This document shows positions 1 through 64,000 of a stretch of DNA of 64,000 bases, piece by piece. How positions within the stretch are numbered: the stretch's first letter is position 1; every line of letters begins with the position of its first letter. Under the pieces are notes generated by a model. That model was given only the letters and a program-made list of their open reading frames with translations. It searched no databases and had not been told where the DNA came from. The translations under genes were made by a program, and so were the position numbers. Origin of the DNA: an uncultured beta proteobacterium (lineage in GTDB: Bacteria; Pseudomonadota; Gammaproteobacteria; Burkholderiales; Burkholderiaceae_B); contig CAIJKV010000189.1 of NCBI GenBank assembly GCA_903821335.1, positions 2,612 to 66,611 on the forward strand, in the 5' to 3' direction.

Positions 1-379
1 TATTGATCGGGCTTGCGGTATTGACGATCAGGTGCGACGTGTAGCCTTGAGATCCGTCGGCGTTCACCATCACGGCGAATATTTCACCATTTGAACGATC
101 GACCGCTTCCATTGCGGACTTGTTGCCGAACCAGCCGACTTGCACCTTGTTAAAACGCATGGCTTCGATGATGCCTGCGTAGTCTGAGGCAAAGAACGCT
201 TTGACGGTCAGGCCTGTCTGGCGTTGCATATCGTCGAGTAGCGGCTGCCAGTCCTGCTTGAGATTTTGCGACGCCTCGGTCGAAATGAAGCCAAAATTAA
301 TATCTTCAGCAAGTGCGATATTTGCACTGAAGGCCTGGGTCATTGCAATGACCACTCCGGCTGCGATTTTCTTGAGCAT
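1..379 (-). CDS. phnD: Phosphonate ABC transporter substrate-binding protein (5' part; continues beyond window start)
   Basis: Manual translation from ATG at 379: MLKKIAAGVVIAMTQAFSANIALAEDINFGFISTEASQNLKQDWQPLLDDM...FFASDYAGIIEAMRFNKVQVGWFGNKSAMEAVDRSNGEIFA. Signal peptide plus PhnD motifs; directly downstream of phnC. Confidence 0.92.
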   Translation of the reverse strand, partial: MLKKIAAGVVIAMTQAFSANIALAEDINFGFISTEASQNLKQDWQPLLDDMQRQTGLTVKAFFASDYAGIIEAMRFNKVQVGWFGNKSAMEAVDRSNGEIFAVMVNADGSQGYTSHLIVNTASPIN

Positions 380-410
380 GAATAAAGATCCAGTGATAAA
401 AAATTAAAGT

Positions 411-1271
411 TCAGGCTGCCTGTGCCAGGCGTGGGGGCGGTGCAATGTTGGCCGAGCCATGGCTTGCGGTTGTGGTGGCGCCAGCGATGTGTGGTGCCAG
501 GAGTTCGTCGACCTGAACGCCATAGAGCTTGCCCAGCAACTCAGGGGTGAGGCTTGAGGCCGGGCCGTCAAAAACAATCTTTCCCTGGTTCAGGGCAACA
601 ACCCGTTTGCAGTATTTGATTGCAACATCGACCTGATGCAGGGAGACGATAACGGTGCTGCCGTCTTCACGATTGATCTTGGCCAGAATGTCCATGACTT
701 TTCTGGAAGACTCAGGGTCGAGAGAGGCGATGGGTTCATCCGCCAGCACAATGCGCGCACCCTGCACAAGCGTGCGCGCGATCGCAGCACGTTGCTGTTG
801 CCCACCTGACAGCGTCGATGCACGCTGGGCATGACAGTCCGCGATGCCGACCCGGGCAAGCGCGTCCAGGGCCATCGAGCGTTCCTGAGCGTTAAACATG
901 CCAGGGATACTGCGCCACCACGGCATGCTGTGCAGTCTGCCGGCAAGCACGTTGATCATGACCGACAGGCGATCTACCAGGTTAAATTGTTGAAATACAA
1001 AACCAACGCGCGCGCGAATCTTGCGGATATTGCGATCAACCTTGCCGTTGCGCTGCACACAGTCACCATGGATCTCAATCATGGATCCCGCATTGACGTC
1101 TGCCGCCACCAGTCCCGCGATATGTCGCAACAACGTGGATTTTCCAGAGCCTGACGCACCAATCAACGCCACCATTTCGCCGTGCCGGACCGTGAGGTTG
1201 ATCTGGCTCAGCGCAGGCTTATTGGCGATGAAATGTTTATTCAGGTGTTCAATGCGAAGCGCCAGTTTCAT
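411..1271 (-). CDS. phnC: Phosphonate ABC transporter ATP-binding protein
   Basis: Walker [18 protein letters not shown] signature, [20 protein letters not shown]. Start moved to ATG 1271 (MKLALRI), which follows an AGGGAG SD. Confidence 0.95.
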
Positions 1272-1300
1272 ACCGAACTCCCTGAGTGTGTGTGTCGGAT

Positions 1301-1345
1301 AGTATGGACAGAGGTTGTTACCGCCTGTTGACAGCGATGTGACCG
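1301..1345 (-). promoter_or_regulatory. PHO box plus -10 element upstream of phnC
   Basis: Minus strand CGGTCAC-ATCG-CTGTCAA-CAGG-CGGTAAC (11-bp period), a 10-nt spacer, then CATACT (-10). Confidence 0.75.
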
Positions 1346-1366
1346 ATTTATTGCTCCGCAGTGGGT

Positions 1367-2524
1367 TCAGAGGACTTGCTGCCCCTGACGCCACACGGTG
1401 CGCACCACTGCATGCCGGTGATGTCCAACCAGTCGGGCCATATGCACACGCACCAGGTCAGCGCGCAAGCCCTGTGCAATCATCCCGCGGTCGACCATGC
1501 CGGTCGCTTGCGCAGGCTTGCTCGTCACGGTTGCCATGGCCTGCGGCAGGGTCAGAATGCCATCGTCCACCAGTCGCATGACAGCGGTCAGCAGGCTGCC
1601 TGGCACGTAGTCTGAAGAAAGTATGTCCAGCAGACCTTCCCTGGCAAGGTCTGATGCCGCGACGTTGCCCGAGTGTGACCCACCGCGAACGACATTGGGG
1701 CCGCCCATCACGGTCAGCAAACCGCGTGCATGGGCCGCGCGTGCGGCGGCGAGCGTCGTGGGGAACTCGGACGTGCTCGCACCTTCCGCATGTGCTTGCG
1801 ATACATGTTCGACAGTCGTGTCATCGTGGCTGGCCAGGTGGATGTTGTGTGTTCGGCAGTAGTCGACAAAATAGCTTCGGTGTGGGGCACTATATTTGGC
1901 CTGCAACGTGGCAGCATTGCGCACTTTGTCTTCGAACTTGTCGTGACTCCAGCCCTTTTTTCCGGTGAAGTACGTGCGGGCCTGCTCGATATTTTCCCAC
2001 TGGCGTTGTCCGGGCGTGTGGTCCATGACCGAAATCAGAGACAACCTTGGGTGCCCCTGAAACGGTTCGAATAACGCGATGGTGTTCGGGGCGGGCAGTT
2101 CACAGCGCACATGAAGGTGGTGGTCAGCCCGCAACAGGCCCCGGTCCGCACAGGTGTCGATAGCGGCGAGCACGCGTTCCCAGGATTGCCCGCGGACGCT
2201 TTCAACATCAGCTTCGCCGACACCGAGCGCATCAAGGACGGTGGTGATCCCGGCGGCCGCGATCTCTGCGTCGTGCGCGAGCAATGCGGGGACTTCTGCC
2301 CAACTGACCTTGGGGCGAGGCATCAGGTGCCGTTCGAAGTTGTCGGTATGCACCTCGACTAAACCCGGAATCAGGTAGTCACCTTCAAAGTCGATGGCGC
2401 CGGGCGACGATGTGGTGCCGCTGCTGATCGACGCGATCTTTCCATTTTCTACCTGAACCGTGCCGGATATGATCTCATCGCCCAGGACAATGTTTGCATT
2501 TTTAAGTAAATAGCTGGTTCTCAT
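1367..2524 (-). CDS. phnM: Alpha-D-ribose 1-methylphosphonate 5-triphosphate diphosphatase
   Basis: Amidohydrolase [25 protein letters not shown]-like, ASHDD, GGSHSGN, SSDYVP motifs. Confidence 0.96.
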
Positions 2525-3240
2525 GCGTTGCTCCTGAAGGTGCCGACCAAGACATGTCGCGTGGCGATGCTGGCACCTACCTGGGCGTCGTGAAAAATTC
2601 CAATGGCGGCGCTGCCTTGGGCAATCGCTTCGCGAATCAATTCGATCACCGTTTCGGTATTGGCCGGGTCAAGCGAGGCCGTGGGCTCGTCAAGTAGCAG
2701 CAGTGGTCGCGGTTTGATCATGTTCCGAGCAATGTTGATTCGCTGTTGTTCTCCGCCCGAAAACGTGGCGGGTGGCAGGTGCCACAGCCGTTGCGGAATA
2801 CGAAGGCGTGTGAGCCAGGCTGACGCCTGGTCGCGCGCCGCCTTCAACCCGGCCATATCGTTGCCGGCATCTTCAGCAAGCGGTTCCGCGACGATGTCCA
2901 GGGCGCAGATGCGCGGAATCACACGCAGGAACTGACTGACGTAGCTAATGGAGTGCCGTCTGAGCGCGACCAGTTCGCGTGGTGTAGCGCGTGTGATGTC
3001 CAGGGCGGGCTGATCGTCGTGCTGCCTGAACTGAATGGAACCTGCGGTGGCACGATAGTTGGCATAAATCAGTTTGAGCAAGGTGCTCTTGCCCATCCCG
3101 GACGGCCCATCGAGCACCACACATTCACCAGGGCGCACTTCCAGATCCACTTTGTCCAGGACATTGAGTTCGATGCCATGTTGATTGTGCAGGGTGAATT
3201 GCTTTGCGACCCCCCGCATCTGAAGCAAAGGAAAGGTCAT
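2521..3240 (-). CDS. phnL: C-P lyase system ABC-type ATPase PhnL
   Basis: GPSGMGKST, YVSQFLRVIPR, PATFSGGEQQRINIAR, LDEPTASLD. Confidence 0.96.
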   Translation of the reverse strand: MTFPLLQMRGVAKQFTLHNQHGIELNVLDKVDLEVRPGECVVLDGPSGMGKSTLLKLIYANYRATAGSIQFRQHDDQPALDITRATPRELVALRRHSISYVSQFLRVIPRICALDIVAEPLAEDAGNDMAGLKAARDQASAWLTRLRIPQRLWHLPPATFSGGEQQRINIARNMIKPRPLLLLDEPTASLDPANTETVIELIREAIAQGSAAIGIFHDAQVGASIATRHVLVGTFRSNA

Positions 3241-4022
3241 GGCTGCAACACTGAGGAAACGAGGAGTTGGGTATAGGCGTGTTGCGGGTCGTCCAGCACC
3301 TGGTCAGTGAGTCCTGATTCCACAATGCGACCACGTTGCATGACGATCATTCGATGTGCCAGCAGCCTGGCAACGGCCAGGTCGTGCGTGACGATGATGG
3401 CCGCAAGATGCATGGTGCGTGTCAGTTGACGCAGCAAGTCCAGCAGTTTGGCCTGGACCGACACGTCCAGTCCCGACGTGGGCTCGTCCATGAAGATCAG
3501 GCGTGGTTGCGTCACCAGATTGCGCGCGATTTGTAGTCGTTGTTTCATGCCACCGGAAAAGGTACGGGGCGTATCGTCGATGCGCCCCGGATCGATCTCG
3601 ACACGCTCGAGCCAATCCATCGCGGTTTCGCGCAAGCGCCCATAGTGCCGATGGCCGAGCGCCATCAGACGTTCCCCCACGTTGGCACCCGCAGACACAT
3701 CCATGCGTAGTCCATCCACAGCGTTTTGGTGCACAAAGCCCCAGTCTGTGCGCGCCAGCAGGCGCTGCTGGGCCTGACTCATGGAAAAGATGTCCTGCAG
3801 ACCCCTCTCACGCGTCGAGAATTGCACGCAGCCAGCGTCTGGCAGGCTGCGTGCCGCGATCGCATTGAGCAGGGTAGTTTTTCCTGAACCTGACTCGCCG
3901 ACGACGGCAAGGACTTCGCCTGGCCAGAGGTCAAAACTTGCGTCGGCCAGCGCCAGTCGCGTCCCGTAATGTTTGGTGATGCCCGACACCCGCAGGAGTG
4001 GTTCGCAATGTGTGGCGTTCAT
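3237..4022 (-). CDS. phnK: C-P lyase system ATPase PhnK
   Basis: GESGSGKTT, RTDWGFVHQ, SAGANVGERLM, FSGGMKQRLQIARNL, VLDDPQHAYTQLLVSSVL. Confidence 0.96.
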   Translation of the reverse strand: MNATHCEPLLRVSGITKHYGTRLALADASFDLWPGEVLAVVGESGSGKTTLLNAIAARSLPDAGCVQFSTRERGLQDIFSMSQAQQRLLARTDWGFVHQNAVDGLRMDVSAGANVGERLMALGHRHYGRLRETAMDWLERVEIDPGRIDDTPRTFSGGMKQRLQIARNLVTQPRLIFMDEPTSGLDVSVQAKLLDLLRQLTRTMHLAAIIVTHDLAVARLLAHRMIVMQRGRIVESGLTDQVLDDPQHAYTQLLVSSVLQP

Positions 4023-4996
4023 GTCGGCAGAACCTCCCGTTGAACGGCGTCTGATCGAACTGCATCCGATCGAAAGGCCTCGTTCTGAACAGCGCCCGGT
4101 CGTGCTGCCGTCACGACGGGTTGGCGGGACTGACAGTAGTCAGAGTCAGAGCAAACATGCATGCGTGTACCGGAGTCGTCGGTAATGACTTCATCCAGAA
4201 AACTGTCGGTGGCCCCGCATAGTTCGCAATGGGCATCCCAACGCTGCACCGCGAAGGGGTGGTCCTCGAACCCCAGGCTTTCTACCGACGTGTAGGGGGG
4301 CACAGCATAAATTCGCTTTTCGCGTCCCGCGCCAAAAAGTTGTAGCGCAGGGTTCATGTGCATTTTCGGATTGTCGAATTTTGGAATAGGGGAGGGCGAC
4401 ATGATGTATCTGCCATTGACCAGCACCGGGTAGTCATAGGTCGTTGCGATATGCCCATAGCGTGCGATATCCTCGTACAGTTTGACGTGCATCAGGCCGT
4501 ACTCCGCCAGGCCGTGGAGGGTACGGGTCTCGCGTTCGCGTGGCTCCAGTCTTTGCATCGGTTCCGGGACCGGAACCTGGTAGACCATCACCTGTCCTTC
4601 TTTCAGTGGTGTTTCCGGAATGCGGTGACGCGTTTGTATCAGCGTCGCCTCTTGCGTGCGGGTCGTCGTCGTGACTCGGGTGGTGCGTTCAAAAAAACGT
4701 CGGATATTGACTGCGTTGACGGTATCGTCAGAGCCCTGGTCGATGACCTTCAGAATCTCATCAGGACCAATCACCGAGGCCGTGATCTGGATCCCGCCGG
4801 TGCCCCAGCCGTAGGGCAAGGGCATCTCGCGTGAGCCAAAGGGAACCTGATATCCGGGGATCGCAACCGCCTTGAGCAGGGCGCGACGGATCATGCGTTT
4901 GGTCCGCTCATCCAGATAGCCAAAATTAAAGGCCGGCCGCGCGGTCGAGTCGTTGACCGCAGCGGGTGTTGTGGCGGGACATGTGTTGTCAGGCAT
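4019..4996 (-). CDS. phnJ: Radical-SAM C-P lyase PhnJ
   Basis: YNFGYLDE-like, REMPLPYGWGTGG, DQGSDDTVNA, SPSPIPKFD, and the CELCG...VCSDSDYC Fe-S motif. Start set at ATG 4996 (MPDNT). Confidence 0.96.
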   Translation of the reverse strand: MPDNTCPATTPAAVNDSTARPAFNFGYLDERTKRMIRRALLKAVAIPGYQVPFGSREMPLPYGWGTGGIQITASVIGPDEILKVIDQGSDDTVNAVNIRRFFERTTRVTTTTRTQEATLIQTRHRIPETPLKEGQVMVYQVPVPEPMQRLEPRERETRTLHGLAEYGLMHVKLYEDIARYGHIATTYDYPVLVNGRYIMSPSPIPKFDNPKMHMNPALQLFGAGREKRIYAVPPYTSVESLGFEDHPFAVQRWDAHCELCGATDSFLDEVITDDSGTRMHVCSDSDYCQSRQPVVTAARPGAVQNEAFRSDAVRSDAVQREVLPT

Positions 4997-6113
4997 CTCT
5001 GTTTTCTCCAGCACGCTTGGAGTCGTCGCACTTGGCTTGTGCACGCATTGTTCGCACCAGATCCAGTTCTGCCTGGAAGTCGACGTAATGAGGCAATTTG
5101 AGATGCTGGACAAAGCCAGAAGCCTCCAGGCTGTCGCTATGCGACAACACGAATTCCTGCATTTGTGCCGGGGATTCGATCGACTCACCCAATTCGTCGG
5201 CGCGCAACGCGCGATCAACCAGACTCATCGCCATGGCTTTGCGCTCGCTGTGTCCAAACGCCAGGCCATAGCCGCGCGTAAATGTTGGCGGCTCTGAGGC
5301 CGAGCCTGCGAACTGGTTCACCATTTCACATTCCGTCAGTTCGATGTCCCCGAGCGAGATCGCGAAGCCTAGTTCAGGCGGAACAAATTCGACGGCAACG
5401 GTCCCAAGCCGAATTTCACCGACGAAAGGATGGCTGTGCGAGTAGCCACGTTGAGTGGAATACGCCATGGCCAGCAGGAAGCCCTCGTCACCCCGCGCAA
5501 GATTCTGCAGCCGTGTCGCGCGATCTGCCGGGAATCTCAGCGGCTCACGGGTCAGATCCATAGGCGGCGGATCATTTTCCGGGACGGGGTGCGTTTCAAT
5601 CAACCCCTCGTGATTGAGTAGATCCACCACCCGTGGTGGCGGCTGTGTCGCAGCGCTTGCGGCGGTGCAGACTGACGCCGCCGCTGCTGTCAGGTCGCTT
5701 TGCGCATTGGCCAGCAACGTGAAATCCAGTAGCCGTTGCGTGTAGTCATAGGTTGGCCCAAGAACCTGGCCGCCCGGGATATCTTTGAACGTTGCGGAAA
5801 TGCGGCGATCGAGCTGCATGCGCGAAGTCTCGAGTGGACAAGTTGAACCGATGCGGGGCAACGTGGCACGGTAGGCGCGCAAGAGGAAAATGGCTTCAAT
5901 CAAGTCACCGCTGGCTTGTTTGATTGCCAGTGCGGCCAGTTCGCGGTCGTAGACGGAGCCTTCCGTCATCACACGATCAACGGCCAGCTTGAGTTGACTC
6001 TGGATTTGTCTCGTCGTGAGTTCAGCCCAAGCGGTGTCGCCGCGCCGCTGGACGGCCAGCAGCGCGTAACTGTTCAGAATGGCTTGTTCGCCTCCCTTGA
6101 CTGCGACATACAT
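4989..6113 (-). CDS. phnI: C-P lyase complex subunit PhnI
   Basis: MYVAVKGGEQAI N-terminus, RRISATFKDIPGGQVLGPTYDY, GFVQHLKLPHYVDFQAEL. Confidence 0.96.
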   Translation of the reverse strand: MYVAVKGGEQAILNSYALLAVQRRGDTAWAELTTRQIQSQLKLAVDRVMTEGSVYDRELAALAIKQASGDLIEAIFLLRAYRATLPRIGSTCPLETSRMQLDRRISATFKDIPGGQVLGPTYDYTQRLLDFTLLANAQSDLTAAAASVCTAASAATQPPPRVVDLLNHEGLIETHPVPENDPPPMDLTREPLRFPADRATRLQNLARGDEGFLLAMAYSTQRGYSHSHPFVGEIRLGTVAVEFVPPELGFAISLGDIELTECEMVNQFAGSASEPPTFTRGYGLAFGHSERKAMAMSLVDRALRADELGESIESPAQMQEFVLSHSDSLEASGFVQHLKLPHYVDFQAELDLVRTMRAQAKCDDSKRAGENRDA

Positions 6114-6115
6114 GT

Positions 6116-6766
6116 TCAGCGCTCCTGCGAAAAGTGAATATGTGTTGAGCGGGGCAGACCCGCGATCACGGTGGGGGCAGTGAACAGCACATCCACCCCA
6201 CGCGGAAAGCTCACCTGGTTGTCTGCCCACATCGACGCGAAGCACTCAAGAATCTCAAGGTGCAGCCCCGGAAAATTCAGCGTGCTGGTACCCAGGATCC
6301 CGGGTCCTCGCAGCGTCAGGCAACCCGGCGCGACATGTCCAACGGCTGGGTTGTCCAGCTCTGGAACGTCGATCAGTACGGTCGTTGATTGGTCCGGATA
6401 ATCGTCGCTGCCAGTCGCGAACGACGCGAGCGAAGGCAAGTCAGCCATATCGCTGACCCACGCAAACTGTGCCTGTTTCGGGTCTTGTGTCAGCGCGCAA
6501 CCCGTATGAAACATCAGCCACGTCGCAGCCTGGCTATTGACCAGCTTTGGCGACAGCCAGAGGCGACAATCCTGATCAAGCAGAGCGAGCAACAGCGCCG
6601 AAGAGGTCGGGTGAAGTGCGTGCGGGATGTCGGCGTCTGGCGCGAGTTCGACCAGGCGCCCGGGATAAGACAGGGCACGCAGGGCGGCCCTGAAGGTGGC
6701 CTGGCTACCAAACGCCTCGTGTGCGAAGCCGGCACCGATTGTGGATAGATCGTGTGGTGTCATCAT
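6116..6766 (-). CDS. phnH: C-P lyase complex subunit PhnH
   Basis: SQATFRAALRALSYPG, LALLDQD, WLMFHTG, YPDQSTTVLI, LRGPGI, FPRGVD, GLPRST. Confidence 0.94.
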   Translation of the reverse strand: MMTPHDLSTIGAGFAHEAFGSQATFRAALRALSYPGRLVELAPDADIPHALHPTSSALLLALLDQDCRLWLSPKLVNSQAATWLMFHTGCALTQDPKQAQFAWVSDMADLPSLASFATGSDDYPDQSTTVLIDVPELDNPAVGHVAPGCLTLRGPGILGTSTLNFPGLHLEILECFASMWADNQVSFPRGVDVLFTAPTVIAGLPRSTHIHFSQER

Positions 6767-7266
6767 TCCTGATCCCCGTATTCGCCGAGATCCGACTCAC
6801 GCGCAACGGTAAAAAACTCAACCTTTGAACTGTCGGCGCGGTCCTGGCGTTGTGTGCGCAGTTCGCTCAGGTGTATGCGAATGGATACGAGCAACGTGGT
6901 GTCAAGTGCGGCGTGCTGATCCGGTGACTGAAGCAGTGCATCAGCCGTGGCCGCGAGTTGAGCCTGCCGGTGTGACCGACCCAGCACATACGCGATGCCG
7001 ACGTGGGGAGTGCTCGAGGGTGGGTTCAGCCGCAGCGCACAGCGTGTCACGGTGACCTCACCGAGATTGAACCGCGCACCCGTGCCGCCCGCACGACCTT
7101 GAATCATCATCAGGCCTGTCTCAGGCGCACGTAGCCATTTCGGTGCGTGCATGCTGTGCGCGCTTAACGCAGGTTCAAGCAAGCTGAGGGGAGCTCTTGC
7201 GAGTAGTGCCATCCAATCTGCACGGGCAGCAGATTGTGTGATTAGAGTGTCAGAGAATTGCAACAT
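6763..7266 (-). CDS. phnG: C-P lyase complex subunit PhnG
   Basis: WMALLA, RAPETGLMMIQGRAGGTGARFNLGEVTVTRC, ADALLQ, VEFFTVAR. Confidence 0.95.
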   Translation of the reverse strand: MLQFSDTLITQSAARADWMALLARAPLSLLEPALSAHSMHAPKWLRAPETGLMMIQGRAGGTGARFNLGEVTVTRCALRLNPPSSTPHVGIAYVLGRSHRQAQLAATADALLQSPDQHAALDTTLLVSIRIHLSELRTQRQDRADSSKVEFFTVARESDLGEYGDQE

Positions 7267-7312
7267 GAAATTGTTAATGTAAAAAGCTGTTCACAACAAG
7301 GATCAACGGGCA

Positions 7313-7346
7313 AGCATAGAGATGCCGCGTGTATCTTTGATGACAG
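7313..7346 (-). promoter_or_regulatory. PHO box plus -10 element of the phnG operon
   Basis: Minus strand CTGTCAT-CAAA-GATACAC, a 10-nt spacer, then TATGCT (-10). The first 11 nt are identical to the plcP box. Confidence 0.7.
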
Positions 7347-7349
7347 TCG

Positions 7350-7367
7350 TTGTCACAGGAATGAAAC
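7350..7367 (+). promoter_or_regulatory. Possible PHO box facing the DUF1045 gene
   Basis: TTGTCAC-AGGA-ATGAAAC; no clear -10 at the expected spacing. Confidence 0.3.
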
Positions 7368-7373
7368 AAAAAA

Positions 7374-8087
7374 ATGCATGAGACACCACTGACCAATGCA
7401 TATCGGTATGCGATTTACTTTGCCTCACGCCCGGACTCGGCCGATTGGCAAGCAGGCAGCAGGTGGCTTGGCAGATGCGCCGCCAGCGCAACAGTGGTGT
7501 CGCAACCGACTGTCGAAGGTGTGGCGCCGGAGGATTTCAACCGGCTGACCGCAGCACCCAGGCGCTATGGCTGGCACGCCACGCTCAAGGCACCTTTCGC
7601 GTTGCGGCACGGCATTGGGCTTGAGACGCTGCGCCAGGCGCTGAAACAACTGTCTGGGCAACTCAGTGCCTTTCAGATGCCAACCCTGTGTGCCAGAAAG
7701 CTCGACGATTTTCTTGCGCTCGCCCCTGTCACCGCAAGCCCGCAAATAGACAGGGTGGCCAGACAATGTGTGACCACCCTGCACGCATTCGCAGCACCAC
7801 TCTCAGCAGAAGCACTTGCGCGTCGACGCGCTGGCGGCCTGACACCAGAGGAAGATGCCTTACTCGTGCGCTGGGGGTATCCCTTTGTGCTGGAACGCTT
7901 TCAGTTTCACCTGTCGTTGACAGGATCATTGAAGGGTGTGTCGCCAGAGCGGATCGATGCAATACAAACCGCCGCAGTGCAGACATTTCAAACCATACCG
8001 CCGTGCCAGTTTGATTCCATCGCCCTATTCGCTGAACCCCGGCCCGGTGCAGATTTTGTGCTGCTTGAACACTTTGCTTTCAGGTAG
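7374..8087 (+). CDS. DUF1045 family phosphonate-metabolism protein (2H phosphoesterase fold)
   Basis: RYAIYFA, PRRYGWHATLKAPF, WGYPFV..FQFHLSLTG; two H-x-T/S motifs; divergent from phnG. Confidence 0.88.
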   Translation: MHETPLTNAYRYAIYFASRPDSADWQAGSRWLGRCAASATVVSQPTVEGVAPEDFNRLTAAPRRYGWHATLKAPFALRHGIGLETLRQALKQLSGQLSAFQMPTLCARKLDDFLALAPVTASPQIDRVARQCVTTLHAFAAPLSAEALARRRAGGLTPEEDALLVRWGYPFVLERFQFHLSLTGSLKGVSPERIDAIQTAAVQTFQTIPPCQFDSIALFAEPRPGADFVLLEHFAFR

Positions 8088-8146
8088 TGGAATGGACTAT
8101 TGGCATGAACGCCATGGATGCGTGGACCGGTCGCAGCCCTGGCTCT

Positions 8147-8202
8147 CTGTCATCAAATCATCACCAGACCGTCACAACGGTGTCAATTCGCAGGTGCATT
8201 GT
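8147..8202 (+). promoter_or_regulatory. Four-repeat PHO box plus -10 upstream of plcP-agt
   Basis: CTGTCAT-CAAA-TCATCAC-CAGA-CCGTCAC-AACG-GTGTCAA (8147-8186), a 10-nt spacer, then CATTGT (8197-8202). Confidence 0.8.
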
Positions 8203-8210
8203 GACTAGTC

Positions 8211-9029
8211 ATGAGACCCACCGAGCCGTTTACGTCCGACCCCGACCCCGTCCCCGTCCACCACCGTGCCATATGGATATCAGACATTCACCTTGGCACG
8301 GCAGGTTGCAAAGCGGAATACCTGCTGGATTTCTTGAAGTGGCACGAATGCGACCACCTGTATCTGGTGGGCGACATTATCGACGGCTGGCAGTTGAGAA
8401 AAAACTGGTACTGGAAACAGAGTCACAACGATGTCGTGCAAAAGATTTTGCGCAAAGCCCGCAAAGGAACGCGCGTGGTCTACATCGCAGGGAATCACGA
8501 CGAAGTCATTCGTCAGTTCATTGGCCTGGCCTTTGGTGATATTGAGATCGCAGACGAGACGACACACCAGTTGCTGGATGGCCGAATTCTGTGGATCACG
8601 CACGGTGATCTCTTTGATGGACTGATCCAGCACGCGAAATGGCTTGCCTATCTGGGTGATGGCCTCTACACGGTGATCCTCAAGTTAAACAACACCTTCA
8701 ATCACATTCGTCACCGACTGGGCCTGTCGTACTGGTCGTTGTCGCAATACCTGAAGCACAAGGTCAAGAACGCAGTGTCGTTCATTACCGAATTTGAAGA
8801 AGTGCTGACGGCCGAGGCCAGGCGTCGGGGCTATGACGGCGTGCTGTGCGGCCACATTCATCAGGCCGAGATCCGTGACGTCAACGGCATCCTGTATTGC
8901 AATGACGGCGACTGGGTCGAGAGCCTGTCTGCCATCGTCGAGACCACAACCGGAGAGCTAAAGGTTGTCTATTGGCATCAACGTGCCAGCCCATCCGTTA
9001 CGGAGCCCTCCCATGCCACAACAGTCTGA
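8211..9029 (+). CDS. plcP: PlcP-type Mn-dependent phospholipase C (LpxH2-like metallophosphoesterase)
   Basis: ISDIHLG, LVGDIIDGW, NDVVQKILRKARKG, GNHD, HGD, CGHIH, NDGDWVES; paired with a GT4 gene and PHO boxes. Confidence 0.82.
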   Translation: MRPTEPFTSDPDPVPVHHRAIWISDIHLGTAGCKAEYLLDFLKWHECDHLYLVGDIIDGWQLRKNWYWKQSHNDVVQKILRKARKGTRVVYIAGNHDEVIRQFIGLAFGDIEIADETTHQLLDGRILWITHGDLFDGLIQHAKWLAYLGDGLYTVILKLNNTFNHIRHRLGLSYWSLSQYLKHKVKNAVSFITEFEEVLTAEARRRGYDGVLCGHIHQAEIRDVNGILYCNDGDWVESLSAIVETTTGELKVVYWHQRASPSVTEPSHATTV

Positions 9030-10080
9030 ACTGCCACAATCTTCCGCGCGCAAGCTCTCCGGAATCAGGAGCCTGCTGATTGTCACCGATGCCGCGGCCC
9101 CCCAAGTCAACGGGGTCGTGAGAACCATCGGCAACACCAAACATCATTTTGAGCAGATGGGCGTGAAAGTTGATTTGCTGACGCCTGAACGCTTCAGGAC
9201 AATTGCCTGCCCCAGTTATCCTGAAATCCGCCTGTCCCTGACGACCTCGAAAAGCGTTGAGCGCGTGATTGAATCGTTTAATCCCGATGCGTTGCATGTG
9301 TCGACCGAGGGACCGCTGGGCTGGGCCACGCGCAAGATCGCGCGCAAGCGCGGGTGGAACTTCACCACGGCTTATCACACGCGTTTTCCTGAATATGTGA
9401 ATGCACGCACGGGCATTCCAACCCCCTGGATCTACAACATTTTCCGCAGATTCCATTCGGCCTCCTCGGGCGTGTTGGCACCGACCAGGACGATCAAGGA
9501 CAATCTGCTGCTCAATGGCTTTGATCGAGTTGTTGAGTGGACGCACGGTGTGGATCACGAAATTTTTTATCCACGCGTTCAACAGCAACCGGCTGACTTG
9601 CATAACCCGATTTTCCTGTACGTCGGTCGACTGGCGATCGAAAAGAATGTCGAGGCGTTTTTAAAACTCGATCTTCCCGGGCAAAAATGGGTCGCTGGCG
9701 AGGGGCCGTTGCAGGAAGATTTGAAGCGGAAGTATCCCGAGGCTCGCTACATCGGTGTCCTGTCCCAAGGCGATCTGGCGACGTTGTACAGCCAGGCCGA
9801 TGTATTTGTGTTCCCCAGCCTGACTGATACCTTCGGGCTGGTCATGCTCGAAGCGATGGCCTGCGGCCTGCCCGTCGCCGCCTTTCCCGTGGCTGGCCCG
9901 ATTGACGTGATTGGTGACAGCCCTGCGGGCGCGCTTGACCACGATCTGCAAAAAGCTTGCTTGCAAGCGCTGAGTATCAAGCGGGAAACCGCAATCGCCC
10001 ATGCGAAAACCTATTCTTGGGAAACTGCGACGCGCCAGATGCAGGACGCGCTGGTATGGATGCGCGGTGAGAAGCGCTAA
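9013..10080 (+). CDS. agt: GT4 glycosyltransferase, Agt-like glycolipid (MGDG/GADG) synthase
   Basis: LIVTDAAAPQVNGVVRT, YPEIRLS, STEGPLG, TTAYHTRFPEY, VGRLAIEKN, FVFPSLTDTFGLVMLEAMACGLPVAA. GGAG SD at 9002; overlaps plcP by 17 nt. Confidence 0.78.
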   Translation: MPQQSELPQSSARKLSGIRSLLIVTDAAAPQVNGVVRTIGNTKHHFEQMGVKVDLLTPERFRTIACPSYPEIRLSLTTSKSVERVIESFNPDALHVSTEGPLGWATRKIARKRGWNFTTAYHTRFPEYVNARTGIPTPWIYNIFRRFHSASSGVLAPTRTIKDNLLLNGFDRVVEWTHGVDHEIFYPRVQQQPADLHNPIFLYVGRLAIEKNVEAFLKLDLPGQKWVAGEGPLQEDLKRKYPEARYIGVLSQGDLATLYSQADVFVFPSLTDTFGLVMLEAMACGLPVAAFPVAGPIDVIGDSPAGALDHDLQKACLQALSIKRETAIAHAKTYSWETATRQMQDALVWMRGEKR

Positions 10081-10092
10081 GGCTGCGGCAAC

Positions 10093-10845
10093 CTAGCGCC
10101 CGCCGGCGACATCAATCACTGAACCATGCACGTACGAGGCGGAGTCCGAAGCAAGCCAGATAGCGGCCTCGGCGACTTCGCGTGCGGTTCCGGCGCGACC
10201 CATTGGCACGATGGCACGGGCCCGCTCTTGCATTTCAGCAATGCCGCCGGTGGCATTGTGCATTTCGGTGCTGATCAGACCCGGGCGAATGGCGTTGACA
10301 CGAATGCCTTGTCCCCCAACTTCCTTGCTGAGCGCCAGGTTGAACGCGTCAATCGCACCCTTGGTTGCCGCATAGGCCACGCCGCCTGGCATGGTGCCCA
10401 GCCGCGCGGCGACCGAGGTCATATTGATGATCGAGCCACCACGCCCACCTTTGTCCGTGGACATTCTGAGGACCGCCTCCCTGGTGCAATAAAAGACGCT
10501 GAGTACGTTGGCGTTGAACATCTCGGCGACATTGTGCGCATTGATGTCTTCGACCAGGAAGGTCTTCAGAATTCCAGCGTTATTGACCAGAACATCAAGC
10601 GTGCCCAGCTGGTCATCGACCTTCTGGAACAAGTCCCGCACATCCTGCGGGTTGGTCGTATCTGCCTGTATTGCAATGGCCTCGCCGCCCTCGGCATGAA
10701 TCTGCTTGACCACTTCGCGGGCAGCCTCTTCGCTATTGAGGTAGTTGACCGCGACTTTGTAGCCTTCCCGACCCGCTAACAGCGCGATCTGGGCGCCGAT
10801 GCCACGACTGGCACCGGTGACCAACATTACTTTTTTCATCACCAA
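10093..10845 (-). CDS. Short-chain dehydrogenase/reductase
   Basis: [23 protein letters not shown]. Confidence 0.9.
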   Translation of the reverse strand: MVMKKVMLVTGASRGIGAQIALLAGREGYKVAVNYLNSEEAAREVVKQIHAEGGEAIAIQADTTNPQDVRDLFQKVDDQLGTLDVLVNNAGILKTFLVEDINAHNVAEMFNANVLSVFYCTREAVLRMSTDKGGRGGSIINMTSVAARLGTMPGGVAYAATKGAIDAFNLALSKEVGGQGIRVNAIRPGLISTEMHNATGGIAEMQERARAIVPMGRAGTAREVAEAAIWLASDSASYVHGSVIDVAGGR

Positions 10846-10849
10846 CCTA

Positions 10850-11731
10850 TTAGAAAGAAATCGTCTCGCCTTCGGTCATCGGGATGATCTTGATTGCGCT
10901 GCCTTTCATTGCCGCCTGGAACTCAGCCAGTGTGCCTGGGGTCATCGGATTGGAGTTGTAATGCATGGGGATCACTGCCTTGGGCTTGATCCAGGTCCGC
11001 AGGGCGTACGCTGCATCTTCCGGTCCCATGGTGAAGTTGCCACCGATCGGGATCATGACCAGATCGGGCTTATAGTGCTCGGCGATAAACTTCATGTCAG
11101 TAAAGAGACCGGTATCACCCATGTGCCAGATCTTGTAGCCGTTTTCGAGTTCAATGATGTAGCCGACAGGTTCGCCGCCCGGGTGGGCTTCTGGCTTGCC
11201 AGCTTCGTTGGGCCAGACGATCAGTGAAGAGTGTTCTGCGCGCACGGCCGTGACTTTGATGCCTGGCAGTGGCTTGACGGTGCCGGACTTGTTAAAACGC
11301 ATGCCCAGTTCCGGGGGGATTGCGCCGATGAGTGTCAGGGGTGTGACCATGTCGGCGGGGCCATACAGTTTTGTGTTGTTCAGCTTGGCGAGTGCAGGGG
11401 CGTCACCGAGGTGGTCAACGTGCCCGTGTGTCACGAGCAACAGGTCAATCTTGCCGATTTTTGCAAGGTCGTCTTTATATTCTTTCGGAGCCTTGGGGCC
11501 ACCCTTGATCCATGGATCGACCACGATCAGTTTCCCGCCGGGGGTCGTGATGCGCCAACCGGCTTGCCCCAGCCACTGGAGCTCGGTTTTGGCTTTCGGT
11601 GCTGCCTTGGCCGCGGCCGGGGCAGCGGGCGCCGCAGGGGCGGTCTGCGCCTGGGCGACGGAGCCAGCCAGCAAGGTGAAAACTGACAGCACCAGTGCGC
11701 ACTGAATCTTCAGGTTTTTGGTGGGTTTCAT
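10850..11731 (-). CDS. Secreted metal-dependent hydrolase, metallo-beta-lactamase fold (UPF0173-like)
   Basis: Signal peptide ending AQA, Ala/Pro linker, THGHVDHLGD, HMGDT, IPIGG, IPMHY. Confidence 0.82.
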   Translation of the reverse strand: MKPTKNLKIQCALVLSVFTLLAGSVAQAQTAPAAPAAPAAAKAAPKAKTELQWLGQAGWRITTPGGKLIVVDPWIKGGPKAPKEYKDDLAKIGKIDLLLVTHGHVDHLGDAPALAKLNNTKLYGPADMVTPLTLIGAIPPELGMRFNKSGTVKPLPGIKVTAVRAEHSSLIVWPNEAGKPEAHPGGEPVGYIIELENGYKIWHMGDTGLFTDMKFIAEHYKPDLVMIPIGGNFTMGPEDAAYALRTWIKPKAVIPMHYNSNPMTPGTLAEFQAAMKGSAIKIIPMTEGETISF

Positions 11732-11805
11732 TTGTTTCTTCTTTGTAAGAAATTTGTGTCCTCCAACATATCCATGGGCAGGGTCAGTGTCGATGCGTGT
11801 AAACC

Positions 11806-12807
11806 CTAATGTGATCCATGTGCAGGGGGCAAGATACCTTTGCGACGATCCATCCAGGCATTGAACTCGCCAATGACGCCGCGACGGAAGGCAAGCACGC
11901 AGAGGACGAATATCAGCCCAATGACAATCGTGACGGATTCGCCCAGGCGCTGGAACCAGGCCACGCCGGTTGTGTTGGCCAGGAAGGTGCCGAAGTCGCC
12001 GACTTTGTTTTCGAGCAGCACGACGATGAACGCGCCGAGTACGGGACCCAGCAGTGTGCCCATGCCACCGATCAGCGTCATCAGGATCACGAGTCCAGAC
12101 ATCTGCCAGGTGGCATCAGACAACGTTGCTGAAACAAAAATCAGCATCTTGGTGGCGCCTGCCAGACCGGCAAGCATGGCCGAGAGTACGAACGCCAGTA
12201 ACTTGAAGCGATCAACGTCGTAGCCCAGTGAAATGGCCCGCGGTTCGTTTTCACGAATGGCCTGAAGGACCTGCCCAAAGGGTGAGTGTACGGTGCGCCA
12301 GATAATGAAAAAGCCCAGCACAAAAATCCCCATCACCACGTAATACAGGTTCAGGTCGCTTTTGAGATCGAGCAGGCCAAACAGCATTCCCCGGGGCACA
12401 CCCTGCAGGCCATCTTCACCGCCGGTGAATTTCGCCTGAAGGAAAAAGAAGAACACCATCTGGGACAGGGCCAACGTGATCATCGCAAAGTAAATGCCGC
12501 TGCGGCGAATGGCCAGCGCACCCATGGCGAGCCCCAGGACACCGGCGACCAGCACGCCAAAGGCGATGCCGGCCTCGGTCGGCAACCCCCATATCTTGAT
12601 CGCATGGCCTGCCGCATAGGCAGCACTGCCCAGGAACGCGGCGTGACCAAAAGAGAGCAAGCCGGTAAAGCCCAGCAGCAGGTTGAAGGCGCAGGCAAAC
12701 AGGGCATAACACAACACCTTCATGACGAAGATGGGGTAGATCCCTGCAAGCGGTACTGCGGCCAACAGAATAAACAGAACGAGATAACCGAGCGCTTGAC
12801 GATTCAT
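11806..12807 (-). CDS. livM: Branched-chain amino acid-type ABC permease (LivM-like)
   Basis: NLLLGFTGLLSFGHAAF, YFAMITLA, TGGEDGL, AIRENEPRAISLGY, GGMGTLLGP. Confidence 0.88.
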   Translation of the reverse strand: MNRQALGYLVLFILLAAVPLAGIYPIFVMKVLCYALFACAFNLLLGFTGLLSFGHAAFLGSAAYAAGHAIKIWGLPTEAGIAFGVLVAGVLGLAMGALAIRRSGIYFAMITLALSQMVFFFFLQAKFTGGEDGLQGVPRGMLFGLLDLKSDLNLYYVVMGIFVLGFFIIWRTVHSPFGQVLQAIRENEPRAISLGYDVDRFKLLAFVLSAMLAGLAGATKMLIFVSATLSDATWQMSGLVILMTLIGGMGTLLGPVLGAFIVVLLENKVGDFGTFLANTTGVAWFQRLGESVTIVIGLIFVLCVLAFRRGVIGEFNAWMDRRKGILPPAHGSH

Positions 12808-13691
12808 TTTTCCTTCCCGAAGAGCCCGGCGGGACGCACAAATAACACGATAGCCATGATGATGAATACAACCGTACTTGAGGCCTCAGGCCAGAAGACC
12901 TTGGTGAAACCTTCGATGATGCCCAGGCCAAGGCCCGTGACAATGGCACCCATGATGGAACCCATTCCGCCAATCACGACGACCGCGAAGACGACGATGA
13001 TCAGATTCGAGCCCATCAATGGTGAAATTTGCAATACTGGTGCGGCAAGTACGCCTGCGAAACCCGCCAATGCCACGCCAAAGCCGTAGGTGAGAGTGAT
13101 CATGAGCGGAACGTTCACGCCGAACGCTTCGACCAGGCGAGGATTTTCAGTGGCGGCGCGCAGCAAGGCACCCAGCCGGGTGCGCTCGATGACATACCAG
13201 GTAATCAGACAGACGACCACGGAAGCCACGACGACCCAGGCACGGTAGTTGGGCAAGATCATGAAGCCCAGGTTGGTGGCACCACGCAGGATATCGGGTG
13301 TGGCGTAGGGCTGACCCGAGACTCCATAGATACTGCGAAACAATCCTTCCATCAGCAAGGTGATGCCAAACGTCAGCAGCAAACCATAGAGATGGTCGAG
13401 TTTGTAGAGGTGCTTGAGCAGGAGCTTTTCGATCACGATGCCGAACAGGCCCACCAGAATCGGTGAGAGCGCCAGCATGACCCAGTAGTTCAACCCGAAA
13501 TAGGACATGCCCATCCAGGCCAGGAACGCGCCAAACATGTACAACGCCCCATGGGCGAAGTTGATGACGTTGAGTAGCCCGAAAATAACGGCCAGGCCGA
13601 GCGACAGAATGGCGTAGAAAGAGCCATTGACCAAGCCCAGCAGGAGCTGGCCCAGCAAAGCTTGTATGGGTATGCCAAAGAGTGTAGTCAT
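12804..13691 (-). CDS. livH: Branched-chain amino acid-type ABC permease (LivH-like)
   Basis: GLAVIFGLLNVINFAHG, RTRLGALLRA, VVVIGGMGSI. Confidence 0.88.
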   Translation of the reverse strand: MTTLFGIPIQALLGQLLLGLVNGSFYAILSLGLAVIFGLLNVINFAHGALYMFGAFLAWMGMSYFGLNYWVMLALSPILVGLFGIVIEKLLLKHLYKLDHLYGLLLTFGITLLMEGLFRSIYGVSGQPYATPDILRGATNLGFMILPNYRAWVVVASVVVCLITWYVIERTRLGALLRAATENPRLVEAFGVNVPLMITLTYGFGVALAGFAGVLAAPVLQISPLMGSNLIIVVFAVVVIGGMGSIMGAIVTGLGLGIIEGFTKVFWPEASSTVVFIIMAIVLFVRPAGLFGKEK

Positions 13692-13728
13692 CGTGTATCA
13701 GTCAAACGAAGAACGGACAGATCAACAA

Positions 13729-13762
13729 GGGCCTGTTGTTGCTCATATCGCACAACAGGCCC
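13729..13762. terminator. Intercistronic stem-loop after the SBP gene
   Basis: GGGCCTGTTGT-N12-ACAACAGGCCC inverted repeat. Confidence 0.55.
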
Positions 13763-13771
13763 GTTGCTGAT

Positions 13772-14986
13772 TTATTTTTTGATGAAGCCACAAGTGGATT
13801 CGGAAAGTTTGGCGTAGACCTCTTCTCCGGGCAACTTGGCCACGATGTTGTAGTAGTCCCAGGGTCCCTTGGATTCGGCCGGTGTCTTGACCTTCATCAG
13901 GTACATGTCGTGGACCATGCGGCCATCTTCACGTACGTAGCCGCCTTGGGCGAAGAAGTCGTTGATCTTGGTGGACTTCATCCACTTCATGATGGTGTCG
14001 GCGTCGTCCGTACCGGTGGCCTTGATGCCATTGAGGTAGAACGTGACTGCGGAATAATCGGCAGCCTGCAGCATCGACGGTTTACGCTTGATTTTTTCTT
14101 CGAACCTGGCTGCCCAGGCGCGCGAGGCGTCGGACTGGTCCCAGTACCAGCCGTCCGTCAGGTACATGCCCTGCGTGGCTTTCAGACCGAGCGAATGGAT
14201 GTCGTTGATGAAAATCAGCAAGCCGGCCAGTTTCATCGTCGAGGTCACGCCAAACTCGTTGGCGGCCTTGATCGAGTTGACCGTGTCGCCACCGGCATTG
14301 GCCAGGCCGAGAATTTGCGCGCCCGAGGCTTGGGCCTGGAGCAGGAACGAGGAGAAGTCAGCGGTCGAGAGCGGTGCGCGCACCTGACCCTTGATTTCAC
14401 CGCCAGCGGACTTGACCACGGCGGCCGTGTCACGCTCGAGCGCTTGACCAAAGGCGTAGTCGGCCGTCAGGAAAAACCAGGTCTTGCCGCCATCTTTCAC
14501 CACGGCCGAGCCCGTGCCACGCGCCAGCGCCACGGTGTCATAGGCATAGTGCACGGTGTAGGGTGTGCAGGCTTTGCCTGTCATGTCGGAGGTGGCCGAG
14601 CCGATCGAGATGAACGGCTTTTTCTTTTCTGCGGCGACTGCGGCCATGGCCAGGTTGGTGGCAGAGTTCGTGCCGCCAATCAGCATGTCGATTTTCTGCT
14701 GGTCAAACCATTCACGTGCGCGTGACGAGGCGATGTCGGCCTTGTTCTGGTGATCAGCAGTTAGCAATTCGATTTTCTTGCCATTGATCGCGCCGCCCGC
14801 ATCGGCAATGGCCATGCGGATCGCTTCGACGCCGCCAGGACCGTCGATGTCGGAATACACGCCGGACATGTCAGAGATGATGCCGATGCGTATCACATCG
14901 TCGGAAATGCCCTGGGCGAAGGTGGGTTGCATGATGAAGCCAAGACCGGCTGTCATCAGCGCTGCGCTGAGTGTACGTAGTTTCAT
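13772..14986 (-). CDS. ABC transporter substrate-binding protein (Leu/Ile/Val-binding family)
   Basis: Signal peptide; DMSGVYSD, DHQNKADIA, WFFLTADYAFG, REDGRMVHDMYL. Confidence 0.9.
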   Translation of the reverse strand: MKLRTLSAALMTAGLGFIMQPTFAQGISDDVIRIGIISDMSGVYSDIDGPGGVEAIRMAIADAGGAINGKKIELLTADHQNKADIASSRAREWFDQQKIDMLIGGTNSATNLAMAAVAAEKKKPFISIGSATSDMTGKACTPYTVHYAYDTVALARGTGSAVVKDGGKTWFFLTADYAFGQALERDTAAVVKSAGGEIKGQVRAPLSTADFSSFLLQAQASGAQILGLANAGGDTVNSIKAANEFGVTSTMKLAGLLIFINDIHSLGLKATQGMYLTDGWYWDQSDASRAWAARFEEKIKRKPSMLQAADYSAVTFYLNGIKATGTDDADTIMKWMKSTKINDFFAQGGYVREDGRMVHDMYLMKVKTPAESKGPWDYYNIVAKLPGEEVYAKLSESTCGFIKK

Positions 14987-15074
14987 GTGTTGCTCCTGGG
15001 TGATGCTGCTGCGTTCATGAAGTATTTGTTATCAACACCGCGTGTCGACTGCACGCGTGCATATAAAAAGGGCG

Positions 15075-15785
15075 TCAGACACCGAGTAGTTCATCAAGCA
15101 CGGACTGCTTGGCGGCAAGTTCTGACGCGGCAAAGTGCTCAACGATCTGTCCGTGTTCCATGACATAGAAACGGTCTGCCAGCGGCGCGGCGAACCGGAA
15201 GTTCTGTTCGACCATGACGATGGTGTAGCCCTTGGCCTTGAGCATCTTGATCATGCGGGCGAGGGCCTGCACGATGACCGGTGCCAGGCCTTCCGAGATT
15301 TCATCGAGCAACAGCAGATCAGCGCCGGTGCGCAAGATACGCGCCACCGCAAGCATCTGTTGTTCGCCACCTGAAAGGCGGGTGCCAGGCGAATGGCGTC
15401 GTTCAAGCAAGTTGGGAAACATGTCATAGATTTCAGCCAGCGACATGCCACCACCGAGTGGTCCGACCGGGGGTGGCAGCAGCAGGTTTTCTTCACATGA
15501 CAGACTGGCAAAGATGCCGCGCTCTTCGGGGCAGTAGCCCACGCCCAGATGCGCCACCTTGAAGGTTGGCAAGTTGATTGATTCAGTGCCATGGATCTTG
15601 ATGGAGCCTTCACGGTCGCCAGTCAGTCCGAGAATGGCGCGCATGGTCGTGGTGCGCCCGGCACCATTGCGACCAAGCAGCGTGACGACTTCGCCTTTGT
15701 GGACGGTCAGGTCTACGCCATGCAGGATGTGGGATTCGCCGTACCAGGCGTTCAGGCCGGAGATTTCGAGTGCGGGCGTACTCAT
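15075..15785 (-). CDS. livF: ABC ATP-binding protein (LivF-like)
   Basis: GRNGAGRTT, LSGGEQQMLA, VEQN. Confidence 0.9.
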   Translation of the reverse strand: MSTPALEISGLNAWYGESHILHGVDLTVHKGEVVTLLGRNGAGRTTTMRAILGLTGDREGSIKIHGTESINLPTFKVAHLGVGYCPEERGIFASLSCEENLLLPPPVGPLGGGMSLAEIYDMFPNLLERRHSPGTRLSGGEQQMLAVARILRTGADLLLLDEISEGLAPVIVQALARMIKMLKAKGYTIVMVEQNFRFAAPLADRFYVMEHGQIVEHFAASELAAKQSVLDELLGV

Positions 15786-16555
15786 GCGTGCGCTCCTTGC
15801 AGTTCGCCGTCAGTGGTGCCCATGTAGGCCTCCATGACGAGCGGGTCGCGTGATACGTGAGCATAGTTGCCCTCGGCCAGAACGGCTCCGCGTGCCAGCA
15901 CGGTGATCGTGTCGGCAATCGATGACACCACGCCCATGTTGTGCTCGACCATCAGGATGGTGCGCCCGACGCTCACTTGCTTGATGAGTTGGGTGACACG
16001 GTGCACGTCTTCATGGCCCATACCTTGCGTGGGTTCATCGAGCAGCATCAGTTCAGGCTCCATGGCCAGTGTGGTCGCGATTTCCAGGGCGCGCTTGCGG
16101 CCATAAGGCAGGCTGCCGGTGATTTCCTTGGCAAACGCGCCCAGGTCAACCTGTTCAAGCAGATTTTGCGCGCGGTCATTCAGGCGGTTCAGGCAGTGCT
16201 CGCTTTTCCAGAAGTGAAACGATAGACCCGTCTGGCGCTGCAGTCCGATGCGCACGTTTTCAAGCACGGTCAGATGGGGGAAGACCGCCGAAATCTGGAA
16301 CGAACGGATGATGCCGCGACGCGCGATCTGCGCCGGCCGGTCGCCAGTGATATCGACGCCATTGAACATAATCTTGCCGCGCGTGGGCGACAGGAACTTG
16401 GTCAGCAGGTTAAAGCAGGTCGTTTTGCCTGCGCCATTTGGGCCGATCAGGGCGTGGATCTGTCCGCGCTGCACACGGAGCGAAACATTATTGACGGCCG
16501 TGAACCCACGAAATTCCTTGGTCAGGCCTTCAGTCTCGAGAATGATGTCTTTCAT
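15782..16555 (-). CDS. livG: ABC ATP-binding protein (LivG-like)
   Basis: GPNGAGKTT, LPYGRKRALE, VEHNM, VMEAYMG. Confidence 0.9.
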   Translation of the reverse strand: MKDIILETEGLTKEFRGFTAVNNVSLRVQRGQIHALIGPNGAGKTTCFNLLTKFLSPTRGKIMFNGVDITGDRPAQIARRGIIRSFQISAVFPHLTVLENVRIGLQRQTGLSFHFWKSEHCLNRLNDRAQNLLEQVDLGAFAKEITGSLPYGRKRALEIATTLAMEPELMLLDEPTQGMGHEDVHRVTQLIKQVSVGRTILMVEHNMGVVSSIADTITVLARGAVLAEGNYAHVSRDPLVMEAYMGTTDGELQGAHA

Positions 16556-16672
16556 GCCGCATCTTGTCCGGTATTTTTTATTCAGCAGGCAGTATGACGC
16601 AGGTGCAGCATAAACATCTATGAGGGTTTGTCATAGGTGAACAGGCCAGGACCTCGCCCGGATCAGAGAGAG

Positions 16673-17308
16673 TTATGACAATGTCTTGTCACGAAACTCA
16701 CATAAGTCCGATATTGCGCACTGCGGGCATTTCGGGGTGCGCGCCACGCAGACGTAACGCCCGTGCAGAATGAGCCAGTGATGGGCATTGAGCCGGAACT
16801 CAGGCGCGACGAACTTCTCAAGTCCTCGCTCGACGGCCAGCACGTCGCGGCCAGGGGCAATCCGGGTGCGGTTCGATACCCTGAAAATATGTGTGTCGAC
16901 GGCGATTGTGGATTGTCCGAACGCTGTATTGAGCACCACGCTGGCGGTTTTCCTGCCAACACCAGGCAGCGCTTCGAGAGCTTCGCGTGTCTGGGGTACG
17001 GTTCCACCGTGCTGGTTGATCAGGATGTCACAGGTCGCGATCACATTTTTCGCTTTGGTTTTATACAGGCCAATTGTCTTGATATAGGTGGCCAGGGTCG
17101 CCTCGCCCAGCGCATACATGGTTTGCGGGGTGCCATGCTGCGGGAAAAATTTACGGGTGGCCAGGTTCACGGATTTGTCCGTAGCCTGCGCCGACAGCAG
17201 GACCGCGATCAGAAGCTGAAACGGCGTTTCGTACTCAAGTTCAGTTTTGGGCTCAGGGTTGACCGCCTGAAAGCGTGCAAAGATTTCGCGGCGTTTTTGT
17301 GGGTTCAT
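16673..17308 (-). CDS. nth: Endonuclease III
   Basis: LLSAQATD, HhH motif LPGVGRKTA, VDTH, C-x6-C-x2-C-x5-C cluster. Confidence 0.97.
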   Translation of the reverse strand: MNPQKRREIFARFQAVNPEPKTELEYETPFQLLIAVLLSAQATDKSVNLATRKFFPQHGTPQTMYALGEATLATYIKTIGLYKTKAKNVIATCDILINQHGGTVPQTREALEALPGVGRKTASVVLNTAFGQSTIAVDTHIFRVSNRTRIAPGRDVLAVERGLEKFVAPEFRLNAHHWLILHGRYVCVARTPKCPQCAISDLCEFRDKTLS

Positions 17309-17320
17309 GGCGCAGGCTGA

Positions 17321-17944
17321 TTAAGTGCGACGGGCGCGCGCGCGCGCGAGCGCTTCGCGAACGGCCGCTTGCTTGTCAAGTGCTGCCGGTGTTGCAGGTG
17401 TTGCAGCCACGAGCACCGCTTGGGTGTCAGCCAGACGTCGCGCATCGGGTTGCGTGGCGATGCGCTTTTGCCTGGATTCATAGCGTATGCGTGCCTCGTG
17501 GGCATCGTGCGTGGTCCATTCCCGGGCGGGCATGACGTCGGTCATGCTGATGCAATCAACCGGACAGGGTGCGATGCACAAGTCGCAGCCGGTGCAAAGA
17601 TCGGGCAACACGGTATGCATGCGCTTGGAAGCGCCAAGAATGGCATCGACCGGACAGGCCTGTATGCACAGTGTGCAGCCAATGCAGTATTGCTCGTCAA
17701 TGACAGCGACCTGCAAGGGCAGGTGCTGGCCACAGTCGGGGTCCAGTGGCAGTGCCGGGCGCCCCGTCAGTCGCGACAGGGCGGCGACACCCGTCTGGCC
17801 GCCAGGCGGGCAGCGGTTGATCGCTGCTTGCCCGCCGGCGATTGCCTGGGCGTAGGGCTTGCAGCCTGGATAGCCGCATTTGGTGCACTGCGTTTGCGGC
17901 AGCAAGTCATTGATGCTGGCAGCTTGAATGACGGGTCGGACCAT
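17321..17944 (-). CDS. rsxB: RnfB/RsxB-type Fe-S electron transport protein
   Basis: [20 protein letters not shown], two ferredoxin motifs ([24 protein letters not shown]). Start ATG 17944 overlaps the phaZ stop (TAATG). Confidence 0.88.
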
Positions 17945-19170
17945 TAGACCTTGCGGATGAATTCCGCAATCTGTGGGCAGATCGTTTCGCGCCAGCGACG
18001 TCCGGCAAAAATACCGTAATGACCGCACTGGGGTGCCGTGTAGTGTTTCTTGAGTTTGGCCGGAATGCCCGAGCACAGTTCCTGTGCAGCACGCGTCTGA
18101 CCCTCGCCCGAAATATCGTCGAGCTCGCCCTCGATGGTGAACAGTGCCACGGTCGTGATGTCAGCGGGCGCGACCAGCTTGCCGTCGATTTCCCAAGTGC
18201 CATTGGGCAGGTCGAAGTCCTGGAACACCGTACGTATCGTATCCAGGTAAAACTCGGCCGGCATGTCCATGACCGCGTTGTATTCGTCATAGAAACGACG
18301 GTGTGTCCCGGCGTCGTCGTCGTCGCCCCGCAGCAGATCCAGGTAGAAGTCGTAATGCGACTTCATGTGGCGGTCGGGGTTCATGGCCATGAACCCGGCG
18401 TGTTGCAGGAAACCAGGATAAACACGTCGACCCGCGCCGGGGTGATTGGCCGGCACAGCGTGAATCAGTTTTTCCTCGAACCAGTCAAAAGGCTGGGTCG
18501 TGGCCAGACGGTTGACCTGTGTGGGCGAGCGGCGCGGATCAATCGGGCCGCCCATCATCACCATGCTGCGTGGCAGGCAGGAATCGTTGTCCGTGGCCAT
18601 TCGCGAAATTGCGGCCAGCACCGGCACAGTAGGTTGACACACCGAAATGACATGCAGGTCGGGGGCAAGGTGGCGCACAAACTGTTGCACGGTGCGTACG
18701 TAGTCGTTCAGGTGAAAAGGCCCCGCTGAAAGCGGAATCATGCGGGCATCGATCCAGTCGGTGACGTAGACCTCATGATTGGGAAGCAGGGCTCGCACCG
18801 TGTCGCGTAGCAACGTGGAATGGTGCCCTGACATTGGGGCAACCACCAGAATCTTCGGGTCGGCATGCCGCGCCTTTTCAGGCATGTCGCGCCTGAAATG
18901 AATCAGGTTGCAAAAGGGTGTGGAAAGTTCGGTCTCGACCTCAACGTCGACCGCTTTTCCGTCGACCAGGATCGACGGCAGCTGCCAGGTCGGTTTTTCA
19001 TAGACTTTGCCCAGACGATGAATCAGCTCGTAGCTGGCAGCCATCTGGCGGGCACCCGGCGTGTAAGCCAGTGGGCTCGCCGGATGGGTAAACAGTTTGG
19101 AACCAACGTCTGTGAATGCCGCGATCGGGGACATGATCGCCCGGTGCATTTCATGCAGTTGATAGAGCAT
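17944..19170 (-). CDS. phaZ: Intracellular polyhydroxyalkanoate depolymerase
   Basis: [20 protein letters not shown], Cys lipase box [26 protein letters not shown]. Confidence 0.95.
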
Positions 19171-19330
19171 CTAGGCTAATCCAATTGATATTTTGAGTGA
19201 CTGATTATCACCTGATATGAAATTTCAGGTGTTTTGCAGGAAAGTACTGCGGGTTCTGTACGCCCTGACTGTGGCAAAACCGTTACGCCGGACCCGATGG
19301 ACAGGGGTTGGGCGCCAAAATCAGCATCTG

Positions 19331-19386
19331 ATTGCTCATTGCTCATTGCTCATTGCAGATTGCAGATTGCAGATTGCAGATTGCAC
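19331..19386. repeat. Heptamer tandem repeat, 8 units: (ATTGCTC)3(ATTGCAG)4(ATTGCAC)
   Basis: Read directly from the sequence. Confidence 0.97.
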
Positions 19387-19425
19387 CAAAATGATGAAAA
19401 TGATGCCTTAAAGGCTGGCGTGAAT

Positions 19426-19475
19426 AGTACCAGCTGTTTTGTTACCAGTGAGTACCAGCTGTATTGTTACCAATA
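19426..19475. repeat. 25-bp imperfect tandem duplication spanning the fpr stop codon
   Basis: AGTACCAGCTGTTTTGTTACCAGTG / AGTACCAGCTGTATTGTTACCAATA. Confidence 0.9.
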
Positions 19476-20300
19476 GTTCTCAACTGCGAGGTTACCGGGT
19501 ATGCCTCGCCGGCCCGGGGCGAAGCCGCGTGCGCCCAGCAACGCGCGCATTTCGGTCACCATGGCCGGATTTCCGCACAGCATCACCCGTGCGTGGTCCG
19601 GATCGAGCGTGGCGCCTGCACGCAGTTCAAGCTCGCCCGAGGACAGCAGGTGAGTGATGCGCGACGCGCTGGTCAGGTCGCAACGTAAGCCCGGTGCCAG
19701 GTCGGGATCGAGTGGTTCCTGGGAAGTGATGGGTACGTAGATCAGTTGCCCGGCCGAGGCCTGCCCGAACGTGCGAGCCATATCCAGCAACTCTTGCCTG
19801 TAGGCAAGCTCGGGCGCACGGCGCACGCCGTGGATGACGATCAGGCGCCTGAACCGCTGCCAGGTAGCCGGGTCCCGGAGCATGGACAGGTAGGCAGACA
19901 GGCCGGTCCCTGTTGAAATCAGCCACAGATCGCGACCATCGACAAAGCGTTCCAGCGTCAGGAAGCCAAACGCAGTCTTATCGATAAAAAGAGCATTGCC
20001 TGCGACGAGTCCTGCCAGTGGCGGACTGAACTTGCCTGAAGGGACAACAACCGAGAAAAACTCGAGTTCTGACTCGTCCGGTGTCGACACCATCGAATAG
20101 GCACGCCATTCGCTGGGGGTGTCCGGGGCAGTCGGGTCAAGCGCCAGCCCGATACGTGCGAACTGACCGGGCTCGAAGCGGAACGCCGGATCGCGGGTGA
20201 CTCGAAGCGAAAAAAGCTTTTCGTCCAGCCAGATCGTCTTTTGCGTGACGGCTTGTCGGGTGTAGCGGACGTCCGGCGTTTGCGTAGCGGCTTCAGTCAT
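19467..20300 (-). CDS. fpr: Ferredoxin-NADP+ reductase (bacterial class I)
   Basis: FEPGQFARI, RAYSMVS, GTGLSAYLS, HGVR, MLCGNP, VENYW C-terminus. Confidence 0.94.
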   Translation of the reverse strand: MTEAATQTPDVRYTRQAVTQKTIWLDEKLFSLRVTRDPAFRFEPGQFARIGLALDPTAPDTPSEWRAYSMVSTPDESELEFFSVVVPSGKFSPPLAGLVAGNALFIDKTAFGFLTLERFVDGRDLWLISTGTGLSAYLSMLRDPATWQRFRRLIVIHGVRRAPELAYRQELLDMARTFGQASAGQLIYVPITSQEPLDPDLAPGLRCDLTSASRITHLLSSGELELRAGATLDPDHARVMLCGNPAMVTEMRALLGARGFAPGRRGIPGNLAVENYW

Positions 20301-20323
20301 GTGCGGGCGCGCGCCAGTGGGGC

Positions 20324-20647
20324 TCAGCGTTCAAGGTGCTTGAGCTTGTCGGGAACGCCGTTCCAGGTGTCGGCATCGGGCAGCGGTTTTTTCGAACGAC
20401 TGATACTGGCGAACACTGGGGTCAATTCAGCATTCAGCGCGATGAATTTCAACTGGTCCTGCGGGATGTCTTCTTCGGCGAAAATGGCGTTCGCAGGACA
20501 TTCCGGTATGCAGACTGCACAGTCGATGCACTCATCGGGGTCGATCACAAGAAAATTGGGACCCTCGCGGAAACAGTCAACGGGACACACGTCGACACAG
20601 TCGGTAAATTTACATTTAATACAGTTCTCTGTAACGACGTGCGTCAT
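20324..20647 (-). CDS. fdxA: 7Fe ferredoxin
   Basis: [26 protein letters not shown]...[13 protein letters not shown]. Confidence 0.97.
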
Positions 20648-20784
20648 TCTGGCTCACCGGCAAAAGGGATAGGTGGTTAATACTTCAGGGTATCCTCTAG
20701 TTTAACCAAACCTGCCCGGACATGTCGGCAAGCCCCTAGTGTGCGGTGTGGCTGTGCTAATGTTGCGCAAATTCGCCGAAAATC

Positions 20785-21960
20785 ATGATCATCAACTCGC
20801 TGCTCGACACCGATCTGTACAAGTTCACCATGATGCAGGTGGTGTTGCACCACTTCCCTGCCGCGCAGGTCGAATATCGCTACCGTTGCCGAACGCCGGG
20901 CGTCAATTTGCGCCCCTATCTGGACGAAATCCGCCAGGAAATCCGGGGGTTGTGCCAGCTAAGGTTTAACGAGCAAGAGCTCGCATACCTGCGTGGGTTG
21001 CGCTTTATAAAAAGTGATTTTATCGATTTTCTCGAACTCTTCCACCTGCCCGAGAAGTGCATCCATGTCAGCGAGGGCAAGCAGCCCGGAGAAATCGACA
21101 TCACGGTCAAGGGCGCCTGGCTGCACACGATCCTGTTTGAAATCCCGGTTCTTGCCATCGTCAACGAAGTGTATTTTCGTAATACATGCCCCGACCCAGG
21201 CTGGGAAGAAGGCCGCGAGCGCCTGCAGACAAAGATGAAACTGGTGCTTGATGCCGCCGACCTGCGTGAATTCAGGGTGGCCGAATATGGCACGCGCCGC
21301 AGGTTTTCTCATGTATGGCATGAAGAAGTCGTGACCACCATGAAGGCGCAGATGGGCGAGCACTTCGCGGGCACCAGCAATGTGTGGTTTGCAATGAAGC
21401 ATGGCGTGTTGCCACTGGGCACCATGGCGCACGAGTATCTGCAGGCTTGCCAGGGGCTTGGGCCCCGCCTGCGCGATTCGCAGGTGTTCGCGCTTGAAAC
21501 CTGGGCCCGTGAGTATCGCGGCGACCTCGGGATCGCGCTGTCCGACGTTTACGGTCTGGATGCCTTCTTGCGTGATTTCGATATGTATTTCTGCAAGCTG
21601 TTTGACGGTGCCCGGCACGACTCGGGCGATCCGTTCCTGTGGGGCGAACGCATGATCGCCCATTACACGGCCAATCGCGTGGATGCGCGCGTCAAGACAC
21701 TGGTATTTTCGGATGCCCTGACTTTTCCGCTCGCGATCGAACTGACGCGGCGCTTTGCCGGCCGCTGCAAGACCTCTTTTGGTATCGGTACGAATCTGAC
21801 CAATGACCTTGGCTATGAACCGCTTCAAATTGTCATGAAAATGGTTCGTTGCAATGGCCAGCCAGTCGCTAAAGTTTCCGACGCACCTGAGAAAACCATG
21901 TGCGACGACAAAGCCTACCTGGCGTACCTGCGCCAGGTGTTTGAATTGCCCCCTGCCTGA
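20785..21960 (+). CDS. pncB: Nicotinate phosphoribosyltransferase
   Basis: [43 protein letters not shown]. Confidence 0.97.
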
Positions 21961-21978
21961 TTAATCCAAGGAACTTCA

Positions 21979-22329
21979 ATGACTACCGTCAAGCGCGTAA
22001 ACGTCGCCAAGCGACTCTCCGACATGGCCGTCTACAACGGCGTGGCCTATCTGGCCGGCCAGGTGGCCGATGATGCCACCCAGGACATCGCGGGTCAGAC
22101 GACCCAGGTGCTGGCCGCCATCGATAAACTGCTGGCCGAGGCTGGCACCAACAAGACACGCATTCTGATGGTCCAGATTTTCGTGGCCAACATGAAAGAG
22201 TTCGACGGTATGAACAAAGCCTGGGATGCCTGGGTTGCCGAAGGTAATGCTCCGCCTCGTGCCACCATCGAAGCACGGCTTGCCAGCCCCGACTATCGGG
22301 TCGAAGTGGTTGTGACTGCCGCAGTCTGA
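21979..22329 (+). CDS. RidA/YjgF family (Rid2-like) protein
   Basis: AYLAGQV, FDGMNKAWDAW, PPRATIEARL, RVEV. Confidence 0.9.
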   Translation: MTTVKRVNVAKRLSDMAVYNGVAYLAGQVADDATQDIAGQTTQVLAAIDKLLAEAGTNKTRILMVQIFVANMKEFDGMNKAWDAWVAEGNAPPRATIEARLASPDYRVEVVVTAAV

Positions 22330-22341
22330 TTGATGCTGGTC

Positions 22342-22370
22342 AAAAAAAACCGGCTTCGGCCGGTTTTTTT
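22342..22370. terminator. Intrinsic terminator (bidirectional architecture)
   Basis: A8-CCGGC-TTCG-GCCGG-T7, with a cUUCGg loop. Confidence 0.9.
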
Positions 22371-22422
22371 ACGGCATGTGCATATAACGTTTGGCGATAT
22401 TGTTTAGTGTATTGTTGACGCC

Positions 22423-24669
22423 ATGTCTTCTTCTCCTCCATCCTTAACCGAACACACCTTGCACCCGTACCTGATTGCCGGGATGAGCACGGACGACCAG
22501 TCGCTTTTGCTGCGCGTCTGCGACTGGGTCGCACCGCAGGTCCAAGCCAAGCGGACGTCGGCCGGCGAATTGTTGATGGACCATGCGCTGGGTACTGCCC
22601 GTGTTCTGGCAGCCATGCAGGCCGACGCACCGACGCGTGCCGCAGCGTTGCTGATTGCCTTGCCGGAGGTTGCTCCCGGCACACAGGCCGACCCGATCGC
22701 GCGCCAGTTCGGGCCCGAGATCAGCAGACTGGTGCAGGGCACGCGCGCCTTGCTGCGCCTGGGGTCGATTGCAAGCGTCGCCAATCACCGTGCGGCCGAT
22801 GTCGGATCCCAGAAAGAGATGCTGCGCAAAATGCTGCTGGCGATGGCGGCCGACCTGCGCATTGTGCTGATCCGTCTGGCCTCGCGCCTGCAGACACTGC
22901 GCTGGCACGCCGCGTCAAAAACGCCCTGCGAGGCTGCCTTCGCGCACGAAACCCTGGACCTGTACGCCCCGCTGGCCAACCGGCTGGGTATCTGGCAAAT
23001 CAAGTGGGAAATGGAAGACCTGGGGTTCAGGTTCACAGACCCGCAACGCTACAAGGAAATTGCCAGGCTGCTCGAAGAAAAACGCGTCGAACGCGAAGCG
23101 TTCATCGCGCAGACGATTGCAACACTGACTGAGTCTCTGGCGCAAATGGGAATTACCGCCGAGGTGTCGGGGCGGCCCAAGCACATCTACAGCATCTGGA
23201 ACAAAATGCGCCAGAAGCATCTGGATTTCAGCCAGCTTTTCGATGTACGCGCGGTGCGCGTGATTGTCGAGGATGAGCGTGCCTGCTATGGTGCACTTGG
23301 ACTCGTTCACGAGCGGTGGACACCGATTTCCGATGAGTTCGACGACTACATATCGCGTCCGAAGCCCAACGGGTATCGCTCGCTGCATACGGTGGTGGCC
23401 GACGCCGACGGGCGTCCCTTCGAGGTACAAATCCGGACCCGCGCCATGCATGAGTTTGCCGAGTACGGGATGGCTGCGCACTGGCGCTACAAGGAATCTG
23501 GCCCCCGTGGCGGACAAGTCTCGGCTTCGGGCCAGTATGACCGGCAGCTCGCATGGATGCGTCAGTTGCTGGCCTGGAATACCGAAGCGGGTGGCTACGA
23601 CCACCCGGCCAGCGGTGCGGGCGCGGGGACGCCATCAGACCGACAGGTTGCCGCTGCGCCGCCCGCCGAAGAGCGTATCTACGTGCTCTCTCCGCAGGCG
23701 CGGGTGATCGAATTACCCGCTGGGTCCACGGCGATTGATTTCGCCTATCACCTGCATTCCGATCTCGGACACCGGTGCCGTGGTGCGCGCATTGACGGCC
23801 AGATGGTGCCCTTGCAGACTCACTTGCAAACCGGTCAGACGGTTGAAATCGTCACCGCCAAGTCAGGCGGTCCCTCGCGTGACTGGCTCAATACGCAACT
23901 CGGGTTCCTGGCAAGTCCGCGCGCGCGCGCCAAAGTGCGTGCGTGGTTCAACGCCATTGAATTGCAGCAACGCATCACCCACGGCCAGACGCTGGTTGAA
24001 AAGGAATTACAACGGCTGGGCAAGACCGCTGTCAACCTTGAACAACTGGCCCAGCAACTCGGTTTTGCCCGTGCCGACGATCTGTACGTCGCTGCAGCCA
24101 AGGAAGAGTTCAGCCTGCGCCAGATCGACGCGCTATTCCTGCCTGTTCCGGTTGTCGAGGAAATTAGCCCCGAGACAATGATCACGCACTCCAGTCGGGC
24201 TGAAAGTGCGGTCCAGACGGGCAAGAGCGGCGTGCTGGTGGTGGGTGTCGGGTCGCTGATGACGCAACTGGCGCGCTGCTGCCGCCCAGCGCCCCCTGAC
24301 GCGATACGTGGCTTCGTGACACGGGGCCGGGGCGTATCGATTCATCGCGCGGACTGCCCCAGTTATGCCGCACTGCAGGCTCGTCAGCCTGAAAGGGTGA
24401 TTGATGTTGACTGGGGCGGTGCCCGGGCGGCCGCGACGGTCTACCCGGTCGACCTCATTGTGCGGGCCCAGGATCGGCCGGGTCTATTGCGTGACTTGTC
24501 GGAGGTGTTCGCCCGCCTGCGCGTCAATGTCATCGGGGTCAACACACAGAGCAAAGCGTCGCTCGCCCACATGGGCTTTACGGTTGAAATCCATGATGGT
24601 GCTGAATTGCAACGGGCAACCGGCGCGTTGTCCGAGGTCACAGGCGTATTTTCCGCAGTGCGTCGCTAG
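22423..24669 (+). CDS. relA: (p)ppGpp synthetase RelA
   Basis: Degenerate HD domain, YAPLANRLG, RPKHIYSIWNKM, EFDDYI, EVQIRT, TGS, CC and ACT domains. Confidence 0.95.
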   Translation: MSSSPPSLTEHTLHPYLIAGMSTDDQSLLLRVCDWVAPQVQAKRTSAGELLMDHALGTARVLAAMQADAPTRAAALLIALPEVAPGTQADPIARQFGPEISRLVQGTRALLRLGSIASVANHRAADVGSQKEMLRKMLLAMAADLRIVLIRLASRLQTLRWHAASKTPCEAAFAHETLDLYAPLANRLGIWQIKWEMEDLGFRFTDPQRYKEIARLLEEKRVEREAFIAQTIATLTESLAQMGITAEVSGRPKHIYSIWNKMRQKHLDFSQLFDVRAVRVIVEDERACYGALGLVHERWTPISDEFDDYISRPKPNGYRSLHTVVADADGRPFEVQIRTRAMHEFAEYGMAAHWRYKESGPRGGQVSASGQYDRQLAWMRQLLAWNTEAGGYDHPASGAGAGTPSDRQVAAAPPAEERIYVLSPQARVIELPAGSTAIDFAYHLHSDLGHRCRGARIDGQMVPLQTHLQTGQTVEIVTAKSGGPSRDWLNTQLGFLASPRARAKVRAWFNAIELQQRITHGQTLVEKELQRLGKTAVNLEQLAQQLGFARADDLYVAAAKEEFSLRQIDALFLPVPVVEEISPETMITHSSRAESAVQTGKSGVLVVGVGSLMTQLARCCRPAPPDAIRGFVTRGRGVSIHRADCPSYAALQARQPERVIDVDWGGARAAATVYPVDLIVRAQDRPGLLRDLSEVFARLRVNVIGVNTQSKASLAHMGFTVEIHDGAELQRATGALSEVTGVFSAVRR

Positions 24670-24766
24670 CCGGGCTTCAGACTGGTAAAATCGCATCTTT
24701 CGCCTGTGGGCGATTGATGCTGGGCATATCGTTGCCTGGTGTTGCCAGTTTTCCGGAGATCTGGTC

Positions 24767-25966
24767 TTGAAACCCTACGACTTTCCTGACGCGAGTGGGC
24801 ACTTTGGTCCTTATGGCGGAGTGTTTGTCGCCGAAACCCTCATGCAGGCAATTGAAGAACTGCGCCAGGCCTACGACAAATACCGGCATGACCCCGAGTT
24901 TTTAGCTGAGTTCCATTACGAACTCAAGCATTTCGTCGGGCGTCCGACGCCTGTCTATCATGCACGCCGCTGGTCCGAAGAACTCGGTGGCGCCCAGATC
25001 TGGTTCAAGCGTGAAGACCTCAACCACACTGGCGCACACAAGATCAATAATAGTCTCGGCCAGGCGTTGCTGGCGCGTCGTATGGGCAAAAAGCGCATCA
25101 TCGCCGAAACTGGGGCCGGGCAACATGGTGTGGCCACGGCAACCGTCTGCGCGCGCTATGGCATGGAATGTGTCGTCTACATGGGCAGCGAAGACGTCAA
25201 GCGTCAGTCGCCTAACGTCTTTCGGATGAAGCTGCTGGGTGCAACCGTGGTACCGGTCGAGTCGGGCTCCAAGACGCTTAAAGATGCCCTGAACGAAGCC
25301 ATGCGTGACTGGGTGACCAACGTTGACGGCACCTACTACATCATCGGTACGGTGGCGGGCCCGCATCCCTACCCAATGATGGTGCGCAATTTCCATTCCG
25401 TGATCGGAACCGAATCAATCGCGCAGATGCCCGAATACGCCGGTCGCCAGCCCGACTACGTGATCGCCTGTGTCGGTGGCGGGTCCAACGCACTGGGGAT
25501 TTTCCATCCCTATATACCGTACGAGCAGGTCAAGCTCATTGGCGTCGAGGCCGCCGGTGAAGGTGTGCTGACTGGTTTGCACGCTGCCTCACTGACCGCT
25601 GGTCGGGTGGGGGTATTGCACGGCAACCGCACCTACGTGCTGCAGGATGCTGACGGCCAGGTTTGCGAAACCCATTCTGTTTCCGCAGGCCTGGACTATC
25701 CTGGCGTGGGACCCGAACACGCCTGGCTCAAGGACACCGGCCGCGCATCGTATGTCAGCATTACCGACGACGAAGCGTTGGCGTCCTTTCACCACTGCTG
25801 CCGCGTTGAGGGCATCATCCCTGCACTGGAATCGTCGCACGCACTGTCATACGCTGCCAAGCTTGCCGCCACACTCCCCAAGGACAAGATCATTCTGGTC
25901 AACTTGTCGGGTCGTGGTGACAAGGATATCAACACCGTCGCACAGCGCGCCGGCATTGTGCTCTAA
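24767..25966 (+). CDS. trpB: Tryptophan synthase beta chain
   Basis: [50 protein letters not shown] start after GGAG. Confidence 0.98.
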
Positions 25967-25980
25967 AGGTTTTAATCAAT

Positions 25981-26868
25981 ATGTCCCAACATCCAGACCG
26001 AATTGCTGCGGCGTTCGCGCGTGCTGCCAGCCAGCAGCGCGCGGCGCTCATTCCGTATATCGCCGCTGGCAATCCGCTGCCCGAAACTACGGTGCCACTG
26101 ATGCATGCACTGGTGGGTGCCGGGGCAGACATCATTGAGCTTGGCATTCCGTTTTCCGACCCCATGGCCGATGGTCCAGTGATCCAGCGTGCCGCCGAGC
26201 ATGCCATTGCCCAGGGCGTGGGCTTGCGCACGGTGCTGGGCATGGTCGCACAGTTCCGGCAAACCGACCAAGACACTCCGGTCGTACTGATGGGCTACGC
26301 CAACCCGGTTGAAAACATGGGTCAGCAGCAGTTTGCCGAGCAGGCTGATCTTGCCGGTATCGACGGTTTGCTGGTTGTCGACTATCCGCCGGAAGAAATC
26401 GGCGAGTTCGCTGTGCTGCTCGACAAACACCACATTGCCCCCATTTTCTTGCTGGCTCCTACCTCGACTGAGGCACGCATTCGTGCGGTTGGCAAGATCG
26501 CCCGCGGCTACGTCTATTACGTGTCGCTCAATGGCGTGACCGGGGCCGGTCACCTGGACGTCCAGGATGTGGCGCAACGCTTGCAAGGCATTCGCAAGCA
26601 TGTGTCGTTGCCAGTTGGTGTGGGTTTCGGCATTCGCGACGCCGACAGTGCGCGACGCATCAGCCTGGTGGCCGACGCCGTAGTGATTGGGTCCAAACTG
26701 ATCGACACCATGAACCAGGCGGCTGAAGGTTTGCCACTGGCCCAGCAATCCCGTGCAGCCATCGAAGCTGGCGCAAACTGGCTCAATGGCATCCGCCAGG
26801 CACTTGACGTTGCACGGCCCGCTGGGCATGTTGCAGCCACGACTACTTTCGCAGGACAAGCCCGATGA
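25981..26868 (+). CDS. trpA: Tryptophan synthase alpha chain
   Basis: [39 protein letters not shown]. Confidence 0.97.
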
Positions 26869-27749
26869 GCTGGCTAGGTAAATTACTTCCCCCACGCATC
26901 AACAAGAGCCAAAATGCCGATAATCCGGCTGCCCGGCGTGTGCCCGAAGGCCTTTGGGTCAAATGCCCTTCATGCGAATCGGTGTTGTACAACGAAGATC
27001 TCGCGGCCAACCTGCATGTTTGCCCCAAGTGTGATCATCACATGCGCATCGGTGCGCGGGCCCGGATCGAATCATTGCTCGACATTGAAGGGCGCGTTGA
27101 ACTCGGTAACAACACCCGGTCCATGGATCCCCTCAAATTCAAGGATTCACGCAAATACCCGGAACGTTTGCAAGAAGCAGTGCGGCTAACCGGTGAGAGT
27201 GACGCCCTGGTAGTGGTAAGCGGCGCGATTCGCAGTGTGCCTTGCGTACTGGCCTGCTTTGAATTCGAATTTATGGGCGGGTCGATGGGTTCGGTGGTGG
27301 GCGAGCGCTTCGCACGTGGTGTGCAGGCGGCCATTGAACAACGCATCCCGTTTATTTGCGTGGCCGCGTCTGGTGGCGCGCGCATGCAGGAAAGCCTTTT
27401 TTCACTGATGCAGATGGCCAAGACCAATGCGATGCTGACTCGTTTGTCCGAGGCAGGCCTGCCGTTCATCAGCATTCTGACTGACCCGACAATGGGTGGC
27501 GTGTCGGCCAGCTTTGCGTTCATGGGTGACGTTGTCATTGGTGAACCCAAAGCGCTGATTGGTTTTGCCGGCCCACGCGTGATCGAGCAAACCGTCCGCG
27601 AAAAACTGCCTGAAGGCTTCCAGCGCTCAGAGTTCCTGCAGCAAAAGGGGGCCATCGACATGGTGCTCGACCGTCGTCAGTTGCGCGAAGAACTTGCCAG
27701 GCTGATGGCTATCATGACCAAGCAACCTGCGGACTCGGTGTCCGCTTAA
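26865..27749 (+). CDS. accD: Acetyl-CoA carboxylase carboxyltransferase beta subunit
   Basis: [11 protein letters not shown] zinc finger, [30 protein letters not shown]. Confidence 0.98.
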
Positions 27750-27806
27750 ATCGAAACAGCCCACCGGGGCGTGTTTGGTTTCTCAATGCGGTTTTGCAAC
27801 GGGTAT

Positions 27807-27844
27807 CAATAAAAACGGCGACCTTTCGGTCGCCGTTTTTATTG
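27807..27844. terminator. Bidirectional terminator between accD and rne
   Basis: CAATAAAAACGGCGACC-TTTC-GGTCGCCGTTTTTATTG. Confidence 0.92.
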
Positions 27845-27856
27845 GCCATTGCCCTC

Positions 27857-30800
27857 TTAGCCCTGAGTTTCTACCTGTGCCAAGGGCGCTTCGGCGATCA
27901 CCACAGCGGGCTTGCGTGCGCGACCCAGCTTGACCTCTGTGACTTTCTGGTCAGCCAGAGCCTGGGCAAAGCGCTCAGGGTTGCTTTCGACCCACTGCAG
28001 ACCAGCCGTTTGCACGATTGAGTGCAAGGCGGCCGTGTCACGTACTGCAGGCACGACGATCTGCGGTGCGACGACCTGCGGTGCCGGAGGTGGCGACGCA
28101 ACCGGGGCCACTGCGACAAGAGCAGGTGCGACCGGTGCCAGGTCAGCTACGGGCGTGACGGTCGCTGGCTGTTCCACTGCGACAGGTGCAGGGACGACAG
28201 CGTTAGTCTCGGCAGTTGGAACGACTGCCGCCGGGGTCAGTTCAGGTGCCACAGCAGTGGCCTGAACCGCGACAGGTGCCGCGACCGGGGTCGGGGCAGG
28301 GGTTGCCACTTGAGCCGGCGCTTCCACCGCCGGAGCAGTCAAGGCAACTTCTACCGCTGCAGAAACGGGTACCGGCGCATAGTTCGGTGCCGGCACAACA
28401 GCAAACCGCTCGGGCTCCGCCGTTGCAGCCACTCCAGGTTCGACATAGGCTACGGGTGCACCGGCCAGCGCTGACGTGGTTGTGTGCTCAAAGCCTTGTG
28501 AAGCTTCTTGCGACTCGCCCTGAGCGTCTTGCGATTCTCCTTGAGCGTCTTGCTGTTCCTGACCCTCTGTTGAGCCACCTTCGCGACGACCACCGCGACG
28601 GCTGCGACGACGGCGACGTTTGCGTTCGGGATCTGCCTGGTCCTGGTCTTCATCCAGCAGGCCCTGGCCTTCGGTCTCGCCATCTTGCAGGTCTGCATCA
28701 GCGGCGACGGGGGCGGCTGGGCGGCTCTGTTGGGGACGACGTTCACCGGCAGGGGCTGGTGCAGCCAGAGCTGTGCCAGCTGCGACGGGGCTAGCCTGAT
28801 CGTTTACCAGATCCTGCGTGCTCTCGGGAGCCTCATCACGACGGTTGCGGCCACGACCACGGCGGCTACGGCCACCATTGCGGTTGCTGTTTTCGTCGCC
28901 TTGGTCACCCGTGTTTTCCTGAGGAGCCAGGCTTGCGCGCGTCTCGTCACGCGGCACGCGTGGTGGGCGACGGTTGGTGTCCTGGTCTACGACGGCGTTT
29001 TCGACTGGCTGGGTGCGCGCGTCGCCACGGCCTTCCGGACGACGACCTCGGCCCTGACCATTGCGCCCACCCTGGTTGCGCCCACCCTGGCCTTCACGGC
29101 GGGGACGGTCACGCGATTCGACAGCCTTGACTGGTGCGGGATCTTCCTTGGTTTCGGTGGAAGTGCCGCCTGACAGCCAGCCAAACAGACGCTTGAAGAG
29201 ACCCGGTGCTGCGGGAGCCGTTTCAGTTGCGGCTGAGACTTTAGGTGAGGGTGTGGATGACACCGGCGCGGGCTGGGCAGGCGTGATGCCCTTGACCAGC
29301 GCTTCGGGCTTGGCTTTGATTTCTTGCTCTTTGGGTGCCCAGCTCATGTCTGTCGATGGGGCGTCGACCAGTTCAAAACTGGTCTTCACATCTTCGAGGC
29401 GTGGATCATCGTGGCGCAGACGCTCGATGTGGTGGTGCGGCGTTTCAAGGTGACGGTTCGGGATGAGGATCAGGTTGACCTTCAGGCGCGATTCGATCTT
29501 GGTGATATCACTGCGTTTTTCGTTGAGCAGGAAGGTGGCCACATCAACCGGCACCTGTGCATGCACGGCGGCGGTATTTTCCTTCATGGCCTCTTCCTGG
29601 AGCAGACGCAGGACCTGCAGCGCGCTGGACTCGGCATCGCGGATCACGCCGGTGCCGTTGCAACGGGGGCAGGTGATGTGCGAGCCTTCGTTCAGGGCGG
29701 GGCGCAGTCGCTGGCGCGAGAGTTCCATCAGGCCAAAACGCGAGATCTTGCCCATTTGAACGCGAGCGCGGTCAAAATGGAGGGCGTCGCGCAGGCGATT
29801 TTCGACCGCGCGCTGGTTCTTGGCGTCTTCCATGTCGATGAAATCGATCACGATCAGACCGCCCAGGTCGCGCAGCCGCAATTGGCGAGCGACCTCGTCA
29901 GCGGCTTCCGAGTTGGTGCGCAGTGCGGTTTCTTCGATGTCGGCACCGCGGGTCGAACGGGCTGAGTTCACGTCAACCGCGACCAGTGCCTCGGTGTGGT
30001 CAATGACCACGGAACCACCCGAGGGCAGTTCGACCGTGCGCGAGTAGGCGGTTTCGATCTGATGTTCGATCTGGAAGCGTGAAAACAGCGGCACATCGTC
30101 ACGGTAACGTTTGACACGCTGGACATTGTCCGGCATCACGACGCCCATGAACGCCATTGCCTGGTCGGCGATGTCATCGGTGTCGATCAGGATTTCACCG
30201 ATATCGGGCGAGAAGTAGTCGCGGATCGCGCGAATCACCAGGCTCGATTCCAGGTAAATCAGGATGGGAGCCGGATTGTCCTTGGCCGCGCCATCGATTG
30301 CCGTCCAGAGTTGCATCAGGTAGGACAGGTCCCACGAGAGCTCTTCGACGTTGCGACCGATGCCAGCGGTGCGGGCGATGATGCTCATGCCCTGGGGGAT
30401 GGACAACTGGTCCATTGTTTCACGCAGTTCCTGGCGGTCTTCACCCTCGACGCGGCGCGATACGCCACCGCCACGGGGGTTGTTCGGCATCAGGACCAGG
30501 TAACGGCCTGCCAGCGAGATGAACGTGGTCAGGGCTGCGCCCTTGTTGCCGCGTTCTTCTTTTTCAACCTGGACAATCAGTTCCTGACCTTCGCGCAGGG
30601 CGTCCTGGATGCGGGCGGTGCGGACATCGACACCTTCCTTGAAATAGGTACGGGCGATTTCCTTGAAGGGCAAAAAGCCGTGTCGTTCTTCGCCGTAGTT
30701 GACAAAGCAGGCTTCGAGACCGGGCTCGATGCGAGTGATGACGCCCTTATAGATGTTGCCTTTGCGTTGTTCCCGACCGGCAGTTTCGATGTCGAGGTCG

Positions 30801-30874
30801 ATGAGTTTTTGCCCGTCGACGATGGCAACGCGCAGTTCTTCCTGGTGCGTTGCATTGAACAGCATGCGCTTCAT
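27857..30874 (-). CDS. rne: Ribonuclease E
   Basis: MKRMLFNATHQEELRVAIVDG, S1 domain, VDVNSAR, GGLIVIDFIDM, CPRCNG; long disordered Arg-rich and Ala/Pro/Val-rich C-terminus. Confidence 0.98.
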   Translation of the reverse strand: MKRMLFNATHQEELRVAIVDGQKLIDLDIETAGREQRKGNIYKGVITRIEPGLEACFVNYGEERHGFLPFKEIARTYFKEGVDVRTARIQDALREGQELIVQVEKEERGNKGAALTTFISLAGRYLVLMPNNPRGGGVSRRVEGEDRQELRETMDQLSIPQGMSIIARTAGIGRNVEELSWDLSYLMQLWTAIDGAAKDNPAPILIYLESSLVIRAIRDYFSPDIGEILIDTDDIADQAMAFMGVVMPDNVQRVKRYRDDVPLFSRFQIEHQIETAYSRTVELPSGGSVVIDHTEALVAVDVNSARSTRGADIEETALRTNSEAADEVARQLRLRDLGGLIVIDFIDMEDAKNQRAVENRLRDALHFDRARVQMGKISRFGLMELSRQRLRPALNEGSHITCPRCNGTGVIRDAESSALQVLRLLQEEAMKENTAAVHAQVPVDVATFLLNEKRSDITKIESRLKVNLILIPNRHLETPHHHIERLRHDDPRLEDVKTSFELVDAPSTDMSWAPKEQEIKAKPEALVKGITPAQPAPVSSTPSPKVSAATETAPAAPGLFKRLFGWLSGGTSTETKEDPAPVKAVESRDRPRREGQGGRNQGGRNGQGRGRRPEGRGDARTQPVENAVVDQDTNRRPPRVPRDETRASLAPQENTGDQGDENSNRNGGRSRRGRGRNRRDEAPESTQDLVNDQASPVAAGTALAAPAPAGERRPQQSRPAAPVAADADLQDGETEGQGLLDEDQDQADPERKRRRRRSRRGGRREGGSTEGQEQQDAQGESQDAQGESQEASQGFEHTTTSALAGAPVAYVEPGVAATAEPERFAVVPAPNYAPVPVSAAVEVALTAPAVEAPAQVATPAPTPVAAPVAVQATAVAPELTPAAVVPTAETNAVVPAPVAVEQPATVTPVADLAPVAPALVAVAPVASPPPAPQVVAPQIVVPAVRDTAALHSIVQTAGLQWVESNPERFAQALADQKVTEVKLGRARKPAVVIAEAPLAQVETQG

Positions 30875-31386
30875 GAGATGTTTCTCCATAAATGGCGCGC
30901 CGGAAATCGGCGCGCAGCCATGGGCAAGCTGGCTGCGAAACACTGAAGCAGGCAAGAGAAGTCGCGCACCGGTCAGGGCGGGCGATGAAAATCGGTCAGA
31001 CCAGCACGGCGCGCCGGTGGGCGCGGAGTTCTTTCAGCAAAAAGGTCAGAATCACGGTTGTGGTTGACAAAAAAAGGTGCTGAGAACATCAGGCGGATCA
31101 TGATCAAGCGCCTGGTGCAGGTAAATGACGGTTTCTTGCACTTATTTCAGTATCGCGTGCGAAAGGGCAGGGAAACACAGGGCGCGGGCGATACGTAAAA
31201 CGCCGCAACGACGCACCAAAGGAACCCCAGTCCAACCGGCGACCAGTTGCCCAGAGAGGGAGAAAAGCGAAGCGGTACAATACAGTCCGCGATCCAGACG
31301 GAGACGCGATAACAAGATCCGCATCTCGACGCCGGAGGGCTTTCCAACCCCTTTGAGGCTTCGCGGATTATATGCCGCTTTTGGCC

Positions 31387-32367
31387 ATGCGCAAAGAATC
31401 CAACATTTCAACTCCTGAACGGTGCCAGTCCGGCTCTCCTGCTCCTGCCGTCCAGATGGTGGAAGTCACAGAAGAGCACGACGGTCAGCGCCTCGATAAT
31501 TTCCTGTTGCGCCTGTGTAAAGGTGTACCAAAAAGTCACATCTACAAGGCCGTGCGGGGTGGCGAAGTGCGGGTCAACAAGGGGCGGGTTCAGCCCGACA
31601 CCCGCCTGAACCTCGGCGACATAGTGCGGGTACCGCCGATGCGTCTGCCTGCGCCGGGCCAGAAACGCTCTGTGCCCGGTACCGAATTCCCGATCGTTTT
31701 CGAAGACGAGGGCCTGCTGGTTCTTGACAAACCCGCAGGGGTGGCCGTGCATGGTGGCAGTGGCGTGTCGTTTGGCGTGATCGAATGCCTGCGCGCTGCC
31801 CGTCCCGAGGCAAAATTCCTTGAACTCGCGCACCGGCTCGACCGTGATACCTCCGGGCTCCTGATGGTGGCTAAAAAACGCAATGTGCTGCTGTCTCTCC
31901 ACGAAATGTTTCGTTCGGGTGGTGGCAGCAAGCATTACTTTGCCCTGGTCGAAGGCGACTGGGTCAACGACCGCCAGCACATCCGCTTACCGTTGACCAA
32001 ATGGACCACCCAGACTGGCGAACGCCGTGTCAAGGTCGAGTCTGACGGCCAGGTTTCACACACCATCGTGTCGTCCGTGCGACGCCTGAAAGGTTACAGC
32101 CTGGTAGACGCCGAACTGCGTACGGGCCGCACCCATCAGATCCGGGTGCACCTGGCATCAAGCGGATTTCCGATCGTGGGCGACGACAAGTATGGCCGTG
32201 ACGACACCAACGCGCGTTTTAGCCAGCGCGGGTTCACCAGGATGTTCCTGCATGCCCACCGCCTTGAGATGCCCCATCCGCTCACGCAGGTTCCCATGAC
32301 CTTCGAAGCACCACTGCCCGAGGCCTGCGTGCGTATTCTCAAGCAGCTTGAGTCGGACGCCGCATGA
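31387..32367 (+). CDS. rluC: 23S rRNA pseudouridine synthase C
   Basis: S4 domain (GQRLDNFL), HRLDRDTSG, TGRTHQIRVH, GDDKYG; divergent from rne. Exact start uncertain. Confidence 0.95.
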   Translation: MRKESNISTPERCQSGSPAPAVQMVEVTEEHDGQRLDNFLLRLCKGVPKSHIYKAVRGGEVRVNKGRVQPDTRLNLGDIVRVPPMRLPAPGQKRSVPGTEFPIVFEDEGLLVLDKPAGVAVHGGSGVSFGVIECLRAARPEAKFLELAHRLDRDTSGLLMVAKKRNVLLSLHEMFRSGGGSKHYFALVEGDWVNDRQHIRLPLTKWTTQTGERRVKVESDGQVSHTIVSSVRRLKGYSLVDAELRTGRTHQIRVHLASSGFPIVGDDKYGRDDTNARFSQRGFTRMFLHAHRLEMPHPLTQVPMTFEAPLPEACVRILKQLESDAA

Positions 32368-33032
32368 CCACGACACCTTATTCGGTTGTGATATTTGACT
32401 GGGACGGAACCCTGATGGACTCCACCCACAGCATCGTATCGGCCATCCAGGGCGCCTGTCGCGACCTGGAATTGCCCGTGCCGACGAGCGAGCAGGCCAG
32501 TTGGGTCATCGGCTTGTCCCTTGAGCGCGCCTTACGCCACGCGGTACCGGATCTAAAAAAATCCATGGAACCCTTATTCCTTGACCGCTATCGCTATCAT
32601 TACCTGGCGCGCGACACGCAACTCAAGCTTTTTGACGGCGTGCCGGAACTCCTCGATGCGTTGCAAGGTATGGGGGTGACGCTGGCGGTGGCCACGGGTA
32701 AAAGCCGTGTGGGTCTGGACCGCGCGCTGACGGCCACGTCGCTGCACAACCGCTTCTCTGCCACGCGCTGCGCGGATGAAACGTTCGGCAAACCCCACCC
32801 GGCGATGCTGCACGAACTGATGGACGAACTGATGGTCGAACCCCAGAACGTCGTCATGGTGGGCGACACCTCGCATGACCTGAACATGGCAGCCAATGCG
32901 GGTGTGCACGGACTGGGGGTAGCCTACGGGGCACATCCCGAAAACGAACTCCGGACTTGTCCGCACCAGGGCATCGTCGGCGATGTTTCCAGCTTGCGCC
33001 AGTGGCTCCTTGAGCGCGTCGTAAACACCTGA
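32364..33032 (+). CDS. HAD-IA hydrolase (phosphoglycolate phosphatase-like)
   Basis: FDWDGTLMDS, VATGKS, KPHP, VGDTSHD. Confidence 0.9.
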   Translation: MTTTPYSVVIFDWDGTLMDSTHSIVSAIQGACRDLELPVPTSEQASWVIGLSLERALRHAVPDLKKSMEPLFLDRYRYHYLARDTQLKLFDGVPELLDALQGMGVTLAVATGKSRVGLDRALTATSLHNRFSATRCADETFGKPHPAMLHELMDELMVEPQNVVMVGDTSHDLNMAANAGVHGLGVAYGAHPENELRTCPHQGIVGDVSSLRQWLLERVVNT

Positions 33033-33108
33033 AACCGGTGTGGATTTGCCTGTTGCAGGCCCGTTTGCCAGCGTATGATCTGCCAAATCCCTGTGCCAGG
33101 AGTGTCAC

Positions 33109-34068
33109 GTGCCCACTTATCGCTATCCCCGCATTCACGCTTCTGAAATCACACCGGAAGAGGTCTGGCATGGTCGTCGTGACTGGATCAAAGCGGCCGG
33201 CGCCGCGCTGACGACCGGTGCGCTGGGCGCCTGGCCGCAGGTTGGTTCGGCCGCAGGGCTTGCCGCGTTGCCATCAACCCCCAACGCCAATTACGTAGTC
33301 ATGGATCCCTCTACGCCCGAAAAAGATGTGATTTCCTACAATAATTACTATGAATTCGGCATGGACAAGGGCGATCCGTTTCTTTATGCCAAGACCCTGC
33401 AGACCGAGCCGTGGGCGTTAAGTGTCGAAGGTGAATGCGCAGCACCCAAAACCTTTGGTATGGACGAACTGCTCAAACTCGCACCCATGGAAGAGCGCGT
33501 CTACCGCATGCGCTGTGTCGAGGGGTGGTCCATGGTGATCCCCTGGATCGGCTATCCCCTGTCCGCACTCCTCAAGCAGGTGCAACCCAACGGGCGCGCC
33601 AAGTTTGTCGAGTTTGTGACGGCTGTGCAGCCAAAAAACATGCCAGGCGTGAGTTCCCGGGTACTTGACTGGCCCTACAAGGAAGGGCTGCGTCTGGACG
33701 AAGCCATGCACCCACTGACATTGCTCACCATGGGGCTGTATGGCAAAGTACTGCCCAACCAGAATGGCGCGCCAGTCAGGTTGGTCGTGCCCTGGAAATA
33801 TGGTTTCAAGTCCGCCAAGTCGTTGGTCACGATCCGGCTGGTTGAAAAACAGCCGGTTTCGAGCTGGGGGCGTTCGGCCCCCAGCGAGTACGGTTTCTAC
33901 AGCAACGTCAATCCCGAGGTCTCGCATCCGCGCTGGAGCCAGGCGTCCGAGCGCCGCATCGGCGAGGGCAGCGTGTTTAGCCCAAAACGCAAAACCCTCA
34001 TGTTCAACGGCTACGGCTCCGAAGTGGCCTCCCTGTACCAGGGGATGGACCTGCGCAAGAACTTCTGA
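33109..34068 (+). CDS. msrP: Protein-methionine-sulfoxide reductase catalytic subunit
   Basis: Tat motif [40 protein letters not shown]. Confidence 0.97.
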
Positions 34069-34077
34069 GGCTGACGG

Positions 34078-34686
34078 ATGACGTTATCGGTGCGCGCGGT
34101 TGACCGTGCCAAACTGTTTGTGTTTGTCGCTGGGTTGCTCCCCTTGTTGCGGTGGGTCTGGCTGGCGTTCAACGACCAGTTGACCGCCAACCCGACTGAG
34201 TTTCTGTCGCGTTCGTCGGGAACCTGGACGCTGGTTTGCCTGCTGGTTACGTTATCGGTGACGCCGCTCAGGAAATGGCTGGGCCAGCCTCTATTGATAC
34301 GCTGGCGCCGGATGTGCGGCTTGTTCACCTTTTTCTACGCAACATTGCACGCACTGTGCTGGGCGTGGTGGGATCAGGGCCTTGAGGTGAGCGCCATGCT
34401 GGCTGATGTTTGGCAGCGCCCTTTCATCATGGTGGGCATGGCGGCTTTTCTGACCATGTCACTGCTGGCACTGACTTCCACCAAGGGCTGGATGCGTCGC
34501 CTGGGGCGGCGCTGGCAGACCCTGCATCGTTTTATTTACTTAATCGGGGTATTGGTGATCTTGCACTACTGGTGGCACAAGTCCGGCAAGAGCGACTACA
34601 ACACCGTGTCCATCTATGCTGCGGTGATGGCGGCTCTACTTGGCTGGCGGCTGTTCGGGTGGGTTGTCCGTACTGACAAACGCTGA
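34078..34686 (+). CDS. msrQ: Protein-methionine-sulfoxide reductase heme-binding subunit
   Basis: SGTWTL, TPLR, RRMCGLFTFFYATLH, WQTLHRFIY, LHYWW. Confidence 0.95.
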   Translation: MTLSVRAVDRAKLFVFVAGLLPLLRWVWLAFNDQLTANPTEFLSRSSGTWTLVCLLVTLSVTPLRKWLGQPLLIRWRRMCGLFTFFYATLHALCWAWWDQGLEVSAMLADVWQRPFIMVGMAAFLTMSLLALTSTKGWMRRLGRRWQTLHRFIYLIGVLVILHYWWHKSGKSDYNTVSIYAAVMAALLGWRLFGWVVRTDKR

Positions 34687-35511
34687 GCCTGTCGTGGGCA
34701 GTGCCTGTAGCCGCGCGGCCGTTTGTGCGTCGGGACCGCCAGAAACAAGTTCTGGCCGGTAGTGCATCTGAAATGCGCTGATCACTTGCTTGGTGCTGGT
34801 ATCGAACCGACCTGTCTCTGGAACGGAATAACCGACCCGTTTGAGCTGGGTCTGGAACCATTTTGCGTCGGGCACACCCTTTCTGGAGAAATCAGCCTGG
34901 TATCTGGCTGCGGCGGCCTCATCGTACCAGCGCCCGATCCCGGCCTGTGCCAGTTGTCTCCAGGGAAATGCGGGGCCCGGATCCTGTTTGCGCAGGGGTG
35001 CCACATCGCTGTGACCAATAATATTCTCGGGGGCGACACCATAGCGTTTTGCGATGTCGCGTGTGAGTGCAACGACTACGTCGATTTGCGCGGGGGGGTA
35101 GGGCATGCCCATCCCGCCGGTGCTGTTGCGTTCCCAGCCAGGATGGACGATTTCGATTCCGATGGACCTTGGGTTGATGTAATTGCGACCGTACCAACTG
35201 CTTTCACCGGCGTGCCAGGCGCTCATGTTTTCATTGACCAACCGATAGACCAGGGGCTTGATGTCATCCGTCACAACGTAATGCGCACTGACATCCCTGT
35301 TCGTCAACACCGCCAGGGCCGTCAGAGTGGTTCCGGCGGTGTAGTGCAGCACGATCATGTCAATGCGGTTGTTCTGGCCAGTCGCCGTCATTGATTCGTT
35401 GATCTGGTAGGCAGACCCGCCCGGGCGTGGTGGCGTGCTGCAACCCGCCAGCACCGTCAACAGGGTCAGGGTCGTCAGTCTCGAGAGTTTGAGCAAAATA
35501 CCCCCTGACAT
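34636..35511 (-). CDS. amiD: N-acetylmuramoyl-L-alanine amidase lipoprotein (AmiD-like)
   Basis: Lipobox LAGC, IVLHYT, VSAHY, AWHAG, SIGIE, GHSD, DPG, C-terminal PG-binding segment AFQMHYRP. Start set at ATG 35511. Confidence 0.85.
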   Translation of the reverse strand: MSGGILLKLSRLTTLTLLTVLAGCSTPPRPGGSAYQINESMTATGQNNRIDMIVLHYTAGTTLTALAVLTNRDVSAHYVVTDDIKPLVYRLVNENMSAWHAGESSWYGRNYINPRSIGIEIVHPGWERNSTGGMGMPYPPAQIDVVVALTRDIAKRYGVAPENIIGHSDVAPLRKQDPGPAFPWRQLAQAGIGRWYDEAAAARYQADFSRKGVPDAKWFQTQLKRVGYSVPETGRFDTSTKQVISAFQMHYRPELVSGGPDAQTAARLQALPTTGSAFVSTDNPPEQPPAK

Positions 35512-35513
35512 GA

Positions 35514-36245
35514 CTACACCGCCTGGAACAGGAACAGGGTGGGGTGCTTGTCCAGTGCAGGCACGGTCTGGGCCTTCCATTGGGCCACCGTCAAGGTGCG
35601 CACCCACTCTTCGGGGGTGGTCAGGGAACGCGCGATGCACAGCCGTGTGTTGCCTTTCAGGTGTTCAATCAGGCTGGCGAACATCGCGCTGTTGCGATAG
35701 GGGGTTTCGATCAGCATCTGTGTCTGGTGTTGTTTGGACGACAGGTGTTCCCAGGCTTTGAGCTGCTTGACGCGTTCAGCCGGTTCGACCGGCGCGTAGC
35801 CGTGGAACGTGAAACGCTGGCCGTCCAGACCGCTTGCCATCAATCCCAGCAGTATCGACGACGGACCGACCCACGGCCGAACCGTCACGCCCCAGCCGTG
35901 CGCGATGGTGACAGCGCGTGCGCCGGGGTCTGCCACCGCGGGGCAACCGGCCTCTGAAACCAGGCCAATATCTTGCCCCGACCGCAGAGGTTCAAGCCAT
36001 GACTGGAGTGTGGCGTCGTCCGTGCGCGGGCTGAGTTCGTGGATCGTGATTTCCTGCAATGGCCGCGTCAGTTGGGTCAACTTCAGAAATGCCCGGGCGG
36101 TCTTGGCGTTTTCGGCGATATATAAAGGGATGCTGCCGGCCAGCGCCTGTACCTGGGCAGGCAGCCAGGCATTGATTGGCGCCTCGCCGAGCCCGACCGG
36201 AATCAGATGCAGCGTCCCGCGTGGTGCGCGTGTGCTGTTGTTCAT
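35514..36245 (-). CDS. SAM-dependent methyltransferase, tetrapyrrole-methylase fold (RsmI-like paralog)
   Basis: LHLIPVGLG, SEAGCPAVADPG, GPSSI, IETPYRN. Confidence 0.82.
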   Translation of the reverse strand: MNNSTRAPRGTLHLIPVGLGEAPINAWLPAQVQALAGSIPLYIAENAKTARAFLKLTQLTRPLQEITIHELSPRTDDATLQSWLEPLRSGQDIGLVSEAGCPAVADPGARAVTIAHGWGVTVRPWVGPSSILLGLMASGLDGQRFTFHGYAPVEPAERVKQLKAWEHLSSKQHQTQMLIETPYRNSAMFASLIEHLKGNTRLCIARSLTTPEEWVRTLTVAQWKAQTVPALDKHPTLFLFQAV

Positions 36246-36847
36246 GCGGGCAACCTTGCATGGTCAAGGGGGTCGAGTCCGACGGTGGAAAGCATGTGGG
36301 TGAGTGCAATCAAGGGTAATCCGATAATTGAGGTGGGATCGGTGCTTTGCATGCTTTGCATCAGGGCGATGCCCAGGCATTCAGCCTTGGCGCTTCCGGC
36401 AGTATCGAGCGGTTGGTCGATTTGTACGTAGCGACTGATCGCCGCGTCACTGAGTGTGCGGAACACGCAGATCGTGGGGACATCGATACTCTGGATGACT
36501 TCGCCGGCGATGACCGTCATGGCACTATGGAACACCACGGTTTGCCCGGATAATTGACGCAGCTGGGCATGGGCGGCCTCGACGCAGCCGGGCTTGCCCA
36601 GAGGTTGGCCATCAAGAGACGCAGCCTGGTCGGCGCCGATCACGATGGCCTCGGGATGTCGGCTGGCGACCGCACGGGCTTTGGCCACCGACAGGCGCAG
36701 TGCGAGTGCTTGTGGCGTCTCGCCAGGCCGTGGCGTTTCATCCACCTCGGGCGAGACTACGGTGAAAGGAATTCTTAATCTTTCAAGGAGTTCACGTCGA
36801 TAACGCGAGGTGGAGGCGAGAATCAAGGTGTGTGGTTCAACTGACAT
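36242..36847 (-). CDS. Maf-family nucleotide pyrophosphatase (YceF-like)
   Basis: LILASTSRYRRELL, VDET, GADQ, GKPG, GLPL; divergent from yceD. Confidence 0.92.
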   Translation of the reverse strand: MSVEPHTLILASTSRYRRELLERLRIPFTVVSPEVDETPRPGETPQALALRLSVAKARAVASRHPEAIVIGADQAASLDGQPLGKPGCVEAAHAQLRQLSGQTVVFHSAMTVIAGEVIQSIDVPTICVFRTLSDAAISRYVQIDQPLDTAGSAKAECLGIALMQSMQSTDPTSIIGLPLIALTHMLSTVGLDPLDHARLPA

Positions 36848-36942
36848 ACAGTAACTTGGCATTGACGTTGATAGGGTAAACACGCTATTATCTCTTGCTT
36901 TGCTGCTTTTTTGAACCCGGCTCAATAACGTTAGGGGTACGG

Positions 36943-37659
36943 ATGAACAAATCGCGCGCTGGAACTAAAACTGTCGTTAAAGATATCACCGCAGTTGTCA
37001 CAGCATCTGTTAGCGCAACGGTCACTGCGGGCGCTTCAACCGCAGGAACGATGAATTCCGCTGCAGCGCAGTCTGAGTTCAAGCTGGGTGTGCCACCCAT
37101 TCTTGACGTGTTCGAGTTTGCGCGTCGTGAGCAGTTGATGGTTGGTGCGTTTGATACGGAAGAACTGGGGCGGTTGCTTGATGGCTTGCCCTTGCAGCCA
37201 GAGGTTGCGCTGTCGGTTCTGACGGGCCCGCCTGAAACACCCGGCATCGTCCGGTATATTGTCCAGGGTCAACGCAGTTCGGTTGGCAAGCCACAGATTA
37301 ATCTGCATGTGCAGACGCAACTGGTGCTTGAATGCCAGCGCTGCCTCGGGCCGCTCGTATTCCCGATTGATCGCCAGGTCATATTTGATCTGGTGCGCAA
37401 TGAGTCTGATCTGATTGATGACCCATCGCGCGTTGATCAAGATGATCTGGATGTGCCTGAAAAAGTTGTAGGTTCTCGCGAATTCGATCTGCTGGATCTG
37501 ATCGAAGATGAACTGATTTTAGAGGTCCCGTATGTACCACGACACGAACGGTGTCCTGGCGAGACGGTTGCCGCGGCGGATGCCGAGAGTGACCCTGAAG
37601 AGGGTGGGCGACCATCACCGTTCGCGGTGCTGGGTCAGCTTAATACAAAGAGCAAGTAG
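36943..37659 (+). CDS. yceD: YceD/DUF177 protein
   Basis: LECQRCL, DLIEDELILEVP, PSPFAVLGQL; precedes rpmF. Start uncertain (36943 or 37051). Confidence 0.88.
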   Translation: MNKSRAGTKTVVKDITAVVTASVSATVTAGASTAGTMNSAAAQSEFKLGVPPILDVFEFARREQLMVGAFDTEELGRLLDGLPLQPEVALSVLTGPPETPGIVRYIVQGQRSSVGKPQINLHVQTQLVLECQRCLGPLVFPIDRQVIFDLVRNESDLIDDPSRVDQDDLDVPEKVVGSREFDLLDLIEDELILEVPYVPRHERCPGETVAAADAESDPEEGGRPSPFAVLGQLNTKSK

Positions 37660-37713
37660 ATTATTGGTTATCAAGACGATTGGCGTACAATTCGCCCGTC
37701 TACAGGAGTTGTC

Positions 37714-37896
37714 ATGGCTGTTCAGCAAAACAAAAAATCCCCGTCCAAGCGCGGTATGCACCGTTCGCACGACTTTTTGGTTAATCCGCCTACGGCGATT
37801 GAGCCCAACACTGGCGAGCAGCATCTGCGTCACCACATCAGCCCCACCGGCTTTTACCGTGGCCGCAAGATTCTCAAGACTAAGTCTGACGAATAA
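37714..37896 (+). CDS. rpmF: 50S ribosomal protein L32 (zinc-free type)
   Basis: [20 protein letters not shown]...[14 protein letters not shown]. Confidence 0.98.
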
Positions 37897-37950
37897 GTCG
37901 CTGTTTAAGACGGGTCCTACTCGTCCAGACGCGCTGCGCCGCATCAATAC

Positions 37951-39021
37951 GTGGCTCCCGTAATTCGCATTGCTGTCGATTGCATGGGTGGTGACGCGGG
38001 TATATCCGTCACCGTCCCGGCTGCTTTCGACTTCGCTCAGCGATTTCCAGACACACACATGCTCCTTGTCGGTCTTCCCGACGAGGTGAATCAGGCTGTC
38101 GTTTCAGCCAGTGGTTCATTTCCTGGTGTCTCGCCCGACCGCTACACGATCGTGGCGGCGACCGAGTTCGTCACCATGGAGGACCCGGTTGAAGTCGCCT
38201 TGCGTCGCAAGAAAGACTCTTCCATGCGGCGCGCCGCGCAGTCGGTCAAGGACGGTCGCGCCGATGCGTGCGTGTCGGCTGGCAACACCGGTGCCTGGAT
38301 GGCTATTTCACGCTACGTGCTTAAAACGCTCGACGGTATTGATCGCCCGGCGATTGCCACGGCGCTTCCCAACCAGAAGGGTGGCACCACCACCGTGCTT
38401 GACCTTGGCGCCAACGTTGACTGCACGGCTGAACATCTGCTGCAGTTTGCCATCATGGGGACTGCACTGGCGCAGGTCGGTAACATGGACAAGAACCCCT
38501 CGGTTGGCCTGCTTAATATCGGTGAGGAAGTCATCAAGGGCAGCGAGATCGTCAAGCAGGCCGCTGAATTGTTACGCAATAGCTCGCTGAATTTCTATGG
38601 CAATGTCGAAGGTGATGACATTTTCAAAGGAACGGTTGACGTGGTCGTCTGTGACGGCTTTGTTGGCAATGTCGTGCTCAAGTCGGTCGAAGGCCTGGCC
38701 CGCATGATGGCGAGCATGGTTCGTGAAGAATTCAAGCGCAACGTCTTTACGATGATACTGGGCGTGATCGCGATGCCCGTGCTGAATCGTTTCCGTCGTC
38801 GCGTGGATAACCGTCAATACAATGGCGCGGCTTTGCTTGGCCTGCGTGGTGTCGTCATCAAGAGCCATGGCTCTGCCGACATCCTTGCGTTTGGCTATGC
38901 GTTGCAGCGTGCCCGTGATGCCGTGGTGAGTGGCCTGCTTGAACGCACGACCATGGCGATCGCCCAGTTGACCCAGTCGCATGACCTGACTGTGCCAGCG
39001 CGTTCCGGAGACCCCGAATGA
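37951..39021 (+). CDS. plsX: Phosphate acyltransferase
   Basis: [36 protein letters not shown]. Confidence 0.97.
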
Positions 39022-40004
39022 GCAAGTCCCTGCCTTATTCACGTATCGTCGGGACAGGCAGCTTTCTGCCGCCCCGTGTTGTCACGAACGACGCGCTGGC
39101 CGCAGATATGGCCACGCGACAAATCGAAACGTCTGATCAATGGATTGCCGATCGTACCGGTATTCGACAGCGTTACCTGGCCGAGCCTGGTGTCAAGACC
39201 AGCGCGCTGGCCACTGAAGCGGCCCGCCGCGCACTGGCCGACGCGGGTGTCGATGCCTCTGAGGTCGACCTGATTATCCTGGCCACTTCAACACCCGATT
39301 TTATTTTTCCAAGCACCGCCTGCCTCGTGCAGGCGAACCTTGGCAACAAGGGTGCTGCGGCCTTTGACGTGATGGCGGTGTGCAGCGGTTTCGTCTATGC
39401 ACTCACGACGGCTGACTGCTTTATTCGTGCCGGTCGCGCGCGCTGCGCGCTCGTAATTGGCGCAGAGGTCTTTTCCAGCATTCTTGACTGGAACGACCGT
39501 GGTACCTGCGTGCTGTTCGGCGACGGCGCGGGCGCCGTTGTTTTGCGCGCAAGCGATACGCCCGGCATTCTGGCCGCGCAGTTGCAGGCCGATGGCAGCC
39601 TGGCAGGCATTCTTTCCACCGCCGGCACCGTTGCGTATGGGCAAGTCACTGGCGACCCCTTCCTGCGCATGGATGGCCAGGCGGTGTTCAAGCAGGCGGT
39701 AACGGTGCTTGATCGTTCGGCGCGCGGTGTAGTGGCCGAGGCCGGCGTCAGTCTTGCTGACGTCGACTGGTTGATTCCGCATCAGGCCAATTTGCGCATT
39801 CTGACATTTCTGGCCCGCAAGCTTGGCGTACCGCTTGAAAAAGTCGTGATCACCGTGGATATTCACGCCAACACGTCTGCAGCGAGTGTGCCGCTGGCCC
39901 TTGACCTTGCACGTCGCGACGGTCGCGTCAAATCGGGTCAGCTGGTGTTGTTGCAGGGCGTGGGTGGTGGCTTTACCTGGGGCTCTGTCCTGGTAAAGAT
40001 GTAG
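39018..40004 (+). CDS. fabH: Beta-ketoacyl-ACP synthase III
   Basis: [33 protein letters not shown]. Confidence 0.97.
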
Positions 40005-40045
40005 GATTAACAAAAACATATTTTTCCAGGCGATTGGGACACATC

Positions 40046-40984
40046 ATGAAATTCGCATTCGTATTTCCAGGCCAGGGTTCCCAATCCGTTGGCATGCTGG
40101 ATTCGTGGGCTGGCAACCCGGCAGCGATGGCGGTGCTCGAAGAGGCATCTCAAGCGCTTGGTATGGATCTTGCTGCGGTCATCGCGCAGGGGCCTGCCGA
40201 ACAACTGAACCTCACGACCAATACGCAGCCCGCGATGCTGGTTTGCGCCGTGGCAGTATTTCAGGCTTGGCGTGCCGCCGGTGGCGCGATGCCAGCCATG
40301 ATGGCCGGTCACAGCCTGGGTGAATACTCCGCACTGACTGCGGCAGGGGCGATGTCGCTTGCGGATGCGGTGCGCACCGTGCGCATCCGTGCCGATGCCA
40401 TGCAGGCTGCCGTGCCGGTTGGCACCGGGGCGATGGCTGCTGTGCTGGGCCTTGAGGACGACGCGGTGCGTGCCGCTTGCGCCGAAGCCGCCCAAGGCCA
40501 GGTTGTCGAGGCTGTGAATTTCAATGCGCCTTCACAGGTCGTGATTGCCGGCGATGCCCAGGCCGTGCAGCGCGCCATCGTGACTGCCAAGGCTGCTGGC
40601 GCCAAGCGCGCCATGTTGCTGCCCGTCTCGGCACCCTTTCATTCCAGCTTGCTCAAGCCTGCTGCGCTTGTACTCCAGGATGCGCTGTCGCGCGTCACGG
40701 TCATCGCACCTGTCGTCCCGGTCATCAATAACGTTGATGTCGCCAGCAACCAAGATCCCGTCGCGATCAAGGATGCGCTTGTGCGCCAGGCCTGGCATGC
40801 GGTACGCTGGGTCGAGATCATCCAGGCGATGAAAGCGCAGGGCGTGACGCACATCGTTGAATGTGGTCCGGGCAAAGTGCTGACGGGTCTTGTCAAACGG
40901 ATTGATCCCGATCTGATCGCGCTTTCGGTCACGGACCCTGAATCTTTGCAGGCAGCGCTCGACGCACTGGCCTCGACTTCATAA
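40046..40984 (+). CDS. fabD: Malonyl-CoA:ACP transacylase
   Basis: FPGQGSQ, GHSLGEY, SAPFHS, ECGPG. Confidence 0.97.
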   Translation: MKFAFVFPGQGSQSVGMLDSWAGNPAAMAVLEEASQALGMDLAAVIAQGPAEQLNLTTNTQPAMLVCAVAVFQAWRAAGGAMPAMMAGHSLGEYSALTAAGAMSLADAVRTVRIRADAMQAAVPVGTGAMAAVLGLEDDAVRAACAEAAQGQVVEAVNFNAPSQVVIAGDAQAVQRAIVTAKAAGAKRAMLLPVSAPFHSSLLKPAALVLQDALSRVTVIAPVVPVINNVDVASNQDPVAIKDALVRQAWHAVRWVEIIQAMKAQGVTHIVECGPGKVLTGLVKRIDPDLIALSVTDPESLQAALDALASTS

Positions 40985-40995
40985 GGAATCCCATC

Positions 40996-41730
40996 ATGGA
41001 TTTGAAGGATAAGACTGCCCTGGTGACCGGCGCCTCACGTGGCATCGGACGCGCGATAGCAAAGGAGCTTGCACTGCGTGGAGCCACAGTCATTGGTACG
41101 TCCACCACCGAAGGCGGGGCCGCCGGGGTGACTGAAATGCTCGCGGCATATGGTGGCCGTGGCGTGGTGCTGGACGTGACCGATGCGCCCGCCTGCGACG
41201 CGTTGATTGACGTCTTGAGCAAGGAATCCGGGGGCCTTCACATTCTGGTGAACAACGCCGGCATTACGCGCGACGCTCTCGCCTTGCGCCTGAAGGACGG
41301 CGACTGGGATGCCGTGTTGCAAACGAATCTCAGTTCCGTGTTTCGTCTGTCGCGTGCCGTGATGCGTGGCATGATGAAGGCTCGCTGGGGACGAATCATT
41401 AACATTACTTCGGTTGTCGGGTTCAGTGGCAACCCTGGGCAGGCCAACTATGCCGCTGCCAAGGCTGGCGTGGCCGGCATGACACGCTCATTGGCACACG
41501 AGCTTGGCAGTCGTGGCATTACCGTGAACTGCGTGGCACCCGGCTTCATTGAAACCGATCTGACGCGGTCACTTGACGAAAATCAGAAGGCAGCACTCCT
41601 GGTCCGGATTCCCCTGGGCAAGCTGGGTTCTGCTGACGATATTGCCCACGCGGTGGCCTTCCTGGCATCGCCTAACGCAAGCTACATTACGGGTACGACG
41701 CTGCATGTAAATGGCGGCATGTATATGTAA
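40996..41730 (+). CDS. fabG: 3-oxoacyl-ACP reductase
   Basis: [36 protein letters not shown]. Confidence 0.97.
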
Positions 41731-41789
41731 TAGGTTTTTTTTTGCCGGTTAGCTATAATTCGCCGGACTTTTCCCCTTTGGAGATCTGC

Positions 41790-42026
41790 ATGGAAAGCAT
41801 CGAACAGCGTGTCAAGAAGATAGTCGCTGAACAACTTGGCGTAAACGAAGCCGAGATCAAGAACGCATCTTCCTTTCTTGACGACCTCGGTGCCGATTCG
41901 CTCGACATGGTCGAGCTGGTTATGGCCCTCGAGGACGAGTTCGAAACGGAAATCCCTGACGAAGAAGCTGAAAAAATTACAACAGTTCAGCAAGCCATGG
42001 ATTACATTTCTTCGCGTTCCAAGTAA
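41790..42026 (+). CDS. acpP: Acyl carrier protein
   Basis: [11 protein letters not shown]...[14 protein letters not shown]; GGAG SD; TATAAT at 41754. Confidence 0.98.
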
Positions 42027-42173
42027 TAACAAATTCGCGGCATCAGGCAGACTTGTTCTGCCAGGCTGGCGGGCGGTTAAGGTGAGCGACAGGTTGCGCT
42101 TGGGGTAGTTATGCCCCTTGTTGGCAACAGGTCTCCCGCCTTGGCCGCCTTTATCACATATAAGGAGTGATCC

Positions 42174-43403
42174 GTGAAACGACGCGTCGTCATTACAGGT
42201 CTTGGCATTGTGAGCCCCGTGGGCAACGATCTTGCGACGGCCTGGGACAATATCGTTAGCGGTCGGTCCGGTATCGGACGGATTACACGCTTTGACCCCA
42301 GCGCATTCAACGCGCATATCGCTGGCGAGGTCAAGAATTTCGAAGTGACCGATTACGTTTCAACGAAAGAAGCCCGTACGATGGACACGTTCATCCACTA
42401 CGGCATCGCTGCTGGCGTTCAGGCCTGGAAAGACTCGGGCCTTGAGGTCACAGAGGCCAACGCTGAACGCATGGGAATTATTGTCGGCTCCGGCATCGGT
42501 GGCCTGCAACGCATTGAGGAAACGCAGACTGAGTACCTTGAACGCGGGCCTCGCCGGATTTCACCATTTTTTGTGCCAGCTTCGCTCATCAACCTGATCT
42601 CGGGTCAGTTGACGATCATGCTTGGCCTGAAGGGCCCTTCCTACGCCGTGGTGTCCGCGTGTACGACGGGTCTGCACTCCATCGGAGACGCGGCGCGCCT
42701 GATCGAATACGGCGATGCCGACGTGATGTTGGCGGGCGGTGCCGAATCGACCGTTTCCCCCTTGGGTATTGGTGGCTTTGCCGCCATGCGCGCCTTATCG
42801 ACCCGCAACGATGACCCGACTACGGCTTCGCGCCCCTGGGATCGCGATCGGGATGGTTTCGTGCTGGGCGAGGGTGCTGGTGTACTGGTTCTCGAAGAAT
42901 ACGAACACGCTAAAAAGCGCGGCGCGCGCATTTATGCCGAGTTCGCAGGCTATGGCATGAGCTCTGATGCCCACCACATTACCGCACCTGATCGCGACGG
43001 CCCGCGCCGTGGCATCGTGAACGCCTTGCGTAATGGCGGGCTCAACGCAGACCAGATCGATTACGTGAACGCGCACGGTACCTCCACGCCTCTTGGCGAC
43101 AGAAACGAAACCGAGGCACTCAAGCTCGCGTTTGGTGACTATGCCAAAAAACTCGTGGTCAATTCGACCAAGTCCATGACCGGGCACTTGCTAGGCGCCG
43201 CCGGCGGCATCGAGGCCGTTTTCACGACGCTGGCCGTATACAACCAGATTTCCCCGCCGACCATCAACATTTTCAATCAGGATCCTGATTGCGATCTCGA
43301 TTACTGCGCCAATACCGCACGTGAAATGAAGATCGAAGTGGCACTGTCAAATTCATTTGGATTTGGTGGTACCAACGGGTCGATGGCGGTTCGTCGTATC
43401 TGA
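42174..43403 (+). CDS. fabF: Beta-ketoacyl-ACP synthase II
   Basis: RRVVITGLG, SACTTG, NAHGTST, STKSMTGHLLGA, SFGFGGTN. Confidence 0.98.
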   Translation: MKRRVVITGLGIVSPVGNDLATAWDNIVSGRSGIGRITRFDPSAFNAHIAGEVKNFEVTDYVSTKEARTMDTFIHYGIAAGVQAWKDSGLEVTEANAERMGIIVGSGIGGLQRIEETQTEYLERGPRRISPFFVPASLINLISGQLTIMLGLKGPSYAVVSACTTGLHSIGDAARLIEYGDADVMLAGGAESTVSPLGIGGFAAMRALSTRNDDPTTASRPWDRDRDGFVLGEGAGVLVLEEYEHAKKRGARIYAEFAGYGMSSDAHHITAPDRDGPRRGIVNALRNGGLNADQIDYVNAHGTSTPLGDRNETEALKLAFGDYAKKLVVNSTKSMTGHLLGAAGGIEAVFTTLAVYNQISPPTINIFNQDPDCDLDYCANTAREMKIEVALSNSFGFGGTNGSMAVRRI

Positions 43404-43404
43404 T

Positions 43405-43911
43405 TTGACGGGTTCCCGCTGCCCGATCCTGACACTCCCTCTGTCCCGTCCCCGATGGGTGTCAGGTATCGTCTGGGGCATGGTCATCTTGGCGGGTTTT
43501 GCCCTGGCATCGAGTGCGACCTGGCGTGAACTCCCAGTCGGTTGGGTGGTACTGCTGGCCGCCATGCCGAGCGTGGGATGGCTAGGGTTTTCCAGGCCGG
43601 TTGCCTGGCAAACCCTGGCCGTTCAGGTCAAGCCGGGTGAAATTTGGCACCTGACCCTCAAAAAAATCGACGCCTCCGGCATTGTGACGGCCAAATCTGA
43701 ACGCCAGGCAACGCTCGTCCAGGCCTGGCATCATTTTTTTGGGTTGACCCTTGCTTTGAATTTCAGGATTGATCCCCATAACAAGCCCGAATGTATCAAA
43801 CTGACGGTTTGGCGCTGTAACGTGTCACCAGAAACGTTTCGTCGCCTGTGTGTGCTTTCTGCATGGCAGATGGAACAGCCGGACCGGGTTTTTCTCAGGG
43901 AGTCTGTGTGA
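43405..43911 (+). CDS. YgfX/CptA-like inner-membrane protein (hypothetical)
   Basis: Two N-terminal hydrophobic segments, then a beta-rich region and C-terminal LTVW..N.S.ETFRRL.VL pattern resembling YgfX. TTG start 1 nt after the fabF stop; its stop overlaps the rpoE GTG. Confidence 0.6.
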   Translation: MTGSRCPILTLPLSRPRWVSGIVWGMVILAGFALASSATWRELPVGWVVLLAAMPSVGWLGFSRPVAWQTLAVQVKPGEIWHLTLKKIDASGIVTAKSERQATLVQAWHHFFGLTLALNFRIDPHNKPECIKLTVWRCNVSPETFRRLCVLSAWQMEQPDRVFLRESV

Positions 43912-44507
43912 CTGAACGCGATGTAGATGCTGAGCTTGTCGCCCGTGTCCAACGGGGTGACAAGCAGGCGTTTGACCTGCTGGTGATTAAATACCAGCGC
44001 AAGATCATGCGCTTGTTGTCACGCATGATTCGCGACCCATCCGAGATTGAGGACGTCGCGCAGGAAGCTTTTATCAAGGCCTATCGGGCACTGCCCCAGT
44101 TCCGGGGCGACAGCGCTTTCTATACCTGGTTGTACCGGATTGCAATCAACACCGCGCGTAACTGGCTGGCGTCCAATAAGCGTCGTCCAAGTAAGCCATC
44201 TTCATTTGAAGGCGAAGACGGTGAAACTTTTGACGAAATTGACAACCTAACAGACAACACGACCCCCGAATCCGAGCTTGCGAGTCGTCAGATTGCCGAA
44301 ACGGTCAACAAAGCGATCGAAGACTTGCCTGAGGAGTTGCGCACCGCTATTGTGCTGCGCGAGATAGAAGGGATGAGCTATGAAGACATTGCACAAAGCA
44401 TGAATTGCCCGATCGGCACTGTGCGGTCTCGAATTTTTCGGGCTCGAGAGGCCATCGCCGTGCGTTTGCGCCCAATGATGGGCAACTCTGGCGATCGCCG
44501 CTGGTAA
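43908..44507 (+). CDS. rpoE: ECF sigma factor sigma-E
   Basis: DAELVARVQRGDKQAF, DVAQEAFIKAYRAL, FYTWLYRIAINTA, GTVRSRIFRAR. GTG start after AGGGAG. Confidence 0.97.
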   Translation: MTERDVDAELVARVQRGDKQAFDLLVIKYQRKIMRLLSRMIRDPSEIEDVAQEAFIKAYRALPQFRGDSAFYTWLYRIAINTARNWLASNKRRPSKPSSFEGEDGETFDEIDNLTDNTTPESELASRQIAETVNKAIEDLPEELRTAIVLREIEGMSYEDIAQSMNCPIGTVRSRIFRAREAIAVRLRPMMGNSGDRRW

Positions 44508-44516
44508 GGAGCAGAA

Positions 44517-45050
44517 ATGATGCAACAGCCCAAACATTCTAAGATGATGCAGATGAGCGAACTGTCCCAGGCATCCGAGTCGGAAATGCTGATTTCTGCC
44601 TGGATGGACGGTGATGATGAAACATCGCTGCCGGAAGGTCTCCTGACCCCAACCGGTCACGAAACCTGGCAAATGTACCACCTGATCGGGGATGCCCTGC
44701 GAACGCCAGGGCTTGCGATTCCCGTTCACTCAGCGTTTCAGCAACGGGTCGCCAGTGCCTTGGCAGCCGAGCCCCCGATGATCGCGGCGCCGCGCCCCAA
44801 GCCTGCCGCCGTGAACAAACCTTCCCGGCGCTACGTGTGGTCGGGCCTTGCCATGGCTGCTGCCGTGGCATCCGTTGTGTGGGTGGCACGTCCCTTGTTC
44901 TTCCCTGACGCCACGGCACCCGCCGCGCAGGTCGCCATTGCGGATCCTGCCGCGATCGACGCCCCTGCAATGCGCGATTATGTGAGTGCACACCGCCAGG
45001 TCGCGGGTCCTGCCGCGGTGCGCCAGGTCTCGTTCGGTGCGGGTCGCTAA
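44517..45050 (+). CDS. rseA: Anti-sigma-E factor RseA
   Basis: ISAWMDGD, WQMYHLIGDALR, one TM helix, DYVSAHRQ. Confidence 0.9.
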   Translation: MMQQPKHSKMMQMSELSQASESEMLISAWMDGDDETSLPEGLLTPTGHETWQMYHLIGDALRTPGLAIPVHSAFQQRVASALAAEPPMIAAPRPKPAAVNKPSRRYVWSGLAMAAAVASVVWVARPLFFPDATAPAAQVAIADPAAIDAPAMRDYVSAHRQVAGPAAVRQVSFGAGR

Positions 45051-46138
45051 TGGGTGCTGTTGCCCTCCCGGTCAACCGGTCGCGCGCGCCTGTGCGGTTT
45101 GCCGCCGCGGCGCGCGTGGTGGTTGTGGTGCTGTCCACGGTGCTGTCCGTTTCACTACCCCTTGTCGCCGCTGATGCCCTGGCGCAGTCTGGTGCCAGTG
45201 CTGGGGTCAATGACCAACGGGTTGATGCACCGGCGCATGCCAGCGACGTCCTGCGCCTCATCCAGCGTGCCGCCCACAAGCTCGACTACATCGGCGTGTT
45301 TGCCTATCAGCAAGGTGAGTTGATCGAGTCTTCGCAGATTGCGCACGTATTCGATGGCAAGGACGAAAAAGAGCGGATCGAAGTGCTCGACGGCGAACCG
45401 ATTGAATATTTGCGCGCCAATGAGGACGTGCGCATTGTGGCGCCCCTACAGAAAATCGTGACCAACGAGTTGCAGCGTGGTGACCGTTTTCCGGGCTTAC
45501 TGTTATCAGACGCGAGTGCGATTGGTGCCAATTACGACGTCCGTGTCGTGCCCGAACCTTATCGTGTAGCCGGACACGTTTGCCAACTGATCCAGATTGT
45601 GCCCCATGACGCGCATCGCTATGGCTATCGCCTGTGTGCGGACTTGGCCACCCATCTTTTGCTCAAGGCGCAGACCGTGGGCGATGACGGCAGCATTGTC
45701 AACCAGGTGGCATTTACCCAAGTCAGCATAGGTGGCCCCGTGGCTGAAAACCTGCTGACTTCAATTTGGTCGACGCAAGGCTGGCCGGTCATCGAATCGA
45801 TGCAGCAGCCTGTCGACCTGAGCGGGCTTGGCTGGCGGATCGCAGCGCCGCCCGGATATATCTCTACCTTGCAGGTTTCACGCAAATTCGCGCACGACAA
45901 ACCTGTCAATCAACTGGTTTTATCAGATGGCCTGGCAACAATTTCAATTTTTATTGAACCTTATCTGAATGATCGGTCTGAATACCAACCCCTTGGCGCT
46001 GCGCGGATTGGTTCCGTCAATGTTTATGGGATCAAGGTAGCAAATTTCTGGCTGACTGTTCTGGGTGAAGTACCGGCCGGTACCCTCGAGCAATTAGCAC
46101 GATCCATTCAATTTGTTCAGCCAGCGGCTACAAAATAA
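45050..46138 (+). CDS. rseB: RseB/MucB periplasmic regulator
   Basis: LDYIGVFAYQ, LDGEP, RVAGH, YGYRL, SDGLATISIFIEP, GEVP. Confidence 0.9.
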   Translation: MGAVALPVNRSRAPVRFAAAARVVVVVLSTVLSVSLPLVAADALAQSGASAGVNDQRVDAPAHASDVLRLIQRAAHKLDYIGVFAYQQGELIESSQIAHVFDGKDEKERIEVLDGEPIEYLRANEDVRIVAPLQKIVTNELQRGDRFPGLLLSDASAIGANYDVRVVPEPYRVAGHVCQLIQIVPHDAHRYGYRLCADLATHLLLKAQTVGDDGSIVNQVAFTQVSIGGPVAENLLTSIWSTQGWPVIESMQQPVDLSGLGWRIAAPPGYISTLQVSRKFAHDKPVNQLVLSDGLATISIFIEPYLNDRSEYQPLGAARIGSVNVYGIKVANFWLTVLGEVPAGTLEQLARSIQFVQPAATK

Positions 46139-46171
46139 GCCGTAGTTGGCGAACAGTTTCATACGGAGTCC

Positions 46172-47659
46172 ATGATGCGAGATATGTATCAGTCATACCT
46201 GTATCAGCCCGCTGAGCGTGCGCGTCGCGCAATGATGGCCCTGATGCTTGGCCTGACCCTTGTAGTCGGCGGTCTGCAGGCAGCGCCAGTGCGGGCACAA
46301 GTCGTCGCGCTCCCAGACTTTACGTCGATTGTTGAAAAGGCGGAACCCGCAGTGGTCAACATCCGCACGACCGCCACGGTTCCCGACCGTGCGCGGACCG
46401 GCGGACAAGATCCCTACGAGGCGTTCCGCCATTTCTTTGGCCCCGATTTCCAGCCCCCGGGTGGCGGCAAGCCAGGACCGCGCGGCGGCAAGCGCGATGC
46501 TGATCCCGAAGAACACACGGTGCCACGCGGCGTGGGCTCGGGCTTCTTTATCTCTGATGACGGTTTTATCCTGACCAATCATCACGTTGTGTCGGATGCA
46601 ACCGAGATTTTTGTCACGACGACAGATGGCCGCGAGTTCAAAGCCAAGGTTATTGGCAGTGACGAGCGTACCGACGTTGCCCTGATCAAGGTCGAGGCCA
46701 CAGGCATGACGCCACTTCCGATCGGCAACCCCAAGTTGCTTAAAAAAGGGCAGTGGGTTCTGGCGATTGGTTCCCCTTTTGGGCTTGAGTCGACCGTGAC
46801 CTCAGGCATCGTCAGCGCGCTGGGTCGGGACACGGGTGACTATCTGCCCTTTATCCAGACCGACGTAGCCGTCAATCCAGGTAACTCGGGCGGTCCGCTG
46901 CTCAACCTGAAAGGCGAGGTCGTGGGGATCAATTCTCAGATCGTGTCGCGCAGTGGCGGCTTCATGGGCATTTCGCTGGCAATCCCCATCGACGAGGCCA
47001 TGTCAGTGGTCGAGCAGTTGCGCGCCTCCGGCAAGGTCACGCGTGGTCGTATTGGTGTCAAGATCGGTGAAGTGAGCAAAGACGTGGCGGCGGCCATTGG
47101 CTTGGCCAAGGCTGAGGGCGCCATGGTCAGCGGCGTCGAACCCGATGCGCCGGCCGACAAGGCAGGCATTCTCCCCGGCGACGTGATCCTCAAGTTCAAC
47201 GACAAGTCGATTGCCAAATGGTCCGATCTGCCCCGTATCGTCGGGCAGACCAAGCCTGGCATCAGTGTGCCAATCGAGGTATGGCGCAAGGGTAAGGCCC
47301 AGACCCTTAACATCTCGGTCGGTGAGTTAAAACCTGATGAAAAAGTCTCGGCTAAAGTCGATGCCAAGCCTGAGAAGGCCTCGGTGACCGTGCTTGGGAT
47401 GGGCATCATCCCGGTTGACGCCGAGACCCGCAAGGAACTTCGTATCAAGGGTGGGGTTCAGGTTCTGTCCGCCGAGGGCGCAGCCAGCGCCGCCGGTATT
47501 GCCGAGGGGGATGTCATCCTTGCGGTCAATGATACGGACGTCACCAGCCCCGAGCAGTTTGCCAAGGCGGTGACGGCTCTGGACAAAACCCGGCCCGTCG
47601 GTTTGATGGTGCGCCGCGGTGACCAAACCCAGTGGGTGGCCGTCAAGCCTGCCAAGTAG
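46172..47659 (+). CDS. degP: DegP/MucD HtrA serine protease with two PDZ domains
   Basis: GSGFFI, TNHHV, DVALIK, IQTDVAVNPGNSGGPL. Confidence 0.93.
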   Translation: MMRDMYQSYLYQPAERARRAMMALMLGLTLVVGGLQAAPVRAQVVALPDFTSIVEKAEPAVVNIRTTATVPDRARTGGQDPYEAFRHFFGPDFQPPGGGKPGPRGGKRDADPEEHTVPRGVGSGFFISDDGFILTNHHVVSDATEIFVTTTDGREFKAKVIGSDERTDVALIKVEATGMTPLPIGNPKLLKKGQWVLAIGSPFGLESTVTSGIVSALGRDTGDYLPFIQTDVAVNPGNSGGPLLNLKGEVVGINSQIVSRSGGFMGISLAIPIDEAMSVVEQLRASGKVTRGRIGVKIGEVSKDVAAAIGLAKAEGAMVSGVEPDAPADKAGILPGDVILKFNDKSIAKWSDLPRIVGQTKPGISVPIEVWRKGKAQTLNISVGELKPDEKVSAKVDAKPEKASVTVLGMGIIPVDAETRKELRIKGGVQVLSAEGAASAAGIAEGDVILAVNDTDVTSPEQFAKAVTALDKTRPVGLMVRRGDQTQWVAVKPAK

Positions 47660-47688
47660 TTCAAGACCGGCTAGAATAGCGGTTTGCC

Positions 47689-47719
47689 GCAGAAGGGGGC
47701 GCCATGCGCCCCCTTCTGC
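47689..47719. terminator. Perfect 14-bp hairpin between degP and lepA
   Basis: GCAGAAGGGGGCGC-CAT-GCGCCCCCTTCTGC followed by TTGTTGCTTTA. Confidence 0.6.
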
Positions 47720-47743
47720 TTGTTGCTTTATTCGTCAGGTGCC

Positions 47744-49537
47744 ATGCAGCATATCCGCAATTTTTCCATCATCGCCCACATTGATCACGGCAAATCCACG
47801 CTCGCCGACAGGCTGATCCAGCGCTGTGGTGGTCTGGCTGACCGCGAAATGTCTGCGCAGGTGCTTGACTCGATGGACATCGAGCGCGAGCGTGGTATTA
47901 CCATCAAGGCTCAGACGGCCGCTCTGAAATACACATCGCAAAGCGGCCAGATCTACGCACTGAACCTGATTGACACACCGGGCCACGTCGACTTCTCTTA
48001 CGAGGTCAGCCGGTCTCTATCGGCCTGCGAAGGGGCATTGTTGGTTGTCGATGCCTCGCAGGGCGTCGAAGCGCAGACGGTCGCCAATTGCTACACGGCC
48101 CTTGACCTGGGCGTCGAGGTGGTACCAATACTGAACAAAATGGATTTGCCGCAAGCGGATCCTGAAAGCGCTCGCGCCGAGGTCGAGGACGTGATTGGCA
48201 TTGACGCCTCCGGCGCGATCCTTGCCAGCGCCAAGACCGGCATGGGCATCGATGAAATCCTCGAGGCGGTGGTATCGCGCATCCCCGCACCCAAGGGCGA
48301 TCCCAATGCACCGCTGCAGGCGATGATCGTTGACTCCTGGTTTGACAACTACGTTGGCGTGGTCATGCTGGTGCGCGTCATGAATGGTGTGCTCAAGCCC
48401 AAGGACAGGATCAGTTTCATGGCGTCCGGGGCGATCCACCTGTGTGAGCAGGTTGGTGTGTTTACCCCCAAGTCCCAACCGCGTCCCCATTTGTCTGCTG
48501 GCGAAGTGGGTTTCCTGACCGCCGGCATCAAGGAAATTGCGGATGCCAAGGTGGGCGATACCATCACCTTGCTGAATAATCCGGCAGCCTCACCGTTGCC
48601 AGGCTTCAAAGAGGTCAAGCCGCAGGTTTTTGCTGGTATCTATCCGATCGAAAGCAGTGAATACGATCAGCTGCGAGATTCGCTTGAAAAACTCAAGCTC
48701 AATGATTCGGCACTGATGTTCGAGCCTGAGGTTTCCCAGGCACTGGGATTTGGCTTTCGCTGCGGTTTCCTGGGCTTGTTGCACATGGAAATTGTGCAAG
48801 AGCGGCTTGAGCGTGAATTTGACATGGATATCATCACCACGGCTCCGACCGTGGTGTACGAAGTTGAGCAGCGTGACGGCACGGTGATTCACATCGAAAG
48901 CCCCTCACGCTTGCCTGAAATCGGCAAGATCGCCGAGGTGCGCGAGCCCATCGTGACGGTGACCTTGTTCATGCCGCAAGAGTATGTCGGTCCAGTCATG
49001 ACGCTGTGTAACAACAAGCGCGGCGTGCAGCTCGACATGACCTATCATGGGCGCCAGGTGCATCTGCACTACGAGATTCCCCTAGCCGAGATCGTGCTCG
49101 ACTTTTTTGACAAGTTGAAATCTGTGTCGCGTGGCTATGCTTCGATGGACTACGAGTTCAAAGAGTATCGTGCGGCCGACGTCGTCAGGGTTGACGTGCT
49201 GATCAATACCGACAAGGTCGATGCGTTGTCCACGATCTGTCACCGTTCAAATGCGCGCTTTCGCGCACGTGATGTCGTGGCGCGCATGCGCGAACTGATT
49301 CCACGCCAGATGTACGACGTGGCGATCCAGGCAGCGATTGGTGCCGAAATCATCGCGCGAGAAAACGTCAAGGCTTTGCGCAAGAACGTGCTGGCCAAGT
49401 GCTACGGTGGCGATATTTCACGCAAGAAGAAGCTGCTTGAAAAGCAGAAAGCCGGCAAAAAGCGCATGAAGCAGGTTGGAAGTGTTGAAATTCCGCAAGA
49501 GGCCTTCCTGGCTATCTTGCAGGTCGAAGATAAATAG
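47744..49537 (+). CDS. lepA: Elongation factor 4 (LepA)
   Basis: [57 protein letters not shown]. Confidence 0.99.
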
Positions 49538-49560
49538 TTACTCGCAAGGTCGTCAATCTC

Positions 49561-50448
49561 ATGAGTTGGAATTTTGCCCTGATTCTGTTTGTACTGATGG
49601 TTGTCACCGGTGTGGTCTGGGTGATCGACCGTTTCTGGCTGCAAAAGGTGCGTGCCGAGCGTGTTGCCAATGCACTGGTGCTGGCGCGGGCGGGTTGGGC
49701 CGGGTTGCCGGCGGTCGAAGTGCAGACGCGTGAAGAAGAAATTCGCCAGGAAGCAGGCAAGGTTTCCTGGTGGGTGGAATATGCAGTCAGTTTCTTCCCG
49801 GTCATCCTGTTTGTTTTCCTGTTGCGTTCGTTTCTGGTCGAGCCCTTTCGTATCCCGTCGGGGTCTATGTTGCCCACGATGCAGTCTGGTGATCTGATTC
49901 TGGTCAATAAATTCACCTACGGCATTCGCCTGCCCGTGATCGACACCAAGATTATTCCGGTCGGGTCGCCACAGCGCGGCGATGTCATGGTGTTTCGCTA
50001 CCCTGTTGACCCGAGCGTCGATTACATCAAACGGGTGGTCGGCTTGCCGGGTGACGAGATCGAATACAAGGATCAGCGTCTGTATATCAACGGCAAAGAG
50101 GTCCCACGCAAACGTGACGGCGAATATTTTGAACCAGACCGTGTGGCGTACACAGCACAGTTTACTGAGCAGCTTGGTTCGGTTGAGCACCAGATACTGT
50201 TAGATGAGCGACGTTCGCAGATGTTGTCACCAATGTGGAAGTTTCCGTATCAGGAAAACTGTCAATATCTCGGAAATGGCATCCGTTGCACCGTACCGGC
50301 TGGCACATACTTTATGATGGGTGACAACCGCGATAACAGTCTGGATAGTCGCTATTGGGGGTTTGTACCCGACGCCAACATCGTCGGACGCGCCTTTTTC
50401 ATCTGGATGAACTTTAGTAACCTGGGTCGTATCGGCCGCTTTAATTAA
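49561..50448 (+). CDS. lepB: Signal peptidase I
   Basis: [36 protein letters not shown]. Confidence 0.97.
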
Positions 50449-51206
50449 TGTCACTTGCTGCACTCGAGACCTCGCTTGGATACACGTTCTTAAAGCCCGC
50501 TCTGTTAGAGCAGGCGTTGACGCATCGCAGTCATGGTGCGCGTCACAATGAACGCCTGGAGTTCCTTGGTGACGCGGTCCTGAACGTGGCCGTGGCGGCT
50601 CTGCTTTTTCATCACTACGGTACGCTCGACGAGGGTGACCTGTCACGTGTGCGTGCCAACCTGGTCAAGCAGGCGTCTCTTGCGGATATCGCCCAGAAAC
50701 TGGACCTGTCGCGTTTCTTGCGGTTGGGCGAGGGCGAACTGAAAAGCGGTGGTTTTCGTCGGCCGTCGATCCTGGCCGATACGTTCGAGGCTGTGTTGGC
50801 TGCTGTCTATCTCGACGGTGGTTTTACCGAAGCTCAGAATCTGGTCGAGCGTCTCTATATGCCGATCCTGGCCAGTGTCGATCCGCTCACGCTCGGCAAG
50901 GACGCAAAGACGCTCTTGCAAGAGTTTCTACAGAGTCGCAAACTTGCCTTGCCAATTTACAATGTGGTTGCCACGCACGGTGCCGCCCACAGCCAGCAGT
51001 TTGAAGTCGAATGCGTGATCCCGTCACTTGATATCAAGGTGATCGCTGCAGGCTCCAGTCGACGCGCGGCAGAGCAGTCTGCGGCCAAGCTGGCACTCGT
51101 CGGCGCCGAGGCTGCTAGCCCCGCCCCCATTAAAAAACGGTCCACCCGGGCACGCAAAACGGCGCAACTGACGCTGCCGGTGGCCGTTGCCCAGGAACTC
51201 AAATGA
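50448..51206 (+). CDS. rnc: Ribonuclease III
   Basis: [16 protein letters not shown], dsRBD ([14 protein letters not shown]). Confidence 0.98.
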
Positions 51207-52093
51207 CAGAAGCAGCATTCCGCTGTGGTTTTGTAGCAGTCGTTGGTCGTCCCAACGTTGGCAAATCCACACTGACCAACGCCTTGATTGGCAGCAAGAT
51301 TTCCATCGTGTCGCGCAAGGCGCAAACCACGCGTCACCGTATCAATGGGGTGCTCACACGAGACCATGAACAGTTCGTGTTCGTTGATACCCCCGGCTTC
51401 CAGACCCGCCACGGCGGTGCCATGAACAAGATGATGAACCGTGTGGTCACCCAGACGCTGGCAGACGTCGATGTGGTGTTGTTCGTGGTCGAAGCCGGCA
51501 AGTGGTCCCCCGGAGATGCCAAGCTGCTGCAGTTGCTGCACAACCCGACGCGTACGATTCTGGTCATCACCAAGATTGACCAGATCAAGAACCGCGACAC
51601 ACTGTATCCCTTTGTTCAGTCCATCGCGGCACAATTCGCGTTTGATGCCGTGGTGCCCGTCAGTGCAAACAAACGTCATCAGCTTGACCAGTTGCTCGAC
51701 GAGATCTCCAAGCGTTTGCCCGAGAACGAACCGTACTTCGAGGCCGACACACTGACCGATCGCCCCATGCGCTTCATCGCGTCAGAGCTCATCCGTGAAA
51801 AGATTTTTCGTCTGGTGGGCGACGAGCTTCCTTACGGTTGCACGGTAGTCATCGAGCAATGGGATGAAACCCCCAAGGGTGTGGCGATCGCCGCCTGCGT
51901 GATCGTCGAGCGTGAAAGTCATCGCCCGATTTTGCTGGGTGTCGGTGGCAGTCACATGAAGCGTATTGCCAGCGAGGCGCGTCAGGATATCGCCAAGCTG
52001 CTTGATCTGCCCGTCCACCTTGAGGTTTATATCAAGGTCCGCAAAGGCTGGGCTGAGAAAGAAAGCAGCCTGCGCGACCTGGGTTATGAGTAA
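51203..52093 (+). CDS. era: GTPase Era
   Basis: [23 protein letters not shown] domain. Confidence 0.98.
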
Positions 52094-52685
52094 ACGCGTA
52101 CTGCGTATACATGAAGTGCCAGGCTATGTGCTACATGCCACTGCCTGGCGTGAAACCTCCCTGATTGTGCAGACCTTTACCCGTGATCATGGGTGGGTCA
52201 GTCTAGTCGCCAAAGGTGCCAAGCGCCCTCACTCCATCCTGCGTGCGGCCTTGTCCGTCTTTCAGCCCTTGCTGCTGTCCTGGACCGGTTCGGGTGAAAT
52301 CAAGACACTGACTCGGGCTGAATGCGCGGGTATCCACACGATCGCAGGGCCTGCCCTGATGTCGTGCTGGTACATGAATGAACTGTTGTTCAGGCTACTC
52401 CCCCACGAAGACCCACACCCCAGATTGTTTGACGCGTATGTGATGGCGTTGCAAGGTCTGGCGGCAGGTCAGGCGGCGGCAGGCGCATTGCGCCGGTTTG
52501 AATGGACACTGCTGCAGGAGTCTGGTTACGGACTGGATGTGCCAGACCCTGATTTTGATGACGCCCAACAAGAGCCCGCCTTGCGGGCAGCCTTGCGCAG
52601 TCGCCTGTCCGAGCACCTGGCAGGCAAGCCGCTTGCCACGCGGCAGGTTCTGGTGGCACTGCAGCAGTATCAACTGCCTAAATAA
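52086..52685 (+). CDS. recO: DNA repair protein RecO
   Basis: YVLHATAWRETSLIV, VAKGAKRP, YMNELL, LRRFEWTLLQESGY. Confidence 0.94.
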   Translation: MSKRVLRIHEVPGYVLHATAWRETSLIVQTFTRDHGWVSLVAKGAKRPHSILRAALSVFQPLLLSWTGSGEIKTLTRAECAGIHTIAGPALMSCWYMNELLFRLLPHEDPHPRLFDAYVMALQGLAAGQAAAGALRRFEWTLLQESGYGLDVPDPDFDDAQQEPALRAALRSRLSEHLAGKPLATRQVLVALQQYQLPK

Positions 52686-52741
52686 GTTCAACAGACTGCT
52701 ATTGCGGCACCGAAAGTCAGCAGCCACAAATTTCATCACAC

Positions 52742-52779
52742 AAAAAAATCACCCGGTTCGCGACAACACGACCGGGTGA
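52742..52779 (-). terminator. Intrinsic terminator for the minus-strand adh transcript
   Basis: TCACCCGGT...ACCGGGTGA stem with a 7-U tail on the minus strand. Confidence 0.8.
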
Positions 52780-52782
52780 ATA

Positions 52783-52852
52783 CTCTCTTGTCTTTTTTAT
52801 TGATGATGTTTTCTTTTTATTTTTCTTCTTCTTCTTTTGTTTGTCTCCCCCC
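52783..52852 (-). repeat. Extremely purine/A-rich tract with (AAG)4, candidate Hfq-binding RNA
   Basis: Minus strand GGGGGGAGACAAACAAAAGAAGAAGAAGAAAAATAAAAAGAAAACATCATCAATAAAAAAGACAAGAGAG. Confidence 0.6.
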
Positions 52853-52888
52853 GCCGTATGTTCGACTGTGGTTCTTGCGTAATGGATG

Positions 52889-53947
52889 TTAGGCCGTCAG
52901 CACCGCACGTCCGGTGACCTTGCCCTCGCGCAGTGACATCAGGACGCGGTCGGCATCTGCCAGCGGATGCTTGGTCACCTGAATGGGCTTGATCTTGCCG
53001 TCGAGCACCAGCTGCATGAGTTCGCGCATTTCGGCGAGTGAGCCGGTGTAGCTGCCAATGATGCTGAGCGCTTTCATTGGAATGAAGGCAATCGGCCAGG
53101 GTGCGGCACCGCCGAACAACCCGACGATGACCAGCTTGCCGCCTTTGATCAGGCAGTCAAAGGCAATGCTGGTCGTGGAGGGCGCACCGACCAAATCGAT
53201 GACAGCATGTACGGCCTTGCCGCCATTTGCCTTGATGATCTGCTGGGCGGCATCTGCCGCTGCACCATCCACCACTGCCATGGCACCTGCATCCAGTGCT
53301 GCCTGGCGCTTGACGGGATCGATATCGACCACGATTGCGCCAGCACCACCCAGCGCATTGACCAGTTCCAGACACATCAAACCCAGACCCCCGGCACCCA
53401 TGATCACAACCGGGTGCTTTTGATAGGTCTTTGCGCCGACCTTGTTCAGCGCACTATAGGTCGTAATACCCGAGCACGCGTAGGGGGCGATCTGCGCAGG
53501 ATCGAGATCACCAATTTCAATCAGGTAACGTGCATCGGGCACCAGCAGGTGATCGGCGTAGCCGCCCGACTTGTACACGCCCAGGTACTGGGGAGCTGCG
53601 CAGTAGTTCTCCAGCTCGTCCAGGCAGGCCGGGCACTTGCCGCAACCAATCCATGGGTACACCAGATAGTTCAGGCCTTTGGCCACGCCCGAGGCCAGAG
53701 GACCCGTCGCCACGACGGTACCGACGGTCTCATGTCCCATGGTCAGGGGCAGGTTGATGCCACGATCTGTAAGCGACAGCGTGCGGCCGTTGCCCAGGTC
53801 GTAGCCGCCTTCCCAGATGTGAAGGTCACTGTGGCAGACGCCCGCCGCACGGACTTCCAGCAGGACCTCGCCATCCTTGGGCTCAGGCGTTGGGACGTCC
53901 CGTTGCTGCAGGGCTTGCTTGAAATTCATGACGCAATAGCATTTCAT
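52889..53947 (-). CDS. Zn-dependent alcohol dehydrogenase (6-hydroxyhexanoate dehydrogenase-like MDR)
   Basis: GVCHSDLHIWEGGYDLG, GHE, structural Zn C-C-C-C, GAGGLG, GRAVL. Confidence 0.9.
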   Translation of the reverse strand: MKCYCVMNFKQALQQRDVPTPEPKDGEVLLEVRAAGVCHSDLHIWEGGYDLGNGRTLSLTDRGINLPLTMGHETVGTVVATGPLASGVAKGLNYLVYPWIGCGKCPACLDELENYCAAPQYLGVYKSGGYADHLLVPDARYLIEIGDLDPAQIAPYACSGITTYSALNKVGAKTYQKHPVVIMGAGGLGLMCLELVNALGGAGAIVVDIDPVKRQAALDAGAMAVVDGAAADAAQQIIKANGGKAVHAVIDLVGAPSTTSIAFDCLIKGGKLVIVGLFGGAAPWPIAFIPMKALSIIGSYTGSLAEMRELMQLVLDGKIKPIQVTKHPLADADRVLMSLREGKVTGRAVLTA

Positions 53948-53967
53948 GTTCAGGTTCTCCGTTCAGA

Positions 53968-55176
53968 TCACTTCTTGACGAGGGGGCATTCACTTTTTGC
54001 AAGTGGCACAAACAATTTATCACCGGGAATCGTAGCCAGTATCTTGTAGACATCGTTGGGCGACTTGGATTCTGCGGGCGACTTCACCTGGACTGAATAC
54101 AGGTCCATGATGACGCGACCATCCTCAGGACGAACCCTTGCGTTTTTGATCAAGGGTGATTTCACTGGAAGTTCACGCATTTTCTTGTTGACCGCAACAG
54201 CCTCGAAAGTGCCGGCAGCTTTTACAGCCTCGAGGTACTGCATGGTGCCTACGTAAGAGAGCGCCTGAACCATGGAGGGTGCACGTGTGAAGCCAGTCTT
54301 GGTTTGCCAGCGCTTGGTCCATGCCCGGGTGTCATCGTCCAGGTCCCAGTAAAACGGTGTGGGGAAAGTCAGGCCCTGTGCCGAGGCCAGACCCATGCCC
54401 AGCACATCGTTGATAAACACCAGGAAGGTCAACAGACGTTGTTTACTGCCGTCCAGACCGAATTGCTGCGCTTGCTTGATCAGGTTGATCAGGTCGCCAC
54501 CTGCACTGGAAATCCCGATGACGTCGGCACCGGAGGATTGTGCCTGCAACAGGAATGATGCAAAGTCTGTGGCGCCAAGCGGGTGGCGCGCGTTGCCGAG
54601 CACCTTGCCACCTTCTTGCGTGACGAACTGGCTGGCCGTGGCTTCAAGGGACTTGCCAAAGACATAGTCGGTCGTGATGAAGTACCAGGTTTTTCCACCT
54701 TGCTTGACCGTGCTGCTGACAACCGCATTGGCCAGGGCGTAGGTATCGGGGGCCCACTGCGTGCTGATGTCGGTACACTGCTTGCCACTGAAGTCACCGG
54801 CAAAGCCGCCGCTGATAATGGCTGACCCGCCTTTCTCCTTTGCGACGTTTACGCCGGCCAGGCCGGTCGAACTGGCGCCACCGTCTACCAATGCCACCAG
54901 GTTCTGTGTGTCGAACCAGCGGCGGATCATGGTGCTGGCGATGTCCACTTTATTTTGTGTGTCACCACCAATCACTTCAATTTTCTTGCCCAGAACCGTT
55001 CCGCCAAAATCTTCGACTGCCATCTTGACAGAGGCCTCAGAGCCCAGGCCACCCAGGTCGGAGTAGATGCCGGAACGATCATTGGCCACGCCCAGCCGCA
55101 CCACGTCGGATTGCGCGACCGCCGTTGCGGCGACCAGGGTACAAGCCAGCGCTGCGGCGAGCTTTTTCAAAATCAT
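53968..55176 (-). CDS. Orphan ABC substrate-binding protein (Leu/Ile/Val-binding family)
   Basis: Signal peptide; DRSGIYSD, DTQNKVDIA, WYFITTDYVFG; clear paralog of 13772-14986. Confidence 0.9.
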   Translation of the reverse strand: MILKKLAAALACTLVAATAVAQSDVVRLGVANDRSGIYSDLGGLGSEASVKMAVEDFGGTVLGKKIEVIGGDTQNKVDIASTMIRRWFDTQNLVALVDGGASSTGLAGVNVAKEKGGSAIISGGFAGDFSGKQCTDISTQWAPDTYALANAVVSSTVKQGGKTWYFITTDYVFGKSLEATASQFVTQEGGKVLGNARHPLGATDFASFLLQAQSSGADVIGISSAGGDLINLIKQAQQFGLDGSKQRLLTFLVFINDVLGMGLASAQGLTFPTPFYWDLDDDTRAWTKRWQTKTGFTRAPSMVQALSYVGTMQYLEAVKAAGTFEAVAVNKKMRELPVKSPLIKNARVRPEDGRVIMDLYSVQVKSPAESKSPNDVYKILATIPGDKLFVPLAKSECPLVKK

Positions 55177-55337
55177 GTCTTCTCCAAGGCGATTGGTCGG
55201 GCTCCCGGTTCTACGCGAAATGCCCCTGTTGTCGTAACGGATGTGTCCGTTGGCGATAGCTTACAAAAGAATGGTCGGCTGCAGACCGTTGCGCACGGCG
55301 GATCCCTACGTATTTGCTTAACCGGGTCATTGGTTTA

Positions 55338-55373
55338 GAAAAAACCAAGGGATATCCCGCAAGGAATATCCCT
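55338..55373 (-). terminator. Intrinsic terminator after the ThDP-enzyme operon
   Basis: AGGGATAT..CC-GCAA-GG..ATATCCCT hairpin with a U-rich tail on the minus strand. Confidence 0.6.
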
Positions 55374-55443
55374 GAAAATAGCCGCTCACCATTGGTGCGC
55401 GCGCACGCATGTCACGGTTTTGTGCGTGGCACGACGCGACACG

Positions 55444-57006
55444 CTACATGACCAGTTCAATGAGCCGCGGGCCTTTTTCGCGACTGGCGATACGCAGCAT
55501 TTTTTCGAGGCCTTCAAGCGAATCGACCTGTACACCCGGGACACCGTGCCCTTTTGCAAGTGCCACAAAGTCCAGGTTTGGATTGTCCAGGTCCAGCATG
55601 CGCCGGGCGCTGTCGCCAGGTGCGGGGCCACCCATGTTGGCCAGTTCACCGCGCAGAATCCGGTAGGAACGATTGGCAAAAATCACGACCGTGATGTCAA
55701 GTTGTTCTCGGGCCATGGTCCAGAGTGACTGAATCGTGTACATGGCACTGCCGTCACCAATAAAGGCGAACACCTTGCGGTCCGGGCAAGCAATCGCTGC
55801 ACCGACTGCAGCGGGCAGCCCGAACCCGATCGAACCACCCGTAATGTCGATGCAGTCATGCGGGGCGGCCAGCGGCATGACCTTGGGAAACTGACGACCC
55901 GAGGTCACCGCTTCGTCGATCATGATGGCGTTTTCGGGCAACGTTGCCGCGATAATGAAACCGATTGTGTCTGCGGTGGCCGCGCCCGTGGGCAGCGCGT
56001 CGGGCAACAGGCCGTTGCTGACTTGCGCCGGCGGCGTGTTGTGTGCACCGACTGCGTCGCAGAGTGCGCGCAGCGTAGCGTCGATGTCATGACCAAGCGT
56101 GGCCAGTGTGTGCAGCGCGCAGTCTGGCTGCTTGATCATGCGGGGTTTGTCCGGGTAGGCAAAAAAGGCCACCGGATTGGCGCTGCCGACCAGCACCAGG
56201 TTTTTGGTGTCGCGCAGCATCGCGACGGCACCGTCCACCGGGAATGGAAGCGGCACCACGTTGACGCGTCCACGGCCACGCTCGGTGCGCGGGTTGCGGG
56301 GTTCACAAGCCAGTTTGCAGCCTGTGTGCGCGGCGATTTTGCCAGCATATTCGGTTGCCCGGGCGCGCAGGGCGGGCCCGCCGAGCAGTAAGGTGGTGGT
56401 GGCGGCCGTTGCCGGGTCAGACAGCATGCGTGCGATCGCCTGCACGGTCTCGGTCAACGGAAGTGCCGAAGTTTGCGCCGGCGCGGTGGAATATTTGCCA
56501 GGATCGGAGGGTTCCCAGGCGCAGTTGGCAGGAAGAATGAGTGTTGCAATCCGGCCCGGGGTGCTGCGCGCCTGAGAGATCGCCTCGGCGGTGTCCATCG
56601 GCGCAGCGGTCGAGGACCGTGTGGTCTTGACCCAATGTGACATCGGGCGTGCGACAGCTTCGACGTCTGAATTGAGCGGGGCATCGTTATGAATGTGATC
56701 AAGGCCGTGCTGGCCCACGATATTGACGATGCCCGAGTTTCCACGTTTGGCATTGTGCAGGTTGGCCAGACCATTGCCCAGGCCGGGTCCCAGGTGCAGC
56801 AGCGTCGCAGCAGGTTTTTCGGCCATACGGTAATAGCCATCTGCGGCACCAGTGACCACGCCTTCAAACAGGCCCAGCACACAACGCATGCCAGGGGCGC
56901 GATCAAGCGCTGACACGAAGTGCATCTCGGACGTACCCGGGTTGGCAAAACACACATCCACATTGCCTTCGAGCAACGTGTGCACCATCGCTTCTGAACC
57001 GTTCAT
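55444..57006 (-). CDS. ThDP-dependent enzyme (acetolactate synthase/benzoylformate decarboxylase superfamily)
   Basis: FANPGTSEMH, LFEGVVTGAADGY, GDGSAMY...FANRSY ThDP motif; no ilvH partner. Confidence 0.88.
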   Translation of the reverse strand: MNGSEAMVHTLLEGNVDVCFANPGTSEMHFVSALDRAPGMRCVLGLFEGVVTGAADGYYRMAEKPAATLLHLGPGLGNGLANLHNAKRGNSGIVNIVGQHGLDHIHNDAPLNSDVEAVARPMSHWVKTTRSSTAAPMDTAEAISQARSTPGRIATLILPANCAWEPSDPGKYSTAPAQTSALPLTETVQAIARMLSDPATAATTTLLLGGPALRARATEYAGKIAAHTGCKLACEPRNPRTERGRGRVNVVPLPFPVDGAVAMLRDTKNLVLVGSANPVAFFAYPDKPRMIKQPDCALHTLATLGHDIDATLRALCDAVGAHNTPPAQVSNGLLPDALPTGAATADTIGFIIAATLPENAIMIDEAVTSGRQFPKVMPLAAPHDCIDITGGSIGFGLPAAVGAAIACPDRKVFAFIGDGSAMYTIQSLWTMAREQLDITVVIFANRSYRILRGELANMGGPAPGDSARRMLDLDNPNLDFVALAKGHGVPGVQVDSLEGLEKMLRIASREKGPRLIELVM

Positions 57007-58178
57007 TACACCGCTCCTGATATGTTTTTCATTGTTTCGCGTGCGATCACTACCTGCTGGACTTCGGTCGCACCCTCGTAAATACGCAATGCCCTGATTT
57101 CACGATACAGCATTTCAACTGGATGACCGACGCGCACGCCTAGCCCACCATGCAGTTGCACGCTGCGGTCAATGATGCGTTGTGCGGCTTCGGTTGCAAA
57201 CATCTTTGCCATTGCGGCTGAGCGCGTCGTGCGCCGTCCCAGCACATCGCGTTCCCAGGCCGCCCGATAGATCAGCAACGTGGACGCATCGATCTCGGTG
57301 CTCATGTCGCCAATTGCCGCTTGTGTCAATTGCAGGTCTGCCAGCATGCCGCCAAACATGGGCCGCGTGGCGGCGCGCTTGATCGCCAAATCCAGTGCGG
57401 CTTCCGCAAAGCCAAGCGCCGCGGCGCCAACCGAGGCTCGAAATACATCCAGCGTCTGCATGGCAACTTTAAAACCCTGGCCCGGGTTGGCCAGACGCTG
57501 TGTGAGGGGGATCTCGCAATCGGTAAAGGTCAGGCTGCCGATCGGGTGGGGCGCGCAGACGTCGAATCGCTCAGAGATCGACAGGCCAGGCGTGTTGGCA
57601 TCGACCACGAAGGCGGTCACGCCATCGACCTCGTCTCGTTCCGTACGGGCAAACACGGTATAGAAATCGGCAATTCCGGCATTTGAAATCCAGGTCTTGA
57701 CGCCATTCAGGCGATAGCTGTCACCTGTGCGCGTGGCCCGCATCGTCATCGCTGCCGCATCAGAACCCGAGTCAGGCTCTGACAAGGCGAACGCGGCAAT
57801 CATTTTTCCGGAGGCGACGTGGGGAAGATATTTTTCTTTGAGAAGCTCTGACCCAAAAAGCGAGATCGGACCGCTGCCCAGGCCCTGCATCGCGAACGAA
57901 AAATCAGCGAGACCATCGTGGTAGCCGAGCGTCTGGCGCAACAGGCACAGGCTGCGCGAGTCCAGCGCGGGCAAGACGCCCCCGTATTCGGCCGGAACGG
58001 CGTAGCGTAACCAGCCGGCATCGCCCAGCGCGCGTACCAGGCGCTGGCAATGATGATCGACGTCGCCGCTGTGCACGCGGTTGGTCAGGTGTGCGCGGGC
58101 CCACGTGTGCAAATCGTCATGCAGGCAGCGATGGCCATCGTCAAAGAAAGGCAGCAGCAACGAGTCGGTATTAAACAT
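57006..58178 (-). CDS. Acyl-CoA dehydrogenase family protein
   Basis: [39 protein letters not shown] (catalytic Glu). Confidence 0.93.
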
Positions 58179-58929
58179 GTTGGCGAGACTCCATCAGGTC
58201 AAATTTCATTTGGACGTACCGGGTCGGGATTTCAAGTCGAGCGAAGTAGACGACACGGTTTTCGATGCAAGCGTAGCGACGTAACTCGGCGACCGGCGTC
58301 GACAGGGACAGATGCAGTGCTTCGGCCGAGTCTTCTCCAGCCTCGATGATGGTCAGGAGTTGGCCGGCATGTGTCAGCTGTGGTCCGTGGAATTCGTCCA
58401 GTACTGGCGCGACGGTCGAGTGCTGGTAACGCACGGGGTGCTTGGAATAAATCGCGCGGTCCAGATAGACCTCGGTGTAGCAAAAAGGTCCGGTCGAGGT
58501 GGTGTGGATGCGACGCAGGTACTGAAAATTTCCGTCAGTGCCGTATGGACAGTCCATGCCCAGCGACCGGGGCAATGACACGTCGGAATTTGATTCCATC
58601 AGCGTGGTCGTACCGAGCGCTGTCGACAGGGCGACGGTATCTGCCCAGGTTTTTGGCAGCGTCAGTTTCAGTGTTTCAGGCAACTCATCGTTGACGTAGG
58701 TGCCCGAGCCGCGCGACCTGTGGATCAACCCTTCGCGTTCCAGCAGGCCGAACGCCTGACGCACAGTCGCGCGTGAAACGCCGAGCGTATCCACCAGTGA
58801 CTCGAGCGGGGGCACTTGTTCTCCGCATGGCCAAACGCCGCGCTGGATGTTGCGTCGAAAAATCGTCGAGACCTGCAGATACAGAGGTTGCGGGCTGCGT
58901 GCGTAGAGCAGGCCAGTGGGTGCCTTCAT
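58171..58929 (-). CDS. GntR family regulator, HutC/UTRA subfamily
   Basis: [24 protein letters not shown]-terminal UTRA-like domain. Confidence 0.9.
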
Positions 58930-60521
58930 GACTGTTCGGCAAGCAAAAAATCTGCCATGTCGCGCAGTTTATGCTTTTGAATTTTGACTGCATTCGCGCT
59001 TTCGATGGCAGGAAATTCAGTCAGTACCTCGAACCTGACCGGGACCTTAAAGCCTGCCATGAGTCGCTTGCATTCGAGGGTCCAGCCGACTGGATCTGCC
59101 TGCGCACCAGGTTGCAGAATCACGAAGGCGACAGGCAAGATTTTTGTACCCTGGGTGGCGCCAACGACCTGGCAGGCGCGCACGTTGTCAAAGTTTTCGA
59201 TCGCGTGCTCAATCTCGGCAGGGTTCACCAGGAAACCCGATAAACGCATGGAGTCGCCCATGCGTGTCTGGAATACAAACTGACGGTCGCTGACTGAGTA
59301 GCCCAGATCGCCGGTCTTGAAGTAGCCATCCGCCGTCATCGCGTTGCGGGTGGCTTCGGGGTTGTCGAGGTAGCCAATCATGATGCTGGGCGACGAAATT
59401 TCTATTTCGCCGGACTCGCCATGCGCGACGACTTCGCCAGAAGCAGGGTCGCGCGCCCGCACCCGACCAGTTGGATGAATCAGGCGACCTCCGGCGAGAT
59501 ATCGCTTGCTGAGATCGCCCTGTGAAGAATTGGTCGGCTGCGCGGCCACCAGGGCCTGGAGTTCGCTCGATCCATACAGGCCGGTCAGGGGCAGGCCATT
59601 TTGCTGGGCTTTTTCAAGCAGGTTGCCGATCGCGGGCGAAAAGTTTGCAAATCCGAATAGCTGGCAGCTTTCAAAGTCGGCTGGTGATTCTGCGGCCTCG
59701 AGTAACTTGAGGATCGATTCGTTGTTGGCGTAGGTGTGTGTGACGTGATGACGACGGATTTGTTTGAGTGTGCTGGCAGTGTCGGACACGGGTTCGCAGA
59801 CGACCGTGCAGCCTGTGACCAAGCCACCCGTCAAGGTTGAAAATCCGAAAGCACCGCAAAACGGAGCGCTGGCAAATATGCGGCTATGTTCGTTGTACCC
59901 ATAGGCTTGCCGCATGACATCGCCATGCAAAATCAGGTTGTGCTGATTGTGCAGTACGAACTTTGGCAAGGAGGTTGTGCCCGAGGTGGTGAAACACAGC
60001 ACGCTGTTGTTGCCATAGGGGTCAGGTGTCGTGCAGGGCGATTGCACCAGACCTGTGTAGGCGTACACAGCATGGCCACGGGCAGCGATGGCTGTTGAGG
60101 CGGCACTGTCGGGGTCGCCAACGGTGATGAGGCCTCGCAGTCGGGACAGTACTGCTTGCGGGACGTCGCCCAGGATGTCGCCAAAGGCGATGCCTTTGAA
60201 ATCAGGCCACATGATGAGCCAGTCCGCACCGCCGCGACCCACGATGTCAGCGACCTCCTGGCTGCGAAAACGCGTGTTGACCGCAAGGACTGTGGCACCC
60301 AGGTGGGCGCAGGCGAGAAAGGACTGTACCCAGGCCAGGCAGTTCGGCAGCCAGAGCGCGACACGGTCGTTTGCCCCGACGCCCAGTGCGGCCAGGTTGC
60401 CAGCCAGCCTTCCCACTTGCTCATGGAGTTGTGCCACAGTGGTGGGGACGTTCTGGTCGATCAGTGCGAACTGGTCGCCTTGCGTGGCGGCCAATCTGGC
60501 CAGACGTTCTGCAAAGTACAT
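58926..60521 (-). CDS. AMP-forming acyl-CoA synthetase
   Basis: TTSGTTSLPK, YGSSE, KTGDLG, SGFLVNPAEIE, KIQK. Confidence 0.92.
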   Translation of the reverse strand: MYFAERLARLAATQGDQFALIDQNVPTTVAQLHEQVGRLAGNLAALGVGANDRVALWLPNCLAWVQSFLACAHLGATVLAVNTRFRSQEVADIVGRGGADWLIMWPDFKGIAFGDILGDVPQAVLSRLRGLITVGDPDSAASTAIAARGHAVYAYTGLVQSPCTTPDPYGNNSVLCFTTSGTTSLPKFVLHNQHNLILHGDVMRQAYGYNEHSRIFASAPFCGAFGFSTLTGGLVTGCTVVCEPVSDTASTLKQIRRHHVTHTYANNESILKLLEAAESPADFESCQLFGFANFSPAIGNLLEKAQQNGLPLTGLYGSSELQALVAAQPTNSSQGDLSKRYLAGGRLIHPTGRVRARDPASGEVVAHGESGEIEISSPSIMIGYLDNPEATRNAMTADGYFKTGDLGYSVSDRQFVFQTRMGDSMRLSGFLVNPAEIEHAIENFDNVRACQVVGATQGTKILPVAFVILQPGAQADPVGWTLECKRLMAGFKVPVRFEVLTEFPAIESANAVKIQKHKLRDMADFLLAEQS

Positions 60522-60575
60522 GGATAGGCCCGGGAGTGATTTTGTTGCTATAGTCTTCTGAACAAAATATTACTA

Positions 60576-60595
60576 TAGTCCTTATATACGGACTA
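60576..60595. promoter_or_regulatory. Palindromic operator candidate in the divergent promoter
   Basis: TAGTCC-TTATATAC-GGACTA; CTATAGTC also occurs twice (60548, 60573). Confidence 0.55.
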
Positions 60596-60637
60596 CTTAA
60601 TGTCAATAACAAAAACAGATTGGCTCAGGAGAAGAAA

Positions 60638-61633
60638 TTGAAAAAGCACAGGTTTTTATTCCGTGTTCTGGTCTTGGCGACAGCGTTGACCGGTGCATTG
60701 TCTCCGCTGACGCACGTCCGGGCGCAGGCGTTTCCGACTCGACCCGTCACGGTCATCGTGCCTTATCCGGCAGCCGGGGCGGCAGATATTTTTGGTCGCT
60801 CGATCGCGCAAGCTATGGAACAAACGCTCAAGCAGCCCGTGGTGGTTGAAAACAAACCGGGCGCAGGTGGAAACCTGGGGATGACCGTTGTTGCCCGCAG
60901 CAAACCCGATGGTTACACGATCGGGTTGGGCACGATCGGCACGCAGACGATCAACCAGTTTATTTATCCGGAGATGCTGTTTGATCCGGAAAAGGACTTG
61001 GTGCCCATCGCATTGGTGTCGACCACTCCCAATGTGCTGGTGGTGTCAGCCACTTCTGCCTGGAAAACGCTGCCGGATGTGATTGCTGCTGCCCGGGCGG
61101 CCAAAGATAAAAAACTGACCTATGGCACGCCTGGCGTCGGCTCTTCACCTCATCTGACAGGTGCCTACTTTGAAGCCATGGCGGGAGTCGAGTTACTGCA
61201 TGTGCCGTTCAAGGGTATATCGGCGTCGATGCCGGCGCTGATTGGTGGGCAGATCGATCTGTTGTTTGACAATTTGCCTGGGTCGATTAACCAGATCAAG
61301 GATGGTTCGCGTGTGCGGGGCATTGCGGTCACCTCGAGCCATCGCACACCGTTGGCACCCGACTTGCCGACGTTCGCTGAATCGGGTGTACCTGGGTTTG
61401 ACGTGACGGCCTGGTTTGCAATCTATGCACCACGCGGCACCCCGCAACCTGTCATGGACAAACTGATCGAGGCGGCGCGCGTGGGGTTGGCTTCTGAAAA
61501 AGTGATTCAGGCGTACGCCAAACTGGCAGCGCTGCCAGGCACGCTGTTCGGACCCGATCTGGGTGCGTTTGAACAGTCTGAACGTGTCAAGTGGGGCAAA
61601 CTTATCAAGGAACGGGGGATCAAGGCAGAATGA
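60638..61633 (+). CDS. Bug/TctC tripartite tricarboxylate transporter substrate-binding protein
   Basis: FPTRPVTVIVPYPAAG, VENKPGAGG, DGYTI, GVGSSPHL, HVPFKG, WFAIYAPRGTP. TTG start after AGGAG. Confidence 0.93.
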   Translation: MKKHRFLFRVLVLATALTGALSPLTHVRAQAFPTRPVTVIVPYPAAGAADIFGRSIAQAMEQTLKQPVVVENKPGAGGNLGMTVVARSKPDGYTIGLGTIGTQTINQFIYPEMLFDPEKDLVPIALVSTTPNVLVVSATSAWKTLPDVIAAARAAKDKKLTYGTPGVGSSPHLTGAYFEAMAGVELLHVPFKGISASMPALIGGQIDLLFDNLPGSINQIKDGSRVRGIAVTSSHRTPLAPDLPTFAESGVPGFDVTAWFAIYAPRGTPQPVMDKLIEAARVGLASEKVIQAYAKLAALPGTLFGPDLGAFEQSERVKWGKLIKERGIKAE

Positions 61634-62352
61634 AAGGCGCAACAGCATTGGTGACGGGTGGGAGTCGTGGGATCGGTCGTGCGGTCGTGGAGCGGTTGCT
61701 CACGGATGGTTACGAAGTGATCAATTTCAGTCGGTCGGCGCCTGCGCAAATGTTGCCGGGTGAAATTTTTGAATCCGTGGATCTGGGCGATGCCAGGCGC
61801 ACGCGCGAGGCGATTGGAGACTGGACGGCAAAAAAAGAGATTTTGCATCTGGTGAATAACGCCGGGATGATTCATGCGGCCAAGATCGAGGACATCACGC
61901 TTGAGCAGGTTGACGATATGGTGTCGCTCAATATGGTGGCGCCCTTGTTGTTGACACAAGGCGTGATCGGTGCGATGCGTGCGCGCAAGTTCGGACGGAT
62001 CGTGAACATTGGCAGTCGTGCGATGCTGGGCAAGTCGGGGCGCACGGTTTATGGTGGGACCAAGGCCGGGATTGTCGGGATGACGCGTACTTGGGCGCTC
62101 GAACTGGCCACGCAGGGGATTACGGTGAATGCCGTGGCGCCCGGGCCGATTGCGACGGAGTTATTTAATGCTTCCAATCCTCCGGACGCACCGCAGACCA
62201 TTAAGATTTATGAGTCGATTCCTGTTGGTCGGGTCGGGACGCCAGAGGAAGTGGCGCATGCAGTGTGCATGTTTATGGATGAGCGGGCTGGGTTTATTAC
62301 CGGTCAACTGCTTTATGTTTGCGGGGGGATGTCTGTGGGGTTGGTGGGGTAG
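61630..62352 (+). CDS. Short-chain dehydrogenase/reductase
   Basis: TGGSRGIG, NNAG, YGGTK, NAVAPGPI; ATGA overlap with the bug gene. Confidence 0.92.
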   Translation: MKGATALVTGGSRGIGRAVVERLLTDGYEVINFSRSAPAQMLPGEIFESVDLGDARRTREAIGDWTAKKEILHLVNNAGMIHAAKIEDITLEQVDDMVSLNMVAPLLLTQGVIGAMRARKFGRIVNIGSRAMLGKSGRTVYGGTKAGIVGMTRTWALELATQGITVNAVAPGPIATELFNASNPPDAPQTIKIYESIPVGRVGTPEEVAHAVCMFMDERAGFITGQLLYVCGGMSVGLVG

Positions 62353-62373
62353 CGCTTTATCACGTTGTAAGTC

Positions 62374-62591
62374 CCGACGCCGCCCCGGGCGCTGGCGTGC
62401 CGTCAGCCACGCGCGCTTGGTCCGGGCTGAACGCCCGGACTGACCCATCGACCGACTGGTGTTGTCGGGTGATGCCCGAAACTCGCCCCTGGCGGGGCTC
62501 AGACAACGGGCCTCACTGATCCGACACCCCTGTGCCGGTCTCGGCTGCGCAAGCGTGGCTGACGGCACGCCAGCGCCCGGGGCGGCGTCGG
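62374..62591. mobile_element. Non-autonomous palindromic element (MITE/REP-like) with perfect 39-bp terminal inverted repeats
   Basis: CCGACGCCGCCCCGGGCGCTGGCGTGCCGTCAGCCACGC (62374-62412) is the exact reverse complement of 62553-62591; nested internal hairpins; no transposase. Confidence 0.65.
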
Positions 62592-62760
62592 CACGCTGCT
62601 TGGCAGACGTAAGCTGGTGTGATCACGACCTGATCGAGTTGCCAATGCCTGATTTTGATCAAAAAACTAAAATTGTGTCGCCACAGCTCGAACTTTCGCT
62701 ATGCGTTAGCGGCTGTTGTCTCAACGACCTGTGCTTGCGGAATCGACCCGAAGCGGAGAT

Positions 62761-64000
62761 TCATAGCACCACATCATCAAACTGGATTCGGTTACGGCCG
62801 GCCTCTTTAGCCTGATACATCGCGTCGTCTGCCCGCTTCAGTAACTCAGCCTTCCTCGCGGCATCCCCGGAGAATATGACTACACCGATGCTGGCCGTGC
62901 AATGATGCTCGACTTTCAACGCAGCTTCTTCATTGTGCTGCATTTCAAGAACGTACGGTTCGTCCAAGGTCAGGCGAATCTTTTCCGCAATTTCCAGGGC
63001 TCGCTGCCTGGCGATTGCCAGATCCTGCTCGAGTTCGGAAATCACTACAACGAACTCGTCGCCGCCGGTGCGGGCCACTGTGTCGACCTCCCGCACACTG
63101 GACTTCAAACGCTGAGCCACTTCGACCAATAGCACATCGCCAGCATCGTGCCCCCATGCATCGTTGAGGGGTTTGAAATTATCGAGATCGATAAAGAGCA
63201 CGGCGCCATGGCAACGGCTGCGTCGGTTCTCGACGACGACTTGGTTCAGTCGATCATCCAATAGGCGCCGGTTGGGCAATTTCGTCAACGGATCATAAAA
63301 GGCCAACTGCTCGATCTGCTCTTGGAGACGCTTGCGCTCCGTGATGTCGCGTGAAGAGGCGTAGACATGTTTCTTGCCGTTTATTAGGATTCCTTTGGCG
63401 TTGATTTCAACATCAATTAATGTGCCGTCTTTACGGCGATGAATCGTCTCGAATATTTTGGACGTGCCAATCAAGTCCTTAAGCATTCGGGAAATTTGAC
63501 TAATCGATAAATTGGCATCCCAATCCATTATCTTGCGCCCGAGAATTTCTTCCTGGGTATAGCCCAGCATCCTCGCAAATGAGCGACTGCATTGCATCAA
63601 CCGGCCCGTCTCGTCCAGGATCTGGATCCCGTCGCTGGCGGAATCCAGCAACTCTGACGCCTTGCTCGTTATTCTTTTGTCCTGAAAGTCTATCTGTCCT
63701 TTGGCCGCAACTAATTCATCTGCTCGCTTGGCTTTCTCTATACTCTGGAATGCCAGTTCTATTTTGGCGAGAACCAACTCGGCTGCTCGCGTGGCTTTCT
63801 CTTCACTCTGGAAGGCCAGTTCTACCTTGGCAGCAACCAATTCGGCTGCTCGCTTGGCTTTCTCCTCGCGTTGGAAGGCCAGTTCTATATTAGCGATCAC
63901 CAGTTCAGCCGCCCGCTTGGCCTTATCTCCATTCTGGAAGGTCAGTTCTTTGTTGGCAATGTTGGCGAGGATCAACTCTGCTGCGAGTTTCGAGGACTGC
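62761..64000 (-). CDS. PAS-GGDEF diguanylate cyclase with N-terminal 21-aa repeats (5' end beyond window)
   Basis: The frame is open to the window edge; PAS (LGYTQEEILG, HRRKDG), YDPLTKLPNRR, FIDLDNFKPLND, REVD I-site plus GGDEF, ADDAMYQAK. Confidence 0.93.
   Translation of the reverse strand, partial: QSSKLAAELILANIANKELTFQNGDKAKRAAELVIANIELAFQREEKAKRAAELVAAKVELAFQSEEKATRAAELVLAKIELAFQSIEKAKRADELVAAKGQIDFQDKRITSKASELLDSASDGIQILDETGRLMQCSRSFARMLGYTQEEILGRKIMDWDANLSISQISRMLKDLIGTSKIFETIHRRKDGTLIDVEINAKGILINGKKHVYASSRDITERKRLQEQIEQLAFYDPLTKLPNRRLLDDRLNQVVVENRRSRCHGAVLFIDLDNFKPLNDAWGHDAGDVLLVEVAQRLKSSVREVDTVARTGGDEFVVVISELEQDLAIARQRALEIAEKIRLTLDEPYVLEMQHNEEAALKVEHHCTASIGVVIFSGDAARKAELLKRADDAMYQAKEAGRNRIQFDDVVL
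63661..63984 (-). repeat. Tandem 63-bp (21-aa) coding repeat, about 5 units, consensus AAELVxAxxELAFQxEEKAKR
   Basis: Read directly from the translation. Confidence 0.93.

Follow-up and report, generated by a model that had tools for sequence, protein, structure and literature searches.

The C-P lyase (phn), DUF1045 and plcP-agt genes at the start of the window (the whole 64,000-nt stretch of betaproteobacterial DNA that was analysed) are most probably neighbouring Pho-regulon units that are independently driven by PhoB, and not one functional machine. Both the components and their regulation follow textbook patterns, and what is peculiar to the genus is only the adjacency of the genes; this is ordinary biology in a lineage-specific arrangement.

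Gene content of the locus

Pfam and NCBIfam searches of positions 1-10080 identified PhnD, PhnC, PhnM, PhnL, PhnK, PhnJ, PhnI, PhnH and PhnG on the minus strand and DUF1045/TIGR03223, PlcP and Agt on the plus strand (Table 1). All of these genes are intact apart from phnD, which is cut by the window edge, and they are contiguous, as the original prediction had claimed. The scores of PhnG to PhnM all exceeded the family cut-offs. The phnCD operon runs on to the left of the window with phnE and then an HD-domain oxygenase gene (contig positions 1-3014), whose product scored 223.8 bits against TIGR03276, above the cut-off. Ribosome-binding sites precede the starts of phnC (GGGAG; ATG at 1271) and phnI (AGGAG; start at 6113), and the ATG at 4996, with GGAG before it, is the likely start of phnJ. 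The phn cluster lacks phnF, phnO and phnP, and a whole-genome profile search found neither phnF nor phnP above family cut-offs. phnN is located outside the cluster, where it shares an open frame with a stretch that resembles thymidine phosphorylase when read by eye, without a family search.

PlcP carries the motifs DIH, GD, GNHDE, HGD and GHIH. The agt gene starts at ATG 9013 behind GGAG and overlaps plcP by 17 nt; downstream of agt there is a convergent SDR gene and no dagK. The source genome is metagenome-assembled (408 contigs) and belongs to a freshwater betaproteobacterium of an Alcaligenaceae-like genus, with Zwartia as the nearest named relative.

Table 1. Genes and predicted promoters at the start of the window
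Feature	Position	Strand	Family match or sequence
phnD, 5' part (phosphonate ABC substrate-binding protein); remainder left of window	2..379	-	PF12974, TIGR03431
phnC (phosphonate ABC ATPase)	411..1271	-	TIGR02315, 301.6 bits, above cut-off
P_phnC	1301..1345	-	CGGTCAC-4-CTGTCAA-4-CGGTAAC-10 nt-CATACT; heptamers 1345-1339, 1334-1328, 1323-1317; -10 1306-1301; predicted transcription start ~1294
phnM (ribose 1-methylphosphonate 5-triphosphate diphosphatase)	1367..2524	-	NF011984, 542.8 bits
phnL	2521..3240	-	TIGR02324, 300.4 bits
phnK	3237..4022	-	TIGR02323, 378.3 bits
phnJ (C-P bond-cleaving subunit)	4019..4996	-	PF06007, 495.5 bits
phnI	4989..6113	-	PF05861, 539.2 bits
phnH	6116..6766	-	PF05845
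phnG	6763..7266	-	PF06754
Candidate fourth Pho-type promoter, for DUF1045	7236..7280	+	GTGTGAT-4-GTGTCAG-4-TTGCAAC-10 nt-TAATGT
P_phnG	7313..7346	-	CTGTCAT-4-GATACAC-10 nt-TATGCT; heptamers 7346-7340, 7335-7329; -10 7318-7313; predicted transcription start ~7306
DUF1045/TIGR03223 (2H phosphoesterase)	7374..8087	+	PF06299, TIGR03223
P_plcP	8147..8202	+	CTGTCAT-4-TCATCAC-4-CCGTCAC-4-GTGTCAA-10 nt-CATTGT; heptamers at 8147, 8158, 8169, 8180; -10 8197-8202
plcP (intracellular phospholipase C, metallophosphoesterase type)	8211..9029	+	PF00149, PF12850
agt (GT4 glycosyltransferase; glycosyl- and glucuronosyl-diacylglycerol)	9013..10080	+	PF13439, PF00534

Pho-type promoters of the locus

Three promoters had been claimed to share one geometry, and the sequences of P_phnC, P_phnG and P_plcP read exactly so: heptamers that repeat every 11 bp, then exactly 10 nt and a -10 hexamer. 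The same geometry was observed in the pstS (CTGTCAC-4-CCGTCAT-10-TATGAT) and phoB (TTGTCAT-4-GTGACAC-10-TACTAT) promoters of this genome, and none of the three sites contains a sigma-70 -35/-10 promoter. P_phnG has only two in-phase heptamers, with the next one upstream, CTGTGAC, at 12 bp. The -10 of P_plcP is 8 nt from the plcP ATG (8211); with so short a distance, the plcP mRNA would be leaderless or near-leaderless, and translation of plcP probably proceeds without a 5' leader.

A genome scan with a PhoB matrix had been proposed as a check on the original prediction. We scanned 7.9 million genome positions with a home-made matrix, built from the published Pho-box consensus and not from footprinted sites, and used the reversed genome as control. 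The results showed that, with two heptamers, pstS ranked 1, phoB 5, P_phnC 11 and P_plcP 15, and that the control held 0-2 matches scoring at least as high as these four. The top 15 sites included those of pstS, phoB, phoU, alkaline phosphatase, a second agt paralogue, phnC and plcP. P_phnC ranked 1 in the genome in the three-heptamer scan and P_plcP ranked 1 in the four-heptamer scan, each with zero control matches. P_phnC and P_plcP thus exceed chance and belong to the strongest Pho-box matches of this genome. P_phnG ranked 54, with 15 equal or better matches in the control, and is not significant alone; its support comes from position and conservation in relatives, not from score. The original interpretation was partly supported in silico: the genes are those it named, PhoB-PhoR and pstS are encoded in the same genome, P_phnC and P_plcP rank high, and all three promoters are conserved in relatives. 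From their sequences, the predicted Pho promoters would bind PhoB, respond to phosphate starvation and start transcription about 7 nt downstream of their -10 hexamers.

All three promoters are kept in register across members of the genus, while their flanks diverge. The P_phnC consensus in relatives is nnnTCnn-CTGTCAA-nnGTCAT-10-CATAMT. At P_phnG, the proximal box CTGTCAY-nAAA-nATACAC-10-TAnGnT is kept in one subgroup (L007, L008, L015 and L017), which has up to six in-phase heptamers, and a second subgroup has a different four-heptamer array that retains the 10-nt spacer, with a TAAGCT-type -10. No indel was found between the first heptamer of P_plcP and the ATG in 12 diverged sequences of the genus, and in the genus alignment the heptamer cores had an information content of 1.88 bits, compared with 0.82 for the spacers and 0.43 for the upstream sequence. 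The plcP promoter is also retained where plcP is unlinked from phn (G005, G007) and in genomes without C-P lyase (G003, G010, G011).

DUF1045 as a putative cyclic phosphodiesterase

DUF1045 contains two H-x-T/S motifs, WHATL and FHLSL, which are invariant in our alignment. Its predicted structure (pLDDT 78) was searched with Foldseek; the Arabidopsis Appr>p cyclic phosphodiesterase 1jh6 came out first (E 4.9e-6), with LigT next. The model suggests that DUF1045 is probably a phosphoribosyl 1,2-cyclic phosphodiesterase that takes the place of PhnP.

None of the three promoters above serves DUF1045. The candidate fourth promoter has a weak matrix score of 11.1, and its heptamers sit within the first phnG codons. 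The pattern CTGTCAG-N4-TTGCAAC-N10-TAnnnT is present in all relatives in the genus but overlaps conserved PhnG codons, and a fourth Pho-type promoter may drive DUF1045.

Proposed organization of the locus

We propose that the locus consists of three, possibly four, adjacent transcription units of the Pho regulon that would work independently, each behind a separate PhoB-type promoter. In these promoters, heptamers resembling CTGTCAT, with an 11-bp period, would replace the -35 element, with exactly 10 nt between them and the -10 hexamer. The activities given here are predicted from the encoded proteins. phnCDE with the HD-domain oxygenase gene would provide phosphonate uptake, and phnGHIJKLM would form the C-P lyase core, converting alkylphosphonates to 5-phosphoribosyl 1,2-cyclic phosphate and an alkane, and methylphosphonate to methane. 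DUF1045, divergent from phnG, would be a third unit, whose 2H cyclic phosphodiesterase most likely opens the cyclic phosphate for the missing PhnP. In the fourth, plcP-agt, which would be translationally coupled, PlcP would strip the phosphorylated head group off phospholipids and Agt would glycosylate the resulting diacylglycerol to phosphorus-free glycolipids. The adjacency would be a gene-order state of one genus, in which the plcP locus lies beside different phosphonate modules in different species.

Distribution of the gene order and alternative explanations

A synteny comparison had also been proposed, and the join had been described as not known from Alcaligenaceae-like genomes. It is indeed unusual. 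In a sample of 200 family genomes from 51 genera, the phn-DUF1045-plcP join was confined to the window's own genus (0 in the other 50), where at least 12 species genomes have it, the window's included; one further Burkholderiales genome carries a looser cluster of 26 kb. Other members of the genus have plcP beside a phosphonatase-type cluster, or plcP and phn separate, and the neighbour of plcP varies by species between C-P lyase, the phosphonatase cluster, a PhnS-type transporter and nothing. The genome with the closest plcP relative (G003) is without phn and has different flanks, and phnCDE is deleted in two others (G013, G014).

The single island envisaged as a functional unit did not hold, as each unit has its own Pho promoter and the plcP promoter is kept without phn linkage. 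It is very unlikely that the adjacency is functional, with DUF1045-plcP-agt as one operon in a single-machine island and DUF1045 acting on a lipid-remodelling product. These three genes are on the same strand, their order from DUF1045 to plcP is retained in the at least 12 species genomes, and the 123-nt gap between DUF1045 and plcP contains no clear terminator or terminator-like hairpin, so that read-through into plcP-agt may occur. However, DUF1045 travels with phnG rather than plcP: the divergent pairing is kept in L105 and L107, where plcP is on another contig, as well as in a distant genome with plcP 12.5 kb from it. DUF1045 also lies inside phn clusters elsewhere (PMC3266647), plcP has its own four-heptamer promoter 8 nt before the ATG, also in genomes without DUF1045, and plcP-agt stands alone outside the genus.

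The variable content beside plcP, the flanks of G003 and the phnCDE deletions would also fit a horizontally mobile phosphorus-scavenging island acquired by the lineage as one block, an explanation that we regard as unlikely. G+C and skew show no jump over 1-16000, neither the ORF scan nor the family scans over 1-15 kb revealed an integrase, transposase or tRNA gene, an Rfam scan gave no matches, and the SDR-MBL-liv flank is common to the window and its relatives. Moreover, the plcP-agt pair is ancestral in Burkholderiales as a whole, which leaves at most the phn module as the part that moved. That the heptamer arrays are chance or another regulator's sites, leaving the units outside PhoB control, is hardly credible. 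The matrix was home-made and 15 control sites equal or outscore P_phnG taken singly, but the same matrix recovered pstS, phoB, phoU and alkaline phosphatase, P_phnC (three heptamers) and P_plcP (four) each ranked 1 and had no control matches, and the P_plcP register up to the -10 is free of indels. Homologous genes are also PhoB-dependent in other bacteria (PMC10132767). Independently PhoB-driven neighbouring units thus remain our preferred reading.

Comparison with known systems

In Escherichia coli, PhoB activates phnCDEFGHIJKLMNOP via a Pho box that lies 10 nt before the -10 hexamer. That operon and the locus described here share the PhnCDE transporter and the PhnGHIJKLM enzymes. However, the E. 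coli operon has 14 genes and a single promoter, whereas here phnGHIJKLM is followed by phnCDE and the HD oxygenase gene under two Pho promoters, the cluster has no phnF, phnO or phnP, phnN lies elsewhere, and DUF1045 is added divergently.

In Agrobacterium tumefaciens CHLDO, phnFGHIJKLO, phnCDE2E1 and duf1045-phnMN are three polycistrons that respond to phosphate depletion, with PhoB boxes at P_phnG and P_phnC and a PhoB-like box at P_duf1045 (10.1101/2024.07.19.604230). Both loci are split clusters that include DUF1045. Agrobacterium has duf1045 as the first gene of an operon with phnMN and possesses the PhnF repressor, whereas here a lone DUF1045 is divergent from phnG, phnM comes after phnL, PhnF is absent and plcP-agt follows DUF1045.

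The plcP-agt-dagK operon of Burkholderia cenocepacia (BCAL2364-2366) is induced by Pi depletion and makes MGDG and GADG (PMC13691135; PMC13700237). Burkholderia has the same plcP-agt pair in the same order, and identity to the genes of Burkholderia species was 66-72% for plcP and 56-59% for agt; orthology to BCAL2364/2365 was judged through this identity and synteny with other Burkholderia species. Unlike here, the B. cenocepacia operon has dagK, Burkholderia plcP is not beside phn genes, and the predicted -10 is about 27-30 nt from the start codon in Burkholderia/Paraburkholderia loci, compared with 8 nt.

In Phaeobacter sp. MED193, phosphorus depletion induces PlcP, C-P lyase subunits and a DUF1045 protein, and most of the induced proteins were assigned to the PhoB regulon with the help of a phoB mutant (PMC10132767). 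About 50 locus tags separate the genes in Phaeobacter, where the partner of PlcP is BtaA (betaine lipid) instead of Agt, but the regulatory logic is the same as that proposed here. Experiments in Phaeobacter had already shown PlcP, C-P lyase and DUF1045 to be jointly controlled by PhoB (PMC10132767).

Gene content of the phosphorus region

Family searches named every gene that the original prediction had listed for its PhoB-wired phosphorus island (window positions 1-10080), in which phn genes, DUF1045 and plcP-agt are joined. The window spans positions 2612-66611 of contig C189, in an assembly that comprises 408 contigs and is 94.7% complete. Left of the window the contig carries phnE and then a gene whose HD-domain product has its match in TIGR03276, the family "phosphonate degradation HD-domain oxygenase". 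The first 17 nt of agt overlap plcP, and agt is followed on the right by an SDR gene in convergent orientation, a gene for a secreted MBL-fold hydrolase and genes for liv-type transporters. G+C content and skew were flat over the region, and Rfam gave no family at threshold across the whole window.

Genes and predicted Pho-box promoters of the region (heptamers and -10 hexamers in capitals, spacers in lower case)
Feature	Position	Strand	Basis or sequence
phnD	2-379, cut by window start	minus	family search
phnC	411-1271	minus	family search
phnC promoter	1345-1301	minus	CGGTCAC-atcg-CTGTCAA-cagg-CGGTAAC-aacctctgtc-CATACT
phnM	1367-2524	minus	family search
phnL, phnK	between phnM and phnJ	minus	family search
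phnJ	4019-4996	minus	family search
phnI	4989-6113	minus	family search
phnH	between phnI and phnG	minus	family search
phnG	6763-7266	minus	family search
phnG promoter	7346-7313	minus	CTGTCAT-caaa-GATACAC-gcggcatctc-TATGCT
DUF1045/TIGR03223	7374-8087	plus	family search
plcP promoter	8147-8202	plus	CTGTCAT-caaa-TCATCAC-caga-CCGTCAC-aacg-GTGTCAA-ttcgcaggtg-CATTGT
metallophosphoesterase (plcP)	8211-9029	plus	family search, PF00149
GT4 glycosyltransferase (agt)	likely ATG 9013 behind GGAG	plus	PF13439 + PF00534

The region holds all seven core genes of the C-P lyase pathway (phnG, H, I, J, K, L and M); each scores above its family cut-off and is free of internal stops. PhnN (TIGR02322, 176 bits) is encoded far from the phn cluster and outside it, on contig C220; its open frame (17547-19547) includes a C-terminal region that by eye only resembles thymidine phosphorylase. 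No PhnF scored above the cut-off in the genome, so control would rest on PhoB alone.

The translated metallophosphoesterase has five motifs of its class (DIH, GD, GNHDE, HGD and GHIH). It reached only 32-38 bits against LpxH models, far under their cut-offs, and is 66-72% identical to plcP of Burkholderia species, where agt comes next; that Burkholderia agt and the agt of the window are 56-59% identical. The identity, the synteny and the low LpxH scores mark the protein as PlcP and set it apart from LpxH; as a phospholipase C it would release diacylglycerol. In B. cenocepacia, phosphate depletion induces the plcP-agt operon, and formation of MGDG and GADG depends on both genes (PMC13691135); the same induction and gene requirement have been reported for B. 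glumae and B. plantarii (PMC13700237). Contig C181 encodes another Agt paralogue of 351 aa (minus strand, about 27290-28347), which shares 51% identity with Agt of the window and has a Pho box of its own.

Predicted Pho-box promoters and their rank in the genome

The three promoter sequences, upstream of phnC(DE), phnG-M and plcP-agt, are as the original prediction gave them, and their shared geometry can be read directly. CTGTCAT-like heptamers recur at an 11-bp period, three before phnC and four before plcP; before phnG two are in phase, and a third, CTGTGAC, is out of step at 12 bp instead of 11. The spacer between box and -10 hexamer is exactly 10 nt in all three, as it is in the promoters of pstS (CTGTCAC-aaag-CCGTCAT, 10 nt, TATGAT) and phoB (TTGTCAT-aaac-GTGACAC, 10 nt, TACTAT). 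The genome encodes one PstS, and PhoB (TIGR02154, 366 bits) and PhoR (TIGR02966, 396 bits) are encoded side by side on contig C255. Scanning with the sigma-70 consensus detected no -35/-10 promoter at the three sites, as expected where a Pho box takes the place of the -35 element. A terminator scan gave sites no more numerous than in shuffled sequence.

We then ranked candidate Pho boxes across the genome. Counting mismatches against two CTGTCAY heptamers plus YAnnnT gave 37 matches that varied in quality, and true sites could not be told from chance ones. Its place was taken by a log-odds matrix built from the published Pho-box consensus, and thus untrained on the source genome, with the reversed genome as control. 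Two heptamers plus the -10 hexamer were scored at all 7.9 million positions. This genome-wide PhoB matrix scan, proposed with the original prediction, placed pstS first and ranked phoB, phnC and plcP among its leading sites. The genes at the other top-ranking sites were checked for their identity.

Ranks of selected Pho-box promoters in the source genome, scored with two heptamers
Promoter	Rank	Control sites scoring at least as high
pstS	1	0
phoB	5	0
second agt paralogue	7	0
phoU	8	0
768-aa alkaline phosphatase	9	1
phnC	11	1
plcP	15	2
phnG	54	15

When three heptamers were scored, the phnC promoter ranked first in the genome, and with four heptamers the plcP promoter did; neither had a control match. 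The phnG promoter is weak by itself, given its rank and the number of its control matches. For this uncultured genus of freshwater betaproteobacteria, the analysis provides a clean Pho-box model with internal validation, from which its whole phosphate-starvation regulon can be predicted.

Further high-scoring sites lie outside the window, at C133:3831, C185:126, C404:2068 and C358:3928. The genes listed downstream of them encode a SixA-like histidine phosphatase, GAPDH, a secreted protein and an outer-membrane-like protein. The contig with the GAPDH gene carries another Pho-box site about 2.4 kb off, before an ORF that looks ArsC-like by eye, and the secreted-protein gene adjoins a response regulator.

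Promoter conservation and a predicted leaderless plcP mRNA

We next compared the promoters within the window's genus, a freshwater Alcaligenaceae-like group whose nearest named relative is Zwartia. Twelve distinct plcP promoter sequences stacked on the ATG showed no indels back to the first heptamer. The GTCA cores had the highest information content, 1.88 bits, against 1.24 for the -10 hexamer, 0.82 for the spacers and 0.43 for sequence farther upstream. In these sequences the plcP ATG always stands exactly 8 nt past the -10 hexamer (window 8197-8213). An in-frame TGA lies close upstream of the ATG, and no Shine-Dalgarno sequence was found there. Since a start site about 7 nt past the -10 hexamer would leave a leader of 1-2 nt or none, the plcP mRNA is predicted to be leaderless or nearly so.

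The same distance is 6-8 nt in Zwartia, Polynucleobacter, Thiobacillus and other lineages, and 27-30 nt in Burkholderia, Paraburkholderia and Cupriavidus. The short spacing was noted upstream of plcP in the window and in loci L007-L024, L051, L081, L083, L094 and L096. These values were checked by eye, because the automated measurement often took the distal heptamer pair (30 vs 8 nt). A literature search found no paper on leaderless plcP spacing. Elsewhere in the source genome, the Pho-box site of the SixA-like phosphatase gene again has leaderless spacing.

Relatives keep the phnC promoter as three heptamers, of which the central one is CTGTCAA, then 10 nt and CATACT or CATAAT. For phnG, one subgroup (L007, L008, L015 and L017) has the proximal pair CTGTCAY-nAAA-nATACAC-10-TAnGnT, up to six in-phase heptamers and a phnG-DUF1045 intergenic region of 148-154 bp, against 107 bp in the window. 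In a second subgroup the array is a different one, of four heptamers, again with a 10-nt spacer and with a -10 of the TAAGCT type.

DUF1045 as a likely PhnP substitute

None of the three promoters serves DUF1045, and we considered and rejected its membership of the plcP unit. No convincing plus-strand Pho promoter was found within the 107-bp intergenic region, where the sole candidate runs into phnG codons. This site (7236-7280, CTGTCAG-N4-TTGCAAC-N10-TAnnnT) recurs on the DUF1045 strand in all relatives; it scores only 11.1, and its heptamers share sequence with the opening codons of phnG (M-L-Q-x-S-D-S/T). It is a candidate DUF1045 Pho promoter only.

To the question of function, comparison by sequence with solved structures contributed nothing meaningful. 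Two H-x-T/S motifs, H68-A-T and H179-L-S, are invariant in the alignment. With a structure model (pLDDT 78, from an alignment of only 5 sequences), the top 14 Foldseek matches were all 2H enzymes. The best was 1jh6 (E 4.9e-6, TM 0.55/0.70), from Arabidopsis, which opens the cyclic phosphate of ADP-ribose 1'',2''-cyclic phosphate. The motifs and the modelled fold, a duplicated alpha/beta lobe, point to the 2H phosphoesterase superfamily. PhnJ makes 5-phosphoribosyl 1,2-cyclic phosphate. PhnP was not found in the genome, the best TIGR03307 match reaching 22.9 bits against a cut-off of 272, which makes DUF1045 the obvious candidate for the cyclic-phosphate step. Modelled fold, context and the absence of phnP together suggest that DUF1045 is a likely PhnP substitute that would hydrolyse 5-phosphoribosyl 1,2-cyclic phosphate. 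DUF1045 has long been known as an optional phn gene (PMC3266647) and was previously suggested for this step in Acidithiobacillus (PMC11893972). A 2H-type PhnP replacement and a leaderless plcP message are two testable side points of the analysis.

Distribution of the phn-DUF1045-plcP join

Among 24 other species genomes of the genus, plcP was present in 20 and phnJ in 16. At least 9 of the 24 share the arrangement of the window, with 3.3 kb between the two genes; several further cases were split by contig ends. In the loci that were retrieved, the complete order is HD-phnE-D-C, phnM-L-K-J-I-H-G, DUF1045, plcP. Two more genomes of the genus from other draws have the same adjacency (L018 and G177), so the synteny comparison across Burkholderiales proposed with the original prediction found the join in at least 12 genomes of the genus, the window's own counted.

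Other members of the genus differ. In Zwartia panacis (L023 8706-16995) and three others, plcP is joined to a different phosphonate module, in the order GT4, plcP, second PhnCDE-type transporter, Fe-ADH, TIGR03364 FAD oxidoreductase, PhnX phosphonatase and HD oxygenase (L023, also L024, L108, L111 and L112). The GT4 of the Zwartia panacis-type locus is only 31% identical to Agt. The three genomes of this type searched for PhnJ (G008, G010 and G011) had no C-P lyase at that locus, and G010 and G011 had none anywhere. In G024 (L019 10813-17109), agt does not follow plcP; its place is taken by a GT28-like glycosyltransferase gene in convergent orientation, whose product resembles diglucosyl-DAG synthase weakly, and by genes for a PhnS-type ABC transporter and a SpdA-like cyclic nucleotide phosphodiesterase. 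G005 and G007 carry plcP and the DUF1045-phn cluster on separate contigs, and G003, whose plcP is the closest, lacks phn. G013 and G014 have deleted phnCDE and kept its Pho promoter. At loci L101 (about 12030-12330) and L102 (about 12573-12774), phnCDE has been lost from the interval that separates phnM from the HD oxygenase gene; what is left is the Pho box with CATACT and a short remnant in which the 5' end of phnC is fused to the 3' end of phnE.

Outside the genus, none of the best 65 other plcP loci (from Burkholderia, Paraburkholderia, Cupriavidus, Ralstonia, Thiobacillus, Polynucleobacter and others) had phn genes inside 10 kb; most were plcP-agt and a few plcP alone. A family sample of 200 genomes in 51 genera placed plcP and phnJ within 10 kb only in the window's genus. 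A phylum sample of 400 genomes added one case, G586, from a different Burkholderiales family. Its 26-kb cluster (L113/L114, G586:C1:150000-186000) is a looser version of the same theme: PhoD, plcP, UDP-glucose dehydrogenase, GT28, a PS-decarboxylase-like gene, an aminotransferase, GT4 and MFS, followed by a pyruvate-kinase-like gene, an ORF resembling 2-hydroxyacid dehydrogenase by eye, DUF1045, phnG-M and HD-phnEDC.

One wider reading, which we hold tentatively and consider rather unlikely as a whole, combines three propositions. plcP would be a fixed anchor beside which species exchange phosphonate modules: C-P lyase with DUF1045, phosphonatase and HD oxygenase with their own PhnCDE-type transporter, or a PhnS-type transporter with a phosphodiesterase. 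Selection, for example for joint transfer or for local PhoB supply, and not accident would keep Pho-regulon units clustered. Finally, the plcP mRNA would be leaderless and PhoB-dependent, its geometry kept across several betaproteobacterial lineages.

Comparison with known systems

The region encodes phosphonate use, with potential methane release from methylphosphonate in lakes, side by side with phospholipid sparing, and the two are probably switched on together. Such joint control has precedents. In Phaeobacter, proteomics and a phoB mutant placed PlcP, C-P lyase and DUF1045 under joint PhoB control (PMC10132767), and in Agrobacterium the phn cluster forms three phosphate-responsive polycistrons, one of them headed by duf1045 (10.1101/2024.07.19.604230). 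Against these systems, the identity of the genes and their predicted PhoB wiring stood as originally proposed, but the unity of the island and the surprise attached to it were overstated. Only the gene order is particular here: part of one genus keeps it stably, and around that part it is labile. It is a lineage-specific detail, and nothing in the analysis alters the current understanding of the Pho regulon.

Follow-up and report, generated by a model that had tools for sequence, protein, structure and literature searches.

The closest described counterpart of the locus examined here is the plcP-agt-dagK operon of Burkholderia cenocepacia K56-2 (BCAL2364–2366), which is induced by phosphate depletion (PMC13691135; bioRxiv 2023, JBC 2026). 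Genetic and lipidomic work on K56-2 showed that MGDG, GADG and keto-GADG (KGADG) are lost when either plcP or agt is deleted, and that E. coli given agt alone makes both MGDG and GADG (PMC13691135). The operon is found in all pathogenic Burkholderia, and the PlcPs of the Burkholderia cepacia complex (Bcc) are more than 84 % identical to BCAL2364 of K56-2 (PMC13691135). Similar behaviour has been described for B. glumae and B. plantarii (PMC13700237, 2026). In P. aeruginosa, PlcP is encoded by PA3219 and the glycosyltransferases by PA3218 (Agt1, MGDG) and the unlinked PA0842 (Agt2, GADG) (PMC8528852). Induction of the plcP-agt orthologues by phosphate starvation has been reported for both Burkholderia and Pseudomonas (PMC13691135, PMC13700237, PMC8528852). 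In SAR11, the glycosyltransferase GTcp carries the motifs GRVAxEKN and FPSxTDTFG, in which Asp replaces the usual Glu of the GT4 family (PMC8231724). Characterised PlcPs from different classes share 46–51 % identity.

Here, a 64 000 nt stretch of DNA from an uncultured beta proteobacterium (the window) was examined, in which a metallophosphoesterase gene overlaps the gene for a GT4 family glycosyltransferase. Judged from the sequence, we consider it highly probable that this locus is a PhoB-activated two-gene operon that would replace phospholipids with glycolipids when phosphate is short.

Layout of the locus and the glycosyltransferase

The features of the locus, with positions numbered from the first base of the window, are the following.

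1..7266, minus strand: C-P lyase operon (phnG, H, I, J and accessory genes), divergent from the DUF1045 gene
7374..8087, plus strand: gene for a DUF1045/TIGR03223 putative phosphonate-metabolism protein (profile matches), upstream of plcP and in the same orientation
8147..8186, plus strand: Pho-box array of four 7 nt units at 11 nt phase, a putative PhoB site in place of a −35
8197..8202, plus strand: candidate −10 hexamer CATTGT, separated by 10 nt from the last heptamer and by 8 nt from the ATG
8211..9029, plus strand: plcP (272 aa; ORF and domains), putative Mn-dependent phospholipase C, an LpxH-like metallophosphoesterase
9002..9005, plus strand: Shine-Dalgarno sequence GGAG for agt, read from the sequence, within the 3′-terminal part of plcP and with 7 nt to the ATG at 9013
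9013..10080, plus strand: agt (355 aa; ORF and GT4 domains), predicted GT-B fold diacylglycerol glycosyl/glucuronosyl-transferase

The only usable start for plcP is the ATG at 8211, with an in-frame TGA at 8202–8204 and no further start codon before the DxH motif. For agt, the list of open reading frames gives a TTG at 8965, but the ATG at 9013 is the likelier start because it is preceded by the GGAG at 9002–9005. Counted from this ATG, agt overlaps plcP, which stops at 9027–9029, by 17 nt (65 nt from the TTG), and the overlapping start suggests that translation of the two genes is coupled. This arrangement agrees with the initial annotation, which had described a metallophosphoesterase with PlcP-type motifs overlapping a GT4 with an Agt-type N-terminus and had cited a PHO array in support of the role. 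All of the motifs that it quoted were recovered in the 272 aa ORF at 8211–9029, the GT4 features were found as detailed below and the array was located as four heptamers in a conserved geometry.

The adjacent C-P lyase operon includes phnGHIJ, two phnK/L-like ATPase genes, genes for a phnM-like amidohydrolase and a phnC-like ABC ATPase, and the start of a gene for a phosphonate-binding protein. C-P lyase is another Pho-regulon function. Downstream of agt are a convergent SDR gene, a gene for a metallo-beta-lactamase-fold protein and a branched-chain amino-acid ABC system. A role for dagK in the operon was considered and ruled out, as the convergent SDR gene follows agt and the DAGK_prokar genes of this genome are on other contigs (C84, C62 and C58). 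The junction between the DUF1045 gene and plcP was also found in two further members of the same lineage (G013 and L083) and is absent in the closest relative.

Agt matches both halves of a GT4 enzyme (PF13439 and PF00534) above the cut-off, and the Gly-rich stretch PQVNGVVRT is present near the N-terminus at residues 30–38. The UDP-sugar motifs GRLAIEKN (at residue 205) and FPSLTDTFG (at 267) were also found. Candidates for the diacylglycerol-pocket residues His104, Arg163 and Trp320 of GTcp are the His in LHVSTEG at 94, the TR at 158 and the Trp in SWE at 335. The genome encodes a nucleotide-sugar dehydrogenase that could supply UDP-glucuronate.

For comparison with Burkholderia, genomes of named species were searched using the PlcP of a plcP-agt-dagK locus from the same order as the query. 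B. cenocepacia was absent among the 80 loci returned, and the loci of B. arboris, B. dolosa and B. latens, all of which read plcP-agt-dagK, were used as the Bcc references and as proxies for K56-2. In tblastn comparisons with these three species, PlcP from the window was 68–70 % and Agt 57–59 % identical over nearly the full length. In a phylogenetic tree of the glycosyltransferases, Agt from the window grouped with the Agt of the Bcc, apart from the other type of GT4 that accompanies plcP in the genus.

The GT4 family is very broad, and the top NCBIfam match of Agt is the N-acetylglucosaminyl-PG (GlcN-PG) synthase. The metallophosphoesterase could therefore be a PlcP as proposed while the glycosyltransferase uses an acceptor other than diacylglycerol, either phosphatidylglycerol, as in a GlcN-PG-type product, or the precursor of an envelope polysaccharide. 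However, the match to the GlcN-PG synthase reached 78 bits, where the cut-off is 480. The full-length identity to the Bcc Agt and the shared clade, together with the activity in E. coli of the B. cenocepacia member, which makes MGDG and GADG, also argue against a different acceptor, as does the apparent translational coupling to an enzyme that would produce diacylglycerol. We consider an alternative acceptor very unlikely.

A putative Pho-box promoter upstream of plcP

The 123 nt spacer between the DUF1045 gene and plcP contains the array at 8147–8186, which reads CTGTCAT caaa TCATCAC caga CCGTCAC aacg GTGTCAA and matches CTGTCAT at 20 of the 28 heptamer positions. It ends 24 nt before the plcP ATG and 10 nt before the −10 hexamer. 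A gap of 10 nt between the box and the −10 is the classical geometry of PhoB promoters. When the strict E. coli Pho-box pattern was used with up to three mismatches, nothing was detected near plcP and there was no enrichment in the window. Each two-heptamer box matches the E. coli consensus at only 10 of 14 positions, and for this reason the case for a Pho box rests on the phasing of the four units and on their conservation.

To score the site, a heptamer matrix was built solely from the sites of relatives and run over the 7.9 million positions of the window's own genome. The consensus of this relatives-only matrix is CTGTCAT, the canonical half-site. In its two-unit form, the matrix ranked the window site 23rd in the genome, between the promoters of pstS (7th) and phoB (approximately 41st), and as a four-unit array the site at 8147–8186 was 2nd of the 7.9 million positions. 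PhoB (366 bits) and PstS (400 bits) are both encoded in the genome. A four-heptamer array, positioned at −64 or −63 relative to the ATG, was found in 10 relatives, of which nine are congeners and the tenth belongs to another family in the order. In these promoters the array is exactly 10 nt from the hexamer, which is followed by 7–8 nt to the ATG, and the spacers vary freely. In all 11 sequences, the second base of the hexamer at the −10 position is A and the sixth is T. As the sites in the relatives are homologous, this agreement is non-independent evidence. In the spacer between phnG and the DUF1045 gene, only weak Pho-like matches at 11 nt phase were seen.

A generic scan for sigma-70 promoters and terminators did not call the −10 hexamer and returned nothing useful for the plcP promoter, as expected for a promoter with no −35. 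No Shine-Dalgarno sequence was found at a usable distance from the plcP start. With only 8 nt between the −10 and the ATG, this suggests that the plcP mRNA is probably leaderless or nearly so.

The heptamers may instead serve another regulator, or plcP and agt may be transcribed by read-through from the DUF1045 promoter for general envelope homeostasis, with no control by PhoB in either case. The DUF1045 gene is co-oriented and only 123 nt upstream, the match of the two-unit boxes to the E. coli consensus is modest and conservation among sites of shared ancestry is weak proof when taken alone. Against this, the consensus derived from the relatives is exactly CTGTCAT, the 11 nt phase and the canonical 10 nt gap to the −10 are both present and the matrix also picks up the promoters of pstS and phoB. 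The induction of the orthologues in Burkholderia and Pseudomonas by phosphate starvation (PMC13691135, PMC13700237, PMC8528852) also favours PhoB. Regulation independent of PhoB is thus quite improbable, and we infer that plcP and agt, behind a conserved putative Pho-box promoter, would be induced by phosphate starvation.

Separation of PlcP from LpxH

PlcP matches PF00149 and PF12850 above the cut-off and includes the complete set of calcineurin-like metallophosphoesterase motifs (DxH, GD, GNH[DE], H and GHxH), which is invariant in 28 homologs. The individual motifs are DIHLG at residue 25, GDIID at 54, NDVVQKILRKARKG at 73, GNHD at 94, HGD at 131, GHIH at 214 and NDGDWVES at 231. Neither a signal peptide nor a membrane span was found in the PlcP sequence, and the enzyme would therefore act at the cytoplasmic face of the membrane.

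Nearly all of the named homologs of PlcP in public records are labelled UDP-2,3-diacylglucosamine pyrophosphatase, diphosphatase or hydrolase, as the initial annotation had anticipated in predicting that pipelines would call the protein LpxH. When PlcP was compared with the curated NCBIfam equivalogs for LpxH, it scored 38.5 bits against NF003743 (cut-off 134) and 31.9 bits against TIGR01854 (cut-off 190.35). The true LpxH of this genome is encoded on a different contig (C386) and scored 246 bits. Five other Burkholderiales carriers of a PlcP-like gene were checked, and four of these also encode LpxH. In those four the LpxH scored 281–325 bits, and the PlcP-like genes of the five genomes scored 38–53 bits.

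A maximum-likelihood tree was built from 35 PlcP-like sequences, including those of the Bcc, and five LpxH sequences. The PlcP-like sequences and LpxH were split with 100/100 support by a branch of approximately five changes per site. PlcP from the window fell outside LpxH and formed one clade with the Bcc PlcP. The AlphaFold (AF2) model of PlcP has a mean pLDDT of 77, and the best matches in the PDB are LpxH structures, with 19–22 % identity and TM scores of 0.52–0.58. The insert between HGD and GHIH, corresponding to the lid region, was modelled as helices with low confidence.

PlcP is therefore like LpxH (PDB 6pib, 5b49 and 5k8k) in its fold, its metal-binding motifs and the insert between HGD and GHxH, but the low identity to these structures, the sub-threshold scores, the separate clade and the presence of the genome's own LpxH elsewhere indicate that the likeness is one of fold and not of family. 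On this sequence evidence LpxH was ruled out as the identity of the first gene. A second LpxH ('LpxH2'), cleaving UDP-2,3-diacylglucosamine in lipid A synthesis, is extremely unlikely, as the nearest solved fold, the nearest curated family and the annotation name in public records, which all point to LpxH, are outweighed by scores of about a quarter or less of the cut-offs, the bona fide LpxH elsewhere, the 100/100 separation of the clades and the 19–22 % identity to the structures, and also by the Pho box upstream, the coupling to a diacylglycerol glycosyltransferase and the lipid remodelling phenotype of the Burkholderia orthologue (PMC13691135).

We conclude that the PlcP-Agt operon under PhoB control is the best account of the locus. 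Gene structure, family placement, orthology to the Burkholderia pair and promoter geometry were computed directly; the response to phosphate starvation, the choice of substrates and sugars and the leaderless mRNA are inferred. As part of this explanation, PlcP is very probably a membrane-peripheral cytoplasmic enzyme with a complete dinuclear metal site. At low phosphate, phosphorylated PhoB would bind the four-heptamer box at 8147–8186 and bring RNA polymerase to the −10 at 8197–8202, and the transcript would begin at the plcP ATG or a few nt away. PlcP would then cut the phosphodiester of a phospholipid, presumably PE, PG or PA, leaving diacylglycerol in the membrane and releasing the phospho-head group for the recovery of phosphate. 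Agt, whose start codon lies just inside the end of plcP, would use a UDP-sugar as donor to attach a sugar, presumably glucose and/or glucuronic acid, to the diacylglycerol. The predicted products are MGDG and/or GADG, both free of phosphorus.

Distribution and comparison with characterised systems

A PlcP homolog (E value of 1e-30 or better) was detected in 149 of the 301 Burkholderiales species sampled and, in a first draw, in 16 of 18 congeners. The plcP-agt pair recurs across many Burkholderiales. The nearest PlcP proteins in public records come from MAGs of lakes and other environments, under the labels Burkholderiaceae, Betaproteobacteria or Orrella sp. As about half of the species sampled carry a homolog, the module appears to be a common, predictable part of how betaproteobacteria of fresh water and soil respond to phosphate starvation. 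In metatranscriptomes, plcP could be used to indicate phosphorus stress.

The glycosyltransferase is more variable within the genus. An Agt of the window type was found beside plcP in only four of the 41 genomes sampled, and most congeners have a GT4 of approximately 415 aa that is 35–38 % identical and is often located directly upstream of plcP. A second Agt paralog is encoded in the window's own genome on another contig (C181). It is 351 aa long and 51 % identical to the first, and is monocistronic with a high-scoring Pho box upstream. A broader reading for the genus, which we regard as possible but rather doubtful, is that a leaderless plcP is expressed from a four-heptamer PhoB promoter of fixed geometry, and that the same PlcP is combined with differing glycosyltransferases among close species, which would lead to differing surrogate lipids under phosphate stress. 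In this genus-level reading, the Burkholderia-type Agt was duplicated here, each copy with its own Pho box, whereas most congeners have the GT4 of approximately 415 aa.

The role proposed in the initial annotation, PlcP-Agt lipid remodelling in a betaproteobacterium, is supported by the LpxH scores, the tree, the identity of approximately 70 % (PlcP) and 58 % (Agt) to the Bcc proteins, the Agt motifs and the Pho-box promoter. The accompanying statement that the module has seen little characterisation in betaproteobacteria no longer holds, as it has been studied in B. cenocepacia K56-2 (PMC13691135) and in B. glumae and B. plantarii (PMC13700237). Both the mechanism and its occurrence in betaproteobacteria have already been published, and the locus does not move an open question. 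The probable leaderless promoter, the second Agt with a Pho box and the exchange of one type of glycosyltransferase for another among congeners are only mildly new. The main value is in annotation, where the LpxH label in public records is wrong and the pair should read plcP-agt.

Among the characterised systems, S. meliloti SMc00171 (the first PlcP), Phaeobacter MED193 and SAR11 HTCC7211 resemble the window in combining an LpxH-like metallophosphoesterase with a GT4 under Pho-box control (PMC4796936, PMC8231724). The GRVAxEKN and FPSxTDTFG motifs carried by the GT4 of these alphaproteobacterial systems recur in Agt from the window as GRLAIEKN and FPSLTDTFG. Given the identity shared by characterised PlcPs from different classes, PlcP from the window is expected to be approximately 46–51 % identical to the alphaproteobacterial PlcPs.

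In P. aeruginosa, too, a plcP-agt operon is accompanied by an unlinked second Agt, with a Pho box upstream of each, and the likeness to the window genome is one of arrangement. The two Agt paralogs here, at 51 % identity, arose within the Burkholderia-type Agt clade, and that they divide the sugars between them is only a guess.

The Burkholderia plcP-agt-dagK operon is the closest match. It is found in the same class (Betaproteobacteria) and order (Burkholderiales), has plcP followed by agt as here, and its PlcP and Agt fall in the same clades as those of the window. A Pho-box-like sequence, CTGTCAC ggca CAGTCAC, is also present upstream in the Bcc loci. In the window, agt is followed by the convergent SDR gene and not by dagK. 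The 17 nt overlap of plcP and agt, the neighbouring C-P lyase and DUF1045 genes and the second Agt paralog also set the window apart, and the window organism belongs to an uncultured, probably freshwater, Burkholderiales lineage and is not a pathogen. Overall, the differences between the window operon and that of Burkholderia are small.

Genomic context of plcP in the window and in other records

A single gene lies between the C-P lyase (phn) operon and plcP, the gene for the LpxH-like metallophosphoesterase.

Window 7374-8087, plus strand: DUF1045/TIGR03223 protein

The TIGR03223 score of its product was 231.5 bits, slightly below the cut-off of 248.95. Where the window was annotated, nothing resembling phnP was found. 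The sampled genome G013 (locus L020) and locus L083 share the DUF1045-plcP junction. The latter is one of five environmental MAG records (L083, L090, L095, L096 and L106) carrying PlcP genes 69-78% identical to those of Burkholderiales, and one of the five also matched the window in its phn-DUF1045-plcP context. Their titles read 'Bordetella parapertussis' or 'Klebsiella pneumoniae', labels that look wrong. The complete 3.7-Mb Burkholderiales genome G036 (loci L031 and L032) contained two PlcP-like paralogs, approximately 53% identical to the window PlcP, and no match above the curated LpxH cut-off.

Pho-like sites

The spacer between phnG and the DUF1045 gene contained comparatively weak matches (9-13 bits) to the Pho matrix, which may act at the divergent phn promoter.

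Window 7339-7357, read on the minus strand: Pho-like match, CTGTGAC aacga CTGTCAT
G000:C102:8148-8187, minus strand: top four-unit Pho-matrix site of the window's own genome, 29.5 bits

The units of the first are spaced 12 nt apart, not 11, and are followed by CTGTCAT caaa GATACAC. The second is a regular repeat of TTGTCAA/TCGTCAA in 11-nt phase, with a 199-aa ORF of no assigned kind approximately 160 nt downstream.

Glycosyltransferase partners and a second Agt

An Agt of the window type was adjacent to plcP in only 4 of the 41 genomes in the genus sample. In the majority of species, including G010, G007 and G011 (loci L021, L022 and L023, respectively), the partner was another GT4 of approximately 415 aa, 35-38% identical and often immediately 5' of plcP. 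G013 had no GT4 neighbouring its DUF1045-plcP pair, the other GT4 type being found approximately 16 kb away.

The window's own genome encodes a second Agt paralog, which is monocistronic (351 aa).

L136:5190-6245 (G000:C181:27189-28244), minus strand: second Agt paralog gene
About L136:6331-6348: its Pho box, GCGTCAC agtc TTGTCAT, 85 nt upstream of the gene

This paralog contains the motif FPSHTDTFG and is 51% identical to the window Agt and 56% to the Agt of B. arboris. Its Pho box is within the ten best two-unit Pho-matrix scores of the genome, and this arrangement, with its own Pho box, is similar to that of P. aeruginosa Agt2.

Follow-up and report, generated by a model that had tools for sequence, protein, structure and literature searches.

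The minus strand of the 64,000-nt stretch of bacterial DNA analysed here (the window) carries a 66-nt A-rich tract in the 3′-UTR of adh, a gene for a Zn-dependent alcohol dehydrogenase (ADH), and a tract of the same kind is present in a single sister species. We consider it most likely, with a probability of about 0.5, that this tract is a lineage-restricted, low-complexity A-rich insertion or expansion, tolerated as a by-product and without a dedicated regulatory role. It is probably not an evolved, trans-acting decoy RNA.

The A-rich tract and its place in the sbp-adh transcript

The initial annotation of this DNA had described about 70 nt of almost pure purine between the adh stop codon and a good intrinsic terminator, unstructured and dense in A-R-N and AAnAAnAA motifs. 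The sequence that it quoted was found on the minus strand at exactly that place, and the layout was confirmed as that of a 3′-UTR (Table 1). The tract consists of 44 A, 12 G, 6 C and 4 T (85% purine); it starts 40 nt past the adh stop and ends 3 nt short of the terminator hairpin. Folding with ViennaRNA predicted it to be unpaired in both the MFE and the centroid structures. A-R-N triplets follow one another nine times in one register and seven times in a second, and TRF described the core as a repeat of period 3 with 8.7 copies and 82% matches, at a low score of 31. On the minus strand, the tract is crossed by no ORF of at least 20 codons.

Table 1. Positions of the A-rich tract and of the elements around it (numbering of the window)
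Feature	Position	Strand	Basis or remark
recO, convergent with adh, longest ORF	51966-52685	+	Pfam RecO_N, RecO_C
Spacer from terminator to recO stop, 56 nt	52686-52741	.	Missing in sister species (alignment)
U7 tract of intrinsic terminator	52742-52748	-	Sequence
Terminator hairpin: outer stem UCACCCGGU / ACCGGGUGA, inner 4-bp stem, UUGU loop	52749-52779	-	Folding
A-rich tract, 66 nt, predicted unpaired	52783-52848	-	Composition, genome scan, folding
Tract core: nine consecutive A-R-N triplets, also degenerate (GAA)n	52810-52836	-	A-R-N run search and TRF
Post-stop spacer, 40 nt, GC-normal	52849-52888	-	Evolves freely
adh, Zn-dependent alcohol dehydrogenase, 352 aa	52889-53947	-	Pfam ADH_N, ADH_zinc_N; stop TAA at 52889-52891
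sbp, periplasmic solute-binding protein (Peripla_BP_6)	53968-55176	-	Pfam E 4e-93; first gene of likely sbp-adh transcription unit

Pfam searches also bore out the neighbouring genes as they had been named: the minus strand encodes a Zn-dependent ADH, and recO converges on it from the plus strand. In the wider gene order, minus-strand genes for a ThDP enzyme, a Peripla_BP_6 protein and the Zn-ADH converge on the plus-strand series lepB-rnc-era-recO. The sbp gene lies 20 nt upstream of adh and is itself preceded by a conserved intergenic region of 267 nt. For recO, gene callers returned a 199-aa version that starts near 52086. The hairpin that closes the adh 3′-UTR combines a 9-bp outer stem with a 4-bp top and has a predicted folding energy of about -19 to -23 kcal/mol (z -4.9 relative to shuffles, ViennaRNA); a simple terminator pattern scan missed it solely through its loop definition. 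On the minus strand the U7 tract follows one base after the stem, and on the plus strand the first U run comes 12-14 nt after the stem, both here and in the sister species. A U tract directly after the stem on both strands, as in a bidirectional intrinsic terminator, was not present at this hairpin. Since the first U run of the plus strand lies that far beyond the stem, the hairpin is a one-way terminator that serves adh.

Promoter searches found no sigma-70-like promoter within 52300-54200, and no sigma-54-like TGGCAC-N5-TTGC element with up to two mismatches on either strand of 52640-54560, so that any RNA bearing the tract must derive from the sbp-adh transcript. The sole perfect match to the sigma-54 core TGGCAC-N5-TTGC in the window is located at 61353-61367 on the plus strand.

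A scan of the whole assembly (3,985,736 bp, 58.1% GC) placed the most A-rich 50-mer of the genome, on either strand, inside the tract (37 A in 50 nt). The run of nine A-R-N triplets was the second longest of the genome, the longest being a tandem pentamer repeat. When the 70 nt upstream of 587 terminator-like sites were compared, they contained on average 20.7% A (sd 6.7%); the site of the adh terminator, at 61-63% A, was the lone outlier, and the next highest of the 587 reached 50%. The tract is more than chance, and its description as striking in a GC-rich genome was upheld. Taken together, the ranking of A-rich 50-mers and the comparison of the 587 sites indicate that it is a singleton of this genome and not a member of a dispersed class. 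Elsewhere in the genome, A-rich windows correspond to short tandem repeats or to promoter regions that are AT-rich. The places directly below the adh tract in A content are taken by short, A-rich, intergenic tandem repeats of the same genome (G000) at C5:47512-47561, C5:60445-60494 and C55:8080-8129, with repeat units (AAAATC)n, (GAAAT[TA])n and (AAATNAAAT)-like.

The tract in conspecific, sister and more distant genomes

Thirteen conspecific metagenome contigs from other samples reach the tract. The ADH is identical in eight of them and differs by one residue in four, and the 5′ end of the thirteenth is aberrant. With this last contig excluded, they differ from the window at 0-9 positions per 1.9-4 kb, which is too few for a selection test. 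No length variants of the tract were detected among the 13 contigs, three of which end inside the spacer. A single A>C SNP falls inside the tract (contig L132), and the most diverged conspecific contig has all three of its intergenic SNPs in the 40-nt post-stop spacer.

The sister species, whose ADH (P0002) is 95% and whose RecO is 89% identical in amino acids, has the same gene order. Its adh is 84.6% identical to that of the window in nucleotides, and four-fold sites are 47-50% identical, with transitions at 0.20, transversions at 0.315 and a K2P distance of 0.87. In the 3′-UTR of the sister, a 38-nt spacer is followed by a 64-nt tract with 44 A, by a hairpin with the same outer stem and a different palindromic top, and by U runs. 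Alignment of the two species gave an identity of 0.40 for the post-stop spacer, compared with 0.43 in shuffles of the same composition (z -0.7, chance level), and of 0.69 for the tract, compared with 0.63 in shuffles (z 2.1, barely above chance). The terminator was conserved (z 4.4), and the promoter-side intergenic region of sbp strongly so (z 14.5). The two species thus agree in where the tract lies, how long it is and what it is made of, even though its sequence is close to saturation, and the matching layout of the sister hints at constraint. No seed conserved across relatives emerged from DNA searches, synteny or the sister alignment.

The named relatives reached through the ADH protein were Sheuella, Zwartia and Jezberella, and then Achromobacter and Bordetella. 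An ADH orthologue of 75-83% identity was present in 49 of 54 congeneric species genomes, and recO was convergent downstream of adh at 22 of the 29 congener loci examined. The conservation in related genomes to which the initial annotation had looked turned out to be poor: outside the sister species, the tract was absent from every relative examined at 53-83% ADH identity (29 congeners and other genome and metagenome loci). At those loci, no 50-mer in the 400 nt downstream of adh contains more than 24 A. In agreement with this, a BLAST search with the 203-nt spacer against 40 relatives returned chance matches only (best E 0.007 over ~20 nt). Neither scans of metagenome and genome collections nor a search of 5.8 billion proteins retrieved an ADH between 83% and 95% identity, and therefore only two lineages carry the tract.

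In the relatives, the adh-recO spacer measures 5-297 bp (just 5-40 bp in many congeners), and its content is unrelated: some spacers hold nothing, others a plain terminator, tandem repeats of 10-12-mers or an element with an inverted repeat. Several relatives have a terminator with the same CCCGG/CCGGG core and only a short A-rich segment before it, for instance AGACAAT in L010 or AAAAAACAAAC in L052, an Achromobacter-like metagenome contig. Since these relatives keep the core, the terminator would be ancestral, and the tract would have been inserted or expanded upstream of it.

Unrelated tandem repeats fill the adh-recO spacers of L011, L039, L042, L043/L044 and L142. They comprise a 12-mer array (CGTTCGTCCTAA-like) of ~190-300 bp, a GGACTTAAAG 10-mer array and a GGCGGATTTAACT array. 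The copy number of the 10-mer array differs between L043 and L142 despite 99.9% identity of the ADH CDS, and the 12-mer array shows a ~100-nt difference between L011 and L039, which are 71% identical at four-fold sites. In another five loci (L019, L028, L023, L030 and L025), a conserved inverted repeat of ~45 nt (CGATTGTTGGCGAT...GCCAGCAATCG) directly follows the adh stop and may be a REP-like or U-less hairpin element. At a different locus (L215:1463-1540), an unrelated A-rich tract of 75 nt, built around an (ACAAAA)n core, was found in the congener G042. It is intercistronic, separating a 188-aa ORF from the gene that follows; its T-rich strand is the sense strand, and a small hairpin and an RBS come after it. 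A genus-wide search for runs of at least eight A-R-N triplets, intended as a class search, was swamped by coding CAG/CAA/AGC repeats and was uninformative.

Hfq and the RNAs that bind it

The genome contains a single hfq gene (102.8 bits). Its 79-aa product has the core SIYLVNGIKLQG...YKHAIS, which includes a YLVNGIK segment, and matches solved structures, among them the E. coli poly(A) complex 3GIB (E 2.8e-34). In E. coli numbering, the SIYLVNGIKLQG...YKHAIS segment holds Y25, G29, I30 and K31 of the distal face together with K56 and H57 of the proximal face, with YLVNGIK presumably forming the distal face as it does in E. coli Hfq; the rim patch is RKEH here instead of RRER. Given the position of the tract in a 3′-UTR, its predicted unpaired state, its density of A-R-N and AAnAAnAA motifs and a canonical Hfq, it is physically plausible that an RNA carrying the tract binds the distal face of the protein, and the tract, once expressed, would probably be bound by Hfq. 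The proposal of an Hfq-sponge or decoy RNA therefore holds as far as the canonical Hfq and the unpaired A-R-N tract are concerned. It does not hold with regard to a promoter, which was not found, to Rfam matches, which stay below threshold, or to conservation, which is poor. The GGAGAC sequence that had been proposed to mimic mRNA leaders is GCAGAC in the sister species, and the further idea of a catabolite-control decoy RNA is one that nothing yet supports.

Among known systems, CrcZ, CrcY and CrcX of Pseudomonas (RF01675) are similar to the tract in being unpaired, A-rich RNAs with AAnAAnAA or A-R-N motifs and in their link to catabolic genes. CrcZ is reported to bind the distal face of Hfq via six A-rich stretches with a Kd of ~7 nM, and thereby to titrate Hfq (PMC5501646). 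However, CrcZ is ~400 nt long, contains six motifs, has a sigma-54/CbrB-dependent promoter of its own and is conserved genus-wide, whereas the tract is one 66-nt stretch, promoterless, restricted to two species and located in a betaproteobacterial host. Of the properties that mark CrcZ, the tract has several unpaired A-rich motifs, and it has neither a score at the gathering level nor a sigma-54 promoter. The Rfam model for CrcZ gave 18.5 bits in the window region and 15 bits at the sister locus, compared with a gathering score of 95, so that the tract is no relative of CrcZ.

The class II Hfq-dependent sRNAs (CyaR, RF00112; ChiX; MgrR) likewise consist of an A-R-N-rich single strand, a GC-rich terminator hairpin and a U tail. 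Unlike them, the tract has no promoter, no conserved seed and no first stem-loop, and the likeness appears to rest on composition and a generic terminator. The CyaR model had no match in the window region and reached 30.9 bits at the sister locus, below its gathering score of 47. At that locus, the tract and terminator of the sister (L129:2610-2700, plus strand) align with the CyaR model from end to end, with an E value of 0.00045 on 261 nt. This match appears to result from composition and a generic terminator, and what drives both sub-threshold matches, to CrcZ and to CyaR, is the succession of an A-rich single strand and a GC-rich terminator. Judged by these scores, the tract belongs to neither family. 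Other Rfam matches, to RefA9, the rimP leader and the BiP IRES, were all sub-threshold in the window region and at the sister locus.

With the processed 3′-UTR-derived sRNAs and sponges of type II, such as CpxQ and SroC, the tract shares its place at an mRNA 3′ end and the use of the parental terminator; an RNA containing the tract would need endonucleolytic release. The base-pairing seed of known 3′-UTR-derived sRNAs such as CpxQ and SroC is conserved, and so are the RNAs themselves between genera. By comparison, nothing beyond composition is conserved in the tract, which is known here from sequence alone.

Origin of the tract and competing explanations

Selection for Hfq binding is the alternative that deserves most attention, even if we think it unlikely. 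According to this explanation, the tract would be a module that works in cis and tunes the stability of the sbp-adh mRNA by drawing Hfq to its 3′ end, or it would be released by RNase E as a class-II-like 3′-UTR-derived RNA, which would occupy the distal face of Hfq with (A-R-N)n and the proximal face with its U tail and titrate Hfq upon induction of the operon. The unpaired 66-nt tract, with its nine and seven A-R-N triplets in two registers, adjoins a strong hairpin with U7, and Hfq is encoded with a conserved distal-face segment. The sister species keeps composition and length while the sequence diverges, as expected of a ligand that is defined by composition. The sub-threshold Rfam matches to Hfq-dependent A-rich sRNAs (CrcZ, 18.5 bits; CyaR, 30.9 bits, in the sister) and the precedent of CrcZ, with its distal-face titration of Hfq via six A-rich stretches (PMC5501646), point in the same direction. 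On the other hand, such a module would lack a promoter of its own and would exist in two species only, all other examined relatives with the same adh being devoid of it. Neither the GGAGAC motif nor a seed is conserved, the residual identity being barely over that of shuffles (z 2.1). Moreover, 66 nt can hold at most ~2-3 Hfq hexamers, so that titration would need very high expression.

Three further explanations assign the function to the plus strand or to the DNA itself. Read-through RNA from recO, which is U-rich on this strand, could form a termination zone, either by Rho loading or by weak rU:dA hybrids after the hairpin, and so shield adh from antisense transcription. The recO gene has no canonical terminator of its own, polymerase would read the hairpin first and then a U-rich, G-poor stretch, and C exceeds G in the window (12 vs 6). 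We nevertheless hold termination of this kind to be improbable: the first U run lies 12-14 nt past the stem in both species, which does not make an intrinsic terminator; the strand is rich in U and not in C, and G outnumbers C in the sister (9 vs 7), which weakens the Rho site for recO that had been put forward as an alternative; and most congeners have just 5-40 bp and no terminator between the two genes, which argues that termination is dispensable there. Even less probable is a role at the DNA level, in which an AT-rich, easily melted or bent segment would bind a nucleoid protein or relieve positive supercoiling between convergent units. The location between convergent operons, the strong AT-richness in a 58% GC genome and the comparable tract of a congener in the opposite transcriptional orientation would fit such a role, but the A runs are not phased at ~10.5 bp (their spacings are 6, 6 and 15 nt), the tract is a genome singleton and every other congener examined lacks it at this junction. 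Least credible of all is a small hydrophobic peptide, rich in Phe, Ser and Leu, encoded on the plus strand by a 38-codon GTG ORF (52776-52892), to which the A-rich RNA would be the antisense partner in the style of a type I toxin-antitoxin system. In both species an open frame begins at a GTG that lies within the conserved stem, and its product would form a single hydrophobic helix. However, the T-rich strand of the sister is open in all three frames across the tract, so that openness follows from composition alone, and the plus-strand ORFs were set aside as composition artefacts, effectively refuted. In addition, no promoter and no Shine-Dalgarno sequence were found for the ORF, a hairpin of about -20 kcal/mol encloses its GTG, and the predicted peptides (38 vs 67 aa) share composition only.

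Under the preferred explanation, that of a lineage-restricted expansion, the A-rich segment would have arisen just upstream of the ancestral sbp-adh terminator, in the common ancestor of the two sister species within a freshwater genus of Alcaligenaceae/Burkholderiaceae. As no promoter of its own is detectable, it would be transcribed solely as the last ~100 nt of the sbp-adh mRNA. A 3′ end of this kind, in which unpaired (A-R-N)9 RNA adjoins a hairpin and a U tail, would load Hfq by way of both the distal and the proximal face. The effect, if any, would most likely be local, on the decay or 3′-end handling of the sbp-adh mRNA, or else amount to an incidental titration of Hfq in proportion to expression of the operon. 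Several results favour an origin by expansion. Across the genus, unrelated filler accumulates in the adh-recO spacer and changes fast (5-297 bp, none with more than 24 A in 50 nt), the core of the tract is a degenerate (GAA)n, and no promoter, no Rfam family above threshold and no second copy in the genome were found. The short A-rich segments that precede a terminator of the same core in relatives fit growth from a short seed, and the G042 tract, with its T-rich sense strand, argues that A-rich tracts arise in either orientation, which favours an origin at the DNA level.

Neutral decay from a near-pure A run can account for the purine and A content of both species. An all-purine ancestor decaying at the four-fold transversion rate (fraction Q = 0.315) predicts 19.6% pyrimidines per lineage, and 15% and 20% were observed; a pure poly(A) ancestor is expected to retain ~65% A under F81, and 67-69% was observed. 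Under simple F81, the probability that both lineages keep at least 44 A is ~1e-2 for an ancestor with 90% A and falls to ~2e-4 for one with 80% A. The neutral account thus requires an ancestral run of ~65 nt that was almost pure A. A fresh slippage product could have been pure enough, and the retained composition of the sister does not prove selection. Against neutrality stands the observation that the two species have kept 66 and 64 nt, with 44 A in each, though four-fold sites are ~50% identical and the adjoining spacer is randomised. The true tandem repeats found in the same spacer vary in copy number at 99.9% CDS identity, whereas the tract differs by 2 nt between species, which also argues mildly against neutrality. 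Bacterial deletion bias is expected to erode useless DNA, and the spacers of only 5-40 bp in many congeners suggest that it could have done so here. These points leave real room for selection on composition.

The tract resembles cryptically simple or microsatellite-type expansions in being lineage-restricted and of low complexity, in its (GAA)n core, in its repeat-prone spacer and in having an analogue in G042. It is unlike them in that copy number does not vary among conspecific contigs and that length is nearly unchanged at saturated synonymous sites. Of the features that characterise a VNTR, internal short-period repetition is present (TRF score 31), and length variation between close strains is not.

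If the tract is filler, it carries a caution, namely that a genome-unique A-R-N tract beside a terminator is insufficient to call an Hfq sponge, and it would mean that the convergent-gene junction of this genus collects unrelated low-complexity inserts. If it has been selected, it would show that a 3′-UTR needs almost nothing to evolve a composition-defined Hfq ligand, and the titration of Hfq by catabolic transcripts would extend to freshwater Betaproteobacteria. One form of the latter, which we rate as doubtful, is the de novo birth of an Hfq-binding 3′-UTR RNA, in which a short A-rich seed would have grown to ~65 nt and been held at ~68% A by selection for occupancy of the distal face while synonymous sites became saturated. 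Induction of sbp-adh would then feed back on the pool of free Hfq, and the tract would be a minimal, promoterless CrcZ-like decoy outside the Pseudomonadales. The pair of species, with a common architecture and different sequences, provides a simple test system.

A separate element lies at the other end of the sbp-adh unit. In the 267-nt gap between the ThDP-enzyme gene and sbp, positions 55349-55372 of the minus strand form a perfect palindrome (GGGATATTCC-TTGC-GGGATATCCC), and a T run comes after it. The palindrome is also kept in the sister species, and it may be the terminator of the upstream operon, an operator or both.

Follow-up and report, generated by a model that had tools for sequence, protein, structure and literature searches.

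A conserved gene cluster combining a ThDP-dependent enzyme with CoA-dependent steps, tentatively assigned to the degradation of a 2-oxo acid

Which substrate is degraded by a gene cluster that combines a ThDP-dependent enzyme with an acyl-CoA ligase and an acyl-CoA dehydrogenase (ACAD), and in which order do these enzymes act? All eight genes at positions 52889-62352 of the window, i.e. the whole stretch of 64,000 nucleotides of DNA that was analysed, were confirmed (Table 1); they encode ordinary enzyme types. An initial annotation had described overlapping start and stop codons joining four of them. These overlaps were found again, comprising 4 nt between ligase and GntR, 8 nt between GntR and ACAD, and 1 nt between ACAD and the ThDP gene, and the same layout resulted when genes were called independently in a relative with 92% identity. 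The Bug gene more likely starts at TTG 60638, behind AGGAG, in agreement with the 331 aa called for this relative. The more likely start of the SDR gene is ATG 61630, which overlaps the Bug stop codon (ATGA) and yields a protein of 240 aa, similar to the 241 aa of Orrella; translational coupling of SDR to Bug is likely. As noted before, no crotonase, thiolase or ilvH gene was found within the cluster by Pfam and model annotation of its genes.

Table 1. Features of the cluster, in window coordinates
Feature	Position	Strand	Evidence
Zn-ADH (352 aa)	52889..53947	-	Pfam ADH_N + ADH_zinc_N
Liv-type SBP (402 aa)	53968..55176	-	Pfam Peripla_BP_6, 313 bits
Terminator-like hairpin, 11-bp stem then T-run	55348..55373	-	consensus scan only
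ThDP enzyme (520 aa), NF005760/PRK07586	55444..57006	-	NF005760, 706.5 bits
ACAD (390 aa)	57006..58178	-	three ACAD Pfam domains
GntR/HutC-type regulator, HTH + UTRA	58171..58929	-	Pfam GntR 60.9 bits, UTRA 30 bits
AMP-forming acyl-CoA ligase (531 aa), NF004814/PRK06164	58926..60521	-	NF004814, 702 bits
Divergent control region	60522..60637		between ligase and likely Bug start
Bug/TctC-family periplasmic carboxylate-binding protein	60620..61633	+	Pfam TctC, 211 bits
Classical SDR	61591..62352	+	Pfam adh_short

The genes for SDR, ligase, ACAD, ThDP enzyme and Zn-ADH were all kept in 38 complete related loci, 37 of which adjoin recO and 33 of which contain the Bug gene. Since gene order is preserved in these 38 loci, the cluster is far beyond chance. 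SDR was retained in 45 related loci, and Zn-ADH followed the ThDP gene in 46. Median identities of the conserved set were 72-81%, similar to recO (77%). Family models, PDB and literature gave no characterised pathway for this co-conserved set, as the initial annotation had stated. Our best reading, which remains tentative, is that of a vertically inherited catabolic cluster in freshwater Alcaligenaceae-type bacteria. The trio of ligase, ACAD and ThDP enzyme furthermore recurs at 55-61% identity in other arrangements (L077, L072, L011).

The ThDP enzyme carries the database label 'acetolactate synthase large subunit', which, judged by its sequence, is wrong. Biosynthetic AHAS was rejected, in line with the earlier view: model TIGR00118 gave 104 bits against a cut-off of 538, Pfam detected no PF00205 central domain, and ilvH is located elsewhere, at C340, immediately behind another ThDP-enzyme ORF. 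Model NF005760 scored 706.5 bits against a cut-off of 363, and the benzoylformate decarboxylase (BFD) model 208 bits against a cut-off of 493. The top PDB matches were BFD chains, aligned over the full length at about 150 bits. Residues T25, S26, E27, E48, H71, F281, F282, Y284, D418 and N445 were invariant among 48 family members, and these invariant positions include the cofactor Glu, the equivalents of BFD H70 and E28, and the Mg ligands D418 and N445. The closeness to BFD chains, the invariant H70 and E28 equivalents and Mg ligands, and the lack of a PF00205 match point to a decarboxylase-type enzyme. An invariant Phe replaces H281 of BFD and a Thr replaces S26; therefore, catalysis may differ from that of BFD. 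The NF005760 family occurs in 152 of 301 genomes of the same bacterial family; a literature search found no assayed member.

Genomic contexts were compared for relatives of this enzyme. Of 34 loci of paralogues with 44-54% identity, 28 have a Bug gene no more than 6 kb away, and in 17 it is the immediate neighbour; Bug proteins 54-62% identical to that of the cluster are encoded immediately next to a ThDP paralogue in six further genera. Neighbours of these paralogues comprise a class-III aminotransferase with GGT and hydantoinase, an MR/MLE enolase with an SDR, an HpcH aldolase and an arginase-family enzyme; a PEP-mutase-family enzyme is found beside a homologue with 58% identity (L075). Aminotransferase-, enolase-, aldolase-, arginase- and PEP-mutase-type enzymes make or use 2-oxo acids, as exemplified by the AruH/AruI/GbuA pathway. 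Paralogues with identical active-site residues also occur in clusters without any CoA enzyme.

The following account of ThDP chemistry, step order, substrate class and regulation is inferred, with the scheme limited to the known chemistry of each enzyme family. In this tentative scheme, a 2-oxo acid would first be decarboxylated by the ThDP enzyme, and the shortened acid would then be handled by ligase and ACAD. A dicarboxylic or alicyclic acid with a 2-oxo or 2-hydroxy group, entering via Bug, is the probable substrate. The NF005760 enzyme would act as a BFD-type non-oxidative decarboxylase, converting the free 2-oxo acid to an aldehyde shorter by one carbon. Around this step, Zn-ADH and SDR would convert hydroxy into carbonyl groups or the reverse, as in the oxidation of a 2-hydroxy to a 2-oxo acid or the reduction of the aldehyde to an alcohol. 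The aldehyde would be oxidised by an aldehyde dehydrogenase whose gene lies elsewhere, and the ligase would activate the resulting acid; the dedicated ACAD would desaturate the CoA ester, and housekeeping hydratase, dehydrogenase and thiolase would complete the breakdown.

The individual enzymes were examined for features bearing on these steps. Zn-ADH is a medium-chain enzyme with the Cys/His motifs for catalytic and structural Zn; its VVDID motif suggests NAD preference, and the best PDB matches were Sulfolobus ADH (2eer, 225 bits) and the secondary ADH-A of Rhodococcus ruber. The TGGSRGIG...FSRS pattern of the SDR suggests NADP(H) use; its score with NF005753 (241 bits) is under the cut-off of 310. 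The ligase exceeds the NF004814 cut-off of 677 bits with 702 bits, and its PDB matches are weak (≤110 bits), the best being mostly aryl-acid ligases. ACAD carries RIYEGATEV with the canonical YEG catalytic glutamate; it matches the Burkholderia putative ACADs 5jsc/5idu with 456 bits, and its nearest named models include cyclohexane-1-carbonyl-CoA and prolyl-carrier-protein dehydrogenases.

The proposed likeness of ACAD to enzymes of aminobenzoyl-CoA clusters held, with 60-66% identity to the ACAD of PRK08255-type clusters; an ACAD of this kind occurs in 174 of 301 related genomes. The conserved part of its neighbourhood in the sampled contexts is an ORF of about 780-820 aa followed by enoyl-CoA hydratase, ACAD and ligase. 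At L136, the one locus with full annotation, the large ORF is a 2-aminobenzoyl-/salicylyl-CoA monooxygenase-reductase of PRK08255 type and the ligase belongs to the benzoate-CoA-ligase family. The key enzyme PRK08255 was not found in the source genome; an anthranilate (2-aminobenzoyl-CoA) pathway was therefore rejected.

Two loci show that the modules can be separated. One Orrella-like genome (L065) keeps SDR, ThDP-ADH and recO, and cyclase, ligase and ACAD are cleanly absent; no ligase or ACAD orthologue was found elsewhere in this genome, a MAG that may be incomplete. Recent decay may account for this loss. Conversely, L141 contains SDR, cyclase, ligase, GntR and ACAD with neither ThDP nor ADH gene nearby. 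Both arrangements fit a series in which the ThDP enzyme acts first. This scheme requires an aldehyde dehydrogenase, and none is encoded in the window, which counts against it; among sampled orthologous loci only L077 has one, of SSADH type, just upstream, and this locus in turn fits the order with the ThDP step first.

The initial annotation had instead placed CoA activation first and the ThDP enzyme last, an order which we regard as somewhat less likely. Ligase and ACAD would act on the imported acid, the product would hydrolyse to a 2-oxo acid owing to an alpha-heteroatom or ring, the ThDP enzyme would decarboxylate it, and ADH and SDR would handle the aldehyde. Translational coupling links the ligase, GntR, ACAD and ThDP genes, and the CoA steps need not be preceded by an aldehyde dehydrogenase. 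For ThDP homologues with 55-61% identity, 10 of 11 loci have an ACAD gene no more than 6 kb away, as compared to 1 of 34 paralogue loci; this association would also fit CoA chemistry feeding the ThDP enzyme. The nearest named models of ACAD also favour this order. Many distant orthologous clusters encode a GH88-like or PF04199 'cyclase'-like protein which could supply the hydration or hydrolysis step in these relatives; in distant clusters the GH88-like gene is divergent from the ThDP gene and accompanied by two family-III CoA-transferases and ACAD. GH88 enzymes hydrate an enol ether beside a carboxylate to give a 2-oxo acid. However, both cyclase-like and GH88-like genes are absent from the cluster in the window's own clade, and the 'cyclase' homologues lack two of the KynB-type metal His residues (they read QYSTQWD), so that their activity is only putative. 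This order also requires ACAD to act on alpha-substituted acyl-CoAs before hydrolysis, and we know of no precedent for this chemistry. Retention of ThDP enzyme, SDR and ADH without ligase and ACAD genome-wide in the Orrella-like relative argues against it as well.

It is unlikely that two independent modules with unrelated substrates, one of SDR, cyclase or Bug, ligase, GntR and ACAD, the other of Bug, ThDP enzyme and ADH, are merely neighbours. Each is found without the other (L141; L065), a related cyclase-ligase-ACAD trio occurs elsewhere in the source genome without a ThDP gene, and the ACAD subfamily is found mostly away from ThDP genes. However, the ACAD and ThDP genes overlap by 1 nt within one operon, and the association of the ThDP orthologue group with ACAD holds across several different gene orders.

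Cleavage of an acyloin or 1,2-diketone is quite improbable. A vicinal diol or hydroxy-ketone, which might be alicyclic, would be oxidised to a diketone by ADH and SDR, the ThDP enzyme would cleave the diketone like cyclohexane-1,2-dione hydrolase (CDH) or benzaldehyde lyase (BAL), and ligase and ACAD would degrade the acid. The cyclohexane-1,2-diol pathway employs two dehydrogenases and a ThDP enzyme, a logic mirrored by the SDR-ThDP-ADH trio standing alone in the Orrella-like relative. Zn-ADH resembles secondary-alcohol dehydrogenases, H281 of BFD is missing, and ACAD is akin to those of clusters handling alicyclic CoA esters (PMC3534580). However, the enzyme has invariant equivalents of H70 and E28, which are typical of decarboxylases, and the best 60 PDB matches included neither a CDH nor a BAL chain. 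Carboxylates are the ligands of Bug proteins, and the paralogue contexts indicate 2-oxo acids. The central domain of CDH binds FAD, and the ThDP enzyme gave no match to a central domain.

The 2-hydroxyacyl-CoA lyase (HACL) logic proposed initially, i.e. cleavage of a CoA ester to formyl-CoA and an aldehyde or ketone, has a precedent in the actinobacterial 2-hydroxyisobutyryl-CoA lyase (PMC7176365, PMC8760513) and would suit the linkage with ligase and ACAD and the presence of ADH and SDR for the carbonyl product, but it is highly improbable for this BFD-like enzyme: known HACLs belong to the oxalyl-CoA decarboxylase (OXC) family, of which neither a model among the best 25 NCBIfam matches nor a chain among the best 60 PDB matches was found, ACAD does not produce a 2-hydroxyacyl-CoA, the window's cluster has no formyl-CoA-handling gene, and paralogues with the same active-site residues stand in clusters without CoA enzymes.

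The 'two uptake systems' described before are two binding proteins only, since membrane partners are missing nearby; both proteins are orphans. No permease or ATPase gene was found near SBP, the nearest Liv-type permease being about 40 kb away, and none of the three TctA genes of the genome is on the cluster contig. Comparison of loci shows SBP to be a recent insertion, specific to this lineage, that separates the ThDP gene from the ADH gene; it occurs only in the source species and its closest sister (92% sister loci L125, L126) and in none of the 38 complete relatives. It matches PDB 3i09 with 327 bits. The hairpin separating SBP from the ThDP gene came from a consensus scan in which such sites were as numerous in the region as expected by chance. 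The best PDB matches of Bug were BugE (2dvz), terephthalate-binding TBP, BugD and 7ndr (about 190-209 bits).

In the favoured scheme with decarboxylation first, the GntR/UTRA protein would repress both divergent units until the substrate or a CoA ester is present. Its gene, located inside the operon, is present in 22 of the 38 complete loci, and genomes without a local copy have no orthologue elsewhere; the ligase-GntR pair recurs in distant clusters at 43-56% identity. The divergent control region contains GCTATAGT at 60547-60554, ACTATAGT at 60572-60579 and an inverted repeat TAGTCC-N8-GGACTA at 60576-60595. Of 40 orthologous spacers between Bug and ligase, 38 contain ACTATAGT; as these include loci without the regulator, the motif may represent a -10 box of palindromic sequence and not the GntR operator.

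The cluster comprises eight genes, namely six on the minus strand and two divergent genes on the plus strand, and is flanked by lepA-lepB-rnc-era-recO on the left and a PAS-GGDEF gene on the right. Its gene content was found to be as described in the initial annotation, and the same layout emerged when genes were called in a relative 92% identical. Neither a crotonase, a thiolase nor ilvH is located within the cluster. None of the eight proteins matched a crotonase or thiolase family, and a complete beta-oxidation operon comprising enoyl-CoA hydratase, 3-hydroxyacyl-CoA dehydrogenase, and thiolase was not found here. For the gene of the TctC-family periplasmic binding protein (Bug), TTG 60638 is the most likely start codon; for the SDR gene it is ATG 61630, which overlaps the stop codon of the Bug gene as ATGA. 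The genes of the Liv-type binding protein (SBP) and the Zn-ADH may form a transcription unit of their own, since a terminator-like hairpin follows the ThDP gene.

Features of the cluster (window positions) and PF04199 'cyclase' genes of other loci (L-numbers, positions within each locus)
Feature	Position	Strand	Remark
AMP-forming ligase	58926-60521	-	overlaps GntR/UTRA gene by 4 nt
GntR/UTRA regulator	58171-58929	-	overlaps ACAD gene by 8 nt
Acyl-CoA dehydrogenase (ACAD)	57006-58178	-	overlaps ThDP gene by 1 nt
ThDP enzyme	55444-57006	-	267-nt gap before SBP gene
Terminator-like hairpin	55373-55348	-	after ThDP gene; consensus scan only
Liv-type SBP	53968-55176	-	20 nt before Zn-ADH
Zn-ADH	52889-53947	-	last of six minus-strand genes
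Bug/TctC and SDR		+	divergent from ligase unit
PF04199 'cyclase', ~345 aa	L009:6223-7266		with ligase and ACAD
PF04199 'cyclase', ~345 aa	L077:6087-7136		with ligase and ACAD
PF04199 'cyclase', ~345 aa	L011:2487-3527		with ligase and ACAD
PF04199 'cyclase', ~345 aa	L083:4191-5222		with ligase and ACAD
PF04199 'cyclase', ~345 aa	L084:8406-9461		with ligase and ACAD

Conservation was analyzed in 61 related loci, 38 of which are long enough to show the SDR, ligase, ACAD, ThDP, and ADH genes together. The related loci come from freshwater bacteria of the Alcaligenaceae type (Zwartia, Jezberella, Sheuella, Orrella); the window's own genome is a 3.99-Mb assembly of 408 contigs. Among the 38 complete loci, recO adjoins the cluster in 37, the Bug gene is present in 33, and the GntR gene in 22. 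The SBP gene was found in none of them and is limited to the window's species and its closest sister. Median identities of the cluster proteins (72-81%) resemble that of the neighboring recO (77%), which points to vertical inheritance under selection. The initial annotation could not match the gene set to a known pathway; likewise, the literature searched yielded no matching pathway for this set, which is conserved in 38 loci. The cluster is real, strongly conserved, uncharacterised, and catabolic, and its enzymes are of known types; the interpretation given in the initial annotation is supported in part.

In Orrella-type loci, the place of the window's Bug gene is taken by a gene for a PF04199 'cyclase'-like protein. 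In one Orrella-like metagenome-assembled genome (L065:8883-12699), the SDR gene is followed by ThDP-ADH and then recO; cyclase, ligase, and ACAD are cleanly absent with the flanking genes intact, and no orthologue of the missing trio was found elsewhere in that genome. Another genome (locus L141) contains SDR-cyclase-ligase-GntR-ACAD, with ThDP and ADH not nearby. Furthermore, the window's own genome harbors a second, distant cluster (locus L083, contig region C179:1-13000) which encodes DctP and DctM (TRAP transporter), an ACAD, an AMP-forming ligase, TctC, and a PF04199 'cyclase' that shares 57% identity with that of Orrella; a ThDP enzyme gene is lacking in it. Thus, the two halves of the cluster can exist alone, and the trio of cyclase, ligase, and ACAD resembles a reusable module. 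The Orrella-like genome represents a natural 'deletion mutant' useful for comparison.

At the five loci listed in the table, the PF04199 'cyclases' carry the motif QYSTQWDxLxH at the position at which kynurenine formamidase and isatin hydrolase have HxGTHxDxPxH; hence, two metal-binding His residues of the KynB type are missing. The only solved relative is the uncharacterised structure 5ibz. An isatin hydrolase feeding an arylglyoxylate decarboxylase was considered and dropped because the 'cyclase' homologues lack these two residues; additionally, an ACAD has no function with an aromatic acyl-CoA.

The ThDP enzyme belongs to family NF005760/PRK07586 (706.5 bits at a cut-off of 363, positions 1-514 of 514), the curated name of which is 'acetolactate synthase large subunit'. 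Biosynthetic acetohydroxyacid synthase (AHAS; IlvB/IlvI/IlvG) was ruled out, in agreement with the initial annotation. The AHAS model TIGR00118 gave 104 bits versus a cut-off of 538, and other AHAS equivalogs also scored far below their cut-offs; the enzyme did not match PF00205, the FAD-binding central domain of AHAS; and ilvH is located on another contig of the genome (C340:1451-1921), directly after a different ThDP-enzyme ORF. No characterised member of the NF005760 family was found in the literature searched.

The best solved relatives are benzoylformate decarboxylase (BFD) chains, which align along their entire length with scores of about 150 bits. In this alignment the cofactor Glu, the equivalents of E28 and H70, and the Mg ligands are kept (E27, E48, H71, D418, N445), whereas S26 is replaced by Thr and H281 by Phe. 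All compared active-site residues, including both replacements, are invariant in 48 family members (44-100% identical). The mandelate pathway of Pseudomonas putida (MdlB, MdlC, MdlD) resembles the cluster in this alignment and in the proposed logic, by which a hydroxy acid would be converted to a 2-oxo acid and then to an aldehyde one carbon shorter. However, the ThDP enzyme differs from BFD in the two replacements and reached only 208 bits with the BFD (MdlC) equivalog NF005485 (cut-off 493). Furthermore, the cluster is devoid of mandelate racemase, FMN dehydrogenase, and aldehyde dehydrogenase, and its ThDP enzyme is linked with a CoA ligase and an ACAD.

Within the GTDB family of the window's genome, 152 of the 301 genomes, about half, encode members of the ThDP family, with up to four copies per genome; of 150 further families of the class, only 5 have members. 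For neighborhood counts, 40 neighborhoods of members from other genera were pooled with further loci. Gene calling in this survey was crude (GC3-based ORF choice) and did not recover the ThDP gene in 9 of the 57 sequences surveyed (56 loci and the window); these were excluded from the counts. The partners of paralogues (44-54% identical) vary from locus to locus: an IclR regulator, GGT, class-III aminotransferase, and hydantoinase A/B; a GntR-FCD regulator, SDR, and MR/MLE enolase; arginase-family enzymes; or an Amdase-like protein and HpcH aldolase. At locus L075 (58% identical), a PEP-mutase-family neighbor is found instead. Enzymes of these types have 2-oxo acids as products or substrates. 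In 28 of 34 loci, a Bug gene is found no more than 6 kb from the paralogue, and in 17 of the 34 it is directly adjacent; in six loci the paralogue adjoins a Bug protein 54-62% identical to that of the window. These contexts support a general role of the family as putative decarboxylases of imported or derived 2-oxo acids. A comparable case is the arginine transaminase pathway (AruH, AruI 5-guanidino-2-oxopentanoate decarboxylase, GbuA), in which an AHAS-like ThDP enzyme acts as a catabolic 2-oxo-acid decarboxylase; likewise, paralogues of the window's enzyme adjoin aminotransferase or arginase-family genes. However, the AruI model NF005712 gave only 97 bits, and the cluster contains no transaminase or arginase.

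ACAD matched PF02771, PF02770, and PF00441, and its catalytic Glu is located in RIYEGATEV (canonical YEG). In the PDB, it matched two uncharacterised Burkholderia ACAD structures with 456 bits. Of 301 related genomes, 174 encode a homologue that shares 60-66% identity with it, usually away from ThDP genes; in the contexts sampled, an ORF of about 780-820 aa lies upstream, with an enoyl-CoA hydratase before ACAD and a ligase after it. At L136, the sole fully annotated locus, the large ORF is a PRK08255 'salicylyl-CoA 5-hydroxylase/oxidoreductase' (1394 bits), i.e. of the 2-aminobenzoyl-CoA monooxygenase/reductase type, followed by SDR, enoyl-CoA hydratase, ACAD, and a gene of the benzoate-CoA-ligase family. 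Hence, the resemblance to dehydrogenases of aminobenzoyl-CoA clusters noted in the initial annotation was confirmed. The chemistry of this pathway has been described (PMC3534580). Gene orders similar to that of L136 occur at other sampled loci; an anthranilate/salicylate-CoA-type neighborhood with the large ORF, sometimes SDR, enoyl-CoA hydratase, ACAD, and ligase recurs in this bacterial family (L129, L132, L133, L136, L142, L144) and is absent from the window's genus.

The anthranilate pathway was nevertheless rejected for the window's cluster because its genome (94.7% complete) contains no full-length PRK08255; only partial matches to the OYE domain were found, the best with 403 bits at a cut-off of 1078. 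Clusters of the Azoarcus evansii abm type (PMC3534580) share a related ACAD with the window's cluster; however, the window's ligase belongs to a different family (PRK06164), a crotonase is lacking, and the 2-aminobenzoyl-CoA pathway includes no ThDP enzyme. The relationship of ACAD hints at alicyclic or similar acyl-CoA substrates. The cyclohexanecarboxylate pathway (AliA, AliB, BadK, BadH, BadI) also combines ligase, ACAD, and SDR; however, the window's proteins reach only 110-225 bits with the models of AliA, AliB, BadH, and Had, all far below the cut-offs, counterparts of the crotonases BadK and BadI are missing, and that pathway has no counterpart of the ThDP enzyme.

Of 11 loci of ThDP homologues 55-61% identical to the window's enzyme, 10 have an ACAD gene no more than 6 kb away, versus 1 of 34 paralogue loci, as determined by crude gene calls in related, not independent genomes. 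This difference indicates that the link to CoA chemistry is specific to the 55-61% identical subgroup. The linked genes occur in two forms, one or both per locus: the cyclase-ligase-ACAD set, or a set of a divergent GH88-like gene, CoA-transferase, ACAD, CoA-transferase, ligase, and TetR. Variovorax paradoxus TBEA6 possesses a 'putative acetolactate synthase' named 'IlvX' (VPARA_05550) among enoyl-CoA hydratase genes in a thiodipropionate cluster, of which a CoA-transferase and an ACAD-type gene are further members. This putative synthase is induced on an organic acid substrate, and its deletion gave no phenotype (PMC6370202), so that it says nothing on function. It is likened to the window's ThDP enzyme by name only.

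Both binding proteins, Bug and SBP, are encoded without membrane partners nearby. A TctC protein is present, but the complete set of TctC together with TctA/TctB is not: the genome encodes 128 Bug/TctC paralogues versus only three TctA genes, all on other contigs. The 'two uptake systems' of the initial annotation were therefore overstated. The genome also gave 60 Liv-type permease family matches in 4 Mb; with two permease genes per system, this corresponds to about 30 ABC systems. By these predicted gene numbers, it is heavily invested in binding-protein-dependent uptake.

The regulator belongs to the HutC subfamily of the GntR family, with an N-terminal HTH (PF00392, 60.9 bits) and a C-terminal UTRA effector domain (PF07702, 30 bits). 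The divergent Bug-ligase spacer of 116 nt contains, within window positions 60547-60595, GCTATAGT and ACTATAGT 25 nt apart as well as the inverted repeat TAGTCC-N8-GGACTA. Of 40 orthologous spacers, 38 retain the palindrome ACTATAGT, with or without the GntR gene, including those of genomes devoid of the regulator. Its form suggested a GntR operator, a reading set aside because the palindrome is equally conserved where the regulator is absent; it may instead represent a palindromic -10 element.

For the cluster as a whole, we tentatively prefer a possible scheme in which the ThDP enzyme would decarboxylate a free 2-oxo acid, ADH and SDR would adjust hydroxy and carbonyl groups, and ligase and ACAD would then begin the breakdown of the shortened acid. 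This scheme requires no new chemistry and explains the usefulness of each half alone; its weak point is the missing aldehyde dehydrogenase. The reverse order, by which the CoA steps would generate the 2-oxo acid, is rather doubtful. We regard it as unlikely that two unrelated modules lie side by side. For the ACAD-linked subgroup, an undescribed C-C cleavage also has a low probability: the substrate to be decarboxylated or cleaved might be a 2-oxo or diketo intermediate that arises when an alicyclic or alpha-substituted acid is oxidized in a CoA-dependent manner. This would constitute a thiolase-independent ending of a beta-oxidation-like pathway, with the metal-ligand-poor 'cyclase' and GH88-like proteins as the missing hydratases or hydrolases. 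Cleavage of a diketone or acyloin, another reaction considered for the ThDP enzyme, is improbable. The logic of a 2-hydroxyacyl-CoA lyase (HACL) suggested initially hardly deserves credence: the actinobacterial 2-hydroxyisobutyryl-CoA lyase pathway also combines a CoA ligase with a ThDP enzyme and removes a one-carbon unit, but its lyase belongs to the oxalyl-CoA decarboxylase (OXC)/HACL family and acts on a CoA ester (PMC7176365; PMC8760513), whereas the window's enzyme is BFD-like and showed no detectable relation to OXC/HACL beyond the shared ThDP fold, with none of their models among the best 25 NCBIfam matches (down to 73 bits) and none of their chains among the best 60 PDB matches (down to 64 bits).

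The cluster is a fixed feature of these abundant freshwater Alcaligenaceae-type bacteria; a dissolved organic acid that is common in lakes is thus its probable substrate. We regard the cluster as a target useful for enzyme discovery and not as a new kind of biological system. Its value lies in the ThDP family and its Bug partners: this large family is misnamed 'acetolactate synthase' in databases, yet it is found in catabolic clusters, usually near and often beside Bug proteins. A substrate for one member would correct thousands of annotations and help to de-orphan some Bug proteins, the ligands of which are mostly unknown. Additionally, loci from other genera (L094, L095, L101, L114) show a conserved group of IclR, Bug, gamma-glutamyltranspeptidase, Bug, NF005760 ThDP enzyme, and class-III aminotransferase, sometimes also with hydantoinase/oxoprolinase A/B, which appears to be another uncharacterised pathway using the same ThDP family.

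Follow-up and report, generated by a model that had tools for sequence, protein, structure and literature searches.

The window, a stretch of 64,000 nucleotides from an uncultured beta proteobacterium, carries the 3′ part of a diguanylate cyclase gene in which five tandem units of a 21-residue repeat stand between two PAS domains. We think it likely that these units are an amplified form of an S-helix-like element and serve, in dimeric signalling proteins, as a coiled-coil connector in which the helical phase is kept. The observations behind this proposal are the anatomy of the repeat, the heptad statistics of the family to which it belongs, a series of orthologues that differ in array length, and a continuous helix in the predicted structure.

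The open reading frame enters from the end of the contig, 72 nt beyond the end of the window, and runs on the minus strand to a stop at 62761, encoding a fragment of 436 residues (Table 1). The contig end cuts inside the first PAS domain (PAS1) of the gene. The 24 residues preceding the array, counted to the contig end, comprise the C-terminal strand and the DIT motif (...IIHDIT...) of another PAS domain, and the array is therefore an inter-PAS connector; an earlier note on this DNA had taken it for an N-terminal stalk, which has to be given up. The same note had looked to the upstream contig for the full N-terminus. The contig did supply the additional 72 nt that reveal the PAS1 end, but it stops there, and the complete N-terminus was obtained from orthologues. 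The assembly from which the window comes does not contain the N-terminal half of this gene elsewhere, the best match to the first 463 residues of an orthologue being a 34%-identical paralogue. An intact GG(D/E)EF motif together with RxxD, and the resemblance of the PAS2-GGDEF part of the structural model to solved cyclases, identify the product as a GGDEF diguanylate cyclase. At the other end of the array, the N-terminal cap helix of PAS2 continues the repeat with an AAEL-type sequence, as if a further unit began there.

Table 1 Features of the diguanylate cyclase gene, in window coordinates
Feature	Position	Strand	Remarks
Cyclase gene, 3′ part (PAS1 end, array, PAS2, GGDEF)	62761..64000	-	stop codon 62761-62763
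Helical head, end (QSSKL)	63985..64000	-	last residues of the 19-residue head from the PAS1 DIT motif to unit 1
Unit 1, 24 aa	63913..63984	-	3-aa insertion ANI
Unit 2, 21 aa	63850..63912	-	near family consensus
Unit 3, 21 aa	63787..63849	-	Asn8 replaced by Lys
Unit 4, 21 aa	63724..63786	-	Asn8 replaced by Lys
Unit 5, degenerate	63661..63723	-	contains a Gly
PAS2 domain	63322..63654	-	PAS_9 match 8e-14
GGDEF catalytic domain	62788..63303	-	PF00990 1.7e-45; TIGR00254 2.6e-46
GGDEF motif	63052-63066	-	intact, from the translated sequence
RxxD I-site (REVD)	63082-63093	-	intact; five residues upstream of GGDEF

Two genes on the opposite strand (60620-62352, plus strand) converge on the 3′ end of the cyclase gene. 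Named from their translations alone, they encode a Bug/TctC-type periplasmic binding protein and a short-chain dehydrogenase, and nothing ties either of them to the cyclase.

The five units lie at 63661-63984, as read from the translation and with Tandem Repeats Finder, which at 63709-63957 detected 4.0 copies of a repeat with a period of 63 nt (78% matches, score 279). Units 2 to 5 have 21 residues each, while unit 1 has 24 and fits the family consensus after removal of three residues (ANI); at the DNA level this insertion is a 9-nt direct repeat, GCCAACATT/GCCAACAAA. The consensus residues A1 E3 L4 A7 N8 E10 L11 F13 Q14 E17 K18 R21 are all present in unit 2 (12/12), and 11 of the 12 are found in unit 1, which has D at position 17. 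Asn8 is gone from units 3 to 5, and unit 5, which matches the other units at 6-9 of 21 residues, is limited to A1, E3, L4, A7, F13 and Q14. The loss of Asn8 and the degenerate, glycine-bearing last unit may indicate relaxed constraint, and we counted them against the connector. The description given in the earlier note, of about five tandem 21-residue units before PAS-GGDEF, the first with a 3-aa ANI insertion and the last degenerate, followed by an enzyme with intact GGDEF and RxxD I-site, is thus accurate.

The repeat belongs to a large family with the unit consensus AAELvIANkELaFQNxEKeKR. Scoring of 8,000 candidate proteins identified more than 4,229 members, and a phmmer search with the array as query gave 1,236 clusters (50% identity) at E ≤ 0.001. 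The named sources are in their majority Bacteroidota, and also include Clostridia, Spirochaetota, Holophagaceae, Ignavibacteria, Gamma- and Betaproteobacteria. The distribution is patchy, with 3 of 400 other genomes sampled from the window's phylum and 11 of 300 other sampled Bacteroidota carrying the repeat. Almost all of the 69 members that we scanned for domains bear signalling output domains, and most are histidine kinases: HATPase_c was present in 50, HisKA in 45, PAS in 37, a receiver domain in 14, HD-GYP in 5 and GGDEF in 4, with CHASE3, GAF, EAL, SpoIIE or cyclase domains in a few. Arrays have from 3 up to about 25 units, and across the family the terminal units are more degenerate than the internal ones. 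The window array has the 21-residue spacing, the conserved residues and, beside PAS and GGDEF domains, the signalling-protein context of the family, of which it is a short, partly degenerate and peripheral member. The survey of domain contexts and copy number, which the earlier note had suggested, also bears out its statement that histidine kinases and HD-GYP proteins that are unrelated and come from distant phyla have similar repeats.

Neither Pfam nor NCBIfam gave a credible match to the repeat unit. In the PDB the window array was without a match at E ≤ 10, and a canonical array from another family member (L063) gave a single chance-level match (E 0.22) to an unrelated enzyme. Text searches of the literature with the motif and with descriptive phrases found no paper describing the repeat. 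In precomputed annotation many members carry the label PF24081 (PH_SLA1), which we judged spurious and which looks like a systematic false positive: the matches are partial and reiterated over the helical repeats, span profile positions 12-78 of 91 at most and mostly less, and have scores that lie close to the 27-bit cut-off or under it. PH_SLA1 does not match the window array. The claim that the repeat is unassigned therefore holds as far as curated families, solved structures and the papers found are concerned, but it has to be qualified, since the core of the unit resembles the S-helix (see below).

Some individual loci deserve description. A 295-aa Bacteroidota protein (L107, 934-1821, plus strand) has about ten units followed by a DHp-like helix with a His and without an ATPase domain; it could be a phosphotransfer or kinase-modulating protein built on the array. 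At another locus (L106, 441-1633, minus strand) an array kinase is split just past the His box into overlapping frames of 208 and 189 aa, which is either a frameshifted gene or a sequencing error. A stop-to-stop frame in L088 (start 2479) contains two arrays around a second copy of its own N-terminal leader (...MNQTLSDLQLKYNKLH...), which points either to an extensive duplication within the gene or to faulty assembly at a contig end. In a betaproteobacterial CHASE hybrid kinase (L052, 139-3519, plus strand) four units are located directly between a TM helix and DHp; one unit is four residues shorter, and the last, partial unit is still in the commonest phase (26 residues) to the His. Finally, a 57%-identical paralogue of the window cyclase, P0314, shares the layout TM, Cache-like, TM, PAS, PAS, GGDEF. 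Its inter-PAS linker (region 575-605) has only 26 residues and differs in phase mod 7, and an array of about six units is found at the extreme N-terminus, before TM1 (residues 1-150), with two units shortened by exactly one heptad (seven residues).

In 78 of 142 complete representative proteins the array begins within the first 45 residues, and in 40 of those 78 it leads directly into the kinase core. Kinases of about 500 aa from Mucilaginibacter and Pedobacter isolates consist of the array, an S-helix (in two of three cases) and DHp-CA, and nothing more. Relay from a sensor is impossible in about half of the sampled members, because they have no domain upstream of the array, and we counted this against a connector, together with the short linker, different phase and pre-TM1 array of P0314. 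The same facts speak for an array that is itself an input or regulatory module, either a marginally stable zipper whose pairing would respond to temperature or ionic strength, or a docking surface, for a partner or for other proteins with arrays, that would set the oligomeric state and activity of the attached enzyme. Further in its favour, the units agree at 14.4 of 21 residues across proteins and phyla (15.9 within a protein), including the polar or outward-facing positions E3/E10/E17, I6 and F13, which is more than a generic coiled coil would need, and poly-HAMP arrays provide the nearest precedent for repeated helical modules without upstream input (PMC13446029). We nevertheless regard such a role as unlikely. 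No conserved partner gene was found beside the array genes at 80 loci, where only response regulators recur (6 loci) and where much of the clustering of open reading frames comes from alternative frames of the repeat gene itself; nothing observed ties the family to a stimulus; the window's genome has one array protein, the only place where the repeat occurs in its assembly, and therefore no pairing between different array proteins can occur there; and the window array, with a sensor domain on either side, needs no role beyond that of a relay. A free-standing input, whether a metastable zipper that senses a physical variable (temperature or ionic strength, for instance) or a surface that associates with itself and so brings its carriers into clusters, would explain why about half of the family has nothing else before the catalytic core and why outward-facing residues are conserved across phyla, but we consider it doubtful. 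The arrays without sensors, the differently placed array of P0314 and the high identity between proteins do support the mobile, expandable module that the earlier note had envisaged.

The evidence for a phase-keeping connector comes in the first place from the spacing of the units. Adjacent units are exactly 21 residues apart in 5,111 of 5,201 cases (98%). Of the 90 other spacings, 67 are divisible by 7, where chance alone would make this 1/7. Together with the 21-residue steps between orthologues described below, this substantiates the earlier suggestion that a 21-residue period keeps the coiled-coil register. Over 5,707 units, Pro amounts to 0.02% and Gly to 1.2% of residues. The distance from the last unit to the phospho-accepting His falls in a single class mod 7 in 90 of 154 kinases, a figure that, these kinases being mutually related, is suggestive of a kept register. 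On the input side, the distance from the PAS DIT motif to the first unit lies in three adjacent classes in 67 of 72 cases, with 1 mod 7 the commonest.

A structure was predicted for the window fragment with AF2 and a 29-sequence alignment, a single-sequence model (pLDDT 38) having been set aside. The monomer model has a mean pLDDT of 82 and displays one helix of 116 residues (residues 4-119) that comprises units 1 to 4 and the insertion and measures about 17 nm at 0.15 nm per residue. The pLDDT is only 59-70 in the helix, a modest confidence that we counted against the proposal, and above 90 in PAS2 and GGDEF, and a low-confidence break of the helix falls in unit 5. The best structural matches of the model are PAS-GGDEF enzymes.

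Unit positions 1, 3, 4, 7, 8, 10, 11, 14, 17, 18 and 21 are conserved at ≥90% in the family, and positions 5, 9, 12 and 16 are the least conserved. The probable heptad register, as deduced from these sequences, places L4/L11/K18 at a and A7/Q14/R21 at d. With this assignment the conserved positions are precisely those at a, d, e and g, while the variable ones fall at b and f. It is favoured by the conservation pattern and by the alignment with the S-helix, and on the same grounds we set aside a register with Asn8 at a, which we had favoured first. Two features count against a connector of this type: the core would have only two Leu per unit, in addition to Ala, Gln, Lys and Arg, and the conserved Ile6 and Phe13 point outward from a two-stranded coil in either register. 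The hydrophobicity spectrum of the consensus has only 4% of its power at 3.5 residues, because the hydrophobic residues cluster in the first 13 positions, and this fits a segmented rather than a uniform coil. On visual inspection, the methylation motif of chemoreceptors (small-small-x-x-E/Q-E/Q-x-x-small-small) could not be matched to the unit.

Orthologues of the window cyclase were obtained from a public MAG by a reference-genome scan and from metagenome proteins by a protein search, and none was found among 40 sampled relatives. The MAG, labelled uncultured beta proteobacterium, encodes an 877-aa orthologue (L022) with the layout TM, Cache-like (weak dCache_1 match), TM, PAS, array, PAS, GGDEF. 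This closest orthologue shares 73% identity with the window fragment, and the sole gap in the alignment is a clean 21 aa at unit 5. The protein search added three further orthologues. The number of units is 3 in P0275, 4 in P0267/L022, 4 in P0277 (counted by eye from the sequence, the last unit being degenerate) and 5 in the window, and apart from this the four closely related orthologues are collinear. The distance between the PAS1 DIT motif and the PAS2 SDGI motif, measured in P0275, P0267/L022 and the window protein, is 93, 114 and 135 residues with 3, 4 and 5 units, respectively; it changes in exact steps of 21 and always equals 2 mod 7. Copy-number variation among orthologues thus consists of whole units. 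A tree of five orthologues, built from the catalytic halves, is a polytomy, so gains of units cannot be placed in order relative to losses.

All orthologues retain the array, and the 24-aa first unit with its 3-aa insertion is kept in all four. Counted from the PAS1 DIT motif, the window's unit 1 begins at +19, which is 5 mod 7, a rare class, and unit 2, after the insertion, begins at +43, which is 1 mod 7, the commonest class. The insertion thus puts units 2 to 5 into the commonest family phase, and because it is kept in every orthologue, we read it as a putative phase correction. Unit 1 is clearly orthologous between species, with 52 of 63 nt shared, and internal units are slightly more alike within species (53-55 nt) than between species (46-51 nt). 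For units 2 to 4 and their orthologous counterparts, synonymous codon differences exceed non-synonymous ones in most comparisons, the exceptions being unit 1 and the degenerate unit 5. The synonymous excess and the orthology of unit 1 indicate that the array is old and constrained rather than the product of a recent slip. The insertion, which all four orthologues keep, is not a recent slip either.

These data also bear on the idea that the array is a tolerated, largely neutral in-frame minisatellite, with copies decaying near PAS2 and a copy number devoid of functional meaning. The presence of 3, 4, 4 and 5 units in otherwise collinear orthologues would be expected in this case, as would the degenerate last unit in the window and in P0277, the loss of Asn8 from window units 3 to 5, and the decay of terminal units family-wide. 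Yet the unit sequence is strongly constrained across phyla, the codon differences in units 2 to 4 (not in units 1 and 5) are mostly synonymous, and there is no orthologue that lacks the array or the phase-correcting insertion, which makes neutrality improbable. That the 63-nt repeats are a contingency locus, switching protein length within a population by fast slippage, is very improbable: they are tandem and in frame and their number differs between species, but the units in the window share only 43-53 of 63 nt pairwise, with many synonymous differences, and are too diverged for frequent slippage, and unit 1 can still be paired with its orthologue in other species.

For the connector we propose the following mechanism. 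The array would form one long helix that begins where the last strand of PAS1 ends and reaches as far as the cap helix at the N-terminus of PAS2, and in the dimer the two array helices would pair in parallel, the AF2 prediction being that of a monomer. A conformational change arising in the membrane sensor and PAS1, either a rotation or a shift of register, could then travel along the paired helices and reach PAS2 and the cyclase. Each unit would add three heptads, corresponding to about 3 nm and six helical turns. Since every unit keeps the phase, gain or loss of a unit should alter the length of the connector and not its angular geometry, which qualifies the earlier suggestion that repeat number could set dimer geometry. 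This phase neutrality would explain why orthologues tolerate 3, 4 or 5 units. Within a unit, two hydrophobic heptads are followed by a heptad with a polar core (Lys, Arg), from which we infer a marginally stable coil that could be switched. The length of the array may in turn influence c-di-GMP output.

Of all parts of bacterial sensor proteins, the coiled-coil linkers are understood least, and the family described here offers a natural length series, in which one three-heptad unit occurs in 3 to more than 20 copies before kinases, cyclases, phosphodiesterases and phosphatases. With it, one can test how far and by what motion signals travel along a coiled coil, and whether a coiled coil alone can serve as input. 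The family has thousands of members, no curated model and a PH-like mislabel in some databases, and its definition would improve annotation. The main value of the window copy lies in the series of orthologues with 3, 4 and 5 units and in the conserved insertion that appears to correct the phase.

Among known systems, the S-helix is one of the closest to the array. Kinases, cyclases and PAS proteins contain both kinds of helical coiled-coil element, which lie between their sensory and output domains (PMC1592074) and share the conservation of polar residues at the interface. When the core of the unit, KRAAELxIANKEL, is aligned with that of the S-helix, ERTAxLxxxNxEL, the two are in register. Many family members have a canonical ERT S-helix immediately behind the array, and a profile of those that follow the array in 30 family kinases (ERTAQLExxNKEL) aligned with the unit at 47% identity over 38 columns; the hhalign probability is only 35%, which counts against the link. 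In the profile alignment R21 of the unit coincides with the Arg of the S-helix. This Arg was assigned to position d by Anantharaman, Balaji and Aravind (2006, PMC1592074), the ERT signature being c, d and e of the central heptad. Because this is also the position of R21, the alignment supports the register proposed above. The S-helix forms a parallel dimeric coiled coil between input and output domains; for the array, the heptad statistics of the family are consistent with a coiled coil, and the AF2 model, that of a monomer, has a continuous helix. However, the S-helix, for which ERT is the defining signature, occurs singly and comprises about 40 residues in five heptads (PMC1592074), whereas the array unit has 21 residues, occurs in tandem, has EKR-A in place of ERT and is often the sole N-terminal region. 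We therefore did not assign the unit to the S-helix: of ERT only the Arg is kept (93% in the family), with Thr replaced by Ala, and tandem units, five here and up to about 25 elsewhere, take the place of the single module.

The poly-HAMP arrays of soluble kinases and chemoreceptors are concatenated helical modules, often without upstream input (PMC13446029; they are also treated by Dunin-Horkawicz and Lupas 2010, as cited therein). Like the 21-residue array, they are long chains of one helical module along a coiled-coil axis. A HAMP unit has about 50 residues, with two helices and a connector that assemble into a four-helix bundle, whereas the array unit is a single helix of 21 residues, and none of our scans gave a HAMP match, so an identity of the two was rejected.

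The linkers of PAS-, LOV- and phytochrome-coupled kinases and cyclases (PadC 5llw, 8c05, DosP) resemble the array in that they connect a sensor to GGDEF or DHp by a parallel coiled coil whose register controls activity, and the PAS2-GGDEF part of our model best matches structures of the phytochrome-activated PadC or LOV-activated cyclase type. These linkers are short, with one to a few heptads of unique sequence and no repeats, whereas the window array has 14-17 heptads made of one conserved unit, whose number varies between orthologues.
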